DNA of 64,000 nt, taken from assembly GCA_041395525.1 (NCBI GenBank), contig JAWLAH010000009.1, positions 18,347-82,346 on the forward strand, given 5' to 3'. Below, in pieces: positions 1-64,000 of the stretch (position 1 is its first letter; each line of letters begins with the position of its first letter). Source of the DNA: Steroidobacteraceae bacterium. Lineage in GTDB: Bacteria; Pseudomonadota; Gammaproteobacteria; Steroidobacterales; Steroidobacteraceae. The notes below the pieces were generated by a model, which saw only the letters and a program-made list of their open reading frames with translations, ran no database searches and was not told the DNA's origin. The position numbers and the translations under genes were made by a program.

Positions 1-582
1 GGCGAAAGGCGGCCTGTCTGGGTCGCGGGCAGCACGCACGCCGGCGAAGAGGAACAGATATTGGCTGCGCACCGCGAGGTTCGCAGCGCGCATCCGCAGG
101 CACTGTTGGTGCTGGTGCCGCGCCATCCGCCGCGGTTTGCCGACGTGGCGAGCCTCTTGCACCGTGAGGACGTGCCGTTCGTCAGCCGCTCGAGTGGTGC
201 GCCAGTCACCACGGCTACGCAAGTGTTCCTGCTCGATACGCTGGGTGAGCTGTTACCCTTCTATGCGGCGTGCGACGTTGCGTTTGTGGCTGGCAGTCTG
301 GTGCCGATCGGTGGGCACAATCTGCTCGAGCCCGCCGCACTCGGCAAAGCGATGCTTACCGGACCGTATAATTTCAACTCGGAAGATATCGCCAGGCTGT
401 TGCTGCAACGTGGCGCCGTTCTGCAGGTGGCAGATGCCGCTTCGCTCGCCGCCAACATGGCGCGATTGCTACACGCCCCTGACGAGCGTCAGCGCATGGG
501 CAGCATCGGACGATCGGTGGTCGATGAGAACCGCGGCGCGGTCGCGCGTCTGTTACCGCTATTAGAGCCGCTTATTGAGTAG
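1..582 (+). CDS. waaA: 3-deoxy-D-manno-octulosonic acid (Kdo) transferase, C-terminal part (5' end outside window)
   Basis: The frame is open from base 1 (..WVAGSTHAGEEEQILAAH..). The motifs LVPRHPPRF and GGHNLLEPAALGKAMLTGP are typical of the WaaA/KdtA C-terminal domain. Confidence 0.85.
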   Translation, partial: GERRPVWVAGSTHAGEEEQILAAHREVRSAHPQALLVLVPRHPPRFADVASLLHREDVPFVSRSSGAPVTTATQVFLLDTLGELLPFYAACDVAFVAGSLVPIGGHNLLEPAALGKAMLTGPYNFNSEDIARLLLQRGAVLQVADAASLAANMARLLHAPDERQRMGSIGRSVVDENRGAVARLLPLLEPLIE

Positions 583-1950
583 CCGCCGGAGCGGTCAGCC
601 AGGCGTTCACTTCCTCGATCGTGTCGCGATCCAGATTACCCGCCGCAAGCTGCAGCTGCAGGACATTCAGAATGTAGTCGTAACGACTGCGCGAGTAGTC
701 AGTCTCCGCCTGCACGAGACGGCGGCGTGAGTCGAGCCGCCGACCGCCGTGCGCGTACCAACTTCGTAGCCCGCTTCGGTTGCTTGCAGCGCTGTCCGGG
801 CGGATTCGGAGCCTGGCCGCAGCGCATTGGACGCGCGAGATTTCGGATTGCACGCCGAGGTAGGCATCGCGAGCCAGCCGCTCGGTAGCGCGGGAGGTAC
901 GTTCGAGACGGGCGCGCGACGCCTGCCAGAGATACTCCTGCTGACGCACGCGCGACTGCGTGCCGCCGCTGGCGAACACGAAGACGAAACCAGACCGACG
1001 CTCTTGGAGTCCTGATCATTGAGCGAAGGCGCCGTTACGCCGCCAACGAAAACCTGTGTCGATTCTGAGTGATTATTGCCACGCGACGCTACCAGATCCA
1101 GCTGTGGCAAGTGACCTCCAAATGCGCTGCGAACGTTGTCGCGCGCGATATCGGCTGCCAGTCGACTCGACGTCAGTGCCAGATTCTGGGACATCGACAG
1201 GTTCACCCAGGCATCGGCATCTGCTGGATTCGGTGTTTTGAGTGGCATCGATTCAGCGGGCGCGGCGAGTGGGCCACTTGCGATGCCGACGATCTCTTGC
1301 AAGAACTGCTCGGCGGTGCTGAGCTGCCGTTTGGCCGCGATGAGGGCGGCGGCGGACGTGTCGCGTGCCGCGCGCGCTTCTTGCACGTCGGTAATGGCGA
1401 TCAAACCAACCTCAAAACGCTTGTCGGCCTGGTCTAACAGCTGCGTGAAAGCTTCCAGCGCGGCCTGTTGAGCGGTCACTGAATCCTGCGCAGCGAGCAC
1501 GTCGAAATACCGCGTCGCGACGCGCTGTACCAGATCCTGCTGCGCTGCCTGATAGTCGGCCTCGGCCTGCGCTACCCGCTTGTTCGCTTGCCGCAGCGCC
1601 ACCCAATCGGCCCACGAGAACACGCTTTGCGTGAGATTGATACTCCATGAACGACTGTCGGGCTTCGAGCGGCTGTCGCCGCCAAAGGTGACCAATTGCC
1701 CGCCAATCAGCTGACCACTCTGATTAAACGACGCGTTGTCATTCTTGCTGATGGACGCAGAACCATTGAGTTGCGGCAGCAATGCCGCCAGCGCCTGCGG
1801 TTTCGACTCGCGGTTCGCAAGGCGATTCGCGTCGGCTTCCCGGATCTGCGGATCGTTCAGCAAGGCACGGTCAAAAACCTGGAGCAGGTCATCAGCAAAC
1901 GCAACGGGCGCGAACACGAGGGCTACGGCTAGAGCCAGCAAAGGGCGCAT
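572..1950 (-). pseudogene. tolC: TolC-family outer membrane channel, reading frame broken at about 985, 830 and 741 (frameshifts or sequence errors)
   Basis: Signal peptide MRPLLALAVALVFAPVAFA followed by DDLLQVF..LNDPQIREA. TolC-like text alternates between two minus-strand frames: SGGTQSRVRQQEYLW...DAYLGV, then TALQATEAGYEVGTRTAV, then DSRRRLVQAETDYSRSRYDYILNVLQLQLAAGNL. Confidence 0.8.
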
Positions 1951-2015
1951 TGAGATAATTCCTTTAGTGTTGTATATCACTATATCACGGGCTCATTCGG
2001 AGCCGCAACGGTGCC

Positions 2016-2336
2016 TTAGTACTGCTTCACGCTGGGATCGATCTCAGCGCTCCATGCCAGAATGCCGCCAGTCAAATTGGCAACCCGAGCAAAGCCGTGT
2101 GCTTCGAGGTACTGCCCGATCTTGAGTGACCGGCCGCCCGAGCGGCACATTACGATCGTTTCCGCCGCTGGATCCAGCTCCGACAGCCGATTCGGGACCT
2201 CACTCATGGGGATGTGTACGACACCCGACAGTGAGGCGATGTCGAGCTCCCAAGCGTCCCGCACATCCAGGAGCACTGGCGCGGTCTTGGCTTGGCGGCG
2301 TTCGCTCAATTCTTTGACCGTGACTTCGGCGACCAC
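2016..2336 (-). CDS. Single-domain rhodanese-like sulfurtransferase
   Basis: 106 aa with LLDVRDAWE...MCRSGGRS (active-site Cys loop)...LTGGILAW. Confidence 0.8.
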   Translation of the reverse strand: MVAEVTVKELSERRQAKTAPVLLDVRDAWELDIASLSGVVHIPMSEVPNRLSELDPAAETIVMCRSGGRSLKIGQYLEAHGFARVANLTGGILAWSAEIDPSVKQY

Positions 2337-2348
2337 AGAACCCTCACT

Positions 2349-3020
2349 TCAAAACGTAAACGCGGGCGGATGAGGCGCATTATGCAGCTCCGGCAGCACG
2401 GTTTCGAATAACGATTCGTCGCGCCATTCGTTATCCGACACGCGGGTAATGAGCCGCGCCTGCATGATCGGCCTGATTCCGATCACCACGAATAGTCGCC
2501 CGCCTGGCTTGAGGGCTTGCTGAAAGCGCGGGTCATAGAGCGGCAGCGATCCCGTGACCGCGATGACGTCGAAGCCTTGAGCGCCGTCACGCAGGTCGTT
2601 CAGTGCGCCGTCGGCAAACGCGTCGGCGTTGATGACGTCGACGTGAGCCACCTGGCAGCGTTCGAGATTCGCGCGCGCGGCCACCGCGAGTCGCGAGTTG
2701 ATCTCGAGCGTCCTGACGGAGGCGCCCAGCCCCGCGAGGCAGGCCGAGACGTAGCCGCTGCCGGTGCCGATCTCAAGCGCGCGGTCACCCGCTGCGACGG
2801 TGAGCGCCTGCAACAGTCGGCCGACAATCTGCGGGCTGAGCATCTGCTGTCCGTCGCCGAGCGGCACTTCCACATCGGCAAAGGCAAGGTCGGAGAATTC
2901 AGTCGGGACAAAGCGCTCGCGCGGAACGCGTCGCATGGTTTGCAGCACGCGTTCATCCAGCACATCCCACGCTCGCACCTGCTGGTGAATCATTTGTTCG
3001 CGTGCGAGTTCGATTTGCAT
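2349..3020 (-). CDS. pcm: Protein-L-isoaspartate O-methyltransferase family protein
   Basis: VPRERFVP, a SAM-binding EIGTGSGY motif, and the usual pcm position next to tolC. Start taken at ATG 3020; the ORF is open to 3077. Confidence 0.75.
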   Translation of the reverse strand: MQIELAREQMIHQQVRAWDVLDERVLQTMRRVPRERFVPTEFSDLAFADVEVPLGDGQQMLSPQIVGRLLQALTVAAGDRALEIGTGSGYVSACLAGLGASVRTLEINSRLAVAARANLERCQVAHVDVINADAFADGALNDLRDGAQGFDVIAVTGSLPLYDPRFQQALKPGGRLFVVIGIRPIMQARLITRVSDNEWRDESLFETVLPELHNAPHPPAFTF

Positions 3021-3199
3021 GAGACTTATTGTGTGATGGGAACGGCGCCGCAAAGGTACGGATTTTCTGCGAAGCACTCAAGTGAAACTCGCGTCGATAT
3101 GGTGAATACCAGTTCTGTGAGCACTATTGCGCGCTATGCTTGGGTCGCTGAAGGTGGATACTCAGCAATATAAATACATTAATGAGGCCACGCTAGGGA

Positions 3200-5563
3200 A
3201 TGTCGATTCTGGGGCTCGTTTGCCTGCTGCTCGCGATTGTCGCGGCTTTGATGCTCGTTTTGTTTCTGCTGCAGCGTGCGGAGCTGCGAGCGCTGAGCTC
3301 GGTCGCATTACAGACGCAACGCATTGCCACGTCGCGCAAGCTCGAAGGCAAGGTCGAAGTGACTACCGACCTACCAAGCGTGCAGTCGCTCGCGAGTTCC
3401 ATCAACCATCTGGTCGCCCGCGCTGTATCGGGTCGCGAGAAGTCGCGGCGCGCGCCCGCGTTGTTCGCGGATCTCGGTGATCGCGTCCACGAGGCGGTAT
3501 TGATCTATACCGAAGGAATCATCTACAGCAACCGGCAGTTCGCGAGCTTTGTGGGTGTCGATCGGGTCGATCTGGTCGGCCGTCGACTCGAGGATCTCGT
3601 GGCGCCCGAATACTCGCAACTCGTGGCTGATGTACTCCGCAAGCGCATGAACGACGAAGTTGCACCCGAGCGCTTCGAAGTCGAGATCGTCGGGATGCAA
3701 GGGCAGGTGAGCGTGCTGGAACTCACTTCGGCCACCGTCGAGTACGAGGATATTCGGGCGCTGCTCATTACGGGCGTCGAGGTGGTGCAAACGCAGCAGT
3801 TGCGCGCACTGACGTCGAGCGACGCCGCGCTCGTCAAGGGCGAGCAAGGTAAAGGCGAGCCGCTGCTCGCGTTGCCCGCGGCAACGAGCACGTCACCTGC
3901 TCACTACTTTGCGCTGCAGTCGTTAGTCGAGGCCGTTCTGACGACCAATCTCAGCGGCCACATCGATTACATGAATCCTGCCGCCGAAGCACTGCTCGGC
4001 GTTTCACTGACTCAGGCGCAAGGGCGGTTGATCGAAGAAGTCACGATGCTGGTCGATATTAACGACCGACGCCTCTTGGCAGAGCCAGTGCGGCAAGCGG
4101 CATCGGGTGGTAGCCCGGTATCGCTCGGACGCCGCGCTTTGCTGTTGCAGCGTCCCGCGGGCGGCGAGCGTTCGATCGAACTCGCGGCGTCGCCGCTGCG
4201 CAATGACGCCGCTGAGATCGTCGGCGCCGCAGTCGTACTGCACGATGTTACGGAACAGCGCGGCATGCAGCGGCAGATGTCCTACCAGGCAACGCACGAT
4301 GCCCTGACCGGGCTCGTCAATCGCCGCGAATTCCAGCGTCGCCTGGAGGAGGCGATCGACTCCGCGCAACGCGGCGATAGCACCCATGTGCTGTGCTACG
4401 TGGATCTCGATCGGTTCAAGCACGTCAACGACACCAGCGGCCATCTCGCCGGCGACAGCCTGCTGCGCGAGGTCGCGCGGTTGTTTCGTGATGCCGTCCG
4501 CGATTCGGATACCGTCGCGCGGCTGGGTGGTGACGAGTTCGGCATGCTGCTGATCGGCTGTCCGCTCGACAAGGCGCGGCAGATTGCCGATGACGTCTGT
4601 CGGGCGATCGCCGATTACCGCTTCATCTGGAAGGACCGTGTGTTCGAGGTCGGTGCCTCGGTCGGCATTCTGGAACTCGGCCGCGAAACAGGCACCGCCG
4701 AACAGGCGCTCGCTGCGGCCGATTCGGCCTGTTACGTCGCCAAGAAAGAAGGCAGCGGGCGCGTTTCGGTCTATTCAGCACGCGACGAGGCCCTGGCGCG
4801 GCAGACCGGCGAGATCCAGTGGTTGCAGCGACTGCAGGCGGCGCTCAAAGACAACCACTTTCGGCTGTACACGCAGCCGATCGTCTCGGCCTATGGGGGC
4901 AGCACCACCGGGCCGGCGATGGAAATCCTCGTGCGGATGAGTGACGAGCCTCGCCCCGATATTCTGGCGGGCGACTTCCTGCAGGCGGCCGAGCGCTATC
5001 GCATGACCTCGCTGCTCGATCGTTGGGTCGTACAGGCCACGTTCAAGAGTCTCGCGGACGGTTCGATCGAATTGGCGGACGATCGCAGCGTGGCGATCAA
5101 TATCTGTGGCCAGACGCTCGGTGACTCGCAGTTCCTCGAATTCGTCGTCGAGTGCTTTGACCGCACCGGCGTGCTGCCCGCGCAGATCTGCTTCGAGATA
5201 ACCGAAAACGCGGTGATCAGCAATCTCCAACATGCCCGGCGATTCGTCGGCGTGTTGCACGGCATGGGCTGCAAATTTGCGATCGACGATTTCGGGTCGG
5301 GTGTGGGTTCGTTCTCGAACCTCAAGAATCTGCCGCTCGATTACCTCAAGATCGACGGCTCGTTCATGCGCAATCTCGCGCGCGATTCGGTCAATCAGGC
5401 GATGGTGGCAGCGATGATCAAGCTGGCACGAACGCTCGACTTCAAGATCATCGCCGAACAGGTGGAAGACGAGGCTGCACTGGACGCGGCGCGGCGCATG
5501 GGCGTCGACTACGTGCAAGGATATGCCATCGCAAGGCCAGCCCTACTCAAGCTCGCGGCCTGA
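3200..5563 (+). CDS. Membrane-anchored PAS-PAS-GGDEF-EAL c-di-GMP signalling protein
   Basis: N-terminal TM helix and two PAS-like segments. Intact RLGGDEFGML. EAL-domain motifs EILVR, DDFGSG, KIDGSF and AEQVE. Confidence 0.9.
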   Translation: MSILGLVCLLLAIVAALMLVLFLLQRAELRALSSVALQTQRIATSRKLEGKVEVTTDLPSVQSLASSINHLVARAVSGREKSRRAPALFADLGDRVHEAVLIYTEGIIYSNRQFASFVGVDRVDLVGRRLEDLVAPEYSQLVADVLRKRMNDEVAPERFEVEIVGMQGQVSVLELTSATVEYEDIRALLITGVEVVQTQQLRALTSSDAALVKGEQGKGEPLLALPAATSTSPAHYFALQSLVEAVLTTNLSGHIDYMNPAAEALLGVSLTQAQGRLIEEVTMLVDINDRRLLAEPVRQAASGGSPVSLGRRALLLQRPAGGERSIELAASPLRNDAAEIVGAAVVLHDVTEQRGMQRQMSYQATHDALTGLVNRREFQRRLEEAIDSAQRGDSTHVLCYVDLDRFKHVNDTSGHLAGDSLLREVARLFRDAVRDSDTVARLGGDEFGMLLIGCPLDKARQIADDVCRAIADYRFIWKDRVFEVGASVGILELGRETGTAEQALAAADSACYVAKKEGSGRVSVYSARDEALARQTGEIQWLQRLQAALKDNHFRLYTQPIVSAYGGSTTGPAMEILVRMSDEPRPDILAGDFLQAAERYRMTSLLDRWVVQATFKSLADGSIELADDRSVAINICGQTLGDSQFLEFVVECFDRTGVLPAQICFEITENAVISNLQHARRFVGVLHGMGCKFAIDDFGSGVGSFSNLKNLPLDYLKIDGSFMRNLARDSVNQAMVAAMIKLARTLDFKIIAEQVEDEAALDAARRMGVDYVQGYAIARPALLKLAA

Positions 5564-5932
5564 CTGTCGCGCGATCCCTATGCCGAAGCTGCCGTGCAGA
5601 TTTCGCTACGATCATCCGACCGGCATGGCTGCGGCGTCGCGGCGTGCGCTGCCGAGCACCTGGTCGAACACGAGCAGCGGCGATACGCCCTGTTCGGCGG
5701 TTGTGCGCGCGGCGCGCGCCAGCGCCAAACCTCGCGCCTTGTACGCAGCTGCTTTCCTGCGATCGAGGTCGCTCCAGCAGGAGTAGCGCCGCGTCGGTGT
5801 TTCGCGTCAGTACGCGCTCATGTCGTACAATGGCACAATCAGCCCGAGTCAACGCGGTCCGGGTGCCAGGCAATATCCGCCGCGCATCCCGGGTCTCGTT
5901 CTCGTACTCAGAACAAACGGAGTGATAGCGGG

Positions 5933-6217
5933 ATGAATACCAAAACTGCAATATTGGCTGCTGCGGTCGGCAGCTTGTTCGCGATCGGGGCTACACAGGG
6001 AGCGTCGGCTGCCGACACCGAGAAGTGCTTTGGCGTCGCCAAGGCGGGCATGAACGACTGTGGCACCTCCAAGCACGGCTGCGGCGGCAAGGCTGCAGTG
6101 GACGGCGATAAGGCCGAGTGGATCAAGGTGCCCAAGGGCACTTGCGAGAAGATCGTGGGCGGTTCGCTCGAGTCATCCGAGAAGATGGCGGCGACCGACA
6201 AGAAAGAAAAGATGTGA
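5933..6217 (+). CDS. bufA: DUF2282-type bufferin precursor peptide (Sec signal plus four-Cys core)
   Basis: 94 aa. Signal [26 protein letters not shown], then [25 protein letters not shown]...[10 protein letters not shown]. Sits directly upstream of the DUF692 and DUF2063 genes. Confidence 0.85.
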
Positions 6218-6237
6218 GGCATCGCCCGGGCGATGCC
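6218..6237 (+). terminator. Perfect 20-nt GC-rich palindrome (hairpin) immediately after the bufA stop; possible attenuator or mRNA stability element
   Basis: GGCATCGCCC/GGGCGATGCC starts at the first base after the TGA. There is no downstream T-tract. Confidence 0.45.
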
Positions 6238-6242
6238 AGCGC

Positions 6243-7127
6243 GTGACCGACAGCGTGCCGCCTGACTCGCCCGGGTATCCATTGTCTGGGTTACTGCCGC
6301 CGCTCGCTGGCATCGGTTTGCGGGCGCAGCATCACGCTGCCGTCATAGAACAGCGGCCCGCTGTCGCCTGGCTCGAGGCCCACAGCGAAAACTATTTTGG
6401 CGCCGGTTCGCAGTCGCTGCAATGGCTGCTGCGCGCGCGCGAACACTATCCTGTCAGTTTGCATGGGGTGGGCCTGTCGTTAGGTTCCACCGACCCGCTT
6501 GACCTCGCGCATATCGACGAATGGCGTCGGCTGATTGCCCGCGTTGAGCCGGCGGCAGTCTCCGAACACCTATGCTGGAGTTCGGTCGACGGTCGCCACA
6601 GCAACGATTTACTGCCGCTGCCGTATACGCGCGAAGCGCTGCGCCACGTGACGGCCCGCGTTATCCAGATCCAGGAGCTGTTCGGGCGACAGATGCTGAT
6701 CGAGAACCTCTCGAGTTACCTGCAGTTCGAGCACCAGGAGATGCCCGAGTGGGTGTTTCTGGCCGAACTCGCGCGCGCCAGCGGCTGCGGCATCCTGCTC
6801 GATGTGAATAACATCTATGTCAACGCCATGAACCAGGGTTTCGATCCTTTGGAATACCTGCATGCGATCCCGCGCGACCCGGTTGGCGAGATCCATCTCG
6901 CCGGCCACAGCACTCGGGCAATCGGCGACGATACGATGTTGATTGATACGCACAGTGCCCCGGTTTGCGATGCGGTCTGGGACTTGTATGCAGCGGCGAT
7001 CAAGCGCTTTGGCGCCCAGCCCACGCTGATCGAATGGGATGCGGATATTCCGGCACTCGAAGTGTTAGTCAGCGAGGCCAAGCGTGCCGAGCGCGTGGCG
7101 GGAGAGGCACTTGCCATCGCTGCTTGA
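6243..7127 (+). CDS. bufB: DUF692 / MNIO (MbnB-like) multinuclear iron oxidase, bufferin maturation enzyme
   Basis: GIGLRAQHH...WLEAHSENYF...VSLHGVGLSLGS...VSEHLCW...LIENLSSY...LLDVNNIYVNA...EIHLAGH. The start is uncertain: GTG 6243 or 6255, and the ORF is open back to 6060. Confidence 0.85.
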   Translation: MTDSVPPDSPGYPLSGLLPPLAGIGLRAQHHAAVIEQRPAVAWLEAHSENYFGAGSQSLQWLLRAREHYPVSLHGVGLSLGSTDPLDLAHIDEWRRLIARVEPAAVSEHLCWSSVDGRHSNDLLPLPYTREALRHVTARVIQIQELFGRQMLIENLSSYLQFEHQEMPEWVFLAELARASGCGILLDVNNIYVNAMNQGFDPLEYLHAIPRDPVGEIHLAGHSTRAIGDDTMLIDTHSAPVCDAVWDLYAAAIKRFGAQPTLIEWDADIPALEVLVSEAKRAERVAGEALAIAA

Positions 7128-7872
7128 TGTACAGCGGCAGTTCGCGGCTGGCTTGTTCGGCGAACAGCGTCTCCCCGAGCAGGGGTTACTGCAGGCGGCA
7201 GGCATTGCGCCTGCGCTGCGGCTCGGCATCTACACTAACAATCATCGTCAGGGTGTGCGTGGTGCACTGGCGCTGATGTACCCGGTGATCGAGCGCTTGG
7301 TCGGCAGCGAATATTTCCGGGACCTCGCTGACGAGTATCGGCCGCAGCACCCGTCGACGCGTGGCGATCTGCATCATCTCGGTTTCGCGTTCCCGACTTT
7401 TCTGGGCGAGAGATTCGGAGGCGGCGAGTACGCGTACCTTGCCGATGTCGCAGCGCTCGAGTGGGCCATCGAGGATGCGCGTCGCGCTGCTCTGGTCGAG
7501 GCGCTGACGCCGGACGCATTGCGTGACGTGCCGGCCGAGCAATACGACGCATTGCATTTCAACTTTCATCCGGGCGCACGGCTCATCCGCTCGCGGTTTC
7601 CGATTCGGCGCATCTGGCTGGCCAACCAGGCGGGCGTCGAGTCGGTAGACACTGTGCGACTGGATGAAGGTGACGACTGGCTGCTGGTGCGCGCGCTACC
7701 CGATGAGATCGCTTTGGCATCGCTCGATGAGGCGGGCTACTTGTTTGCTCGGGAACTAGAGCAGGGTGTCTCGCTGGGGGAGGCGGCCGAGCGCGCCCTC
7801 GCCCTCGATGCGGTGTTCGATCTGGGGGCAGCACTGCGGCGGTTGTTTGCACTCGCAGCTTTCCGCATCTAA
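7084..7872 (+). CDS. bufC: DUF2063-domain partner protein of the MNIO enzyme
   Basis: Position and size (about 255 aa) match the third gene of DUF2282-DUF692-DUF2063 operons. Overlaps the bufB 3' end. An alternative TTG start lies at 7111. Confidence 0.7.
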   Translation: MPSAWRERHLPSLLDVQRQFAAGLFGEQRLPEQGLLQAAGIAPALRLGIYTNNHRQGVRGALALMYPVIERLVGSEYFRDLADEYRPQHPSTRGDLHHLGFAFPTFLGERFGGGEYAYLADVAALEWAIEDARRAALVEALTPDALRDVPAEQYDALHFNFHPGARLIRSRFPIRRIWLANQAGVESVDTVRLDEGDDWLLVRALPDEIALASLDEAGYLFARELEQGVSLGEAAERALALDAVFDLGAALRRLFALAAFRI

Positions 7873-8108
7873 AAAGGGCCGTGCCGAGAGAGTCTGTGCT
7901 AACCATCCTGTAGGTATCCGCCGACAGGCTACGCAGCTATTAGTTAGTTTGGTCCCCGTCTGTACAGCTGCGAATTGAATCATCTCATAGAACCGTCTCG
8001 GTAAGTCCGTATGGCGGAGCCGGTACGTGGAGCGTAGTCGTATGTCTTGACAGGTCCGCTTGCTTTGCTTGCGTGGTTCAGGGCTCGCCGCGAACAAGGG
8101 AGGCGAGA

Positions 8109-9215
8109 ATGCGAGAATTCGTCGTCATGACTTTCGCCACGGTCGGCTTGTTCGCCGCCGCGGCTTGGTACGCGCCGGTGGACGCGCAGCAAGGTGACGC
8201 CAAGCCCAATCCGCACAATCTTCCGGCCACCAGTCTCGGCGACCGTCTCGACGACCGTCTCGACGACCGTCTCGACGACGATACACTCGGTAGCCGCGGA
8301 CGCACAGGGCATCCGAGCATTGCCGCATCGCCCGGCTTCGCACACGCGAGCGTCGCCAACAATCCCGCGGTGCGAGATGCCAAGCCGGTCGGACAAGCCG
8401 TTTGTATGGCCTGCCACACGCTGGAATCCAAGTCGTTCGCGCACACGACGCATGCTCTCGGCATGAACGTGGCATTGGCGGCCAGCCCCACGACGCCGAC
8501 CTGCGAGGCTTGCCACGGGCCGGGCGCAGCGCACGCAAAGAATCCGACTGCACGCGGCCTGATCATTGCCTTTACTCACGACGGTGGCACGCCCGTCGAG
8601 ACGCAAACGGCGAGCTGCCTGGCTTGCCACGCGGGCGGCGCGCGGGATCAGTGGCTCGGTTCCGTGCATCGGCGCAACCAATTGTCGTGCAGCGACTGCC
8701 ATAACCCGATGGCGCAATCGTCTGCCGAGGGCTTGCAGGCCAAACGGTCGATCAACGAAACCTGCGCGACCTGCCACCAGGACATCCGCCAGCAATTCAA
8801 TCGACGTTCACACATGCCGCTGCCAGAGGGTCAGATGGCATGCGTCGATTGCCACAACCCGCACGGCAGCATCAACGCGGTGCTACTGAAAACGGATACG
8901 GTCAACGAGACTTGTTATCAATGTCATGCTGAAAAGCGCGGGCCGTTTCTGTTCGAGCATGCGCCGGTACGCGAATCCTGCCTGAGCTGCCACACGCCCC
9001 ATGGCTCAAACCAGCACGCGTTGCTGGTCGCGCCGATTCCGATGCTGTGTCAGCAATGTCATTCGCACGTGCGCCATCCGAACGACATGCCCAACGAGCA
9101 GCAGCTGGCGAGCGGTCTGGCGCCTGATGAGCGTGTGATGGGCCGAGGTTGTCTCACCTGCCATGCCCAGATCCATGGCTCGAACCATCCGGCTGGTCCG
9201 CGGCTACACAAATAG
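8109..9215 (+). CDS. Periplasmic decahaem c-type cytochrome, MtrA/DmsE/MtoA/PioA family
   Basis: Ten CXXCH motifs (CMACH, CEACH, CLACH, CSDCH, CATCH, CVDCH, CYQCH, CLSCH, CQQCH, CLTCH). Sec signal ending VDA|QQ. GGGAGG ribosome-binding site upstream of the ATG. Confidence 0.9.
   Translation: MREFVVMTFATVGLFAAAAWYAPVDAQQGDAKPNPHNLPATSLGDRLDDRLDDRLDDDTLGSRGRTGHPSIAASPGFAHASVANNPAVRDAKPVGQAVCMACHTLESKSFAHTTHALGMNVALAASPTTPTCEACHGPGAAHAKNPTARGLIIAFTHDGGTPVETQTASCLACHAGGARDQWLGSVHRRNQLSCSDCHNPMAQSSAEGLQAKRSINETCATCHQDIRQQFNRRSHMPLPEGQMACVDCHNPHGSINAVLLKTDTVNETCYQCHAEKRGPFLFEHAPVRESCLSCHTPHGSNQHALLVAPIPMLCQQCHSHVRHPNDMPNEQQLASGLAPDERVMGRGCLTCHAQIHGSNHPAGPRLHK
8241..8276 (+). repeat. Perfect 3 x 12-nt in-frame tandem repeat (GACCGTCTCGAC) encoding (DRLD)3
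   Basis: Read directly from the sequence. Lies in the acidic linker between the signal peptide and the first haem motif. Confidence 0.95.
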
Positions 9216-9234
9216 CGGGAGCAAGACCGTGCGC

Positions 9235-11775
9235 ATGCTGCAAAGATCACAAGCCTCACGACTCACGCTGTGCATGGTGCTGTTACTGATCGCGCCCTTC
9301 GCCCGGGCGCAAGACAGCGGTCTCGGCATCGATTTGCAGTTTGGCAATGCTCTCGATCCCAGCGGCCTCGAGCCGAGCAGCGGCATAGGCACGCTGGGCT
9401 GCGATCCCGATGGCGCCAGTTGGTTGACGAGCGTTCGCAAGCGGACGCCCACGGGCTTCCTGTATGCCTGTCCGCCCGATCATCCGGAGTTTCTGCTGGG
9501 CGGCGAATGGCAGTACCGCGGCGCGTTTTCGGTCGGTTATCTGGGGCTCTCGGGCGACCAGGACAACATGCTGTTCAGCCGCTACTCGAATTGGGATGAC
9601 GGTCTGTATCTGGGTGGCAGTTTCCGCTACGAGAAGCCGAGCGACGGCAGTTATTTCGATGTGCGCGCCAGTCGCATCAACGACGACGATCAATACCTGC
9701 GTGCGTTGTACGGACGTGCCGGCAAGTATCGCATCCAGGCATTCGTGCGCAGCCAATCCAATGTGACGAGCAGCAATGCCCGTTCGATCTGGGAGGGCAT
9801 TGGTAGCAATAATCTCACGCTGAACGGCGCCCTGACGCCAGCCAGCAGCACCTCTGCGCAAGTTGCAGCGGTGTCGGCCAGCCAGCCGGAGCAGAGCCTG
9901 GTGGTGGTGCGTGACAAGCAGGGCCTCGGCATCAACTATTTCATCAGTCCGCGCTGGGTAGCATTCGGAAATATCAGCCATGAGTCGCGCGCGGGCGCGC
10001 GCCCGTTCGGCGGTCCGTTCTTTTTCAATTATCCGTTTGCCGACAACGGCGGCGCGTACGAGATTCCGCGGCCAATCGATGACAGTACTGTCAATCTCAA
10101 CGGCGGCGCACGCTGGACGGGCAGCGCCTGGCGCATGGAGTTTGCGTATTCGGGCTCGTTCTTCCGCCATGCCAATGGCACGTTCGACTACCAGGTGCCC
10201 TTCGCGGTCCGGCCGGTTGTGCCTGGCCTGGTGTCGCCGCTGCTAACCAGCGGCCAGTTCGCCTACGAACCGGAGAACGACTATCACCATCTGCGGGTCA
10301 ATCTGACTCGCAAGATCGCCCTGAACGGTGAGTTCTCGTTGGCCGCATCGGGTGGTGAATTGAGCCAGAACGACCAGTTGGCACCACCGATGACCTGCAC
10401 TGGCCAGTTCGGTATCCCGGTCATTCCCGGCAACCTGTACGACTGTGCAAACTGGAACACGAGCGCTGCCTTGTCGCGCGCGCGCGCCGATCTCGCGATC
10501 AAGACCTCGATGCTCGATGCGCGAGTCGTGCTGCAGCCGGGGCGTGACGTCACCTGGCGGGCAAGCGCGAAATACGATCGGCAGGATTATCAAGGCGACT
10601 ACGACGCCTTCAACCCGCTCACCGGTCAGTGGGGTTACCCGGCGGAAAACGGCGCGCAGGGTAGCGTGGTGCCATTCGAATCCGGCATTTGGGATCCGGG
10701 CCCAGGCGCCAGCAACATTACGCGCATTCGCAACCTGCCGCTCGATCGTGAACTATTACAGTTCACGCTGAGTGCGGATGTGCGTCTGAATACCAGCAAC
10801 TCACTCGGCACCACATACAGTTTCGATCGCACCAAACGCGGCAATCGCGAGGTTGCCACGACCAACGATCATTCGCTCAAGCTTACCTGGCACAATCGCA
10901 CGTTCGACTGGCTCACCTTTCGCGCTAACTACACCTACCTGCGCCGTACCGGCAGCGAATACGAGTTCAATCCGTACGAGTACACGTTCTCGACCTCGCT
11001 CCCGGGCTTCGTCATTCCGCCGAATGGCGTACCCGCGCACACGGTTTCGGCCATGCGCAAGTACGACGTCGGCGGCCGCACGCAGCACAAAGCCGATTTG
11101 ATGGCGACCTTTGTCCTACCGAGTGACATGACGTTCTATGCGTCAGTCCGTGGCGACTGGAACGACTACAGTGCGGTGATCGGCCGACGAGGTTACGATG
11201 CGCTGGGCGGCAGTCTGCAATGGGAATGGCAGCCCACAACTGCCACGGTGGCGAGCGTCTGGTACGGCTTCGACCGCTCGAGCCTGGATCTGGCCAATGT
11301 CAATGATGCCGCCTTGACACCGGACCCGGTCCTGGGCGGCGCTACCTATCCAGAGGCCAATCGCTGGTGGTCGCGCGATCGGCAACGTAATCACTACGCC
11401 GGTCTGACGCTCAATCAGACGGTCGGACGGATCAAGCTGGATGCTAACTGGAACTGGAGCTCATCGCGCGGCCGCACGTCCTACAGCTTCAATTCACCCG
11501 GCGCGCTCACCACACCTGCGTTGGCGGCCCTGCTGACTGGGCAGTTTCCAGACATGCTCTATCGTGCCCACGCGGTCTCGCTCGGCGTGGCGATTCCGGT
11601 GAATCGCTCGTTCAGCGTGCGTGTGTTCGATCGTTATGAACGAGGTCGCGTGTCCGACTGGCATTACCTGGGTTTTGAGAATGGCCAGGTCCTCGATCAT
11701 CGCGTCTACACGGACGGTGGGCCGACTGACTACAGCGCCAATCTGATCGGCCTGGCGTTCGAGGTAAAGCTGTGA
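9235..11775 (+). CDS. Large outer-membrane beta-barrel, MtrB/PioB/MtoB-like decahaem-associated porin
   Basis: 846 aa with signal peptide (..APFARA|QD). Beta-barrel-like composition with many Y/F/W-x-alternating strands and a C-terminal ..LIGLAFEVKL. Starts 20 nt after the decahaem gene. Family assigned mainly from context and size. Confidence 0.7.
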   Translation: MLQRSQASRLTLCMVLLLIAPFARAQDSGLGIDLQFGNALDPSGLEPSSGIGTLGCDPDGASWLTSVRKRTPTGFLYACPPDHPEFLLGGEWQYRGAFSVGYLGLSGDQDNMLFSRYSNWDDGLYLGGSFRYEKPSDGSYFDVRASRINDDDQYLRALYGRAGKYRIQAFVRSQSNVTSSNARSIWEGIGSNNLTLNGALTPASSTSAQVAAVSASQPEQSLVVVRDKQGLGINYFISPRWVAFGNISHESRAGARPFGGPFFFNYPFADNGGAYEIPRPIDDSTVNLNGGARWTGSAWRMEFAYSGSFFRHANGTFDYQVPFAVRPVVPGLVSPLLTSGQFAYEPENDYHHLRVNLTRKIALNGEFSLAASGGELSQNDQLAPPMTCTGQFGIPVIPGNLYDCANWNTSAALSRARADLAIKTSMLDARVVLQPGRDVTWRASAKYDRQDYQGDYDAFNPLTGQWGYPAENGAQGSVVPFESGIWDPGPGASNITRIRNLPLDRELLQFTLSADVRLNTSNSLGTTYSFDRTKRGNREVATTNDHSLKLTWHNRTFDWLTFRANYTYLRRTGSEYEFNPYEYTFSTSLPGFVIPPNGVPAHTVSAMRKYDVGGRTQHKADLMATFVLPSDMTFYASVRGDWNDYSAVIGRRGYDALGGSLQWEWQPTTATVASVWYGFDRSSLDLANVNDAALTPDPVLGGATYPEANRWWSRDRQRNHYAGLTLNQTVGRIKLDANWNWSSSRGRTSYSFNSPGALTTPALAALLTGQFPDMLYRAHAVSLGVAIPVNRSFSVRVFDRYERGRVSDWHYLGFENGQVLDHRVYTDGGPTDYSANLIGLAFEVKL

Positions 11776-12581
11776 GCCCGCTGATGCGCAGCGTCGCCTG
11801 CGCCGCGCTCTGCCTGGCTGCCGGGCACGCTGGCGCCCAGTCTGCGGGACAAACGTCGGCATTGGACGAGTCATCAGCTGGCACTAACACCCAGGTGGCA
11901 GCGGCATTGCTGCACGCGCCGTACAGTGACCTTCGGGCGATTCGACCGATCGCTGGCGATGCGGAGGCTGGGCGCCGCAAGTCCGAATCCTGCGCGGGCT
12001 GTCACGGTGAACACGGCATTGCTATCGTCCAGGAGTTTCCGAGCTTGGCGGGGCAACACGCCGATTTCACGTACTGGCAATTGGTGGAGTACAAACGCGA
12101 CGCCATGCCTGGCGGCCAGATGACGCCGCCAATGACGCCGCTCGCGGCCGATCTCAGCGACGCCGACATGCGCGATCTGGCGGTTTACTACGCCGGCCTG
12201 GACCCGGCTGCCGCGCCCGCCACGGAAGCCGCGGCGCGTCCGGCAACGGCAGAGCAGCTGCAACGCGGTGAGTTGTTATACCTGTCGGGCGATCCGGGGC
12301 GTGGCATCCCGCCGTGTCAGGGCTGTCACGGATCGGATGCGCGCGGTCATCGCGACGCGTTGCGACGCGACCGCAACGGCCGCACGCCCTACGCTGCTTA
12401 TCCAGCGTTGCGCGGCCAACAAGCTGCCTACCTGCGCCTAAAACTGGCCGAATACCGTGACGGAAAACAGCAGGACTCGACCACGGACTTCGTCATGAGT
12501 GGCGTTGCCGTCGCGCTCGATGACGCGAGTATTCAGGATTTGTCGGCGTGGTTAGCCTCGTTGAGCTGGGCTGCGAACTGA
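11772..12581 (+). CDS. Dihaem cytochrome c4-like periplasmic cytochrome
   Basis: Signal peptide and two class-I domains with CAGCHGEHG and CQGCHGSDARG. The GTG start overlaps the upstream stop (GTGA). Confidence 0.85.
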   Translation: MSPLMRSVACAALCLAAGHAGAQSAGQTSALDESSAGTNTQVAAALLHAPYSDLRAIRPIAGDAEAGRRKSESCAGCHGEHGIAIVQEFPSLAGQHADFTYWQLVEYKRDAMPGGQMTPPMTPLAADLSDADMRDLAVYYAGLDPAAAPATEAAARPATAEQLQRGELLYLSGDPGRGIPPCQGCHGSDARGHRDALRRDRNGRTPYAAYPALRGQQAAYLRLKLAEYRDGKQQDSTTDFVMSGVAVALDDASIQDLSAWLASLSWAAN

Positions 12582-12584
12582 GGT

Positions 12585-12610
12585 ATCCGCGACTGAGCCT
12601 CGTCGCGGAT
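12585..12610. terminator. 9-bp perfect inverted repeat (ATCCGCGAC-N8-GTCGCGGAT) between convergent genes
   Basis: Read directly. No U-tract, so function as a terminator is tentative. Confidence 0.45.
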
Positions 12611-13020
12611 CACTCTGCCGCTGGCTCGAAGCGCAGCGACACGCCATTCATGCAGTAACGTTCACCCGTGGGGGCGGGTCCATCGTTGAACACATGTCCC
12701 AAGTGCCCGCCGCATCGCGAGCAGTGCACTTCCGTGCGCTTCATGAACAGACTACCTTCGGTCCTTGTCTCCACAGCATCGGGCAAGGGCCTGAAGAAGC
12801 TCGGCCAGCCGGTGCCGCTCTCGAACTTGGTAGCGGATTCGAATAGTGGTTGATCACAGCCGGCACAGTGAAATTTCCCGGAGCGCTTCTCATAGTTGAG
12901 AGGGCTCGAGCCGGCGCGCTCCGTACCGTGCTCACGCAAGACGCGAAACGTATCGGCAGGCAGCTCCGTACGCCATTCGGCCTCGGATTTGTGAACCGCA
13001 AATTGCTTGTCGCTACTCAT
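12610..13020 (-). CDS. msrB: Peptide-methionine (R)-S-oxide reductase
   Basis: CAGCDQPLF...GTGWPSF...HCSRCGGHLGHVFNDGP. Confidence 0.95.
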   Translation of the reverse strand: MSSDKQFAVHKSEAEWRTELPADTFRVLREHGTERAGSSPLNYEKRSGKFHCAGCDQPLFESATKFESGTGWPSFFRPLPDAVETRTEGSLFMKRTEVHCSRCGGHLGHVFNDGPAPTGERYCMNGVSLRFEPAAE

Positions 13021-13024
13021 TTCG

Positions 13025-14020
13025 TCAGGTTGAACCGCGCGCTTCCCAGAGCCGCGGTTGATGATCGGTGGTGATGACGCTGATCTCGCGGCGTCGGTAG
13101 TCGATCGTAAACGACTCCAGCACGCCGATCACGTCCATGCCCAGGATCAAGGCCGGCGTGTGCTGGAGTTCCCAGACGTCGAAAACGTGAAAATTGCCGA
13201 ACGTTACGTCGACGTCGCCAATAATCAGGTCATCCAGTTTGATGGCCGGTGCGCGCCATCGCTCGCCTGCGGCGATCTGTTCCGTGGCGCCCGTGACTTC
13301 CGTCGCCTCTGCATCATCTCGGTTGCGATGGCCTATCAAGGCATCGCGCAAGGCGCCGTTGCCGAGCGTCCGTTCAGAGCCGGTGTCGATGATGATGGCG
13401 GTCTTGTAACGTCCGACGCGACCTTGCACCCGCAATACACCACCCTTGAGACGCTCCGCACGGATCTTGAATGCCCCCCCGGTCCGGGCACCGCCGCGAC
13501 TGCGCCGGATCTCGATCCTGTTGCGGCCGAAGTCGACGTCGATACGCTGCTCGGTGAGCCCGGCGACACCGAGGATGCCGTCGGCATTCGCCATGATCGA
13601 CGACCAGATGATCGGCATACGCTGATCCTCGAGGAGCAGTGCGCCGGCCTCGAGGCTGTCGATGTGCACGACCGGTACCTGGGCCGCGCCCGTGACCCCG
13701 TTCAGCGTCACGATATCGCCGTTGTTCGGCACCACTTGAAGCTTCGTGGCCAGCGCGGGTGATAGCGTGGAATGGCTGGCGCCGGTATCGATCACAAAAA
13801 GATACGGGCCCTGGCCATTGACCATGACGGGCGCCATGATCCGGCCGATTCGATCCAAGGTCGTTCGCGTCGCGTACTGCAGCTCTTCCGGCGGGTCTTC
13901 GTCCGTGCCGGTGATACGCCTGTAGGGTCGGGCCGGGGTATTCGCCCAAACGGGGCCCACGGTGGCCACGAACGCGGCACCAGCCAGACTGCTCATGAGC
14001 GCACGGCGGTCCATGGCCAC
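13025..14020 (-). CDS. Tat-signal, two-lobed retropepsin-like (clan AA) aspartic protease
   Basis: N-terminal MDRRALMSSLAGAAFVA (twin-arginine type). Two D-T-G motifs: FVIDTGASHSTL and IIIDTGSERTLG. Confidence 0.65.
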   Translation of the reverse strand: MAMDRRALMSSLAGAAFVATVGPVWANTPARPYRRITGTDEDPPEELQYATRTTLDRIGRIMAPVMVNGQGPYLFVIDTGASHSTLSPALATKLQVVPNNGDIVTLNGVTGAAQVPVVHIDSLEAGALLLEDQRMPIIWSSIMANADGILGVAGLTEQRIDVDFGRNRIEIRRSRGGARTGGAFKIRAERLKGGVLRVQGRVGRYKTAIIIDTGSERTLGNGALRDALIGHRNRDDAEATEVTGATEQIAAGERWRAPAIKLDDLIIGDVDVTFGNFHVFDVWELQHTPALILGMDVIGVLESFTIDYRRREISVITTDHQPRLWEARGST

Positions 14021-14042
14021 TATCCTACGCCGATCGACGCGT

Positions 14043-14056
14043 TTGACCTAGATCAA
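14043..14056. promoter_or_regulatory. FNR/CRP-type box TTGAC-CTAG-ATCAA upstream of the fnr-like gene
   Basis: One mismatch to the TTGAT-N4-ATCAA consensus. Centre lies about 78 nt upstream of the ATG at 14128. Confidence 0.55.
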
Positions 14057-14127
14057 TGACGCGCCGGGCGGAGCGGTGGACAGTTCAAAGTTGACGTCCA
14101 GCTGGCGGGATCGCACCGCGGGATACC

Positions 14128-14817
14128 ATGCCGACCAACTCCACGGGACCAATCGCCTGCCGCTACTGCGACCTGGTCGAGGTTTGCCGTCAGTGCGGAA
14201 TCATCGCCCAGCGTGAGAGTGGCGAATTGCAGCGCGCTGGCAGTGCCCCGCGTACCTTGCCGATAGGCGCCCGACTGTTTCGTGCGGGTGAAGCCGCCCA
14301 CTCGCTGTTCGCGGTGCGTCAGGGGATGCTGAAGACAGTCGATGTCGGTCTGGACGGCGAGGAGCATGTCGTGGCGGTGAACATGCCGGGGGACGCGCTG
14401 GGTACCGAGGCTTTCGGGGAGCGCATTTACGCGTACGACGTGGTCGCGGTGCAACCCGTCGTTTACTGCAAGTTGCCGCTGTCCCTGCTGAGCACCCAAT
14501 TCGCGCGCGTGCACGACTTGGCGAATGCGCTGATCAATTTGCTCAGTCGATCATCGGTGCTGCGGGTCCCGCCTGTTCGCGGGACGGTCCATCAACGGGT
14601 TGTTGCACTCATGCTCGATCTGTCGCGGCGACTGGAGCAATCGGGCTTCGATGGCCGCCGTTTTTCTCTTGGCATGACTCGGCAGGAAATCGCGAGTCTG
14701 CTCGGCACGCGGATTGAGACGGTGAGTCGAACGATCCAGAAGATGCATCGCGCGAAAGAGATCGCCATCGACGGTCAGCAGGTGACCTTGCTGTCGCTCA
14801 AGCCAGCGACGGCTTGA
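14128..14817 (+). CDS. fnr: FNR-type (Crp/Fnr family) oxygen-sensing transcription regulator
   Basis: N-terminal C11-x2-C14-x5-C20 plus C114 mirrors E. coli FNR C20/C23/C29/C122. Has a cNMP-like fold region. The HTH GTRIETVSRTIQKM carries the E--SR recognition motif. Confidence 0.8.
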   Translation: MPTNSTGPIACRYCDLVEVCRQCGIIAQRESGELQRAGSAPRTLPIGARLFRAGEAAHSLFAVRQGMLKTVDVGLDGEEHVVAVNMPGDALGTEAFGERIYAYDVVAVQPVVYCKLPLSLLSTQFARVHDLANALINLLSRSSVLRVPPVRGTVHQRVVALMLDLSRRLEQSGFDGRRFSLGMTRQEIASLLGTRIETVSRTIQKMHRAKEIAIDGQQVTLLSLKPATA

Positions 14818-14827
14818 CAGTTATCAA
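14814..14827. promoter_or_regulatory. FNR-type box TTGAC-AGTT-ATCAA upstream of ubiU
   Basis: Overlaps the fnr stop codon. Centre lies about 41 nt upstream of the ubiU ATG. Confidence 0.6.
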
Positions 14828-14861
14828 TACCGGGTCGCGCGCATGACGTCACCATGCACGC

Positions 14862-15863
14862 ATGACACTCGAACTCGTCTGTCCAGCCGGCACGCTGCCG
14901 GCCCTGCGCGCCGCTGTTGACAACGGCGCCGACGCTGTCTACCTCGGCTTTCGCGGCGCCACTAACGCGCGCAACTTCCCCGGACTCAACTTCAGCGAAA
15001 GCGAAGCGGCCGCTGGTGTCGCCTATGCACACGAGCGCGGTTCACGCGTGTTCGTTGCACTCAACGTCTACCCGTCGCCCACTACGTGGGAGGCGGCCAC
15101 CAACACAATCGATCGGGCTGCGCGGCTCGGCGTCGATGCGTTGATCCTGGCCGATCCTGGATTGATGCGTTTCGCGGCCGACCGCTACCCCAACCTGCGG
15201 CTGCACCTGAGTGTGCAGAGTTCCGCTACCAACTGGCGTGCGATTGAATTCTACCGGCAGGAATTTGGCGTGCAGCGTGCCGTACTGCCGCGCGTACTGT
15301 CTGCCACGCAGGTCGCGCGCCTGATCAAACGCACGTCGGTCGAGATCGAGGTCTTCGGCTTCGGCAGCCTCTGCGTCATGGCGGAGGGGCGTTGCGCGCT
15401 GTCGTCGTTTGCCACGGGGCACTCGCCCAATACGCAGGGCGTGTGCTCACCGGCCCACGCCGTGCGTTGGGAGGAGACACCAGCTGGCCGCCAAGCGCGC
15501 CTCAACGACATTCTCATTGATCGCTACGCACCGGGCGAGGCGGCCGCCTACCCGACCCTTTGCAAGGGGCGCTTTCGCGTCAACGACAGGGTTTTGCACG
15601 CACTCGAAGAGCCGACCAGCTTGAATGCACTCGACGTCCTGCCGGCACTCGCCGTGAGCGGCGTCAAGGCCATCAAGGTCGAGGGGCGACAACGCTCACC
15701 CGCCTATGTCGCACAGGTCACGCGCCTGTTGCGCCGCGCGTTGGACCTTTGCAATGACGCGGCGGCCAAATGGGTGCCGCCGGTCGAGCTGATCGGTGAG
15801 CTCGACGCACTGGCGGAGGGGCGCACGCATACGCTCGGCGCTTACGATCGCTCATGGCAATGA
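14862..15863 (+). CDS. ubiU: U32-peptidase-family protein UbiU (O2-independent ubiquinone hydroxylation)
   Basis: MTLELVCPAG..LRAAVDNGADAVYLGF..ARNF is the YhbU-type N-terminus. Conserved Cys cluster (CVMAEGRC..C..C). Paired with ubiV and ubiT. Confidence 0.85.
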   Translation: MTLELVCPAGTLPALRAAVDNGADAVYLGFRGATNARNFPGLNFSESEAAAGVAYAHERGSRVFVALNVYPSPTTWEAATNTIDRAARLGVDALILADPGLMRFAADRYPNLRLHLSVQSSATNWRAIEFYRQEFGVQRAVLPRVLSATQVARLIKRTSVEIEVFGFGSLCVMAEGRCALSSFATGHSPNTQGVCSPAHAVRWEETPAGRQARLNDILIDRYAPGEAAAYPTLCKGRFRVNDRVLHALEEPTSLNALDVLPALAVSGVKAIKVEGRQRSPAYVAQVTRLLRRALDLCNDAAAKWVPPVELIGELDALAEGRTHTLGAYDRSWQ

Positions 15864-16750
15864 GCGCACGCCCGATGAAGCTGGCGGTCGGCCCGCTCCT
15901 CTATCTTTGGGATCGGCAGACGGCACTCGATTTCTACGCCGATATGTGTGACGCGCCGGTCGATATCGTGTATCTCGGGGAAGTCGTTTGCAGCAAGCGA
16001 CGGGTGCTGCAGAAGGACGACTGGGGGTTGGTCGCGTGCGCACTGGAAGCCGCTGGCAAAGAAGTGGTCTGGTCGACCCTGGCGCTGATCGAGGCCGAAT
16101 CGGAACTCGCGACGATGGCGCGCATCGTCGACGGATCCGCCGGTCACTTCGAGGCTAACGACATGGCGGCAGTTCAACATGGCGCCGGCAGTCCGTTCGT
16201 AGCCGGTCCGCATCTCAACGTCTATAACGAAGCGACGTTGCGATTGCTCGTTGAGCAAGGCGCCAGGCGCTGGGTGGCCCCCGTGGAACTGCCCCTGGCA
16301 ACCATTGCGACGCTTGGCGAGACACGCCCCAAGGGTCTCGAGATCGAAGTGTTCGCATACGGTCGCTTGCCGCTAGCCTTCTCCGCGCGTTGCTTTACCG
16401 CTCGTTCGCAAGATCGGCCAAAGGATGATTGCGGCTTCATCTGTCGCGAGTACCCCGACGGCATCACGCTGTACTCTCGTGACGACCAGCCGTTCCTGAC
16501 TCTGAACGGTATCCAGACGCAGTCCGCCGCCGTACAAAATCTCTGCGCTCGCGTTGGTGAGCTGCGCGCAGCCGGGGTCGATATCCTCAGGCTCTCGCCG
16601 CAATCGCAGGACTTCGCGGCCGTGATCCGCGCGTTTCGGGATGCGGTAGACGCTACCGGCGCGGCAACGCCGTTCCCGGCCTCCGTGCTGCCGGGTGGCT
16701 ATTGCGACGGTTACCTGCGGGGTGCAGCCGGGATAGAGCGTGCACCGTGA
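15860..16750 (+). CDS. ubiV: U32-peptidase-family protein UbiV
   Basis: MKLAVGPLLYLW..VDIVYLGEVVCSKR is the YhbV type. An ATGA overlap with the ubiU stop suggests translational coupling. Alternative starts at 15854 and 15875. Confidence 0.85.
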   Translation: MSARPMKLAVGPLLYLWDRQTALDFYADMCDAPVDIVYLGEVVCSKRRVLQKDDWGLVACALEAAGKEVVWSTLALIEAESELATMARIVDGSAGHFEANDMAAVQHGAGSPFVAGPHLNVYNEATLRLLVEQGARRWVAPVELPLATIATLGETRPKGLEIEVFAYGRLPLAFSARCFTARSQDRPKDDCGFICREYPDGITLYSRDDQPFLTLNGIQTQSAAVQNLCARVGELRAAGVDILRLSPQSQDFAAVIRAFRDAVDATGAATPFPASVLPGGYCDGYLRGAAGIERAP

Positions 16751-17210
16751 GGCTTGCGAGAGGACCCGGCAGTACTGCTCTGACATGCGCTGGCAAATCG
16801 TAGTCCCAGCCGTCGAGCAGATTTTTCAGATGCAGCCCGGTTTCGGTCTCGCCTTCGACACCGAGGCGTCGTTGAAAGAACAGCGCATCGGGATCGACTC
16901 GGCGTCGCGCAAGATCGACGAAGTCCACGAGTGCACCTCGAATCGTGACATGCGGCGCCTGCACCGAATGGCGCAGCCCACCCGCGCGCAATTCGAACGT
17001 GAACGCGAGCGGCACGTCATCGACGCGCAATGCGATGCGTTTGCCGGTCAGTTCGCCGAGCCGCTCCGCGATGACTTGGCCGCGCAGCAACTGATTGATC
17101 GCGAGTGCGAGCAGTTGCGCTTGCGCGGTGACCGGCGCCAGACGCAGCGCGTGTCGAAGTACGGCATGAGTATCGAGCATGGGCATGTCCCTGGAGGCTG
17201 CTGCACGCAT
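16653..17210 (-). CDS. ubiT: SCP2-domain ubiquinone biosynthesis accessory factor UbiT
   Basis: RIALRVDD...[28 protein letters not shown] is YhbT-like. The Arg-rich tail overlaps the ubiV 3' end, so the true stop is uncertain. Confidence 0.8.
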
Positions 17211-17237
17211 TCATGCCATGCACGACGCGTGTGCGTA

Positions 17238-17251
17238 TTGACGTTCGTCAA
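17238..17251. promoter_or_regulatory. Palindromic FNR/ANR-type box TTGAC-GTTC-GTCAA in the ubiT/ubiD divergent region
   Basis: Centre is equidistant (about 34 nt) from the ubiT ATG (17210) and the ubiD ATG (17279). Confidence 0.6.
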
Positions 17252-17278
17252 GCTGTCCACGGCGCGCGGAGCGTCGGG

Positions 17279-18775
17279 ATGACTCACGTAAGCCTGCGAG
17301 AGTTCGTGCGGGTGCTGGAACAGAGCGGTGATCTGAAGCGCGTACCGTTTCCGGTCGATCCGCGACTCGAGATGACGGATCTGTGTCGGCGGAGCCTCGA
17401 AGCAGGCGGGCCGGCGCTCTGGTTTGAACAGCCGCGTGGAACTGACATGCCGGTGCTCGGCAATCTCTTCGGCGCGCCGCGGCGCGTGGCGGCGGCGCTC
17501 GGCTACGATGACGTCAAGCAGTTTCGCGAAGTGGGTGAAACGCTGGCGTTGCTGCGCGAGCCACGTTGGCCGGATCAGCCACGCAAGGCACTCAGCCGGC
17601 TGCCGGCGCTGTTGTCGCTGCTCAAGGCAACGCCGCACAGTGTCACTGGTCCGCCGGACTACGAGACGGTGCAGACCGGTGCTGATGTCGACCTCAGTTG
17701 CCTGCCGGTGTGGACCTGCTGGCCCGAGGATGCGGGCCCCCTGATCACCTGGGGCCTCGTCGTGACCCGGGGTACGCGCAAGTCGCGGCAGAACGTGGCG
17801 CCCTATCGCCAGCAGGTGTTAGGCCGCAATCGCGTGATCATGCGTTGGCTGTCACAGCGGGGTGGGGCACTCGATTTTCGTGACTGGCAACGCGAGCATC
17901 CCGGCAAACCCTTCCCGGTGGTCGTGATGATCGGTGCAGATCCGGCCCTGCTGTTGGCGGCCACGACCCCGATCCCCGACAGTATCTCCGAGTATCAGTT
18001 CGCAGGATTGCTGCGCCGCCGCCGCAGTGAAGTGTTTCGCACCACCGTCGGTCTCGATAGCTGCGCGAGCGCCGAGATTGTGCTCGAGGGTCACATCGCG
18101 TCCGGCGACGAAGCGCTCGAGGGTCCTTTTGGCGATCACACTGGCTATTACAACAGCCAGGCCCGCTTTCCCGTGCTGACCGTCGAGCGTTTGTCGATTC
18201 GGCGGCAGGCGTTCTACCACGGTGGCTACCTGGGACGCTCGCCGCTGGACGAGCCGTCCGTACTGGCGATGTCTCTCAACGAGATGTTCATTCCGATCCT
18301 GCAGCGCAGCCACCCCGAGATCGTCGACTTTTATCTGCCACCCGAAGCGTGTTCGTATCGTGTCGCAGTGGTGAGCATACGCAAGGCCTATCCTGGGCAC
18401 GCGCGGCAGATCATGCAGGCCGTGTGGTCGAGCCTGCGCCAGTTTCTCTACACGAAATTCATAATCGTCACCGATGACGATATCGACGCGCGCAATTGGC
18501 AGGAGGTGATCTGGGCGATCTCGACCCGCGTCGATCCGGCGCGCGATATGCATCTCGTGCGGCGCAGTCCGATCGACTATCTTGACTTCGCCAGTCCGAT
18601 TGCTGGCCTGGGGTCGAAGCTCGGTATCGACGCGACCAACAAGTGGCCGGGCGAAACGCGCCGCAAGTGGGGGCGTCCCCTTGCGATGGACCCCGACGTG
18701 GCCCAGCGCACCGATGCGATGTGGGCGAGGCTCTTTGACAAAGATCAATGCGGACGTACGCACCACGCGCTGTAA
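17279..18775 (+). CDS. ubiD: 4-hydroxy-3-polyprenylbenzoate decarboxylase
   Basis: About 498 aa. [25 protein letters not shown].., [10 protein letters not shown]. Confidence 0.9.
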
Positions 18776-18782
18776 TTGCTCG

Positions 18783-19334
18783 ATGACCGAGAGCACCGCC
18801 GCCGTACCCGCCGCGCAACCGCGGCGCCAACACAGCTTTACCAAAGAGCAATTGATTGCCTGCGGTGAGGGCACGCTGTTCGGGCCCGGCGCGCCGCGCC
18901 TGCCGGTGGGGCAGATGCGCATGGTCGATCGGATCGTGAGGATCTCCGACGAGAACGGCGCCTATGGCGCGGGGGAGATACGCGCTGAACTCGACATCGA
19001 CCCGTCGCTCTGGTTCTTTGCGTGCCACTTCATCGGTGATCCGGTCATGCCGGGTTGCCTCGGTCTCGATGCCATGTGGCAGTTGTTAGGATTCCATCTT
19101 GCCTGGAGCGGGCATCGTGGTCTCGGCCGCGCGCTCGGCGTCGACGAAGTGCGATTCAGCGGCCAAGTGCTGCCAACCGTGCGGCTGGTCGAGTACCAGA
19201 TAGATATCAAGCGCGTGATCGAGCGCAAGCTCGTGATGATTGTGGGTGATGCTGCGCTCATCGCGGACGGTGCGCGGATCTACTCGGCGACCGGACTGCG
19301 CGTCGGATTGTTCAGCACGCCAGAGGCGACCTGA
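18783..19334 (+). CDS. fabA: 3-hydroxydecanoyl-ACP dehydratase/isomerase
   Basis: [17 protein letters not shown]...[25 protein letters not shown]. Confidence 0.95.
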
Positions 19335-20543
19335 TTGCGTCGTGTAGTCGTCACGGGCATGGGGATCGTCTCATGTCTCGGCAATGATCTGGAGACGGTC
19401 AGCAGCGCGCTCGCCGCGGGCCGCTCGGGCATTCGCGCGATGCCGGACTATCCTGCGGCAGGCCTGCGCAGCCATATCGCCGGCGTGCCGCAGATCGTTG
19501 TCAGTGAGCATATCGATCGGCGCGACCTGCGTTTCATGGGTGACGCGGCGGCGTTCGCGGCGATCTCGATGGCGCGTGCAATTGCGGCGAGCGGCCTGAC
19601 CGAGCCGCAGGTCAGTCATCCGCGTACCGGCCTGATCGCGGGCACGGGTGGCGGATCGCCCGCCAACATCGTCGAGGTCGCCGATACGCTGCGCGCTCGC
19701 GGCTTGCGGAAAGTCGGTGCGACGCGAGTCCCGCGCACCATGTGCAGCACGGTCGCCGCTTGTTTGGCGACGAGCTTCCACATCAAGGGCGTCAGCTATT
19801 CGTTGACCTCAGCCTGCGCGACGAGCGCGCACTGCATCGGCGCGGCAGCCGAGCAGATTCGCTGGGGAAATCAGGATGTCATGTTCTGCGGCGGCGGCGA
19901 GGAAGAGCACTGGTCGCTGACCGCGCTGTTCGATGCGATGGGCGCACTTTCAACCACTCGCAATGCCACGCCCGAGCTCGCCTCGCGCGCTTACGACGTG
20001 AACCGCGACGGCTTCGTCATCGCAAGTGGCGGCGGCATGCTGGTGCTGGAATCACTCGAGCACGCAGCGGTGCGCGGAGCGCCGATCATTGCGGAGTTGG
20101 TAGGTTTTGGCGTCACCTCGGACGGCGCCGACATGGTGCAACCGTCCGGTGAAGGTGCGGTGCGCTGCATGCGCCAGGCGCTGACCAGCGTCGCGCGGCC
20201 GGTGGACTATGTGAATGCGCACGGCACCTCGACGCCGCTCGGCGATGTGATCGAGCTCAAGGCGATGCGCGAGATGTTTGGCTTCGACCTGCCGCTCGTG
20301 TCTTCCACCAAATCCCTCTCGGGGCACTCGCTCGGCGCCGCGGGTGTGCAAGAGGCGATCTACAGCCTCTTGATGCTGCGCGACGGGTTTCTCGCGGGGT
20401 CGGTCAATATCGACGAACTCGACCCGGCCTGTGCAGACTACCCGGTCCTCCGAGAAACGCGCTCGATGCGTGTGGATACGGTGATGTCCAACAGCTTTGG
20501 CTTCGGCGGCACCAACGCGTCGCTCGTGTTCGCCCGGGTATAG
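19335..20543 (+). CDS. fabB: 3-oxoacyl-ACP synthase I
   Basis: [13 protein letters not shown], active-site [27 protein letters not shown] start directly after the fabA stop. Confidence 0.95.
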
Positions 20544-20545
20544 AC

Positions 20546-21556
20546 ATGGCGTCAGCAGTGCTCGATCCATCCTATGGTCCCGCGCAGCACCGCGAGCGCT
20601 ACGAGCGCGTCGCACGGCTGATGCCGGTGTTCGAGTGGGATGCACATTATGAGCTGGTGGCGGCGATCAAGGCTCTCAAGCGTGAGCGCAATGCCGTGAT
20701 TCTCGCTCACAACTACCAGCGACCGGAGGTGTATCATGGCGTCGCCGACTTCTGCGGAGACTCGCTGGAGCTCGCCCGGCATGCTGCGCGAGCCACTGCC
20801 GACGTGATCGTGCTGTGCGGTGTGCGCTTCATGGCGGAGACCGCCAAGTTGCTGGCGCCCGACAAAACGGTGCTGTTGCCTGATGCCGCAGCCGGCTGCT
20901 CGCTGGCCGACTCGATCACGCCCGACGACGTGCGGGCACTGCGTGCGCGTCATCCCGGCGTACCTGTGGTGTGCTACGTGAACACCAGCGCGGCGGTCAA
21001 GCGCGAGTGCGACGCGTGCTGCACGTCGTCGAACGCACAAGCCGTGGTCGAGAGTCTGGGTGTTCCCGAGGTGATCTTTATCCCGGATGAATATCTGGCG
21101 GCGCATGTTGCGGCTCACACCAGCGTGCGCATCATTCCATGGCAGGGCCACTGCGAAGTGCACGAGCGTTTCACCGGCCAGGAGGTGCGCGAGTATCGCA
21201 GCGCATCGCAAGCCTATGTGCTCGCCCACCCCGAGTGTCCGCGCGACGTGCTGGACGCGGCGGATTTCGTCGGGTCGACCTCAGCCATGATCGCGGCACT
21301 GGAACGTCAACAACCGCCGCGCGCGATGCTAATCACTGAGTGCTCGATGGCCGACAACATATCGAGTAACTTTCCGGACGTTCAATTCCTGCGCCCGTGC
21401 AATCTCTGCCCGCATATGCAGCGCATCACACTCGCTGGCGTGCGTACCAGTCTCGAGCGCGACAGCCTTGCCATCGAGATTCCGGACGAAATCGCGGTTG
21501 GCGCGCGCCGTGCCGTGCAGCGGATGCTGGAGCTCGGCCGCCCGCGCGCTTCGTGA
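20546..21556 (+). CDS. nadA: Quinolinate synthase
   Basis: VILAHNYQRPEV...GDSLELA, with conserved Cys ligands. Confidence 0.95.
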   Translation: MASAVLDPSYGPAQHRERYERVARLMPVFEWDAHYELVAAIKALKRERNAVILAHNYQRPEVYHGVADFCGDSLELARHAARATADVIVLCGVRFMAETAKLLAPDKTVLLPDAAAGCSLADSITPDDVRALRARHPGVPVVCYVNTSAAVKRECDACCTSSNAQAVVESLGVPEVIFIPDEYLAAHVAAHTSVRIIPWQGHCEVHERFTGQEVREYRSASQAYVLAHPECPRDVLDAADFVGSTSAMIAALERQQPPRAMLITECSMADNISSNFPDVQFLRPCNLCPHMQRITLAGVRTSLERDSLAIEIPDEIAVGARRAVQRMLELGRPRAS

Positions 21557-23015
21557 CGACGTTCGACACGGACGTACTGGTCGTCGGCGCCGGCGCGGCG
21601 GGTCTCGTGACGGCCTTGACTGCTCGCGGCCGTCGCGTGAGCATTTTGCACGCAGGTGATACGGCAAGCGAGCTGGCGCAGGGTGGCATCGCAGCGGCCG
21701 TCGGTGCGGACGACACGGCGCCGTTGCACGCTGCCGACACACGCGCCGCGGGGCACGAGCGTAACGATGATCGCGCGGTGCGCTTTGCCTGCGAACACGC
21801 ACTCGATGCGATCCAGTGGTTGGAGACCCTCGGCGTGCGCTTTGCGCGCACGCGCGAAAACCAGTGGTCGTTGCATCTCGAAGCCGCGCACAGCCGGGCG
21901 CGAGTGTTGCACGCCGACGGTGACGCAACCGGCGCTGCGATCATGCGCGTGCTGCGAGCGCAGCTCGCCGAGGCGCCGCATGTCGAACTGTTGCCGCCGA
22001 TGCGAGCTCGCGCACTACTGCGCAGTACCAGTGGTATTCACGGCGTTACCGCTGTCTCCGACAGCGGGTCGCCAGTGAGGCTGCGTGCTCGTGACGTCGT
22101 GCTGGCGACCGGCGGGATCGGCGCGCTATACACTCGTACCACGAACCCGCTGGACGCCTGCGGCGATGGTCTCGCCATGGCGCTCGCCGCGGGTGCGCGT
22201 TGCGACTCGCTCGCCGCCGTGCAGTTTCATCCTACCGCGCTCGACGTTGACACGCGTCCATTGCCGCTGATCTCGGAGGCACTGCGTGGTGCGGGCGCGC
22301 GCCTGATCGACGCGTCCGGAAAGTACATCATGCAAGGGAGGCACCCGCTCGGCGATCTCGCGCCGCGCGACGTGGTGGCCAGCGTCGTGTATGCCGAGCA
22401 GTTAGCCGGCAGACAGGTGTGGCTCGATGCGACAGTATTGCAGGCCACAGACGTTGCGCACTCGTTTCCGACCGCCTATCGGCATTGCCGGGATCATGGC
22501 ATCGATCCGCATCGCGAGCCGATCGCCGTGACGTGTGCCGCGCACTATCACATGGGCGGCGTTGCGGTGGATCTCGATGGCCGCACGAGCCTGTCGCGCC
22601 TGTGGGCCGTGGGCGAAGTTGCGTGCACGGGCTTACATGGCACAAACCGCCTTGCCAGTAACTCGCTGCTGGAAGCCGTGACTTTCGGGCGGCGTCTGGG
22701 ACGGGTGCTTGGCGATGCGCGCAGCGCCGCGCCTGACACCGGCACGCTCGAGCCGCTGGCAATGCACGACGAGCGCATCGACGACGAGCTGCGTCAGCTG
22801 ATGTGGCGGTGCCTGGGACCCCTGCGCACGGCGGCCGCGCTGGCAGAGGGCATCGCAACGCTGGCGGCCCGGCGCGCACGGCTCTTGCAACCGGCCGGTT
22901 CGTTCGCGCCGCACCTGCAGCTGGTCGAGGCGATGCTGCGGGCGGCGCTACCGTCAATCGACCAGGATCTGATGACGCGGAGCATCACGCCGAGTCATCT
23001 GGATCAAGCGCTTGG

Positions 23016-23019
<4 letters not shown>
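21553..23019 (+). CDS. nadB: L-aspartate oxidase
   Basis: [18 protein letters not shown] motif, [22 protein letters not shown]. The GTG start overlaps the nadA stop (GTGA). The listed ORF extension upstream is out-of-context sequence. Confidence 0.9.
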
Positions 23020-25070
<2,051 letters not shown>

Positions 25071-25172
25071 AAGGTTCCCCTGGAAAATGAGTTATGAAAT
25101 CAGTCAGTTAGTAATTCTTGCCGCAGACTATAACAAAGCCGCTGTAAGGATTGAATCGAGGCGCCGCAATTC

Positions 25173-26438
25173 TCACGGTTTGAAGGTGCTCTTGAGCTTC
25201 CTGGGCACCGCCACACCTTTGATCGTCACATATTGCGGCAAGCCGTTGCGATAGGGCGGGTAGTCCTCGCCAACGATCAAGGGCTCGAGATAGGTGCGAC
25301 ACCTGGCCGTGATGCCAAAGCCATCGGCTGTGATGAAATTGCGCGGGACTTTCTTTTCCCTGTTGGCCACTTCGCTCAGTGCCACACGCCCGACGGTCCA
25401 CCGGTAGGGCTTGGAGGACTTGCGCACGATCGTCGGCATGACCGCATTGTGTCCGGCGAGCGCGAGATCAACGGCCGCCTTGCCCATCGCATAGGCTTGC
25501 GTCACATCGGTTTTGGAGGCGATGTGACGTGCCGCTCGCTGCAGGTAGTCGGCCACGGCCCAGTGATACTTGTACCCATGCGCGTCGCGGACCATGCTGG
25601 CGACCACCGGGGCGACGCCGCCCAGTTGCGTGTGGCCAAAGGCGTCCTTGGTGCCGGCATCCGCCAGGAAAGTGCCGTCGGCGTACGCGGCGCCTTCCGA
25701 CACCACCACGACGCAATAGCCGTTGCGCTCGACGGATTGCTTCACCCGCGCGAGAAATTTATCTTGATCGAAGGCGATCTCCGGGAACAGGATGATCTGC
25801 GGCGCGTCGTTAGCGGATTGGCCGGCCAGCCCACCCGCCGCAGCGATCCAACCGGCGTGACGCCCCATGACTTCGAGCACGAACACCTTGGTCGACGTGC
25901 GCGCCATCGAGGCGACATCGAGCGCCGCCTCGCGGGTCGAGACGGCAACATATTTGGCGACCGACCCAAATCCGGGGCAACAGTCGGTGTGCGGGAGATC
26001 GTTATCGACAGTCTTGGGTACGCCGATGCAAGTGATTCGATGGCCCAATTGATCGCTAAACTGGGCGACTTTGTCGGCGGTATCCATCGAATCGTTGCCG
26101 CCGTTGTAAAAGAAGTAGCCAATGTCGTGGGCGTTGAATACTTCGATCAACCGCTCGTACTTGGCGCGATCCTGGTCGACGTCCTTTAACTTATAGCGCG
26201 CCGAACCAAAAGCGCCGGCCGGGGTGTGGCGCAGACCGCGTATGGTGGCTGCGCTCTCTTTGCTGACATCGATCAGGTCCTCGGTAAGGGCGCCGACAAT
26301 GCCGTGACGTCCGGCCAACACCTTGCCAATTCGCTTGGATTTCTGGGCGGTCTCGATGACGCCCGCGGCCGAGGCATTGATGACCGCCGAGACGCCGCCA
26401 GACTGTGCATAGAACGCGTTTCGGGCTTTGGTGGGCAT
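25173..26438 (-). CDS. pfp: Pyrophosphate-dependent 6-phosphofructokinase (PPi-PFK)
   Basis: MPTKARNAFYAQSGG.SAVINAS, NGGNDSMDTA (Asp at the position that is Gly in the ATP-PFK GGDGS motif), VMGRHAGW. The ORF extension 26439-26825 is antisense of adk and was discarded. Confidence 0.85.
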   Translation of the reverse strand: MPTKARNAFYAQSGGVSAVINASAAGVIETAQKSKRIGKVLAGRHGIVGALTEDLIDVSKESAATIRGLRHTPAGAFGSARYKLKDVDQDRAKYERLIEVFNAHDIGYFFYNGGNDSMDTADKVAQFSDQLGHRITCIGVPKTVDNDLPHTDCCPGFGSVAKYVAVSTREAALDVASMARTSTKVFVLEVMGRHAGWIAAAGGLAGQSANDAPQIILFPEIAFDQDKFLARVKQSVERNGYCVVVVSEGAAYADGTFLADAGTKDAFGHTQLGGVAPVVASMVRDAHGYKYHWAVADYLQRAARHIASKTDVTQAYAMGKAAVDLALAGHNAVMPTIVRKSSKPYRWTVGRVALSEVANREKKVPRNFITADGFGITARCRTYLEPLIVGEDYPPYRNGLPQYVTIKGVAVPRKLKSTFKP

Positions 26439-26542
26439 GGGCACATCCTCGATTTGTTTGCCAGCTGGGCGGAACCGGGGCGAGAGGATAGCGCAGGTCG
26501 GCCGCCCGCGTTTGAGCTGCCACGGGCGTCTGCCAAGTTTGA

Positions 26543-27239
<697 letters not shown>

Positions 27240-27240
27240 G

Positions 27241-28362
27241 TCAGTCGCCCGTTGCTGCGAGCGTTGCTAACAAGCGTTCCCCGATCATCGCGCGCCGCCA
27301 GCCTTTGAGCGGTGGGACGTTCGCCTCGCCGCGTGCCACTTGCTCAAGATCGCGCCGTGTCGCCAGGACCTCGGGCGCAAGGTCGAGTTCTGCGGCGACA
27401 GTTGCGGTGACTTCGGCCAGGCGTTTGACGGCCGCGGTCAGCGCGGGATCGGGCCGTTGCCGTCGCGGCAACGCTGGTGGTGGTTGAGAAATGTCGCTGG
27501 CCGCCACCATGGCTAATAACTCGGCGCCGCTATTGCGCGCCACGCTTTCCGGCATTTGTGCGATGCCGCGCAAAGCTGCTGGTGATCGGGGTACCTGCAG
27601 CACGATCTCGCGTAGCACCGCGTCGTCCAGGATCCAGCCGCGCGGCCGATTGCGGTCGCTCGCACGCCGCTCGCGCCAGGCCGCGAGTTTGTGAGCAAGG
27701 CTGACTCTGCCGGGGTCGAGGCCGGCCAGGCCCTTCAGGCGGCGCCAGGCATCGTCGGGATCGACACTCAGTTGCCGTTCGTCGGCGAGGAATTGCAGTT
27801 CCTCGGCGAGCCAGTCGAGCCGACCCAGCCGCTCGAGCGTACCGACCAATTCATCGCGCAAGGGTAACAAGTGACGCACGTCATCGAGGGCGTACTCGAT
27901 CTGTTCGGGCGACAGCGGGCGGCGTGACCAGTCGGTACGTGTATGCGCTTTGGCGAGTTCAACGCCGAGCAGGCGACGGGCGAGTTCTGCGTACCCGACC
28001 TGAGATGGGTAGCCCGCCAACGCTGCCGCCACCTGGGTGTCGAAAACCGACGCGATCGGGCCGGTTGCGGGCAGCAGGACTTCGAGATCCTGACGCGCAG
28101 CGTGCAGCACCTTGATCGTCTTGGATGTCCGCAGCACCGGCAGCAGGGGGTCGAGCGCGCCGCCACCCAAGGGATCGACGCACGCAGCATGATCGCGCGT
28201 CGCGATCTGTATGAGACAGAGCTCGGCGCGATAGGTGCGCTCGCGCAGAAATTCCGTGTCGAGCGCAATCGCGTCCTCCGAGCCCAGGCGTTGAGCCAGG
28301 CTGGCAAGGTCTTCAATCGTGTGGATGATCAAGCTGCTCCTCGAACGTGAACGGTGCCGCAA
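27241..28362 (-). CDS. rnd: Ribonuclease D
   Basis: IALDTEFLRERTYRAELCLIQI, ALDDV (DEDD exonuclease), followed by HRDC-like regions. Confidence 0.9.
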   Translation of the reverse strand: MRHRSRSRSSLIIHTIEDLASLAQRLGSEDAIALDTEFLRERTYRAELCLIQIATRDHAACVDPLGGGALDPLLPVLRTSKTIKVLHAARQDLEVLLPATGPIASVFDTQVAAALAGYPSQVGYAELARRLLGVELAKAHTRTDWSRRPLSPEQIEYALDDVRHLLPLRDELVGTLERLGRLDWLAEELQFLADERQLSVDPDDAWRRLKGLAGLDPGRVSLAHKLAAWRERRASDRNRPRGWILDDAVLREIVLQVPRSPAALRGIAQMPESVARNSGAELLAMVAASDISQPPPALPRRQRPDPALTAAVKRLAEVTATVAAELDLAPEVLATRRDLEQVARGEANVPPLKGWRRAMIGERLLATLAATGD

Positions 28363-28444
28363 GGCTCGCGCGGCGGGATGATGCGCGCTCCGGCCGGCGT
28401 GTACAATTCCACCACACTAGTGGAACGGGCAATTTCGGTCGCAG

Positions 28445-28978
28445 GTGATCTCTTTACTCAAGCTGTTCGTGGAGATCGCTCTGTTCCGCCGTGGCCCTGA
28501 CAGCGTGCCGGGTGGAGCGCAGGTCCTGTGGTTGACGATCGGCATGTACGTCGCGCTGACGCTCGTTCTGCAACAGCTACTGCCGTCGCGCATTCCGAAT
28601 ATGCTCTGGCAGATTCCGGTGGGTCTGGCGTTTACGCTCGGGTGGTACGGCGTGCTGATGTACCTCGCCAATCGGCCCGAGCGGTTCGTGCAGACAGTCA
28701 CCGCCGTCTTCGGCTTCCAGTTGGTGATGCGACCGCTGTTAGCGCCCATCGACTGGCTCTGGCCACAGCTGCCCAAGGATTCTTCGCTACTCGTGCTGGT
28801 CGCCGGTGCCGCACTCCTGTTGCTCGGCTGGTCCCTGGCGGTGAATGCGCGGATCATACGAGCAGCGCTCGAGTGTTCAGTGGTCGCGGCTGCGGGCTTG
28901 GTGTTAGCCGAGTTTCTCACTTCGCAGGTGTTGTTTCTGGCCATGATCGGGCCACCTCCGGAAACGGTCGTTCCTTAA
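28445..28978 (+). CDS. Hypothetical polytopic inner-membrane protein
   Basis: 177 aa with 4-5 hydrophobic segments. No recognisable motif. Confidence 0.45.
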   Translation: MISLLKLFVEIALFRRGPDSVPGGAQVLWLTIGMYVALTLVLQQLLPSRIPNMLWQIPVGLAFTLGWYGVLMYLANRPERFVQTVTAVFGFQLVMRPLLAPIDWLWPQLPKDSSLLVLVAGAALLLLGWSLAVNARIIRAALECSVVAAAGLVLAEFLTSQVLFLAMIGPPPETVVP

Positions 28979-28981
28979 GAT

Positions 28982-30355
28982 ATGCACGTACACATTCTCG
29001 GCATCTGTGGCACCTTCATGGGCGGCGTTGCGGCCATTGCACGCGCGGCGGGCCATCGCGTCACCGGGTCTGATACGAATGTCTATCCACCGATGAGCAC
29101 GCAGCTGCAGGCGCTCGGTATCGAACTCACTGAAGGATTCGACGCCGCGCAGCTCGATCCGGCCCCGGACGTGGTGATCGTCGGCAACGTGCTAACACGT
29201 GGCCGACCGGTGATCGAGACACTGCTCGAGCGTTCGATTCCCTATACGTCGGGTCCGGAGTGGATGTCGCGTGAGGTATTGCGCGATCGCTGGGTGCTCG
29301 CAGTGGCGGGTACTCACGGCAAGACGACTACTACGTCAATCCTTGCGTGGATCCTCGAGTATGCCAATCTCGCGCCGGGATTCTTGATCGGTGGTGTCCC
29401 TGAGAACTTCGATACCAGCGCGCGGCTCGGCGGCGCGCCGGTCTTTGTCATCGAGGCCGATGAATACGACACCGCTTTCTTCGACAAGCGGGCCAAGTTC
29501 GTGCATTACCGGCCGCGTACCCTGGTTCTTAACAACCTCGAGTTCGACCACGCGGATATCTATCCCGACCTCGCTGCTATCCAGCGCCAGTTCCATCACC
29601 TGGTGCGAATTGTGCCAGGCAGCGGCCGCATCGTGCACAACGCTAACGACCCGCGTCTGGATCAGGTGCTGACCATGGGTTGCTGGACGCCGCTTGAGAG
29701 TTTCTCGAGCGCTGGCACGGCGGTCGCTACTTGGTCCTTGAACCTGCCGGAAGGCGGTGATTTCTCCGCATTCGACGTTTTGCATGCGGGCCAGACGATC
29801 GGTACCGTCGCCTGGCAGATGTCCGGCGCTCACAATGCGGAAAATGCACTTGCGGCGATCGCCGCTGCGCACCATGCCGGCGTGCCCACGGGTACTGCGA
29901 TCGAAGCGTTGACGCAGTTCAAGGGAATTCGTCGACGGATGGAGTTGCGCGGTGTCGCGGCGGACATCAAGGTGTACGACGATTTCGCGCATCATCCGAC
30001 CGCGATCGCCACGACACTCGATGGCTTGCGTCGCAAGGTGGGTACTGAGCGGATCGTGGCGGTGCTCGAGCCGCGCTCCGCCACGATGCGCCTGGGCGTG
30101 CACGCGACCACGTTGGCGCCGTCGCTGGCGCAAGCCGATGAGGTCTGGCTGTTTGCGCCGCCGGATCTGGGCTGGGATGCTGCCGGCGTCGTGCAACAGC
30201 TCGGTGACCGTGGTCATTTGGCAGGCGATGTCGACACGCTGGTCACGGATCTGTCGCAGCGATTGCGGCCGCGGGATCACGTGCTGATCATGTCGAACGG
30301 TGGCTTCGGCGGCGTGCACGGCAAATTGCTCACGGCGCTGGAGGCGCGTGCGTGA
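28982..30355 (+). CDS. mpl: UDP-N-acetylmuramate:L-alanyl-gamma-D-glutamyl-meso-DAP ligase (murein peptide recycling)
   Basis: MHVHILGICGTFMGG.A, GTHGKTTTTS, Mur ligase middle and C-terminal domains. Confidence 0.9.
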   Translation: MHVHILGICGTFMGGVAAIARAAGHRVTGSDTNVYPPMSTQLQALGIELTEGFDAAQLDPAPDVVIVGNVLTRGRPVIETLLERSIPYTSGPEWMSREVLRDRWVLAVAGTHGKTTTTSILAWILEYANLAPGFLIGGVPENFDTSARLGGAPVFVIEADEYDTAFFDKRAKFVHYRPRTLVLNNLEFDHADIYPDLAAIQRQFHHLVRIVPGSGRIVHNANDPRLDQVLTMGCWTPLESFSSAGTAVATWSLNLPEGGDFSAFDVLHAGQTIGTVAWQMSGAHNAENALAAIAAAHHAGVPTGTAIEALTQFKGIRRRMELRGVAADIKVYDDFAHHPTAIATTLDGLRRKVGTERIVAVLEPRSATMRLGVHATTLAPSLAQADEVWLFAPPDLGWDAAGVVQQLGDRGHLAGDVDTLVTDLSQRLRPRDHVLIMSNGGFGGVHGKLLTALEARA

Positions 30356-31002
30356 CTAAACGCGAGAACGGGGATTTTCGCCGGCGTGCTGTGTCGGTTG
30401 GCATGACGGGCGCTTCGGGCGCGCAATACGGCTTGCGTTTGATCGAGGCGTTGGTGTCCGCGGATCGCGAAGTCCTGGTCATGATCAGCAAGACCGCGCA
30501 GATCGTTCTGGGTTCAGAGACCGATTGCAAGCTGCCGGGCCGGTCGCTCGACGCTACGCGCTTTCTCACGAAGGCTACCGGCGCGCGCGACGGACAGTTG
30601 CGCGTGTTAGGCGAAGAGGAGTGGACGTCGCCCGTGGCGAGTGGCTCGGGATCGCCGCTGACGATGGTCGTGTGTCCCTGCAGCATGGCAACTCTTGCGG
30701 CGATCGCGCATGGGGCCAGCGATAATCTCCTCGAGCGTGCGGCGGACGTCGTCATCAAGGAAAGTGGCAAGCTCATCATCGTGCCCCGCGAGACGCCGTT
30801 TTCGGCAATCCATCTCGAGAACATGCTGCAGCTTGCGCGCCTCGGCTGTGTGATCCTGCCCGCGAACCCCGGTTTCTACAATCGGCCGACCCGCGTCGAC
30901 GAGTTGGTCGATTTCATCGTGGCGCGCATACTCGATCAGATCGGTGTCGCTAACGACTTGATGCCCCGCTGGGGACTTGCGCCGCCGTTGCGCGATGACT
31001 GA
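30352..31002 (+). CDS. ubiX: Flavin prenyltransferase
   Basis: VGMTGASGAQYGLRL, CPCSMATLAAIAHG, PRETP. Confidence 0.9.
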   Translation: MTKRENGDFRRRAVSVGMTGASGAQYGLRLIEALVSADREVLVMISKTAQIVLGSETDCKLPGRSLDATRFLTKATGARDGQLRVLGEEEWTSPVASGSGSPLTMVVCPCSMATLAAIAHGASDNLLERAADVVIKESGKLIIVPRETPFSAIHLENMLQLARLGCVILPANPGFYNRPTRVDELVDFIVARILDQIGVANDLMPRWGLAPPLRDD

Positions 31003-31588
31003 AACGGCGCAAATCCCCCTGTTTCCGCTCAATATGGTGCTGTTTCCCGGCGGACCGCTGCCGCTCAGGATTTTCGAAACGCGCTACACCGACATGGTGA
31101 GCCAGTGCATGCGCGAGCAATCTGCGTTCGGGGTGGTGTTGATTCGCGCCGGCGGCGAAGTCGGTGAGGTGGCACGGACCGCCGCGATCGGTACAACCGC
31201 GCGTATCGTCGACTTCAGCCAGCTACCGGATAACTTGTTAGGCATAAGTTGCCTGGGAGAGCGCAAGTTTCGTGTGTTGACACACTGGCGCGAGGCAGAC
31301 GGACTCAACAAGGCGCGCGTGCAGTGGTTGGGCGCGGAGCCTGCGCTGCCAGTGCCGGCCGAGGCGCGCCATCTCGGCGCAATCCTGCGCAAGGTCATTC
31401 CGGAACTCGACGAGGTCTACCAGCATGTCGAGCAGCGCTACGACGACGCCGCGTGGGTCGGAGCGCGGATCACTGAGCTGATCCCGCTCGATCTCGCCGA
31501 GAAGCAGGTATTGCTGGAGTTGAACGACCCGATTGAGCGGCTGCAGCGACTTGCGCCGATGATCAAGCCCCCGGTCGAGCCAGCGTAG
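30995..31588 (+). CDS. LON N-terminal (substrate-binding) domain-only protein
   Basis: IPLFPLNMVLFPGGPLPLRIFETRY. Start ATG 30995 overlaps the ubiX stop. Confidence 0.75.
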   Translation: MTETAQIPLFPLNMVLFPGGPLPLRIFETRYTDMVSQCMREQSAFGVVLIRAGGEVGEVARTAAIGTTARIVDFSQLPDNLLGISCLGERKFRVLTHWREADGLNKARVQWLGAEPALPVPAEARHLGAILRKVIPELDEVYQHVEQRYDDAAWVGARITELIPLDLAEKQVLLELNDPIERLQRLAPMIKPPVEPA

Positions 31589-32474
31589 CACCCCGGCCGG
31601 CTGCCGTGCGGCGCGCGTAAAAGCCGAACAGAACCGCTCCCATCACGACCGTCCACGCTAACACCAGCCATCCCACGAAACCGTCGAAGCGCGACAGCAG
31701 GAACGCGTAGGGGCTGGCCTCGTTGGGCGCGGAGGTTTGCCGAACAATCGCGATCACCCAGACCCAGCCGGCGTGCAGCCCGATACAGGCTGCGATGTTG
31801 CCCGTGATGCTGCGGACCAGGCCCAGCAACACGCCCACAGCGGCGAGTGCCAGAAACGCATCGGCGATGGCGAGTGGCTGCGCAAAGCTGTGCAACACGG
31901 CAGCGAGCATGTCCAGCCCGCTGCCGGCATCTACCTGATCCGCGGGAATTCGATACTTGCCAATGAAGTGTGTGGCGGCATAAACGAGCGCCGTCAAAAC
32001 AACGGCGGTGGGGGCGCCCGACTCGCGCGCGATGGCCGTGTGCATCGCGCCGCGCAGGAAGGTTTCTTCGATGAGAGCAACGACCAGTCCGCTTGTCAGT
32101 CCTTGCATGGTGAGCGATGCGAACGTCGCCAGATCGAGTGTCACATCGGCGCGCGGTACACGCATATCGAGTGTCAGCAGCAGCGCGACGACAGGCAGCA
32201 TCATGGCAACCCCGAGCGCCAACCCCAACGCCAGTTCTCGCAGGAACGCAGCGCGCGGAAGTCCGTATCCGAGGCTCGCCTTGTTCGATAAACGCAGCCG
32301 ACGCACAGCGAAGAAGAATGACACGGCGAGTGTCAGCATCGCGATGCGGCTCGCGACACGATGGAAGGGAAAGTCGAATTGCGGCGTCAGGAGCAACCAC
32401 GCCGGATAGGCCAGCACGGCGATACCGAGCAGGCCCAAGCCGATCAGACCCATGAAGATGGCGAATGCGCGCAT
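31563..32474 (-). CDS. CPBP (CAAX) family intramembrane glutamic endopeptidase
   Basis: Polytopic. EETFLRGAMH (EExxxR motif) plus downstream His motifs. Confidence 0.75.
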   Translation of the reverse strand: MRAFAIFMGLIGLGLLGIAVLAYPAWLLLTPQFDFPFHRVASRIAMLTLAVSFFFAVRRLRLSNKASLGYGLPRAAFLRELALGLALGVAMMLPVVALLLTLDMRVPRADVTLDLATFASLTMQGLTSGLVVALIEETFLRGAMHTAIARESGAPTAVVLTALVYAATHFIGKYRIPADQVDAGSGLDMLAAVLHSFAQPLAIADAFLALAAVGVLLGLVRSITGNIAACIGLHAGWVWVIAIVRQTSAPNEASPYAFLLSRFDGFVGWLVLAWTVVMGAVLFGFYARRTAAGRGATLARPGA

Positions 32475-32585
32475 GCGCGCACGTTACGCGGACGAGACTA
32501 ACTGCGCAAACGCGTGCGAAATGCGCGCTGTTCGCGAGCGCATTCGAGCGCATGCTGGCGCTGTACCCGGCGGAGTTCGTCAGCC

Positions 32586-32987
32586 ATGGAAATCAACGGT
32601 CCAGATCCGCAGATCGCACTCGAGGTCATCGCGCTGCTGGCTGAACAGTGCGATCCGGCGAGCGGCATGGCACTGCCGCATGACTCAATCGTCTATCAGC
32701 CGAATGTGTCCGCCGCGTTGCTGGCGGCGCGCAGATCTCTCGAAGCGGAGGTCGATCGGCAAGCTCGCCGGGCACAAAGACCGTGCAACGTGGGCGCACC
32801 GTGGACCACGGCGGAGGAGCGGCTCATGATGGCGGCGTTCGATGCCGGGCACACGCCGGCCGATATCGCAGCTACGTTGCAGCGGTCGATCGCAGGCGTC
32901 GAGTCGCGGCTCGAGCGGCTTGGTCGGCTGGCGCCGCAGGTGCGCACGACGCGTGATCGCTACCGCTCTCGGCCGCACACGGAGTAG
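32586..32987 (+). CDS. Hypothetical protein with a C-terminal sigma-70 region-4/Myb-like HTH
   Basis: WTTAEERLMMAAFDAGHTPADIAATLQRSIAGVESRLERLG. The start is uncertain. Confidence 0.4.
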   Translation: MEINGPDPQIALEVIALLAEQCDPASGMALPHDSIVYQPNVSAALLAARRSLEAEVDRQARRAQRPCNVGAPWTTAEERLMMAAFDAGHTPADIAATLQRSIAGVESRLERLGRLAPQVRTTRDRYRSRPHTE

Positions 32988-33001
32988 CGATCCGAACTTC
33001 C

Positions 33002-33868
33002 CTACTGCAGCCGCGTGAGCTTGACGCCGCGTTCTTGCAGCAGTGCGATCACGCCATCCTTGCCCACGAGATGCAGTGCGCCAACCACCACGAGGTAGTC
33101 CTGATCGTCGGCGCGCAAGGCTAGAATCTTGGGTATCCAATGCTCGTTGCGCTGGCTCAGTAGCGCACGATAGAGCTCAGGCGCACCCGCAAATTCCCGT
33201 TCGAGTTCCGCTTCGAGCGCGTCCAGGCGCCCCTCGCGCCAGGCCATGCGCAGCGTCTGCAACTCGCGCTGTGCTTCGCTCACGTCATCGCTTGAAAGAT
33301 CGAGAAACTTCGCCTGCTGGTCGTAGGATTGGTCGTCGAACAGCGCCAGTTGTTCCGTCATTGTCTCGAGGCCGGTAATGCTTTTGCCGTCCGCCTGAGC
33401 CTTGGCCGCAAGTTGCTGATCGACGCCGAGCGCGGGGTCATAGCCGCTCCTGGCAATCGCGGCCTGCGTCAACATCAGAGTAACAACCCATGGCTCCAGC
33501 TTGTCGATCGCCGAGGCAGGTAGACCGAGTTGTTCGCCGGCTTGCACAACGGCGGCATATTGCTCGGCCGACAGCACGCTTGCCAGCGTCCGGTCGGCTG
33601 GCAGCGTACCCCGCTGCAACATGAACGTTGCCGCTTCGGCGGGATCGAGGTCGTCCATGTCGAGCTCCATCACCAGCGATTCGGCCGCGGCGTAAGCGCG
33701 CTCGATCGTCGCTGGCAGAGTGGAATCACTGGCCGGTAGCGCATGCACGGAGCCTGCGATGTACACGGTGTTGTGATCACCCTGGAGCGACCAAACGGCG
33801 GCGTCGGCATGGGCGAAGGATGCTGTTAGCAGTAGACCGATGCCCGGCAGGAAGGCAAGGAATTTCAC
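33002..33868 (-). CDS. TraB/GumN family periplasmic protein
   Basis: Signal peptide. NTVYIAGSVHAL, VVGALHLVGKDG. Confidence 0.75.
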   Translation of the reverse strand: MKFLAFLPGIGLLLTASFAHADAAVWSLQGDHNTVYIAGSVHALPASDSTLPATIERAYAAAESLVMELDMDDLDPAEAATFMLQRGTLPADRTLASVLSAEQYAAVVQAGEQLGLPASAIDKLEPWVVTLMLTQAAIARSGYDPALGVDQQLAAKAQADGKSITGLETMTEQLALFDDQSYDQQAKFLDLSSDDVSEAQRELQTLRMAWREGRLDALEAELEREFAGAPELYRALLSQRNEHWIPKILALRADDQDYLVVVGALHLVGKDGVIALLQERGVKLTRLQ

Positions 33869-34611
33869 GGCACGTAGTGTACTTGCGTGTCGAGTTCGCC
33901 GGAAGTGTGCAGCGCGAGCGTTCGATAGCCCGGCGGCAGCGAGTCAACCGCGAAATCGGCTGAGTTCGGCAGAAACTGCGAGCAGGTCGAGGGCGTGCCG
34001 AGCAGGCGCACGCCCTTGCGCAGCGAATCGTAACTTTGATGAACGTGCCCCCACAGAACGGCGCGAACATGGGCGTGGCGATTGAGCACCGACCAGAAGT
34101 CCGGCGCGTTGTCGAGTCCGACTGCGTCGAGCCACTCGCTCTGCATGGGCACCGGATGATGGTGCAGACAAACGAGTGTTGGCCGTCGCTGAGCCGTCAC
34201 GAGCCAGCTCTCGAGGGCGGTCAGCACGGCAGCCGACAGGTGTCCGCGAGCCTCGTTCGGCAGCGTGCTGTCGAGCATGATCACGCGCCAGGCGCCGAGG
34301 TCTGCGTAGTCATCGAAGATAAAAGGAGTCGCTGCGAGTGTCCGACGCATCGCGGCGACGTGGTCATGATTGCCTGGAATGCACCAGATTGGCTTGTTGA
34401 GATCGGCTAACAGCTGCGGGAAATGCCGGTAACCATCGGGATCGTCTTGCACGAGATCGCCCGTGAGCAACACCCGATCGGCCGCCGATATCGCGGCACG
34501 GGCGGCCGCCACGGTACGCGCAAATGACTGCAGCGTCGCAACGCCGCGCAAGGTGCCAGCATCGGCACCAAATAGATGTGGATCTGTTAGTTGGACGAGG
34601 CGGACCGTCAT
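33865..34611 (-). CDS. cpdA: Metallophosphoesterase, 3',5'-cyclic nucleotide phosphodiesterase CpdA-like
   Basis: LVQLTDPHL, LTGDLVQDD, IPGNHD, LHHHP, GHVH. Start set at ATG 34611; the upstream 80 codons look non-coding. Confidence 0.8.
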   Translation of the reverse strand: MTVRLVQLTDPHLFGADAGTLRGVATLQSFARTVAAARAAISAADRVLLTGDLVQDDPDGYRHFPQLLADLNKPIWCIPGNHDHVAAMRRTLAATPFIFDDYADLGAWRVIMLDSTLPNEARGHLSAAVLTALESWLVTAQRRPTLVCLHHHPVPMQSEWLDAVGLDNAPDFWSVLNRHAHVRAVLWGHVHQSYDSLRKGVRLLGTPSTCSQFLPNSADFAVDSLPPGYRTLALHTSGELDTQVHYVP

Positions 34612-34899
34612 TTTGGCGTCTGGACTTGCTCCGGTATCACGGGCTAACTCCGGCCCGCCCAGCATCCTAGCGAAAAAATACCACTTGATCTGGTGACCCG
34701 CATCAACTCTCGGGCAACACATTCCAGCCGCTGTGATCGCGGACACACTTGCAGCATGACAGAATGCTGATGAGGCGTCGGGTGCGCGCGACGGCCGACA
34801 ATTGGACGGCGCTGCGCCAGGCGGGCACACTTCGACATCTGATCGGCGCAAGCTTATGCTTGGGTCGCGTCAGCAACGAAACAGACAATAGGGGAGTCC

Positions 34900-36093
34900 A
34901 TGGCCAAGACATCGCGCAATCTATCTCGCCGGCAGCTGCTCGCATCGGGCGGTGTCGCTGGACTCACCGGGCTCGTTGCCGCCGGGACTATGGCTGCCGG
35001 CGCGCAGAACGCAGCCGCCAAGCCTAGGATCTCGGTCGCGAAGGGAGGCAAGTACGACACCGTCGAGCTGCGACAGCCCGCAATCAACGTGTCTGCAATT
35101 CAGTCGCGCGTCCGGACCGTGGATGTGAAGAACCTGAAACCGACGATGCAAGCCAACGTCGATCACGTGCTGCGACTGATCGACTATGCACAAAGCCGGC
35201 CCGAGGAGTGGGGCCCGGACAATGTCTGGGGCGCCAAGCAAGATCTCATCTGCATGCACGAGTTTCCGCTGCAAGGCTTCATGCCTTGGACGCGTACTGA
35301 ACTCAACAGGATCGCGTTCGATCTGCCGGGACCAGAGACCGAGGCCATCGGCGGGCGTGCCAAGAAGTACGGTTGCTACATCGCGTTTGGTTGTTATGCC
35401 AAGGAGAAAGACTGGCCGCGCCATGTCATCAACATGTCGGTCATCATCGGGCCTGATGGCAACATCGTGTCCAAACAATGGAAAGCCCGCAATATTCTCG
35501 GGATGTTCGGCGATGTGGCGCTGATCGGCACGACGATCTATGACGTGCTCGATCGTTACGTCGAAATGTACGGCTGGGATGCGGTGCTGCCGGTCGCGCG
35601 CACCGATATTGGCAACATTGCGATGACCGCCGTCGGGGCCGAGCCCATGCTCTACGCCACGCTCGCGCTCAAGGGAACCGAGCTGTTGATCATGTCGGTG
35701 ACCGGCGGCTCCAACGCGGAGAGCGCGATGGCGGCCGCGAGGGCCAGCCGCATTTACACCGTGGGCGTCGGCAACTCGGTCTCGCCAGACAACATCGGCT
35801 TTACGGACGCCGCAGGCGCGCAGGACGAGGGTACCGCGATCATTGATCCGCGCGGCACGGCGCTGGCGCGCTCGGGCAATCATCATGAGGACATCGTGCG
35901 TGCACGTGTACCGATCGCCGATTTTCGCAAGACGCGGCGTTTTCCCGAAGTGCCGATGGCGTTGCTGCTGCCGGTGTTCGAGCAATATCAGCCGCTGTTT
36001 CAGCCAAACGGTTTTGCCAAGAAGTTGCCCGAGACCTACCGCGAGGCCGGTGCGCTGGTTCGCGAGCGCATGGGCATGGACCCGATGAAGTGA
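34900..36093 (+). CDS. Tat-signal carbon-nitrogen hydrolase (nitrilase superfamily)-like protein lacking the catalytic Cys
   Basis: SRRQLLASGGVAGL twin-arginine signal. CMHEFPLQG (Glu), VIIGPDGNIVSKQWKARN (Lys). The IGNIAMTAVGAEP segment has no Cys where the nucleophile normally sits, and there is no Cys after about residue 165. Confidence 0.6.
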   Translation: MAKTSRNLSRRQLLASGGVAGLTGLVAAGTMAAGAQNAAAKPRISVAKGGKYDTVELRQPAINVSAIQSRVRTVDVKNLKPTMQANVDHVLRLIDYAQSRPEEWGPDNVWGAKQDLICMHEFPLQGFMPWTRTELNRIAFDLPGPETEAIGGRAKKYGCYIAFGCYAKEKDWPRHVINMSVIIGPDGNIVSKQWKARNILGMFGDVALIGTTIYDVLDRYVEMYGWDAVLPVARTDIGNIAMTAVGAEPMLYATLALKGTELLIMSVTGGSNAESAMAAARASRIYTVGVGNSVSPDNIGFTDAAGAQDEGTAIIDPRGTALARSGNHHEDIVRARVPIADFRKTRRFPEVPMALLLPVFEQYQPLFQPNGFAKKLPETYREAGALVRERMGMDPMK

Positions 36094-36106
36094 TCGCTGT
36101 CAGGAG

Positions 36107-36730
36107 ATGATTTCAGCCACGGCAGCTCTGCAACGGTTGCGGACCGGCAACCAGCGTTTCGTCGTCGAGACGAGCAGCCAGCGTGCATCCACCAGTTCAT
36201 CGCGCCGCACCGAGTTGGTGGCGGGGCAAGAGCCGTTTGCGATCATCCTGGGTTGCTCCGATTCACGCGTGCCGGCCGAGATCGTCTTCGGCCAGGGGCT
36301 CGGGGATCTGTTCGTCATCCGTGTGGCGGGCAATATCGTGGCTCCGTCTCAGATCGGCAGCATCGAATTCGCAGTGGAGGTATTTCGGACACCCGTAGTC
36401 GTGGTGATGGGCCACACGATGTGCGGTGCGGTTAGCTCAACGCTGGATCAGCTCGAGCGGCCGACGGCCAGTCGGTCGCCCAATTTGCGCTCGATCGTCG
36501 ATCGGATCGAGCCGGCGGTCGAGCCGCTCCTCGAGACCGAGCTGCGGCATGACCGTACGAAATTGCTCGCTCATGCGATTCGCGCCAACATCCGTGCAGC
36601 GACCAATCAGGTGCGGCGCGGCTCACGGATCCTGGAGAGTCTCATCCAGAACAATGAACTCTTGGTAGTCGGTGCGGAGTATTCGCTGGAGACAGGCGTC
36701 GTCGATTTCTTCGACGAACCAACCGGCTAG
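36107..36730 (+). CDS. Beta-class carbonic anhydrase
   Basis: ILGCSDSRVPAE, FVIRVAGN, GHTMCGAV. Confidence 0.9.
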   Translation: MISATAALQRLRTGNQRFVVETSSQRASTSSSRRTELVAGQEPFAIILGCSDSRVPAEIVFGQGLGDLFVIRVAGNIVAPSQIGSIEFAVEVFRTPVVVVMGHTMCGAVSSTLDQLERPTASRSPNLRSIVDRIEPAVEPLLETELRHDRTKLLAHAIRANIRAATNQVRRGSRILESLIQNNELLVVGAEYSLETGVVDFFDEPTG

Positions 36731-36795
36731 CGTCTCGCTGGCAGCACCTCACGGCCTGTGCTCCACTGGTCCCGATTGCCGGTTAAGCTCGACGC

Positions 36796-38145
36796 ATGAA
36801 GGCCACGCTACTCAAGTATCTCGATCGCTTGCGGGCCAGCTTCTGGTTCTTGCCGACGCTGATGGCGTTTGGCGCGGTCGTGTTCGCCTTCTTCACCGTC
36901 TGGTTGGATGAGACGGTTACCTCGGGCCGACTGAAGTCCATGGACTGGATCTACAGCGGCGGCGCCGAGGGTGCCAGCGCCGTCCTGCAAACCATTGCGG
37001 GCTCGATGATCACCATTGCGGGCGTGGTGTTCTCACTCACCTTGGTGGCACTGTCGCTGGCCTCGCAGCAATTTGGCCCGCGAATGTTGCGTAATTTCAT
37101 GCGCGACACGACCAACCAGCTGGTGCTGGGCACGTTCGTGGCAACCTTTCTCTATTGCCTGCTGGTGCTGCGCACGATCAGGCGCGCCGACGATGCGCTG
37201 TTCGTGCCGCATCTGTCCGTTACCCTCGGGGTCATCTTCGCTTTGGCGAGCCTGTGGGTGCTGATCTTCTTTATTCATCACGTGTCCGTCTCGATCCAGG
37301 CTGACGAGATCGTGGCGCGCGTTGGCAAGGAGTTGCGACTAACGATACAGCGCCATTTCCCGCAAGAGCTCAATCGCGACGGTGAGGCTGACGTGCCGGC
37401 GGCGATCCCGGGCGATTTGCCGCCCAACTTTGAGCAGGAAGCGCTCGTCGTTGCCGCTGACGAAGACGGCTATATGCACTACGTTGACGCTGACGCGTTG
37501 CTGGCATTGGCCGAAGAACACGATGCCGTGATCAGGATGGAGCGCCGACCTGGACACTACGTGGTAGCGGGGACGCCGCTAGCGCGGGTCTGGCCGCCCG
37601 ATCGGGTGGCGGACGACATTGCCGACAAGATCAACGGCGCGTTAGTGTTTGGCAATCAGCGTACGCCCGGTCAGGACATCGAATTCTCCGTGCAGCAATT
37701 GGTCGAGATCGCCGTGCGCGCGTTGTCGCCCGGCATCAACGATCCGTTCACGGCGATCACCTGCATCGATCGGCTCGGCTCTGCGCTGTATTGTCTCGCC
37801 GGTCGTGAGCTGCCGTCACCATACCGGCTCGACGAACAGCAGCGCCTGCGACTCGTGCTGCCACAGATGACTTTCGCCGGCGTTGCAGACGCGGCTTTCA
37901 ATCAGATCCGCCAGCACGCACACAGCAGTGTGGCCGTTACGATTCGGTTGTTGGAAGCGGTTGCGGTCGTGGCCTCGACGACCTGTCGCGACGAGGACCG
38001 TGCCGTCTTGCAGCGCCACGCGGACATGGTTGTCCGCGGCGCACGCGCTGATCTTGCCGAGAGGAACGACCTCGCGGTCGTCACCGAGCGTTACGATACC
38101 GTTAGCAAAGAGCTGGTCGAAGCGGCGCGGCCGCGCAGGCACTGA
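36796..38145 (+). CDS. DUF2254-family membrane protein
   Basis: LRASFWFLPTLM N-terminus, four N-terminal TM helices, then a soluble C-terminal domain. Confidence 0.65.
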   Translation: MKATLLKYLDRLRASFWFLPTLMAFGAVVFAFFTVWLDETVTSGRLKSMDWIYSGGAEGASAVLQTIAGSMITIAGVVFSLTLVALSLASQQFGPRMLRNFMRDTTNQLVLGTFVATFLYCLLVLRTIRRADDALFVPHLSVTLGVIFALASLWVLIFFIHHVSVSIQADEIVARVGKELRLTIQRHFPQELNRDGEADVPAAIPGDLPPNFEQEALVVAADEDGYMHYVDADALLALAEEHDAVIRMERRPGHYVVAGTPLARVWPPDRVADDIADKINGALVFGNQRTPGQDIEFSVQQLVEIAVRALSPGINDPFTAITCIDRLGSALYCLAGRELPSPYRLDEQQRLRLVLPQMTFAGVADAAFNQIRQHAHSSVAVTIRLLEAVAVVASTTCRDEDRAVLQRHADMVVRGARADLAERNDLAVVTERYDTVSKELVEAARPRRH

Positions 38146-38214
38146 ATCGCCGGACCGCTACCTGCTCGCAATCGGATTGTGGTGCACGGCCAGACCGTGC
38201 CCGGCCGTCGTCTG

Positions 38215-38249
38215 CTCACTCGTGTCCGAAGAGATCAGGCACGAGTGAG
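38215..38249. terminator. 10-bp perfect inverted repeat CTCACTCGTG-N15-CACGAGTGAG downstream of ahcY (convergent with the DUF2254 gene)
   Basis: Read directly. No clear U-tract. Confidence 0.4.
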
Positions 38250-38258
38250 CCGGGCGAA

Positions 38259-39677
38259 CTAGTAGCGATAGGAGTCCGGCTTGTACGGACCTTCCTTCGG
38301 CACGCCGATATAACGCGCCTGTGCATCCGTCAGCACGGTGAGTTCTGCCCCGAGCTTGCTCAACTGCAGACGTGCCACCTTCTCGTCCAGATGCTTTGGT
38401 AGCACATAGACGCCGACCGGATATTTCTCGGGGTTCTGGAACAACTCGATCTGCGCGATCGTTTGATTCGCAAACGACGACGACATGACGTACGACGGGT
38501 GACCTGTGCCGCAGCCGAGATTTACCAGCCGGCCCTGCGCCAGGAGAATGATGCGCTTGCCGTCCGGGAAGATGATGTGATCGACCTGGGGCTTGATCTC
38601 TTCCCACTGGTACTGCTTGAGACCCGCGACATCGATCTCATTGTCGAAGTGCCCGATGTTGCAGACGATCGCCTGATTCTTCATGCGCTTCATGTGATCG
38701 TGTGTGATCACCTGGAAGTTGCCGGTGGTCGTGACAAAGATGTCGGCCTTGTCTGCAGCGTAGTCCATGGTAACGATGCGATAGCCTTCCATCGCCGCTT
38801 GCAGCGCGCAGATGGGGTCGATCTCGGTGACCCAAACTTGTGCTGACAACGCGCGCAACGCCTGCGCCGAGCCCTTGCCGACATCGCCATAGCCGGCAAC
38901 CACCGCGATCTTGCCGGCGATCATGACGTCAGTAGCGCGCTTGATACCATCGACCAACGATTCGCGACAGCCATACAGGTTGTCGAACTTGCTCTTGGTA
39001 ACCGAATCGTTGACGTTGATCGCGGGAAAGGCCAGCTGGCCTTCTTTGGCCATCTGGTACAGGCGCTTCACGCCGGTGGTGGTTTCTTCGGTGACGCCGC
39101 GGATGTGCTTCAGCCGGGTGGAGTACCACTTGGGATCACGCTTCAGCGTTTCCTTGATGGCGTTGAAGAGCGAAACCTCTTCTTCACTGCCGGGGTGACT
39201 CAGCAGGCTGGCGTCGGATTCCGCCTTGGAGCCCAAGTGCAATAGCAGAGTCGCGTCACCGCCATCGTCCAGAATCATGTTCGAGTAGCCGTTGTCCGGC
39301 CAGTCGAAGATCTTGTGAGTGAACTCCCAGTACTCGTCTAACGACTCGCCCTTGAAGGCATAGACCGGTATGCCGCGCACGGCAATCGCAGCCGCTGCGT
39401 GGTCCTGCGTCGAGTAGATGTTGCACGAGGCCCAGCGGATCTCCGCACCTAGCGCTTGCAGCGTCTCGATGAGCACGGCGGTCTGTATCGTCATGTGCAA
39501 CGAGCCAGTGATCCGCGCACCGCGCAGCGGCTGTGTCGCGGCGTATTCGTCGCGGATCGCGATGAGGCCGGGCATCTCGGTTTCGGCGATCGCGATTTCA
39601 CGCCGGCCCCAGTCAGCCAGCGACAGATCGGCGACGCGGAAGTCGCCCTTAGCATTGGGTTTAACAACAGCGTTCAT
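38259..39677 (-). CDS. ahcY: Adenosylhomocysteinase
   Basis: [24 protein letters not shown], the long bacterial form with the about 40-aa insertion, GYGDVGKG. Confidence 0.97.
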
Positions 39678-39720
39678 ACTTACTCCGTTATCTCAATTGT
39701 TTGACAATTTCGGGATAAAC

Positions 39721-39792
39721 GGGCGCGGTTGTCTGATTCATCCACTCGCCGAGCCTGGCGTCGTACCGACGCTGCAGCGCCCCTCGGGAGCA
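39721..39792 (-). promoter_or_regulatory. SAH riboswitch in the ahcY leader
   Basis: Minus-strand RNA CUCCCGAGGGGCGCUGCAGCGUCGGUACGACGCCAGGCUCGGCG...CAACCGCGCCC. It has the CCGAGG.GCGCUGC / AGGCUCGG / AAC.GCGC.C signature. Pseudoknot pairing is compensatory (GGGCGC with GCGCCC). Confidence 0.75.
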
Positions 39793-39809
39793 GTCATAAG
39801 CAACTCTCT

Positions 39810-40991
39810 CTATGCGGCCTGGCGTTTCCCCTTCACGTCGGCGTCGCTGGCCAGCGCCCGAGCCTTGTCGGTCTGCTCCCAGGTGAAGTTCTTCTCTTCG
39901 CGACCGAAGTGACCGTAAGCGGCGGTTGGTTGATAGATGGGCCGCACCAGTCGCAACATCTGCCGGATACCATAAGGCGTCAGATCGAAGTGACGACCGA
40001 CCAGCGCGGTCAACTTCTCGCGCGACACACGGCCTGTGCCGAAGGTCTCGACCATGACCGACGTTGGCTCCGCCACGCCGATCGCATACGACAGTTGTAC
40101 TTCGCAACGATCCGCGAGGCCTGCCGCGACGATGTTCTTCGCCACGTAGCGCGCTGCATAGGCGGCCGAGCGATCGACCTTCGAGGGGTCCTTGCCGGAG
40201 AACGCGCCGCCGCCGTGGCGGGCAAAACCACCGTAGGTATCCACGATGATCTTGCGACCTGTTAGTCCGCAGTCACCGACGGGCCCGCCGATCACGAATC
40301 GGCCGGTCGGGTTGATGTGATATTTGGTGCGGGCATCGAGCCACTTCTTCGGCAGCACCGGCTTGATGATCTCTTCCATGACCGCTTCGCGCAGCTGCCG
40401 GGTCGAAATATCGTCACTGTGCTGTGTCGACAGCACCACCGCTTCGATACCGACCGGCTTGTCGTCTTCGTAGCGCAGCGTCACCTGGCTCTTGGCATCG
40501 GGGCGCAGAAACTTGAGCTTACCCTTCTTGCGTACCTCGGCCTGGCGTTGCACCAACCGATGTGAGTAGGTGATCGCCGCAGGCATCAATACATCGGTCT
40601 CATTGGTGGCGAAGCCGAACATCAGGCCTTGATCGCCCGCACCCTGATTCTTTTCGCTCTTGCGATCGACGCCTTGCGCGATGTCCGGCGATTGTTTGCC
40701 GATGATGTTCAGGATGCCACACGTGGCACCATCGAAGCCCATGTCAGAGTGGTTGTAGCCGATCTCCAGTACGGTCTTGCGCACCAGTGTCTCGAGGTCG
40801 ATCCAGGCCGTGGTTGTTACCTCGCCAGCCACGACTACCACACCCGTCTTGATAAGGGTCTCGCAGGCCACGCGACCGCGCTTATCCTGTTCGAGGATCG
40901 CATCGAGCACCGCGTCGGAGATCTGGTCGGCGATTTTGTCCGGATGCCCTTCAGATACCGACTCAGAAGTGAATAAATACGAATTTGCCAT
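39810..40991 (-). CDS. metK: S-adenosylmethionine synthetase
   Basis: [38 protein letters not shown]. The ORF extension above 40991 was discarded. Confidence 0.97.
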
Positions 40992-41079
40992 TGAGAATTC
41001 CACAGAGACGTGACAGCCCTCCATTATAATGGGACTTTGCTCCAGCCGCAGGGCCGGGGCGGTAAATCCGGGTTTTTTT

Positions 41080-43083
41080 ATGACAAGCACGCATCGCACA
41101 CTTGCAAATGCCCTTCGCGCACTCGCGATGGACGCTGTCCAGGCCGCCAACTCAGGACATCCCGGCGCGCCCATGGGGATGGCCGACATTGCAGAAGTGC
41201 TGTGGCGCGGATTTCTCAAGCACAATCCGGCCAATCCACAGTGGTGGAACCGTGACCGTTTCGTGCTTTCCAACGGGCACGCGTCGATACTGCTCTATTC
41301 GCTGCTGTATCTCACCGGCTACCCGCTTGGGCTGGAAGATCTGAAGAAATTCCGCCAGCTCGGTTCGCGCACGCCGGGGCACCCGGAGCACGATCCACAG
41401 ATCGGGATCGAGACCACCACGGGTCCACTGGGGCAGGGGCTCGCGAATGCCGTCGGTATGGCGCTGGCGGAGAAACTGCTGGCTAACGAGTTCAATGAAC
41501 CGGGTCTCGCATTGGTGGACCACCACACCTATTGCTTCATCGGCGATGGCTGTCTGATGGAAGGCATCTCGCACGAAGCCTGTTCTCTTGCCGGCACCTT
41601 GCAGCTCGGCAAGTTGATCGTCTTGTACGACGACAACGGTATTTCGATCGACGGCAAAGTCGTCGGTTGGTTCACGGACGATACGCCCAAGCGCTTCGAG
41701 AGCTACGGCTGGCACGTCATCAAGAACGTCGACGGCCAAGACGCTGCTGCGATTACGGCGGCGATCAAGCGCGCGAAAGCGCGCAAGGATCGGCCGACGC
41801 TCATTTGCTGCAAGACCATCATCGGTTTTGGCGCGCCTAACAAGCAGGGCACCAAAGCCACGCACGGTGAGCCGCTGGGTGCGGATGAAGTGGCGGCGGC
41901 GCGCGCCCAATTGGGTTGGGATTCACCGCCGTTTGTCATTCCAGAAGACATCCGTGCAGCTTGGGATGCCCGCGACGCTGGCGCCGCGGCCGAGAAGAAG
42001 TGGTTGCGTATCTTGCGACGCTACAAGAAGGCGCATCCGGCTCGTGCCGCGCAGTTCGAGCGACGGATGCAGCACGACTTGCCTGCGGACTGGCAGGCGA
42101 GTGCAGCGGCGGCATTGCGCGCCGCCGAGAAATGCACCGATTCGCAAGCCACGCGCGCGTCGTCGCAGACTGTCTTGAATGTCATCGGTCCGACGCTGCC
42201 GGAGTTGTTAGGCGGGTCGGCCGATCTGACGGGCTCGGTGAACACCTTCCGCAAGGATTCGACGACCATCACGGGTGCGGACACGCGGGGCAACTACCTC
42301 CACTACGGGGTGCGCGAATTCGCGATGACCGCCATGTCGAGCGGCTTGCAACTGCACGGCGGTTTCCGACCCTACACAGGGACCTTTCTGGTGTTCTCGG
42401 ACTACGCACGCAACGCAGTGCGGTTGGCTGCCCTGATGCGCCAGCCGATCGTGCTCGTCTATACGCATGATTCCATCGGCCTTGGCGAAGATGGGCCCAC
42501 GCACCAGCCGATCGAGCACCTGGCGTCGTTGCGCGCAATGCCGAACCTCAGCCTGTGGCGGCCTTGCGACGCGGTGGAAACGGCGTTCGCCTGGACTGCG
42601 GCACTGGAGCGCAAATCGGGCCCCACAGCTCTCGTGTTGACGCGGCAGGGGTTGACGCAGCAACAACGTACGCCGGAGCAAATGATTGCACTGCGTAAGG
42701 GCGGTTACGTATTGATCGATTGTCAGGGTGTGCCAGAGTGCATCGTCATCGCCACCGGCTCTGAAGTCGGCATCGCGGCTGAAGCCGTGCGCGCCGAACA
42801 GGCTGCGGGTCGCCGCGTGCGCCTGGTTTCCATGCCATGTGTCGATGTGTTCGATCAACAACCCGCGCCGTACCGCGAAAGTGTCCTGCCGGCGATCGTC
42901 AAGCGCCGTCTGGCGGTCGAGGCGGGTGCGACGCAGTCCTGGTGGCGCCTGGTTGGGCGCGATGGCGCGGTGGTTGGTATCGATCGATTTGGCGAATCCG
43001 GGAAGGGTGCCGATTTATTCAAAGAGTTCGGCTTCACGGCTCTGCACTTGCGCGAGGAACTTGCCAAGTTGCTGCGCTCGTGA
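41080..43083 (+). CDS. tkt: Transketolase
   Basis: [43 protein letters not shown]. Confidence 0.97.
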
Positions 43084-43118
43084 TCTAACAGTACTAACGA
43101 GTAACGAGGAAGAAGAAT

Positions 43119-44132
43119 ATGCCAATCAAGGTGGGCATCAATGGCTACGGCCGAATCGGCCGCAACATTCTGCGCGCTCTCTATGAGTCGGGACGCAACA
43201 AGGAGATCCAGATTGTCGCGATCAACGACCTGGCTGATGCGGCGACCAACGCGCATCTGACGCAATACGACACCGCGCACGGCAAGTTTCCAGGCTCCGT
43301 GAGCGTCGATGGCGACTCAATGGTCGTAAATGGCGATCGTATCAAGGTGATCGCTGAACGTGATCCGTCCAAGATCGCCTGGGGTAAACTGGGCGCCGAC
43401 TTCGTGCACGAGTGCACCGGATTCTTTACGAGCAAAGAGGCGGCCTCCAAACACATCGCCGGTGGTGCCAAGAAGGTGATCATCTCGGCGCCGGGCGGCA
43501 AGGATGTCGATGCGACCGTCGTGTATGGCGTGAATCACGACACCTTGAAGGCTAGCCACACGGTGATATCGAACGCGTCGTGTACTACCAACTGCCTGGC
43601 GCCGATTGCGAGTGTGCTGCACGAGAAAATCGGCATCGAAGGTGGTCTCATGACCACGATCCACGCGTATACGAACGACCAGCGCTTGACCGACGTTTAC
43701 CACGAGGATATCCGCCGTGCGCGGTCAGCGACGATGTCGATGATTCCGACCAAGACTGGTGCTGCCGCTGCGGTCGGACTCGTACTGCCGGCACTGAAGG
43801 GCAAACTCGACGGCTTCGCGGTGCGTATCCCCACCATCAATGTGTCACTGGTCGATCTCACCTTCACGCCCAGGCGCGCGACCAGCGGCGCGGAAATCGA
43901 TGCCATGATGAAGGCGGCGGCGGCCGGACCGCTCAAGGGTGTGCTGCAGTACTCGGATGCACCGCTCGTCTCGATCGACTTCAACCATGATCCGCATTCG
44001 TCGACGTACGATTCGACCATGACACGGATCATCGACGGCAAGCTCGTCAAAGTCTGCGCTTGGTATGACAACGAATGGGGTTTCTCCAATCGCATGCTGG
44101 ACGTCACGACCGCCTGGTCGCGCGCGTCCTGA
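43119..44132 (+). CDS. gap: Glyceraldehyde-3-phosphate dehydrogenase
   Basis: [31 protein letters not shown]. Confidence 0.97.
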
Positions 44133-44155
44133 GTTCTGTCCACGTCGTTGCAAGC

Positions 44156-45334
44156 ATGAAAGTGCACAAGATGGCGGATCTGGATCTCGCGGACAAGCGC
44201 GTGCTGATTCGTGAAGATCTGAACGTGCCGATCGAAGCGGGCAAAGTGACCAGCGACGCACGCATTCGTGCGGCATTGCCGACCATCGAACTCGCGATCC
44301 GCAAAGGCGCCCGCGTCATGCTGATGTCGCACCTCGGCCGACCGGAGGAGGGCGTGGTGTCGGGCGAGTTCTCGTTGTCGCCGGTCGCGACCAGGATGTC
44401 TGAGCTGTTAGGAAAGCCGGTGCGGCTCGTCAAGGACTGGTTGGCAGGCGTCGATTGCGAGCCCGGCCAAGTTGTGCTGCTCGAAAACGTGCGGTTCAAC
44501 AAAGGCGAGAAGAAGAACAGCGACAAACTAGCACGCAAGATGGCCGCGCTGTGCGATGTGTTTGTGATGGATGCCTTCGGCACCGCACATAGGGCGGAAG
44601 CGAGCACTCACGGCGTCGCCAAGTATGCGCCGATTGCCTGCGCCGGGCCGCTGCTGGTGGCGGAGCTCGACGCGCTGGAGCGTGCGCTTGCCGACCCGGC
44701 CAGGCCGCTGGTAGCGATCGTCGCGGGCTCCAAGGTCTCTACCAAGCTCACGGTGCTCGAGTCGTTGCTCAACAAGGTCGATAAATTGATCGTGGGCGGT
44801 GGTATCGCCAACACTTTTCTCGCCGCAACCGGCGTTGCCGTCGGCAAGTCGCTGCACGAAGCGGACATGCTCGATATGGCCCGGCGATTGCTTGCACAGG
44901 CACGCGCGCGCGGGGCGGAAATCCCTCTGCCTACCGACGTCGTCGTCGCCAAGGAATTTGCGGCCACCGCGCATGCCGACGTCCGCAGCATCCATGAGGT
45001 GCGCGCCGATGAGCTGATCCTCGACATTGGGCCGGACACGTCGGATCGTTTTGCATCGCTGCTGCAAGATGCCGGCACGATCATCTGGAACGGGCCCATC
45101 GGCGTATTCGAGTTCGATCAGTTTGGCGAAGGTACGCGTGCCGTCGCCAATGCGATTGCGACCAGCGCGGCGTTCTCGTTAGCCGGGGGTGGTGATACTC
45201 TTGCGGCGATTGAGAAGTATGGGGTCGCGGACCGCATTTCCTATATCTCCACCGGCGGCGGCGCGTTCTTGGAGTTTGTGGAGGGCAAGACGCTGCCAGC
45301 GGTAGCGATGCTCGAGGCGCGCGCGCGCGGGTAG
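44156..45334 (+). CDS. pgk: Phosphoglycerate kinase
   Basis: [40 protein letters not shown]. Confidence 0.95.
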
Positions 45335-45344
45335 TAAGCCGCGC

Positions 45345-46658
45345 TCAATCGCGTCGCCGAGCCTGCGGAGTCGGGGATGATTCGCCCGGTCGCCGCACGA
45401 TACCACGCATCAAGGTGTTAGGCAGGAATGCATTGTCCCAGTCGGTGGTCTTCGGTGGCGCTGGGCCGACCCGCAGCACGACCATCTTTTCCGACGGAAC
45501 GATGTACACGACTTGGTCGCCATTGCCGTCGAACAGGAACAAATCACCAGCAAGATAGGGCTCGGAGTGCAGTACGCCCCGGCCCATTCCTGGTACGTCG
45601 CTGTTGGCGAAGCCGCGACGCTCACGGTAGGTGCCTGCGACATAAATACCCAGGCCGTACCACGGATTCTGAACGCTCCCAGTCGCCATCTGCCGCACAT
45701 AGCCAGTCGGCAGGAGTTGTTTATCATTTGCCCGGCCATCGTTCAATAGCAGTAGTGCGACTCGCATCCAGGTTTCGGTAGGCAGTAACAAGCAACAGCC
45801 CGAGTGCGCCATGCCGCCCGGGCGGTTGACCCAGATCTTTCCGCCGGCTGCGCCGATGGGCGCCAGCAATTCCCGGCCCAAAAAATCGGCGTAGCGCATG
45901 CCGGTCGCGCGCTCGATGACCGGTGCCACCATTTCCGCCGTCGCATTGGCGTATTCGTAGCGGGTGCCGGGTTCGTCGGTCAGTGGATAGTCGCGAATGA
46001 TTACTTCGTCATGCCGTGGATGTAGATAGGCGCGATTGAGCGGGCTGTTCGGATCCATCGACGCGCTCTGGCGGAGCAGGCCGCTGCGCATGTCGAGGAG
46101 ATGCCGGATCAGCATTTTCTCTTGCGGCTTGCCACGCCACTCGGTAATGAAATCGGCAACGGGCTGGTCGAGCGAGCGGATCTTGCCGAGCGCGATCGCG
46201 CGCCCGATCAGTATGGCCGTGATCGGTTTGGCAAGCGACCGCGATACGATCAGTGTGTCCGGGGTTGTGGTTCCAAAGTAACTTGATTCCTGCAGCGCGC
46301 CTGCGCGCCAGACGAGAAAAGACTCGCTATTGTTTTGCCGCGCGTACGCGCGCGCAGTCGACAGCGCCTCGATCGAGATCGAACGCCGATTCGGCGCGGC
46401 TTGCCGCAATGGCTGAACCTTGTGTGCCCCGACTACGGTTTCGAGGGTGTCGTATTGATCGAGGCCCTGACCGAGACGCGCCGCACGACCGAGCGCTTCG
46501 AAGCGTTTCATGTAGAGAGCCTCGTCCGCGGAGCTATCGCGAGACGCGTCGGCACCGAATGCCGCGTACGGGCCACAGAGCGCTATGTATGCCATGACGC
46601 AAATCCCGCCCGCCTTCTCTCTTGCTCTCATGCCACACCTCGTCGCCGTTCTTGACAA
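45345..46658 (-). CDS. Beta-lactamase-fold serine hydrolase (class C/esterase-like)
   Basis: S-x-x-K motif in VSRSLAKPIT, YEYANA (Y-x-N), and a later HSGCC region. The start is uncertain (46658 or 46595). Confidence 0.7.
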   Translation of the reverse strand: MSRTATRCGMRAREKAGGICVMAYIALCGPYAAFGADASRDSSADEALYMKRFEALGRAARLGQGLDQYDTLETVVGAHKVQPLRQAAPNRRSISIEALSTARAYARQNNSESFLVWRAGALQESSYFGTTTPDTLIVSRSLAKPITAILIGRAIALGKIRSLDQPVADFITEWRGKPQEKMLIRHLLDMRSGLLRQSASMDPNSPLNRAYLHPRHDEVIIRDYPLTDEPGTRYEYANATAEMVAPVIERATGMRYADFLGRELLAPIGAAGGKIWVNRPGGMAHSGCCLLLPTETWMRVALLLLNDGRANDKQLLPTGYVRQMATGSVQNPWYGLGIYVAGTYRERRGFANSDVPGMGRGVLHSEPYLAGDLFLFDGNGDQVVYIVPSEKMVVLRVGPAPPKTTDWDNAFLPNTLMRGIVRRPGESSPTPQARRRD

Positions 46659-46712
46659 TCTGCATGTTAGCGCGCTCGCGTTTCACGCGTCCAAGCGGCA
46701 GAATGTTCGCCT

Positions 46713-48161
46713 ATGTCCCGCACCAAACACGCATCGCGCACCAAAATCGTCGCCACCCTCGGCCCGGCCACGGATGATCTCGCCACGCTCACCGAGATGG
46801 TGCGCGCCGGACTCGATGTGGCGCGCGTCAATTTTTCACACGGCCGGCACGAGGATCACGCCCGGAGGATCCAGCTGGTACGTGACGCAGCCGCACGCGC
46901 GGGGCAATACGTTGGCATCCTGGCCGACCTCGGCGGTCCCAAAATACGTATCGAGAGCTTTCGCGGCGGCAAAATCACGCTCGCCGACGGCCAGCGGTTC
47001 GCGCTCGACTGTGCGCATGATCCGAGTGCCGGCACGAGCGAGATAGTCGGTTGCGCCTACGAGCAACTCGCTCTGGACGTCAAACCGCAGGATCGGCTGT
47101 TGTTGGCCGACGGACAGATTGAACTGGAGGTGGCCGCGATCAAGGGAACGCGCATCGACACGATCGTGCGTGCGGGTGGCGAACTATCCGATCGCAAAGG
47201 CCTCAATCTCAAAGGCGGCGGCATTTCCGCCCCCGCATTGACGGACAAGGATCGTGTCGATATCGGCTTTGCTGCCGAGCAGGGAGTCGACTATCTGGCG
47301 GTGTCCTTCGCGCGCAACGCGGACGACATCACACAGGCTCGCGAGCTGTTGCAGGCTGCCGGTGGACAAGGCCACGTCTGTGCGAAGATCGAGCGTCATG
47401 AGGCGATCAGCGCGCTCAATGAAATCATCGATGCCAGCAATGTCGTCATGGTGGCGCGCGGCGATCTTGCGGTCGAAATGGGCTACGCAGAATTGACCGG
47501 CTTGCAAAAGACCATCATTCAGCGTGCCCGGCATCGCAATAAGGTGGTGATCACCGCGACACAAATGATGGAGTCGATGATCACGAGTCCGGTGCCGACC
47601 CGAGCCGAAGTGAGTGACGTCGCGAATGCCGTGATCGACGGGACTGATGCGGTGATGCTGTCCGCCGAGAGCGCGGTTGGCAAGTACCCGGTGAAGGCCG
47701 TGCAGGCAATGGAAGAGGTGATTCTCGGTGCGGAGAAATACCAACTGCGCAGCACGCGCATACAGCAGCGGGTCAACGGGCATTTCGCCAAAGCTGAGGA
47801 AGCGATCGCCAGCGCGGTGATGTACACCGCTAACCACATGAACGTGCGCGCCATCGTCGCATTGACCGAGTCCGGATCTACTGCGCTGTGGATGTCGCGC
47901 ATCCGCTCGGATATCCCGATATACGCGTTTACGCGCCACGAGCACACGCGGCGCCGGGTCACGATCTACCGTGGCGTCTTTCCCGTGCCGTTCGATTTGC
48001 CCAACACCAGTGCGCCGCAGTTGTATCAGGCGATCTTTTCCTTGCTGCTGCAGCTCGAGTTGGTTGAGGTAGGTGACCTCGTTATCCTGACCAAGGGCGA
48101 CTTGACGGGCATATCAGGGGGTACCAACGCGATGAAGATCCTGCGCGTCGAGCGGAGCTGA
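46713..48161 (+). CDS. pyk: Pyruvate kinase
   Basis: TKIVATLGPA, ARVNFSHG, MVARGDLAVE, TQMMESM. Confidence 0.95.
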   Translation: MSRTKHASRTKIVATLGPATDDLATLTEMVRAGLDVARVNFSHGRHEDHARRIQLVRDAAARAGQYVGILADLGGPKIRIESFRGGKITLADGQRFALDCAHDPSAGTSEIVGCAYEQLALDVKPQDRLLLADGQIELEVAAIKGTRIDTIVRAGGELSDRKGLNLKGGGISAPALTDKDRVDIGFAAEQGVDYLAVSFARNADDITQARELLQAAGGQGHVCAKIERHEAISALNEIIDASNVVMVARGDLAVEMGYAELTGLQKTIIQRARHRNKVVITATQMMESMITSPVPTRAEVSDVANAVIDGTDAVMLSAESAVGKYPVKAVQAMEEVILGAEKYQLRSTRIQQRVNGHFAKAEEAIASAVMYTANHMNVRAIVALTESGSTALWMSRIRSDIPIYAFTRHEHTRRRVTIYRGVFPVPFDLPNTSAPQLYQAIFSLLLQLELVEVGDLVILTKGDLTGISGGTNAMKILRVERS

Positions 48162-48165
48162 CGCG

Positions 48166-50544
48166 ATGGCCGCGCTGCGGTGGTGGCAGCGAGTACTGTT
48201 GGTACTGGTCGTCGTTGCCGTTCTCGCCGTCGCTGTCGCGACGATGTTGCTGCGCGGTTCGCTCGCGCGGCTGGACGGGTCGCGCAAGCTTTCTGGACTA
48301 ACTACTAATATCAGGATCGAGCGCGATGAGCTCGGCACGGCCACGGTGCACGGTGCATCGCGTAGCGCGGTTGCTTACGGTCTGGGATTTGCGCACGCCC
48401 AGGATCGTTTCTTTCAGATGGATCTGTCACGACGATTGGCGGCCGGCGAGTTGTCGGAATTGTTTGGCGAAGCTACGCTCGAACAGGACCGCACGGCGCG
48501 GCGTTGGCGATTTCGAGCGGCGGCTCGACAGGTCATGGCCGATGCAACCGAAGCTGATCGTGGAATCATCGAAGCGTACACGCGGGGCGTGAATGCCGGG
48601 CTCGATGATCTCGGGTCACGACCGTTCGAATATTGGCTGCTGCGCCTGCAGCCGGCGCTCTGGCGGCCCGAGGATTCGGTGCTGGTCGTGTACGCAATGT
48701 GGTGGGATCTGCAGCACGCCGAGATCGAACGCGAGCGGCAACGGGAGCGTGTTCTGGCCGCGGCACCGCCGGAGCTGGTGCAGTTTCTCTATCGGCGCGG
48801 CACTGAGTTCGACGCGCCTATCGCGCAAACCGGAGCGCCAGCGCAGAACGCGCCGATCACGGGTTCCGAGGTCTTCGATCTACGTTCAGGCGATCAGAGC
48901 GATTCCGATCGACCCAGTGTCGAACACGCGGTCGTGGGCAGTAACAATTGGGCAGTCGCGGGCGAGCTCACCGCGACCGGTGCGGCCCTCGTGGCCAATG
49001 ACATGCACCTCGGATTGCGCGTGCCGCCGGTCTGGTATCGCTCGCGGCTGATCGTCGATGGCGGCGGGAATGCCGCCCCGCCGCTGGATTTGATCGGTAT
49101 CACGCTACCGGGCGTCCCAGCCTTGGTCGCGGGCTCCAATCGTCGGATCGCCTGGGGCTACACTAACAGTTACGGTGATTGGTCCGACGTCAGGCAAGTC
49201 GCGTGCAGCGATCGTTCGCTGACGATTGTGAGCGAGCAGATCGCGGTTCGTGATCACGCTGCCGTGCCGCTGTCGATCCGGGTGCCGATCGATGCCGCGC
49301 TCAGCCACCAAGTCGTCGTCCAGGAATCGAGCGATGGCGAGCGCTGTACATTGGCCGCGTGGCTCGCTCGCGCTCGCGGTGCCACCAACTTTCGCATCTT
49401 CGGTCTCGAGCGTGCGCGATCGGTTGGCGCTGCACTCGAGTTGATGGCAACGGTCGGAATCCCGCAGCAGAACATTGTGATCGGCGATCAGGCGGGACGA
49501 ATTGCGTGGTCGATATTGGGTCGGGTCCCGCGCGGGGAAGACGCCGAGCGTCTGTGGCGCGCAATCGAGTGGCGCGACGTGAGCGATCACCCCACCATTG
49601 TCGACCCCGCGATCGGCAGGATCTGGTCGGCGAATTCGCGTGCTGTCGATGGGCCGCTGGAAGAAGTGATCGGGAGCGATGAAGTCAACCTGGGTGTCGG
49701 CTATGACTTTGGCGCTCGAGCACAGCAAATTCGCGATCGGTTGTTGGCCGTGCCGCGCAACGCAACACCCGCGGATATGCTTGCCATTCAGCTCGACGAC
49801 CGGGCAGTTGCAATGCAGCGCTGGCGCGATCTTCTCGTCTCGCTCCTCGATGAAGCCGCGCTGCGTGACAGTCCCCAGCGCGCCGAGTTCCAGCGGCTCA
49901 TCGAACGCTGGGACGCTCATGCAGCGGTTTCCTCGGTGGGCTATCGCCTGGTGCGTACGTATCACGATCGAGTCTCGCAGGCGCAGTGGCAAGCCATTCT
50001 GCGGCGTCTCGATTTGCCAACCGACGGCATCGCGGCGCCGGCAAGCTTCGAAGCCGCGATCTGGCAGTTGGTCAACGATCAGCCAGCGAATTTCCTGGCG
50101 CCGGGCAGCAAGTCATGGCGTCAGTTTCTATTAGGGCAAGTGGATCGGACGATCAAGGATTTGCAGGACAGCTGCGAGTCACTCGCGACTTGCACCTGGG
50201 GAGAACGCACACCGGTCGCGATCCGTCACCCGCTGTCGGCTTCGATGCCCATCCTGGAGCGCTGGCTCGACATGCCGACCCTGCAATTGCCGGGCGACAA
50301 CGACATGCCACGCGTGCAGGTGGGCGCTTTCGGTGCATCTGAGCGTTTTGCTGTCTCACCCGGCGCGGAAGAAGAGGGCTATCTACAACTGGCTGGCGGG
50401 CAGAGCGGCCATCCATTGTCGCCGTTTTACCGCGCCGGATTCCGCGATTGGGCGAGCGGGCGTCCGACACCCTTTTTGCCGGGGCCTGCCCTCCACAAGC
50501 TCGTATTATTGCCGCGCGAGACCCCCGCCGATGGAGAGCCCTGA
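48166..50544 (+). CDS. Penicillin/AHL acylase family Ntn-hydrolase
   Basis: GFAHAQDRFFQMDL, autoprocessing site ..VGSNNWAV (Ser nucleophile), N-terminal TM/signal. Confidence 0.85.
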   Translation: MAALRWWQRVLLVLVVVAVLAVAVATMLLRGSLARLDGSRKLSGLTTNIRIERDELGTATVHGASRSAVAYGLGFAHAQDRFFQMDLSRRLAAGELSELFGEATLEQDRTARRWRFRAAARQVMADATEADRGIIEAYTRGVNAGLDDLGSRPFEYWLLRLQPALWRPEDSVLVVYAMWWDLQHAEIERERQRERVLAAAPPELVQFLYRRGTEFDAPIAQTGAPAQNAPITGSEVFDLRSGDQSDSDRPSVEHAVVGSNNWAVAGELTATGAALVANDMHLGLRVPPVWYRSRLIVDGGGNAAPPLDLIGITLPGVPALVAGSNRRIAWGYTNSYGDWSDVRQVACSDRSLTIVSEQIAVRDHAAVPLSIRVPIDAALSHQVVVQESSDGERCTLAAWLARARGATNFRIFGLERARSVGAALELMATVGIPQQNIVIGDQAGRIAWSILGRVPRGEDAERLWRAIEWRDVSDHPTIVDPAIGRIWSANSRAVDGPLEEVIGSDEVNLGVGYDFGARAQQIRDRLLAVPRNATPADMLAIQLDDRAVAMQRWRDLLVSLLDEAALRDSPQRAEFQRLIERWDAHAAVSSVGYRLVRTYHDRVSQAQWQAILRRLDLPTDGIAAPASFEAAIWQLVNDQPANFLAPGSKSWRQFLLGQVDRTIKDLQDSCESLATCTWGERTPVAIRHPLSASMPILERWLDMPTLQLPGDNDMPRVQVGAFGASERFAVSPGAEEEGYLQLAGGQSGHPLSPFYRAGFRDWASGRPTPFLPGPALHKLVLLPRETPADGEP

Positions 50545-50547
50545 TTC

Positions 50548-51423
50548 ATGACCCGAGAGACTGATTTGGCGAAGCGCGTCCGTTTTGCGGGCACCAGCGA
50601 CTATATCGCGACCGACGACTTGATGATGGCGGTCAACGCGGCGATCACCTTGTCGCGACCGCTGTTGATCAAGGGCGAGCCGGGCACCGGCAAGACACAA
50701 TTGGCGCAGGAAATTGCGCGCTCGCTCGAGCGGCCGATTTTTGAGTGGCACATCAAGTCGACCAGCAAGGCACAGCAGGGCCTCTATGAGTACGACGCGG
50801 TGTCGCGGCTGCGCGATTCGCAGTTGGGCGACGCTCGCGTCAAGGATATCGGGAACTATATTGTCCGGGGCAAATTATGGGAGGCCTTCGAGAGCGACGT
50901 GCAACCGGTATTGTTGATCGATGAGATCGACAAAGCAGACATCGAGTTTCCGAACGATCTGCTGCGCGAACTCGATCGCATGGAGTTCTATGTCTATGAG
51001 ACGCGCGAGCTGGTCGAAGCACGGCATCGGCCCATCATCGTGATCACGAGCAACAACGAGAAGGAGCTCCCTGACGCATTTCTCCGCAGGTGTTTCTTCC
51101 ACTACATCCGCTTCCCGGATGTCGAGACCATGCAGCGTATCGTCGATGTCCACTACCCCGGACTGAAACGCGAATTGTTAGCCGAAGCACTGGACGCCTT
51201 TTTCAAGGTTCGCGAGATGCCCGGCTTGAAGAAGAAGCCGTCGACGTCGGAACTTCTGGACTGGATCAAGTTACTGGTCGCGGAAGATGTCGCACCCGAG
51301 GCGCTGCGTACCGATGACCCCAAGAAGTCGATTCCGCCGCTGCATGGCGCGCTCCTGAAGAACGAACAGGACGTGCATCTGTTCGAGCAGCTCGTGTTCA
51401 TGCATCGGCGCGCGGGTCGTTAG
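50548..51423 (+). CDS. MoxR-like AAA+ ATPase
   Basis: Walker A KGEPGTGKT, Walker B LLIDEIDK, arginine finger region LRR. Confidence 0.85.
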   Translation: MTRETDLAKRVRFAGTSDYIATDDLMMAVNAAITLSRPLLIKGEPGTGKTQLAQEIARSLERPIFEWHIKSTSKAQQGLYEYDAVSRLRDSQLGDARVKDIGNYIVRGKLWEAFESDVQPVLLIDEIDKADIEFPNDLLRELDRMEFYVYETRELVEARHRPIIVITSNNEKELPDAFLRRCFFHYIRFPDVETMQRIVDVHYPGLKRELLAEALDAFFKVREMPGLKKKPSTSELLDWIKLLVAEDVAPEALRTDDPKKSIPPLHGALLKNEQDVHLFEQLVFMHRRAGR

Positions 51424-51434
51424 CGGGCGACACG

Positions 51435-52664
51435 ATGCTGGTCCGCTTCTTCTTTCAATTGCGGACGGGTGGCGTGCCCGTTTCGCTGCCCGAGTTTCTG
51501 ACGCTGCTCGAAGCACTGCAGCTGCGTGTGGCATGGCTGTCGGCCGACGAGTTTTACTACTTGGCGCGTATGGCGCTGGTGAAGGACGAGCGCCACTTCG
51601 ATCGGTTTGACCGAGTTTTCGCCGAGTTTTTCGCAGGCGCCGAGCAGGTGTTCGAGAAAATTGCGGCGGAATTGCCGGCCGAATGGTTGCAAAAACTGGC
51701 GGAGCGCACGCTGACGGACGAAGAGAAGTCACGAGTGGCAGCGCTGGGTGGTTGGGAGAAATTGCTGCAAACCCTGCGCCAGCGATTGCGGGAGCAGAAA
51801 TCACGTCATCAGGGCGGCAACAAGTGGATCGGCACTGCGGGCACCTCGCCTTTTGGTGCCTACGGTTACAATCCCGAGGGCATACGCATCGGGCAGACGG
51901 AATCGCGTCATCGCCGCGCGGTCAAAGTCTGGGACGCGCGCGAGTACCGCAACTTCGATGACAGCCTAGAGCTCGGCACGCGCAACCTGAAAATGGCACT
52001 GCGTCGCTTACGTAAATTCGCGCGTCAGGGCATCGCGGACCAGCTCGATCTCGATGGCACTATCGATGCGACGGCCCGTAACGCTGGCTACCTCGATCTC
52101 AAACTCGTGCCGGAACGACGCAATGCCGTCAAGGTGTTGCTGTTTCTCGATGTGGGTGGGTCGATGGACGATCACATTCGCATCTGTGATGAGCTGTTTT
52201 CCGCTGCACGAAGCGAGTTCAAGCACCTCGAGCACTTCTATTTTCACAACTTTCTGTATGAACGTGTCTGGAAGGACAATCGACGCCGCATGACAGAAGT
52301 CCTGCCGACAACTGAGCTGCTGCGCACTTACCACCGCGACTATCGGGTGATTCTGGTGGGCGACGCGACCATGAGCCCCTATGAGATCGTACAACCGGGT
52401 GGCAGTGTCGAGCACTGGAACCAGGAGGCCGGGACAAAGTGGCTGGAGCGCCTGACGGCACACTTCCCGCAGCTCATTTGGCTCAACCCGGTCCCGCAGG
52501 AGCGGTGGGAGTGGACGCCGTCGATCAAAGTCACTCGTTCGCTACTGCAGGATCGCATGTTCCCGCTGACGCTCCACGGTCTCGACCAGGCGATCGGCAC
52601 TCTGCAGCGGCGCCACGTCCCTGCAGTGGCAACAATCAACCCGCCGGATCAGCCGCCGGCTTAG
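51435..52664 (+). CDS. CoxE-like VWA-domain protein (MoxR partner)
   Basis: MLVRFFFQLRTGGVPVSL..EFL N-terminus. MIDAS-like LLFLDVGGSM in the C-terminal VWA domain. Confidence 0.8.
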   Translation: MLVRFFFQLRTGGVPVSLPEFLTLLEALQLRVAWLSADEFYYLARMALVKDERHFDRFDRVFAEFFAGAEQVFEKIAAELPAEWLQKLAERTLTDEEKSRVAALGGWEKLLQTLRQRLREQKSRHQGGNKWIGTAGTSPFGAYGYNPEGIRIGQTESRHRRAVKVWDAREYRNFDDSLELGTRNLKMALRRLRKFARQGIADQLDLDGTIDATARNAGYLDLKLVPERRNAVKVLLFLDVGGSMDDHIRICDELFSAARSEFKHLEHFYFHNFLYERVWKDNRRRMTEVLPTTELLRTYHRDYRVILVGDATMSPYEIVQPGGSVEHWNQEAGTKWLERLTAHFPQLIWLNPVPQERWEWTPSIKVTRSLLQDRMFPLTLHGLDQAIGTLQRRHVPAVATINPPDQPPA

Positions 52665-53196
52665 CTGCCAGCGCTTTGAGATCGGCTAACACCATTGCCG
52701 AATGACCCTTCGGGTTCACGCTCTTGTAATGCTTGGCAATCCTGCCGCTGGGGTCGATCAAAAAGGTGTCGCGCCGTGCGACTTCCATTACGCCCAATGC
52801 CTTGTACAGAACGCCATAGGCTTTGGCGGTCGATTTCGTGGAGTCAGCGAGGATCGGAAAGGGGAGACTATGGTCTGCGGAGAACTTCTTGTGCGAGGCG
52901 ACGTCATCGACACTGACGCCGAGAATAACGGCATCCGCGCGGCGGAACGCGAAAATGTTGTCGCGCAGTTCGCAGGCCTGCGTCGTGCAGCCGGGAGTAT
53001 TGTCTTTGGGATAAAAGTACAGGACGACCCACTTGCCGCGGTGTTCTTCGAGCGTATTCCATTTGCCGGTCTGGTCCTGCAGTTTGAAAGCCGGGGCCAT
53101 ACCACCGACGGCGGGCGTCGAGTCTGTTTCGGCAACCGCAATCTGCAACGAGGCGGCGGCGAGTAGTGCAATTGCAACGTGGCGAAGTGCGCGCAT
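52636..53196 (-). CDS. bcp: Secreted thiol peroxidase, Bcp/peroxiredoxin Q type
   Basis: Signal peptide. FYPKDNTPGCTTQAC (CxxxxC). Confidence 0.9.
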   Translation of the reverse strand: MRALRHVAIALLAAASLQIAVAETDSTPAVGGMAPAFKLQDQTGKWNTLEEHRGKWVVLYFYPKDNTPGCTTQACELRDNIFAFRRADAVILGVSVDDVASHKKFSADHSLPFPILADSTKSTAKAYGVLYKALGVMEVARRDTFLIDPSGRIAKHYKSVNPKGHSAMVLADLKALAAKPAADPAG

Positions 53197-53228
53197 TGAG
53201 ATCTCCGGCGATTGGCGGATGAGGGAGC

Positions 53229-54365
53229 TTGATGGTGGATTCTAACAGTGTCGGACCAACCCCGCGGGTCGGCCTCATTCTGACGGGCGGCGGTGCGCGT
53301 GCGGCCTATCAGGTCGGCGTTCTCAAGGCGATCGCCGCGTTTACCGACCAGCAGCGCATTCCGTTTCCGATCGTTGTGGGGACGTCTGCTGGCGCCGTGG
53401 TCGCCAGCATCCTGGCGGCGGATGCGCATCGCTGGGAGCGCGCCGTGGCGGCACTCGAGGCGGTCTGGTCCAATTTTCGAGTCCAGCAGGTGTTTCGGGT
53501 GGACTCTTTCTCGGTACTGCGCTCTGGCCTGCACTGGGGACTGTCGCTATTGTCGGGGGGGCTGCTATTGTCCGCGCCGCACTCTTTGTTGAATAACAAC
53601 CCGTTGCGTCGCCTGCTCACTTATGTGACGGACTTCGAGGCGGTGCGTGCCCGTGTGGCCGATGGTTCGCTGCACGCGCTCGCACTCACCGCCACGAGTT
53701 ATTCGAGCGCACATTCGGTTGCATTTTTCGAGGGCCACGAGAGTATCCCGGACTGGAATCGAGCGCAGCGCTACGGCCGCAGGACGCCGCTGGATCTCAA
53801 CCATCTGATGGCGAGTCTTGGCATTCCCTTTCTGTTCCCGCCGGTGCAACTCGATGCCGAGTACTTTGGCGACGGTGCGATGCGCCAGACTGCTCCCTTG
53901 AGTCCCTGCATACATTTGGGCGCCGATCGCATTCTGGTGATCGGAGTGCGTCAAGCGCACGCTGGACCGCAACTTGCTCTCGGTACAACACCACCGACAC
54001 CTGGCCAGTTGTTTGGCTATATGCTGGATACGCTGTTCACCGACCAGATTGCCGGCGATCGCGAACAGTTGAACCGAGTCAACGATCTCGTACGGGCCGC
54101 GCCCGAAGCGACCGTGGCTCGCCCGATTGAAACGCTGTTGATCGCACCGAGCGAGGATCCGAGCAGGCTGGCGGCACCGCATGTTGACAGCCTGCCGCGT
54201 GGTCTGCGTGGCTTGCTGCGCGTGATCGGCGCTCGCGACAGTGCCGGTAGCCTGCTGGCGAGCTATCTGATGTTTCAGGCCAACTACACGCGCGAACTGA
54301 TCGACCTTGGTTATCGCGACGGCATGGCGCATCAGAGCGCGATCACGCGGTTCCTGGCGCCGTAG
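53229..54365 (+). CDS. Patatin-like phospholipase
   Basis: [19 protein letters not shown] (GxSxG), GDGAMRQ (DGA). Confidence 0.85.
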
Positions 54366-54392
54366 CACACTCGGGAGCGGACCGCCCGCCTA

Positions 54393-55748
54393 TCACGTCA
54401 AGAACAGCGCACCCAGCCCTAACAACGTAGCGAAGCCAATACAGTCAGTGAAGGTCGTCAGGATCACGCCAGCCGACAGCGCGGGATCGATTTTCAGACG
54501 CCGCAGAATCAAGGGCACGAGTACGCCAACACCCGCGGCGGCGAGCAGGTTGACGAGCATCGCTGCGGCAATGATCGCCGCGATCTTCCAGGCGCCGAAC
54601 CAGAATACGGTGACAGTGCCGACTACCACTGCCCATATCAGCCCATTCAGGCCACCCACCGCAATCTCTTTCCACAGCAGCCAACGGGCGTTCGCCCACT
54701 GAACCTGCCCGAGCGCGAGGCCACGAATGATCAAGGTCACGGTCTGCGTGCCAGCGATACCGCCCATGCTCGCCACGATCGGCATCAAGGCCGCAAGGGC
54801 TGCGACTTTTTCGATCGTGCCCTCGAAACGCGATACCACGAATGCGGCCAGGAAGGCCGTCATCAGATTGATGCCGAGCCACAAGAAGCGGCGGCGCGAG
54901 GAGGGGATCACGGCGGCGAACAGATCTTCCTCGTCGGGCAGGCCCGCCATCGACAGGAGCGAGTGCTCAGCTTCTTCGCGAATGACGTCCACCACGTCAT
55001 CGATCGTAATGCGGCCTAACAATTTGCCGTGTGGGTCGACGACCGCAGCAGACACCAGATCGCGATCCTGGAAAAGCTGCGCGACGTCATGGGCAGTCAT
55101 ATCGGGTACGATGCGCGGCGATTCAGACTCGAGACTCTCACCGACGACGGTGTCCTCGTCTTCAGTGAGCAGGCGAGTCAGCGGAATGGTGCCGAGGTAG
55201 CGGTCGTTGCGGTCGACCACAAACAGGCGATCGGTCTTGTCCGGCAGCTCACCACGCATCCGCAGATAGCGCAGCACCACTTGTACGGTCACGTCGGCGC
55301 GCACACTCACCGTGTCGGTGTTCATCAGGCCGCCGGCCGTGTCTTCACCGTACGCGAGCACGGTGTTGAGCCGTTCACGATCGCTCTGGTCCATCGAACG
55401 CAGCACCTGCCGCGTGACAGCTTCGGGCAGATCGCCTACCAGGTCGGCGAGGTCGTCGAGTTCCATGCCTTCGGCCGCCGCGACCAATTCTTCAGCATCC
55501 ATGCCCTCGATCAACGATTGGCGCACGTTGTCGTTGAGTTCAACGAGGACGTCGCCCTCGAGTTCCGGATCGACGAATTCCCAGACCACTTCGCGCTGTG
55601 CGGCCGGCAAGGATTCCAGCAGCGAGGCGATCTCGGCAGGATGCATCGCGTTCACGAGCCGATGCGCAGAACGGAAGGTACCGTGAGCGAGCGCGTCGCG
55701 CAGAGCTGTAAGCCGTTCCGATTTGCCCGGTTTCAGTTCCGCGTTCAT
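54393..55748 (-). CDS. mgtE: Magnesium transporter MgtE
   Basis: MgtE N domain, CBS pair, five TM helices, GIAGTQ and TDC.GF motifs. Confidence 0.95.
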   Translation of the reverse strand: MNAELKPGKSERLTALRDALAHGTFRSAHRLVNAMHPAEIASLLESLPAAQREVVWEFVDPELEGDVLVELNDNVRQSLIEGMDAEELVAAAEGMELDDLADLVGDLPEAVTRQVLRSMDQSDRERLNTVLAYGEDTAGGLMNTDTVSVRADVTVQVVLRYLRMRGELPDKTDRLFVVDRNDRYLGTIPLTRLLTEDEDTVVGESLESESPRIVPDMTAHDVAQLFQDRDLVSAAVVDPHGKLLGRITIDDVVDVIREEAEHSLLSMAGLPDEEDLFAAVIPSSRRRFLWLGINLMTAFLAAFVVSRFEGTIEKVAALAALMPIVASMGGIAGTQTVTLIIRGLALGQVQWANARWLLWKEIAVGGLNGLIWAVVVGTVTVFWFGAWKIAAIIAAAMLVNLLAAAGVGVLVPLILRRLKIDPALSAGVILTTFTDCIGFATLLGLGALFLT

Positions 55749-55819
55749 GACGCGCGCAAGTGTAACGCGCGCTCGCAGGCGGTGTTACGCCTCTCTGCGG
55801 CTAGCGTCGCCGTGCGCCG

Positions 55820-58800
55820 CTAGCGTGCGAGCAGTTCGACTTCGACGATACGTTGGATACCGTCCCGCAGGATGGTCGCTTTGACTTTGTCACCCGGCGT
55901 ATGCTGCTTGAGCGCGTTCGAGAATCCGCCCAAGCCATCGACAGCGACGCCGTCCAAAGCCATCAGGATGTCACCCGCCACGATGCCGGCGCGTGCGGCA
56001 GGTGAATCCGGCACGACCGATTCGGCTGTCACTCCCTTGCCCTGTGCCGCATAGTCCGGCACCAGTCCAAAGGTCACATGCCGCGAGCTGCCATCCGCGC
56101 CGCCCGTTGGTTTGGCTGCTGCATCGATCGTAATCGTGAGCGGCGTCGGTCGTTGTGCCAGATAGTCGATCATCTCGCGCGCCACGCTCGCGACTTTGAC
56201 GAGTCCATCGACGTCGATCTTGTCCGCCGTGTCAGTCGGCCGGTGGTAGTCGAGCGTTGCCTTGGTAAAGAGCTGCACACCGGGAATGCCATGGTCGATA
56301 AAGCTCTGCTGATCCGATGACTGCGAGGCGCCGGGTATGCTCTTCGTCGCAATTCCCGTCGTGAACGTGATGCCGCGCAGGACATGTTGCCATTCGGTTG
56401 CGGTGCTGGTCGCCAGCGCGATGACTTCGCCATTGCCGAGGCGCCCCACGGTGTCAAGATTAACAACCGCCCGGATCCCGTCGAGCGCAATCGGTGTCGG
56501 GTTGGCGACGTAGTACTTCGAGCCATTGAGGCCCGATTCCTCGGCCGAGAACCCGATGAACACGATCGTGCGTGGCGGCGCGCCGGCCGCTGCCAGCGTT
56601 CGCGCCAATTCGATCATGACGGCGACGCCACTCGCATTGTCGTCCGCGCCGGGATGCAGCTGACCGACATCCTCGATCCGCACGCCCGGCCCGCTACGCC
56701 CAAGATGATCGTAGTGCGCCGAGACGATGACGGCCTGATTCGCGTACTCGGGATTCGAGCCGCGCAGCACGCCGATGACGTTACGCGTACGGATGATCTG
56801 ATTGGCGCCTTTCGGCGTGAACTCGAACGGCTGGAAGTAGGAGTCGCCGTTGCCCGGCACCAGTCCCGCGGCCTTGAACGCCGCAGCGACGTAATCTCCC
56901 GCCGCCACAAGACCCGGGGTGCCGAGGCCACGACCGTCGCGCGCCGGATCGGCGAGCCAGCGCACGCGCTCCATCATTGCGGCACCATCGAACACGGTCG
57001 GCAGTGTCGCGAGCGGTTCGCGCGCTGGATACCTGTTAGCGCCCGGCGTGCTCGAGGCTGCTGATACTGCGTTCGCGGCTGGCAGGGCGACGTGCAATGG
57101 TGAGTCGGCGGCGATCCATTCACCCTTGGCCGTGTTGGCAGGTTCGGCGCCCGCGAATCCGAGGTACGAATACTTGCCGTAGTGCGGCAGTTTGCGCGCC
57201 AAGCCGTCGCCCGCGGCCAGCGGATCGACCGTGACCCAGGCTATGGCCTTCGCTGCATTGGTGGGATTGCGCCTGACGACCACGGTCGAATGGTCCTTGA
57301 ATGGCATGTTGGTGCCCGCGGCGCTGATCGCGTCGTCAGATACGGAGTAGCCGATCGCCGGATCGGCCGCAAACCACTGTTGCGCGAGCGTATTGTCGCG
57401 CCCGAAAAACCAGATGGCGCGATCTTTCGGCAACGCCATCCTGACGCTATCGAGACGTGTTTCGATCTTCTGTGCGTCTCCGCCCCCCCAGAACTCGATC
57501 ATCTTGCGGTAAGTAGCGAGCGCCGCTTCGTTCGCACGCGACGGCAACACAGCCACGACTTCCGGATCGCCGAACATTTGGCCGAGCGACGGTGCGGTCT
57601 CACGAACGTCGAGCAGACGGAACAGATCGAACTCCGGATCAACCTCGACTGACAAAGGTTCGGCCTTGGTGACAAACTCGAACTTTGTTTCGCGCTGGTT
57701 GCTTGCCACCGAAAACATCTCGATGCCCGTGGCGGTGCGCACGGCGATCGGTATATCGAGCGCGAACGGCGCAGCCTTCTGTACCTGCCGCAGGGTCCCG
57801 CGAACGGTGTACGACTCGGCAGCCGGGCCGCTGCGTTGCGACTTGACGTCCGCGACGCGCAGATCCGGTGCGCCGGTGCGCGTGACCCACTGTTCATACA
57901 TTGGCACGAGATCGGTGTTGGCCGCGGCGCCGAATGCGCGCGCAAGATCCATGAAGGTAGCGCGCGTGCCGCGCTTTTCACGATAGAACGCCTGCAAGCC
58001 GCGTTTGAAGGCGTCGTCGCCGATTTTGCGCCGGGTCATGTGAAAGAGCATCAATGCCTTGCCGTAGCCAACCGCTTCGGTGGCCGGGCTGTGACGCGAG
58101 CGAAACTCGGTCAAGGGAAAGTCGTGGCCGTCGCGCACGAAGTCGCGATATTTCTTCAGTGTATCGCGCCGGTATTCGGCGCCCTGTCCCTGCTGTTCTT
58201 TGTACAGGTGGTCCGCGAGGTAGGCTGTCAGGCCCTCACACCAGTTGCCACTGGCGTAGTCGACAAAGACGCCGTTGCCCCACCAGTTGTGCAGGATTTC
58301 GTGCGGATAGGAAGAGGTGAGAATGAACGGAAAGCGGATGATCTGTGGGCCTAACAAGGTGAAGCTCGGCATGCCGTAACCGGTTTCCCAGAAGTTCTCG
58401 ACCAGCGCGAACTTCTCGTACGGGTAGGTGCCAATCAGTCCACGATACATCTCGAGAATGCGCGCCGTAGCTTCCAGGTACTTCGCAGCGAGCGCATCGT
58501 CCGCCTTGCGCAGGTAGACCTCGGCCGTGACCGCGCCCGCAGCGCGTGCGTAGCGTGTCAGCGGACCGCCGACAATGTGCAGCTCATCGAGCGGCGCGTC
58601 TGAGTGCCAGTGTGTGATGCCCTCGGCGTCGCGCGCCGAGCCGTTGCCGGGGCTGATCAGCTGCCAACCCGCCGGCGATCGTGCTGTCAGTTCAAACGTG
58701 AACAACGTGTCGCCGAGATACGGGTACCAGAGCGTGCTGCCCGCGAGGTAGACGCCGTCATTGTCGATGATGCCAGCGGTTTCGTTGAAGCCGCGTGCGT

Positions 58801-59224
58801 ATTCCTGTGCGGGCGTCTCAAAGCCAAAGTTGATCGGACCGCGGTAGTGAAGCGTGAACTTGCTCGCGCCAGGAGCGAGCTGCACCCGATAGCGGGCCGC
58901 ACGTCCGGCGCTGGTCATGGTTTGCGATGAGCCGTTGATCCCGCTGAATCCCTTGGCGGAGTCAGCCGGCAGACGCTCGACACGCGGCTCCGATTCGAGC
59001 ACCGCGAGCGGGGCAGCTAACAGGAATTCGACGGCCTGGCCGGCCATGGCCGACGGCAGCTCGACGACGGCTCGTACCTCAAGCAGGTGTGTCGCCGGTT
59101 CGAGCGTTGCCTCGAGTTGGTAGCGCGGCAGCGCGGGCGCGTCGGTGGCTGCTGCCTGCGATGACCACAAAGACAGGGAGAGGGCACCAGCCGCAGTGGC
59201 CAGCACAGCAATGATCGAACGCAT
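55820..59224 (-). CDS. Secreted 1134-aa fusion: M1 (gluzincin) peptidase domain + M28 aminopeptidase domain + C-terminal PDZ
   Basis: Signal peptide. LVEN...HEILHNWWGNG...WCEGLTAY (M1). SAHYDHLG, HPGADDNASGVAVMIELAR, FSAEESGLNGS, NLDTVG, DYHRPTD (M28). PDSPAARAGIVAGDILMALDG (PDZ). Confidence 0.8.
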   Translation of the reverse strand: MRSIIAVLATAAGALSLSLWSSQAAATDAPALPRYQLEATLEPATHLLEVRAVVELPSAMAGQAVEFLLAAPLAVLESEPRVERLPADSAKGFSGINGSSQTMTSAGRAARYRVQLAPGASKFTLHYRGPINFGFETPAQEYARGFNETAGIIDNDGVYLAGSTLWYPYLGDTLFTFELTARSPAGWQLISPGNGSARDAEGITHWHSDAPLDELHIVGGPLTRYARAAGAVTAEVYLRKADDALAAKYLEATARILEMYRGLIGTYPYEKFALVENFWETGYGMPSFTLLGPQIIRFPFILTSSYPHEILHNWWGNGVFVDYASGNWCEGLTAYLADHLYKEQQGQGAEYRRDTLKKYRDFVRDGHDFPLTEFRSRHSPATEAVGYGKALMLFHMTRRKIGDDAFKRGLQAFYREKRGTRATFMDLARAFGAAANTDLVPMYEQWVTRTGAPDLRVADVKSQRSGPAAESYTVRGTLRQVQKAAPFALDIPIAVRTATGIEMFSVASNQRETKFEFVTKAEPLSVEVDPEFDLFRLLDVRETAPSLGQMFGDPEVVAVLPSRANEAALATYRKMIEFWGGGDAQKIETRLDSVRMALPKDRAIWFFGRDNTLAQQWFAADPAIGYSVSDDAISAAGTNMPFKDHSTVVVRRNPTNAAKAIAWVTVDPLAAGDGLARKLPHYGKYSYLGFAGAEPANTAKGEWIAADSPLHVALPAANAVSAASSTPGANRYPAREPLATLPTVFDGAAMMERVRWLADPARDGRGLGTPGLVAAGDYVAAAFKAAGLVPGNGDSYFQPFEFTPKGANQIIRTRNVIGVLRGSNPEYANQAVIVSAHYDHLGRSGPGVRIEDVGQLHPGADDNASGVAVMIELARTLAAAGAPPRTIVFIGFSAEESGLNGSKYYVANPTPIALDGIRAVVNLDTVGRLGNGEVIALATSTATEWQHVLRGITFTTGIATKSIPGASQSSDQQSFIDHGIPGVQLFTKATLDYHRPTDTADKIDVDGLVKVASVAREMIDYLAQRPTPLTITIDAAAKPTGGADGSSRHVTFGLVPDYAAQGKGVTAESVVPDSPAARAGIVAGDILMALDGVAVDGLGGFSNALKQHTPGDKVKATILRDGIQRIVEVELLAR

Positions 59225-59227
59225 GAT

Positions 59228-60478
59228 CTACCCCTTGCGGCGGAAAGCGATCTTTAGAGTCATGGGGCGGCCGTCTCGTTCAATGACGAGTTCGGCGGGA
59301 TCGCCCCAGCGGTATTCACCAACCTGGCGCTGCAGGGCGGTCGAGCCATCGATCTTGACGCCGTCGAGCGTACGCAGGATGTCGCCGACCTTGAGGCCGG
59401 CTTGATCCGCGGTCGAGCCCTTGTCGATCTGAATGACCTTGCCCGGTTCTTTGCCAATGCTTCCCATCAGCGACACACCCAAGACGGGCAGCGTCGGTTG
59501 TGCGGTCCAGGGGACACCCCACAAGTAGTTGGCATAGGAAGCGCTTACGCCGGCCACGGGTTCGCCTTCGTCATCGCGCACCGTCACGGGAATCAGCGAT
59601 GCGATGCGCCCTTGGAAGTGCGGCGTCAGTTGTCGCTCGGCCCCCAGTCCATAGGCAACGTGGCCCGAGCCGATCAATACGACGACGATTTCTTTCGGGT
59701 CCGCCGGAGTCGTTAGCGCCTGGCCCGCGTTCCAGCCCATCGCGGAATCCCAGGTCACTTGCGCCAGGTAGAGCCCTTCGGCCTGGTCAGGCGGCATGTT
59801 CGAATGCAGTGGATCATCCGCCGAGAAATACGAGTGCACGAGTTCGCGATGTTCAGTGCTCGTCGTGTTGATTGAAGGCGGCATATGCTTGCGTGTTTCG
59901 GGGTCGAGCGCCTCGAGGCCCTTGGAGCGCACCGTGCGCACGACGTCGCGCGGAACGTTGATGCCAACCATACGCAGATGGTGGTCCCGCGCGTATTCAA
60001 AAATCTCGCGATAGTGGCCCCAGTGATGCGACCAGGTTTCGTACCACTTGGCCTGATCGAGGAACTGCTGTTCGGTCAGCTTGCCCGCGGTCCAGTCCTC
60101 GAGCGGTTTCGTGACCGTGTACGGGAACATCTCGAGGCCGATGATCACCTTGCGCCCGGCGGCGTGCAGCGCCTCGATCGCGCGCAACTGTGCACGGTGG
60201 AATTCACCGTTGGTGTGTTCCTCACCGATGAACAGCACGCGCGCGTCGGCGAGACGTCGCGCGAATTCGGCGGAGTCGATGACCTCGTTCTTGGCCGTGT
60301 CAGTAATGCCGTCGAGCCTGACGGCCGCGATCTGATCCTTGCGGGCCGGATCACCGATGGCGAGGTGCTGGGGATCCGCCTGAGGCGCTTCGGCAGCGCT
60401 GGCGGATTGGCCGCCGGAGAAGTCTCCGGCGGCCATTACCAACATTGCAGCGATCGACAGACACCACCGCGACGTCAT
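59228..60478 (-). CDS. ChaN-like (Tiki/TraB/ChaN superfamily) periplasmic protein with C-terminal PDZ
   Basis: Signal peptide. VLFIGEEHTNGEFHRAQL..IIGLEMF. C-terminal GSTADQAGLKVGDILRTLDG. Start set at ATG 60478. Confidence 0.7.
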   Translation of the reverse strand: MTSRWCLSIAAMLVMAAGDFSGGQSASAAEAPQADPQHLAIGDPARKDQIAAVRLDGITDTAKNEVIDSAEFARRLADARVLFIGEEHTNGEFHRAQLRAIEALHAAGRKVIIGLEMFPYTVTKPLEDWTAGKLTEQQFLDQAKWYETWSHHWGHYREIFEYARDHHLRMVGINVPRDVVRTVRSKGLEALDPETRKHMPPSINTTSTEHRELVHSYFSADDPLHSNMPPDQAEGLYLAQVTWDSAMGWNAGQALTTPADPKEIVVVLIGSGHVAYGLGAERQLTPHFQGRIASLIPVTVRDDEGEPVAGVSASYANYLWGVPWTAQPTLPVLGVSLMGSIGKEPGKVIQIDKGSTADQAGLKVGDILRTLDGVKIDGSTALQRQVGEYRWGDPAELVIERDGRPMTLKIAFRRKG

Positions 60479-60480
60479 GC

Positions 60481-63073
60481 TCAGAACCTGTAGCGCGCAG
60501 TAATGCCGTACTCGCGTAACGTCGGGTACGACACGCTGTAGCGCCACGGGAAGAACGTGCTCTTGCCGCCCGATCCAGCCGGCGTTACGCCAGCAGGCGT
60601 ACGGTAAAACGTACCGTCGGGCAGCACATTGGTGAAGTAGACGTCGCGATAGGCGGCCGATGGCGAGTCTTCGTTCGTCAAATTGCGACCCCATAGCTCG
60701 ACGGTCCACTTGTCTCCGCTCAGGCCCAGCTGCATGTTGAGCTTGGTCTGGTCCGGAAGTATGGCCTGGTTGGTAGCATCGGCGAATTGCTTGTCACGAT
60801 ACGACAAGTCGCCCCGTACGTACCAGTCGACGCTATCGCGTACCGGCGCTCGGTAGCCGAGGCTCGCCGCGAGCTGCCACGGCGAGGCGCGCAGCATTTC
60901 ATTGCCGGCAACATCGCCCTCGGGCGAAAAGCTGGGCAGGTTCTTGAAGCTGTCGATTTTCGCGTCGGTGTATTTGGCATCGTTATACGAAACCCCGAAG
61001 CTGCCATCGACGCGGTCGGTGAGCCGCGCCTGCACCGAGAACTCGGCGCCCTTGATCTCGGCATCGCCGGCATTCACGTTGAACGCCGTGGGCAGGCGGA
61101 GCTGTCTCAGTCCGCCGCCGCGCGGATCGACCACCTCGGCCTGGATCTGCGGGATGACGATCTCCTTCCACTTGTTGAAGTAGACGTCGAAGTCGAGATA
61201 GACGCGCCGATCCAGCAACTCGGTCTTGATACCGAGTTCGATCGCATCGTTCTTCTCGGGGTCGAATGAGGTCAGAATGCCGACGTTAGGCTGCGGCGCC
61301 GGATCGGTTGCAAACTGCACCGTGGCCGCGCTGACCGAACCGCTTTTTTCGGCGTGTGCGTAGGAACCATAGATAGTCGTATTGGGCGCGGGCTTGTAGT
61401 CCGCCGATGCCCGGTAGTTCTTGATGCCAAACGACTTGCTGCCGGAGCGATTGGCGCGCAGGTTGTCGAATGACCGCTTTTCGTCGGTGTAACGTGCTTC
61501 CAGGCGCGTTGTGAAGGCGTCGGTAAAGTCGTATTCGACGGTCGCGAATACCGAGGGTGCCTTGATGTCGGACGTGACACTTGTGTCGAACACTGCATCG
61601 CCTATTGGGCTCGCAAACCAGGGGCCGAAGGTTGCGTCGCCCGCGCCGACTGCCGGGTCGACGGTGAGATTGGCTGGACCGCCAAACAACGCGGCCGAAC
61701 GGCACGACAGGCAGAAGGTATAGAAATCTGCCGGCAACGATTTCGTTGCGATCACACCATCAAGCCCATTCTTGGACTTGGTGTTGTAGTAGTAGAAGCC
61801 GCCCGACCAACGGAAGCGCTTCTCCGTCGCTCGCAAAGCGCAGCTCCTGGCTGAATTCCTCGGTTTCGGTGCCCCCGCCGATTTGCACCAGGCCCGTGCT
61901 GAAAGTCTTGAGTTCGCCGGCCTGAAAGACGCCGCCAAAGAGTGGCACCAGGCCCGTCGCGGGTCGTGCGATGTACGCATACGGCACGCTGTCACCGGTA
62001 TTGCGCGAGCCATCGACCAGAAAGTCCTGCTTGAGGTTGGAGTAACCGGTCAGAGCCGTGACCAGGCCAAAACCCGTGTCCCACTTCAGGTTGAGATGCG
62101 CGCGAACCAGGTCGCGGTCATCACCCGTTGCCTGGGGCACGACGGACATGCCGCGGCGACCGATTGGCTGGAACTCACCACAAAAATTGCCGAACGCAAC
62201 TGGCGTTGTGGCTGGGTGAGGCGTCAGCAAGCCGTTCAGATCTTCGCAGTTTGCCGCCACCGGGCTGATCGCCGCGGTGAAGGTGCTGTCGTTAGATACG
62301 TATAAGGAGAATTCGCCTTCGAAGGACTCCACCGGAGTCCATAGCAGGCTGCCCTGGAACGTCTCGTAACGATAGCCACCGATCTTGGCCGATCCGCCGC
62401 CGATGCCGGCGTACTGGTTCTCGTAAGAGCCGTCGAAGGTGTCATAGCCGACGGCGGCACGGCCTTTCAATACCCCCTCGATCAGCGGGCCGCTCACCGA
62501 AAGTGACGCGAGCACCTTGTTGTGCGAGCCGAACTGCACTTCCGTCTTGCCCTTGAACTCATCGGTCGGCTTGGCGGTCACATAGTTGATCGCGCCGCTG
62601 AACGCGTTGCGTCCGTACAGCGCTGCCTGTGGACCTTTGACGACCTCGATGCGCTGCAGGTCGAGTTGACTGAAGTTCAAACCTTCCTTGCCCGACACGA
62701 AAATGCCATCGATGAAGACAGCTGCATTGTTTTCGCCGCGCACGTCAACCGGCGCGAAGCCGCGAATCACGGGCACCGGCAAAAAGCCGGCCTGCAAATC
62801 AGAGAACGTCAGGCCCGGTGTCGCTTCGGCGACGTCGTCGAGATTGCGAATCCCCTTCCTTTCGATCGATTCGGTGCTGAACGCGGTGATCGCGAGCGGC
62901 ACGTCGATCAGACGCTCTGCGGTCTTGCGCGCGGTGACGACAATCTCCTCCAGACCCATTGTCTGGCCGGATTGCGCCGTGCTCTGTGCTTGTGAAACAT
63001 TGCTGCCGGCCAGTGCTACCACCACGGCAGAAACAGCCAGACTGAACTGGCGCCAGGAAAATCGATCGTTCAT
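60481..63073 (-). pseudogene. TonB-dependent outer-membrane receptor with one frameshift near 61815-61825 (probably a sequence error)
   Basis: The N-terminal ORF has the plug (EEIVVTARK..DVPLAITAF..VEVVKGPQAALYGRNAFSGAINY). The C-terminal ORF ends ..GITARYRF. The two frames join at ELRFASD(G)EKRFRWSGGFYYY. Confidence 0.85.
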
Positions 63074-63189
63074 AGAGTGCTCCCCAAAGTGCGTGGCGAT
63101 TGTATTTTCGCGACTGCTGTGTCAAAGCTACAATTATATTGCGGCCGGCGCCAGTACAGGACAATGGGTACGACCGCGAGATGCACGAC

Positions 63190-63211
63190 AACGAGGGTTA
63201 AACGAGGGTTA
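63190..63211 (+). repeat. Exact 11-bp tandem duplication AACGAGGGTTA x2 covering the Shine-Dalgarno region of the downstream gene
   Basis: Read directly. Ends 2 nt before the ATG at 63213. Confidence 0.9.
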
Positions 63212-63212
63212 T

Positions 63213-64000
63213 ATGAGAACGATTCGCAATTTGCGGGCGGCCGCAGTCATTACAGGCCTTTCCTTGACGCTACTAGGCTGCCAGGCGGGGGATAGTGCGC
63301 GTTCGGAGGCCAAGGCGCTCAAGCCGGTGGCCATCCCGGCGGGCGCACAGGTCAGCACGGCACCCAACGAACTGCCATCGTGGCTTATTCCCAACATGGA
63401 CGAGGCGGCGGAGGCGTACTACGGGCCGGACAGTGAGCACTTGATCGCCCAGGTCAAGAGCCCGCTGGCGGTCAAGAGCCCGCGTGGCATGTCCGGCTTT
63501 CTCACCAAGACCTTCACCGATGCCGGTACGGATATCGTGCTCGTGAACGACAAGGGCTGGGACGCCTGTTCGTACTTCTTCCCCGACGGCAAGCGGCTCG
63601 TCTGGACGTCGATCAAAGACAACATGAACATGCCGCTCGGTAACTGGTCGGACTGGCGCAACTATCCGCAGGGCGCCGAGTTGTACGTATCCGATCGTCA
63701 AGGCAAGAACGTCAAACGTCTGACTAACAATCAGTACTACGAGGCGGAGGTCACCGTCTCGCCGGATGGCAAGTGGATCGTGTTTGGTCGGATGATCGAC
63801 AAGAACATGGACCTGTGGATCATGAACTCCGACGGCACTAACGAGAAGCAGCTGACCTTCACGGCGGACGATCAGGAGGGAGCACCGTACTTTCTGCCCG
63901 ATAGCGAGACGATCATCTTCCGCGCTTGGAAAGCGTCCGAATACGATCAGAAGCCCACGCCGATGACCATCTATACGATGAAGCGCGATGGCTCGGACCG
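63213..64000 (+). CDS. Lipoprotein with TolB-like/PD40 beta-propeller repeats (3' end outside window)
   Basis: Translated by hand because it is not in the ORF track (no stop within the window). Lipobox LTLLGC. Repeats FFPDGKRLVWTS, VSPDGKWIVFG, YFLPDSETIIF. Confidence 0.7.
   Translation, partial: MRTIRNLRAAAVITGLSLTLLGCQAGDSARSEAKALKPVAIPAGAQVSTAPNELPSWLIPNMDEAAEAYYGPDSEHLIAQVKSPLAVKSPRGMSGFLTKTFTDAGTDIVLVNDKGWDACSYFFPDGKRLVWTSIKDNMNMPLGNWSDWRNYPQGAELYVSDRQGKNVKRLTNNQYYEAEVTVSPDGKWIVFGRMIDKNMDLWIMNSDGTNEKQLTFTADDQEGAPYFLPDSETIIFRAWKASEYDQKPTPMTIYTMKRDGSD

Follow-up and report, generated by a model that had tools for sequence, protein, structure and literature searches.

The locus and its gene products

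Within the window, that is the whole 64-kb stretch of DNA analysed, three genes on the plus strand form a tightly coupled unit (Table 1). They encode a decahaem c-type cytochrome (gene A), an outer-membrane β-barrel protein (gene B) and a dihaem cytochrome c4 (gene C). Genes A and B are separated by 13–19 nt, depending on the start assigned to gene B, while the end of gene B and the start of gene C have 4 nt in common.

Table 1. Positions of the three genes and of associated sequence features in the window.
Feature	Position	Strand	Basis or remark
Shine-Dalgarno sequence GGGAGG of gene A	8098..8103	+	Sequence reading; 5 nt ahead of ATG 8109
Gene A, periplasmic decahaem c-type cytochrome, MtrA/MtoA/PioA/DmsE family, 368 aa	8109..9215	+	Ten CXXCH motifs; TIGR03508
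12-nt tandem repeat, in-frame, 3.9 copies, RLDD repeats	8233..8279	+	Variable N-terminal region of the mature decahaem protein
Gene B, MtrB/PioB-family outer-membrane β-barrel, 26 strands, 846 aa	9235..11775	+	PF11854, AlphaFold2, Foldseek
Gene C, periplasmic dihaem cytochrome c4, 269 aa	11772..12581	+	Two CXXCH motifs (C74, C182); c4 sequence and fold matches
Inverted repeat I18, 9-bp perfect hairpin	12585..12610		-22.1 kcal/mol, z -2.7; intergenic region of the convergent genes C and msrB

A preliminary description of this DNA, made from the sequence, had listed a Sec-exported protein of about 370 aa with ten CXXCH motifs at the head of the unit. Indeed, the product of gene A starts with a signal peptide, read from the sequence as MREFVVMTFATVGLFAAAAWYAPVDA and followed by QQ, and a motif scan counted exactly ten CXXCH motifs and none of the variants CX3CH, CX4CH or CXXCK. 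Its relationship to the DmsE family is borne out by model TIGR03508, which it matches over positions 1–257 of 258 with 259.1 bits (cutoff 192.2), and it aligns with MtrA (6r2q_A) at 39% identity over 275 aa (E 6e-59). In 68 decahaem homologues, 20 of 20 haem cysteines, the 10 proximal histidines and 11 further histidines are invariant. Ten CXXCH motifs and 11 further invariant histidines thus suffice for bis-His ligation in the decahaem protein. The first CXXCH lies at residue 99, about 30 residues later than that of MtrA, and the RLDD-coding repeat is missing from the same region of 69 decahaem homologues at other loci.

Gene B occupies the position of mtrB and, when read from ATG 9235, encodes the 846-aa signal-peptide protein that had been described there. 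The signal peptide ends with ARA ahead of QD, and a motif scan detected no CXXCH in the protein. The spacing to the stop codon of gene A, previously given as 20 nt, is in fact 19 nt from this ATG. An alternative start, GTG 9229, is equally good: it lies 7 nt after GGGAG and would yield a protein of 848 aa and a gap of 13 nt. As to the proposed membership in the MtrB/PioB family, the protein matches Pfam model PF11854 (MtrB_PioB) from end to end with 295.5 bits (cutoff 23), whereas its score of 200.4 bits against NCBIfam model TIGR03509 stays under the cutoff of 240; that is, the assignment holds by the first model and falls short by the second. Relatives of the barrel are labelled ‘MtrB/PioB family’ by NCBI. 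An AlphaFold2 model (pLDDT 79.8, pTM 0.77) contains 26 long strands, which is the approximate number anticipated, and Foldseek returned MtrB (6r2q_B) as top match (E 1e-38, TM 0.89, target-normalised). With runners-up at about E 1e-10, MtrB is the sole strong structural match. MtoB and PioB represent a long size class that exceeds MtrB by at least ~110 aa (PMC3274759), and the barrel, with about 150 aa more than MtrB, falls in this class. The CXXC motif described for the N-terminus of Shewanella MtrB (PMC12175506) is missing in the barrel and in 44 homologues.

The GTG start codon of gene C shares the sequence GTGA with the TGA stop codon of gene B, as had been noted for a c4-like gene with two CXXCH motifs, and a GAGG is found 7 nt upstream of this GTG. 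Profile PF00034 (class I cytochrome c) was found twice in the protein, and residues 61–264 align with the Pseudomonas stutzeri c4 1etp at 33% identity (E 1.3e-22, 84 bits). The structural model (pLDDT 84.8) retrieved c4 proteins as its top fold matches, namely 8smr_K (TM 0.90), then 1etp and 1h1o. TM values to known c4 structures range from 0.87 to 0.90, with 0.88 for the Acidithiobacillus ferrooxidans c4 1h1o; the c4 of 8smr is a member of a bc1-cbb3 supercomplex (PDB 8smr). The haem ligands C74, C77, H78 and M121 as well as C182, C185, H186 and M242 are invariant in 43 homologues. Gene C is a genuine cytochrome c4 by sequence and by fold. Its clade is further marked by an invariant D-L-R motif ahead of the c4 fold and by an insertion of about 12 residues after haem 2, which suggests a specialisation of this c4 clade. 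Orthology to the dihaem cytochrome PdsA was considered and rejected: the protein scores 35.4 bits against model NF049874 (cutoff 330), as compared to 84 bits against 1etp.

When all six reading frames of the window were screened for stop-to-stop frames of 60 or more codons, those of genes A and C alone carried two or more CXXCH motifs, and their haem-motif content is far beyond chance. Two other frames, at 15845–16372 (minus strand) and 41889–42467 (plus strand), contain a single CXXCH each and overlap the ubiU/ubiV and transketolase ORFs, respectively. We read them as non-coding because the longer ORFs with strong family matches lie in other frames. Thus, as previously described, the CXXCH scan revealed no further c-type cytochrome in the window, be it of the MtrC/OmcA, CymA/NapC or MtoD type. 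Searches by tblastn with the cupredoxin, HiPIP, monohaem, ccm, TetR and LysR genes of relatives yielded no match in the window, nor did a second set of conserved neighbours including DUF2214, so that the surroundings of the window copy differ from those seen in relatives. Among the ~30 window genes scanned there are no oxidase, bc1 or denitrification genes.

Profile matches identify a bufferin-type copper-binding RiPP operon directly adjoining upstream, which comprises a DUF2282 precursor, the MNIO maturase BufB (388 bits, cutoff 310) and a DUF2063 protein. On the downstream side, the convergent neighbour is the oxidative-damage repair gene msrB. The hairpin between gene C and msrB has no T-run, and we accordingly infer its role: it is probably a bidirectional terminator closing the operon. 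An FNR-type regulator and the genes ubiU and ubiV for O2-independent ubiquinone synthesis are located 1.5–4 kb downstream of the operon. Good FNR boxes are present at 14043, 14814 (before ubiU) and 18735, and none was found upstream of the decahaem gene. Scanning for promoter and terminator consensus sequences returned no more sites than expected by chance, and the locus shows no flanking repeats or composition shift as hallmarks of a mobile element.

Conservation of the trio in relatives

To place the operon among its relatives, loci were collected from genomes of 80 species, mostly Lysobacterales; altogether, ~90 related loci were examined. The decahaem gene precedes the barrel gene in 75 of 75 loci with room for it, and a c4 gene follows the barrel gene in 72 of 74. 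Among the 37 relatives in which the c4 ORF could be placed, the junction of the two genes is a 4-nt overlap in 19 and a gap of 2–13 nt in 17; in one it measures 226 nt. Searching from the other side, c4 homologues at 48–49% identity are located after a decahaem and barrel pair in all three cases. A dihaem c gene also comes next in sister clades, whose barrels share 38–42% identity (Dyella, Algiphilus and one metagenome contig). At ~33% barrel identity, none of three barrel genes is followed by a cytochrome gene, one of these contigs ending 44 codons into the next gene. Thus, the c4 partner, which had been remarked upon as unusual, is the defining, near-universal third gene of the whole subfamily in Lysobacterales and Nevskiales.

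The closest species representative, a Luteimonas MAG, is only ~70% identical, and the only contigs found to encode proteins identical to the c4 and the barrel are short ones from assemblies of metagenomes or sequencing runs. The trio is conserved in soil and wastewater Lysobacterales and is not unique to one genome; tractable species that carry it include Stenotrophomonas acidaminiphila, S. nitritireducens and Luteimonas mephitis. We found no description of this decahaem-barrel-c4 module in the open-access literature.

In many relatives the trio is extended by an additional carrier gene. An azurin-like cupredoxin gene is added after the c4 gene in 42 of the 66 loci with room; the azurin of relatives corresponds to equivalog TIGR02695 (169 bits vs 105), and other cupredoxins also occur. 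A HiPIP gene is present in four of these 66 loci; it lies directly after the c4 gene in loci L052, L069, L070 and L073 and in the Algiphilus locus L090. The earlier view that a PioC-like partner is absent therefore applies to the window, but not to relatives, in which a HiPIP or, more often, an azurin-type cupredoxin follows the c4. The module of relatives is often embedded in a ccm haem-maturation operon, and regulators of the TetR or LysR type flank it. At a distance of ~6 kb downstream of the c4 gene, contig L087 encodes a molybdenum oxidoreductase that belongs to a family other than that of DmsAB (PF00174).

Relation to known electron conduits

Sequences were compared directly with MtrA and MtrB from the PDB, and MtoAB and PioAB were set beside the operon on the basis of their descriptions. 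MtoAB of Sideroxydans lithotrophicus ES-1 resembles the present system in combining a decahaem MtrA-family cytochrome with an MtrB/PioB barrel of more than 800 aa and no MtrC. Likewise, both encode a class I c-type periplasmic carrier of high potential (presumed in the case of the c4), for which a terminal oxidase has been proposed as acceptor in Sideroxydans (PMC3274759, PMC13390432), and a decahaem protein without the ~200-aa N-terminal extension of the PioA type. However, the carrier is a dihaem c4 here and monohaem MtoD or PmcA there. An inner-membrane tetrahaem protein of the CymA/ImoA type is missing here, and the module thus encodes no link to the quinone pool. The host lineages differ as well: heterotrophic Lysobacterales as compared to autotrophic Gallionellaceae.

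PioA hands its electrons to the HiPIP PioC. The pioABC operon of Rhodopseudomonas palustris TIE-1 is similar in that three genes encode a decahaem cytochrome, a barrel and a soluble periplasmic carrier of high (here presumed) potential, and the HiPIP gene found directly after c4 in some relatives recalls pioC after pioB. In the window, however, the carrier is a c4 and a HiPIP is missing. Moreover, the decahaem protein has 368 aa as compared to ~540 aa in PioA, whose N-terminal extension accounts for ~200 aa (PMC3274759). A photosynthetic reaction centre is ruled out as acceptor here, because the host does not live by phototrophy.

With MtrCAB of Shewanella (6R2Q) the operon shares an A protein 39% identical to MtrA and a B protein of the same 26-strand fold, and with the Mtr loci of Aeromonas and Vibrio it shares a periplasmic dihaem cytochrome gene beside the conduit. 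The latter cytochrome, PdsA, is the published precedent for a dihaem periplasmic shuttle in outward electron transfer. In contrast to these systems, MtrC, CymA and NetBCD are absent here and the barrel is about 150 aa longer and devoid of the CXXC motif. Furthermore, the dihaem partner is a true c4 and no PdsA orthologue, and the direction of flow that we consider probable (see below) is the opposite one.

Finally, the rus operon of A. ferrooxidans specifies a comparable path from an outer-membrane porin-cytochrome via a c4-type dihaem cytochrome and a cupredoxin to a terminal oxidase, and the c4 of this organism is among the best structural matches of gene C (1h1o). The likeness is one of function and architecture and not of operon homology: A. 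ferrooxidans uses Cyc2 in its outer membrane, a fused monohaem porin that shares no ancestry with MtrAB, and oxidase genes are not linked to the operon here.

Direction of electron flow and implications

We regard the trio as an operon for a conduit of the MtoAB/PioAB type that also supplies a periplasmic carrier, and we consider it probable that electrons flow inward through this conduit to the c4. In such a conduit, the decahaem protein would be threaded into the 26-strand barrel to form a haem wire across the outer membrane, and the co-translated, soluble c4 would dock at the periplasmic end of this wire. Electrons from a donor outside the cell, which may be Fe(II), Fe(II) minerals, reduced humics or a cathode, would pass through the decahaem protein to the presumably high-potential c4, which would deliver them to an oxidase of the cbb3 or aa3 type or to denitrification enzymes in the periplasm. 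That is, the branch would run downhill only and would have no quinone-reducing arm, which fits a heterotroph gaining extra energy or disposing of Fe(II) rather than an autotroph. Cytochrome c4, azurin and HiPIP are high-potential carriers. It is this set of partners, all of them presumably of high potential, together with the missing MtrB CXXC motif and the absence of MtrC-, CymA- and DmsAB-like genes from the window and from the conserved neighbours of the loci examined, that suggests inward flow. A precedent is provided by Acidithiobacillus, in which electrons from Fe(II) travel via Cyc1, a c4, and the cupredoxin rusticyanin to an aa3 oxidase (PMC10654088). For the high-potential MtoD, too, a terminal oxidase has recently been proposed as the acceptor (PMC13390432).

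Several points count against inward flow. The sequence as such does not fix the direction, a caution already voiced in the preliminary description with which we agree, although the set of partners makes us lean towards electron uptake. The TIGR03509 score under the cutoff, the lack of an FNR box before gene A, the lack of acceptor genes (oxidase, bc1 or denitrification) among the ~30 window genes scanned and the weak match of the c4 to the PdsA model also weigh on this side. Moreover, MtrCAB can run backwards, and MtoA and PioA form no function-specific clade (PMC8805035).

Alternatively, respiratory electrons might leave the cell by way of the c4, the decahaem protein and the barrel, with the c4 acting in the role of PdsA. 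They would then reduce an acceptor outside the cell, for instance Mn(IV)/Mn(III), Fe(III) chelates, humics or an anode. We consider such outward transfer unlikely. It would agree with the only solved homologue being the metal-reducing Mtr complex and with the reversibility of Mtr-type conduits in the laboratory (PMC8805035). The FNR-type regulator and ubiU/ubiV downstream of the operon likewise indicate an organism equipped for low-oxygen life. PdsA, a periplasmic dihaem shuttle encoded beside mtrCAB, would be the natural counterpart of the c4, which does match the PdsA model weakly (35 bits), but this score is far from the cutoff and the protein is closer to true c4. In addition, proteins of the MtrC/OmcA, CymA, NetBCD or NapC type are encoded neither in the window nor among the conserved neighbours of the ~90 related loci, although a quinol dehydrogenase may be encoded elsewhere in the genome. 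Judging from generally known potentials, the azurin and HiPIP co-encoded in relatives would be poor donors to a low-potential decahaem wire. The barrel also lacks the CXXC motif of MtrB, which Wee et al. reportedly described in 2014 as a marker of metal reducers.

A rather improbable third reading is a redox system of the cell envelope that does not conserve energy and serves detoxification, metal homeostasis or iron acquisition, for instance by removal of Fe(II)/Cu(I) at low oxygen or by reduction of Fe(III) for uptake. In this case, the c4 would merely join the conduit to the periplasmic cytochrome pool. The bufferin operon directly upstream in the window, the maturase pair that is also found upstream in locus L075 and msrB as downstream neighbour point in this direction; however, bufferin genes adjoin the module in 2 of 81 loci, which may be chance. 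Likewise, the carriers are heterotrophs, the module has no quinone-reducing branch for reverse electron flow, and flanking regulators of the TetR/LysR type, as present in relatives, are typical of stress or accessory functions. Yet, a costly system of 12 haems and three proteins that has long been conserved in strict gene order, and whose genes repeatedly lie beside the ccm operon and those of respiratory carriers, is more in keeping with a function in respiration. Detoxification and respiration would also not exclude each other, as electrons reaching an oxidase conserve energy anyway.

The preliminary description had also raised the possibility that homologues reside in DmsEF loci; a DmsEF-type reading is rejected, since DmsAB-type genes, like those of the MtrC and CymA types, do not occur among the conserved neighbours of the ~90 related loci, a Pfam scan of the relatives' neighbour gene clusters detected no molybdopterin enzymes, and the window copy is flanked by the bufferin operon and msrB.

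The members of the Lysobacterales and Nevskiales are heterotrophs, often denitrifying, that abound in soil, water and activated sludge. Returning to inward flow, we tentatively propose that these orders could possess a distinct and ancient, downhill-only uptake chain, leading from an MtoAB-type conduit via a specialised c4, and in some cases azurin or HiPIP, to an oxidase or to denitrification. The chain may include a genetic tie to the ccm haem-maturation operon. If so, many organisms that were never counted among the iron oxidisers would supplement their energy supply by oxidation of Fe(II), minerals or cathodes, and very common soil and wastewater heterotrophs would have to be credited with respiration and denitrification driven by Fe(II) or a cathode. 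A Mto/Pio conduit joined to a Cyc1-like c4 and a cupredoxin would also bridge two known architectures of iron oxidation. Even if electrons moved outward, a Mtr-type reducer without MtrC or CymA would be instructive.

Even for Sideroxydans, the model iron oxidiser, the path of electrons from an MtoA/PioA conduit to the inner membrane is not yet settled; it was revised in 2026 (PMC13390432), and the organism is hard to manipulate. The c4 module offers a cleaner case, as it has a single, strictly conserved and co-translated periplasmic partner of a well-understood type, azurin and HiPIP being optional. If the proposal holds, the mechanism would be open to study in fast-growing, genetically tractable hosts, and the genera carrying the module include the easily grown Stenotrophomonas, Pseudoxanthomonas, Luteimonas and Dyella.

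Genes and proteins of the module

Reading of open frames and haem-binding motifs placed the three genes of the preliminary description, for the decahaem cytochrome (A), the MtrB/PioB barrel (B) and the dihaem cytochrome c4 (C), at the positions proposed there, with the CXXCH counts claimed for A and C (see table). The tight spacing of A and B also stands, although the gap is 19 nt rather than the 20 nt given originally when B starts at ATG 9235, and shrinks to 13 nt with the alternative GTG at 9229, which is well placed behind GGGAG. As described before, the GTG start of C overlaps the TGA stop of B within GTGA, and GAGG lies 7 nt upstream of this GTG. In a six-frame survey of the 64-kb window, A and C are the sole open frames with more than one CXXCH, in agreement with the reported absence of further multihaem genes. 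Two frames with a single CXXCH were rejected as haem genes; they overlap ubiU/ubiV and the transketolase gene in other frames and look non-coding. The module is flanked by msrB on one side and by a bufferin-type RiPP operon on the other. The latter, a copper-binding peptide system, encodes BufB, an MNIO maturase (NF050167, 388 bits, cutoff 310), besides a DUF2282 precursor-like ORF and a partner of DUF2063/HvfC type.

Features of the module and of other genes in the window
Feature	Position	Strand	Remarks
Bufferin-type RiPP operon	5594-7872	+	Directly upstream of A; 237-nt gap to A
A, decahaem cytochrome	8109-9215	+	368 aa; N-terminal signal peptide; exactly ten CXXCH
Tandem repeat within A	8233-8279		12-nt unit, 3.9 copies, in frame
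B, barrel	9235-11775	+	From ATG; 846 aa; signal peptide; no haem motif
C, cytochrome c4	11772-12581	+	269 aa; two CXXCH
Perfect hairpin, 9 bp	12585-12610		Between C and convergent msrB; -22.1 kcal/mol
Regulator and ubi genes	14043-18775		
FNR/CRP-family regulator	14128-14817		
180-aa ORF	16740-17282		Possibly ubiT
One-mismatch FNR boxes	14043-14056; 14814-14827; 18735-18748		Second box just before ubiU
H+-pyrophosphatase and phosphofructokinase	23016-26825	-	

A scores above the cutoff of the curated model for DmsE/MtrA-family decahaem cytochromes (TIGR03508, 259 versus 192 bits) and shares 39% identity over 275 residues with the MtrA of the structurally solved Mtr complex from Shewanella baltica (E = 6e-59). 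MtoA, by way of reference, shares 42-44% identity with MtrA sequences and 39% with PioA (PMC3274759). All 20 haem cysteines, the 10 proximal His and 11 further His residues are invariant in 68 homologues of A, which is enough for ten bis-His haems. Since the first CXXCH is located at residue 99, A lacks the ~200-residue extension of PioA. The tandem repeat encodes RLDD repeats in the variable N-terminal part of mature A, which were not seen in the same region of 69 listed homologues from other loci; slippage appears to have expanded this tract recently, within a disordered segment.

B matches the Pfam family MtrB_PioB from end to end (295 bits) and stays below the stricter NCBIfam cutoff (TIGR03509, 200 versus 240 bits). 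An AlphaFold2 model built from 45 sequences (pLDDT 79.8, pTM 0.77) has a disordered N-terminus of ~85 residues followed by 26 long strands, and comparison with the PDB by Foldseek retrieved MtrB (6r2q_B; E = 1e-38, TM 0.89), all other matches being no better than 1e-10. By its length, B belongs to the long MtoB/PioB size class. One pair of cysteines is present in the disordered N-terminal segment (C56/C79) and another in a loop (C388/C404); three of these residues (C79, C388, C404) never vary across 45 barrels, and C56 hardly does. The pairs take the place of the CXXC of Shewanella MtrB and possibly form disulfides.

C is a genuine cytochrome c4 by sequence match (33% identity to Pseudomonas stutzeri c4, E = 1.3e-22) as well as by modelled fold (pLDDT 84.8). 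Structurally it is closest to c4 from the bc1-cbb3 supercomplex of P. aeruginosa (TM 0.90), followed by the c4 proteins of P. stutzeri and Acidithiobacillus ferrooxidans. Both CXXCH motifs and both distal Met residues are invariant in 43 homologues. The clade departs from canonical c4 in that the signal peptide is followed by a variable linker, the c4 fold is immediately preceded by an invariant D-L-R motif, modelled at high confidence, and ~12 residues are inserted beyond the second haem motif. A signal of the signal-peptidase-I type lacking a lipobox marks C as an exported, soluble protein. As in the homologous Mtr complex of known structure, A inserted in B would provide a haem wire across the outer membrane, and the strict, translationally coupled synteny together with the clade-specific surface features suggests that C acts as the soluble periplasmic partner dedicated to A.

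Conservation of the trio and its additional partners

The trio is a conserved unit and no accident of the window's genome. B has several hundred close relatives, and all named ones belong to Lysobacterales (Luteimonas, Pseudoxanthomonas, Stenotrophomonas except S. maltophilia, Thermomonas and Dokdonella), the best species representative being only ~70% identical. A synteny sample of 80 genome loci, one per species, has a decahaem gene ahead of the barrel wherever there is room for it (75 of 75 loci) and a c4 gene behind the barrel in 72 of 74; the two that depart from this order are L034 (Parahaliea) and L077 (a Dokdonella MAG). In the 37 loci whose c4 ORF could be located, it overlaps the barrel stop by 4 nt in 19 cases, is 2-13 nt apart in 17 and 226 nt apart in one. 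Reciprocally, all three c4 homologues at 48-49% identity directly follow a decahaem and barrel pair.

The wider barrel family is small: 1.84 billion cluster representatives, searched exhaustively, yielded 831 clusters at E <=1e-3 and 163 at E <=1e-30. The next clade out (38-42% identity) includes Dyella, Rhodanobacter, Luteibacter and Algiphilus, and a dihaem c gene follows the barrel in the three members looked up. This gene is absent behind three sampled barrels of ~33% identity, a small sample in which one contig stops 44 codons into the next gene. Thus, linkage to c4 appears to mark a subfamily spanning Lysobacterales and Nevskiales.

Further carriers frequently join the module. A cupredoxin gene follows c4 in 42 of 66 loci with room, and the type found in Stenotrophomonas and Pseudoxanthomonas is an azurin equivalog (TIGR02695, 169 bits versus a cutoff of 105). 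A HiPIP gene follows c4 in four of these 66 loci; L052 carries both cupredoxin and HiPIP, and Algiphilus also has a HiPIP. Moreover, 32 of 54 long loci have the module linked to the System I cytochrome c maturation operon, often accompanied by a TetR regulator, at three different junctions: as tetR-A-B-c4-azurin between ccmB and ccmC-I in Stenotrophomonas and Pseudoxanthomonas (L008-L028, L036, L037, L058, L076, L080, L085, L086); as A-B-c4 with or without HiPIP between ccmE and ccmF-I in several Dokdonella-like genomes (L053, L057, L069, L070; L061 and L073 show the module/ccmF side only); and downstream of ccmI in Luteimonas (L001-L003, L005-L007). Repeated insertion of the module would explain these junctions, as would a rearrangement of the operon around its 12-haem client. 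Like its Luteimonas relatives, the window copy has no fourth gene; none of these neighbours (cupredoxin, HiPIP and ccm genes) occurs within the 64 kb, and this copy has lost the ccm context.

Several loci carry other genes beside the module. In L002-L007, the Luteimonas loci nearest the window copy, c4 is directly followed by a predicted DUF2214 membrane protein of ~174 aa, which has no homologue in the window and could be a lineage-specific inner-membrane partner. In Algiphilus sp. W345 (L090, 5894-16547), genes for decahaem, barrel, dihaem c and HiPIP immediately precede a complete N-type ATPase operon including AtpR and ATPase_gene1, an unusual pairing of conduit and accessory ATPase. In four Rhodanobacteraceae or unclassified loci (L029, L030, L046, L060), module and cupredoxin are followed, ~+1.9 to +6 kb after the barrel, by a PQQ-dependent dehydrogenase, a second periplasmic electron-donating system beside the same carriers; three of them additionally encode an ankyrin-repeat protein and a monohaem cytochrome c downstream.

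Direction of electron flow

Cytochromes c4, azurins and HiPIPs are high-potential carrier types, usually placed between bc1 and oxidases or denitrification enzymes. As all co-encoded carriers are of this type, electrons probably flow inward through the module. Within the bc1-cbb3 supercomplex the donor role falls to c4 (PDB 8smr), PioA passes electrons to the HiPIP PioC, and in Acidithiobacillus electrons from Fe(II) reach the aa3 oxidase via Cyc1, a c4, and rusticyanin (PMC10654088). MtoD, of high potential, is now proposed to feed a terminal oxidase, a separate low-potential cytochrome serving the quinone branch (PMC13390432). Inward flow is further suggested by the fact that the module holds the 'downhill' half only, being devoid of CymA/ImoA, MtrC and DmsAB and, in the barrel, of the Shewanella CXXC. 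Such an arrangement fits heterotrophs, which have no need of reverse electron flow. A terminal acceptor is not encoded among the ~30 window genes scanned.

Outward transfer, with c4 in the role of PdsA, the dihaem periplasmic shuttle of Aeromonas and Vibrio, has a precedent in these genera, and Mtr conduits are known to be reversible. However, MtrC and a quinol dehydrogenase are missing, C scores poorly on the PdsA model (35 versus 330) and the co-encoded partners are high-potential, making this direction unlikely. A homeostatic or detoxifying role, which would be compatible with inward flow, could be read from the neighbouring bufferin operon and msrB, but seems quite improbable; a BufB/BufC pair lies upstream of the module in just one other locus, L075.

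Beyond msrB, the FNR/CRP-family regulator is followed by ubiU (NF047963, 523 bits), ubiV (NF047965, 378 bits), the 180-aa ORF and ubiD, which together are the O2-independent ubiquinone pathway. FNR-like sites with <=2 mismatches number 36 in the window, ~3-fold more than in shuffled sequence (12.8). The regulator and the FNR-boxed ubiU/ubiV nearby show an organism prepared for low-oxygen life; no FNR box was found upstream of A.

Relation to known systems

By its proposed mode of action and its protein families the module belongs with MtoAB/PioAB. It fits none of the system-level definitions of Mtr, Pio, Mto and DmsEF, Mto and Pio being compared by published description. It differs from Mtr in lacking MtrC, CymA and the barrel CXXC motif, from Pio in lacking a HiPIP in the window and the long PioA extension, from Mto in lacking the monohaem MtoD/PmcA and CymA/ImoA, and from DmsEF in lacking DmsAB. 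With Cyc2-based iron oxidisers it shares a Cyc1-type c4, often together with a cupredoxin; the layout is a hybrid in which these carriers are joined to a Mto/Pio-type conduit. The individual proteins are already named by the NCBI pipeline, and no account of the module, or of its association with c4, azurin, HiPIP and ccm genes, turned up in the literature searched. Familiar in kind, the module is nevertheless widespread, as yet unstudied, and carried by tractable hosts.

Elsewhere in the window, a membrane H+-pyrophosphatase gene (899 bits) adjoins that of a long phosphofructokinase (550 aa), a pairing that suggests PPi-dependent glycolysis, a housekeeping trait unrelated to the conduit.
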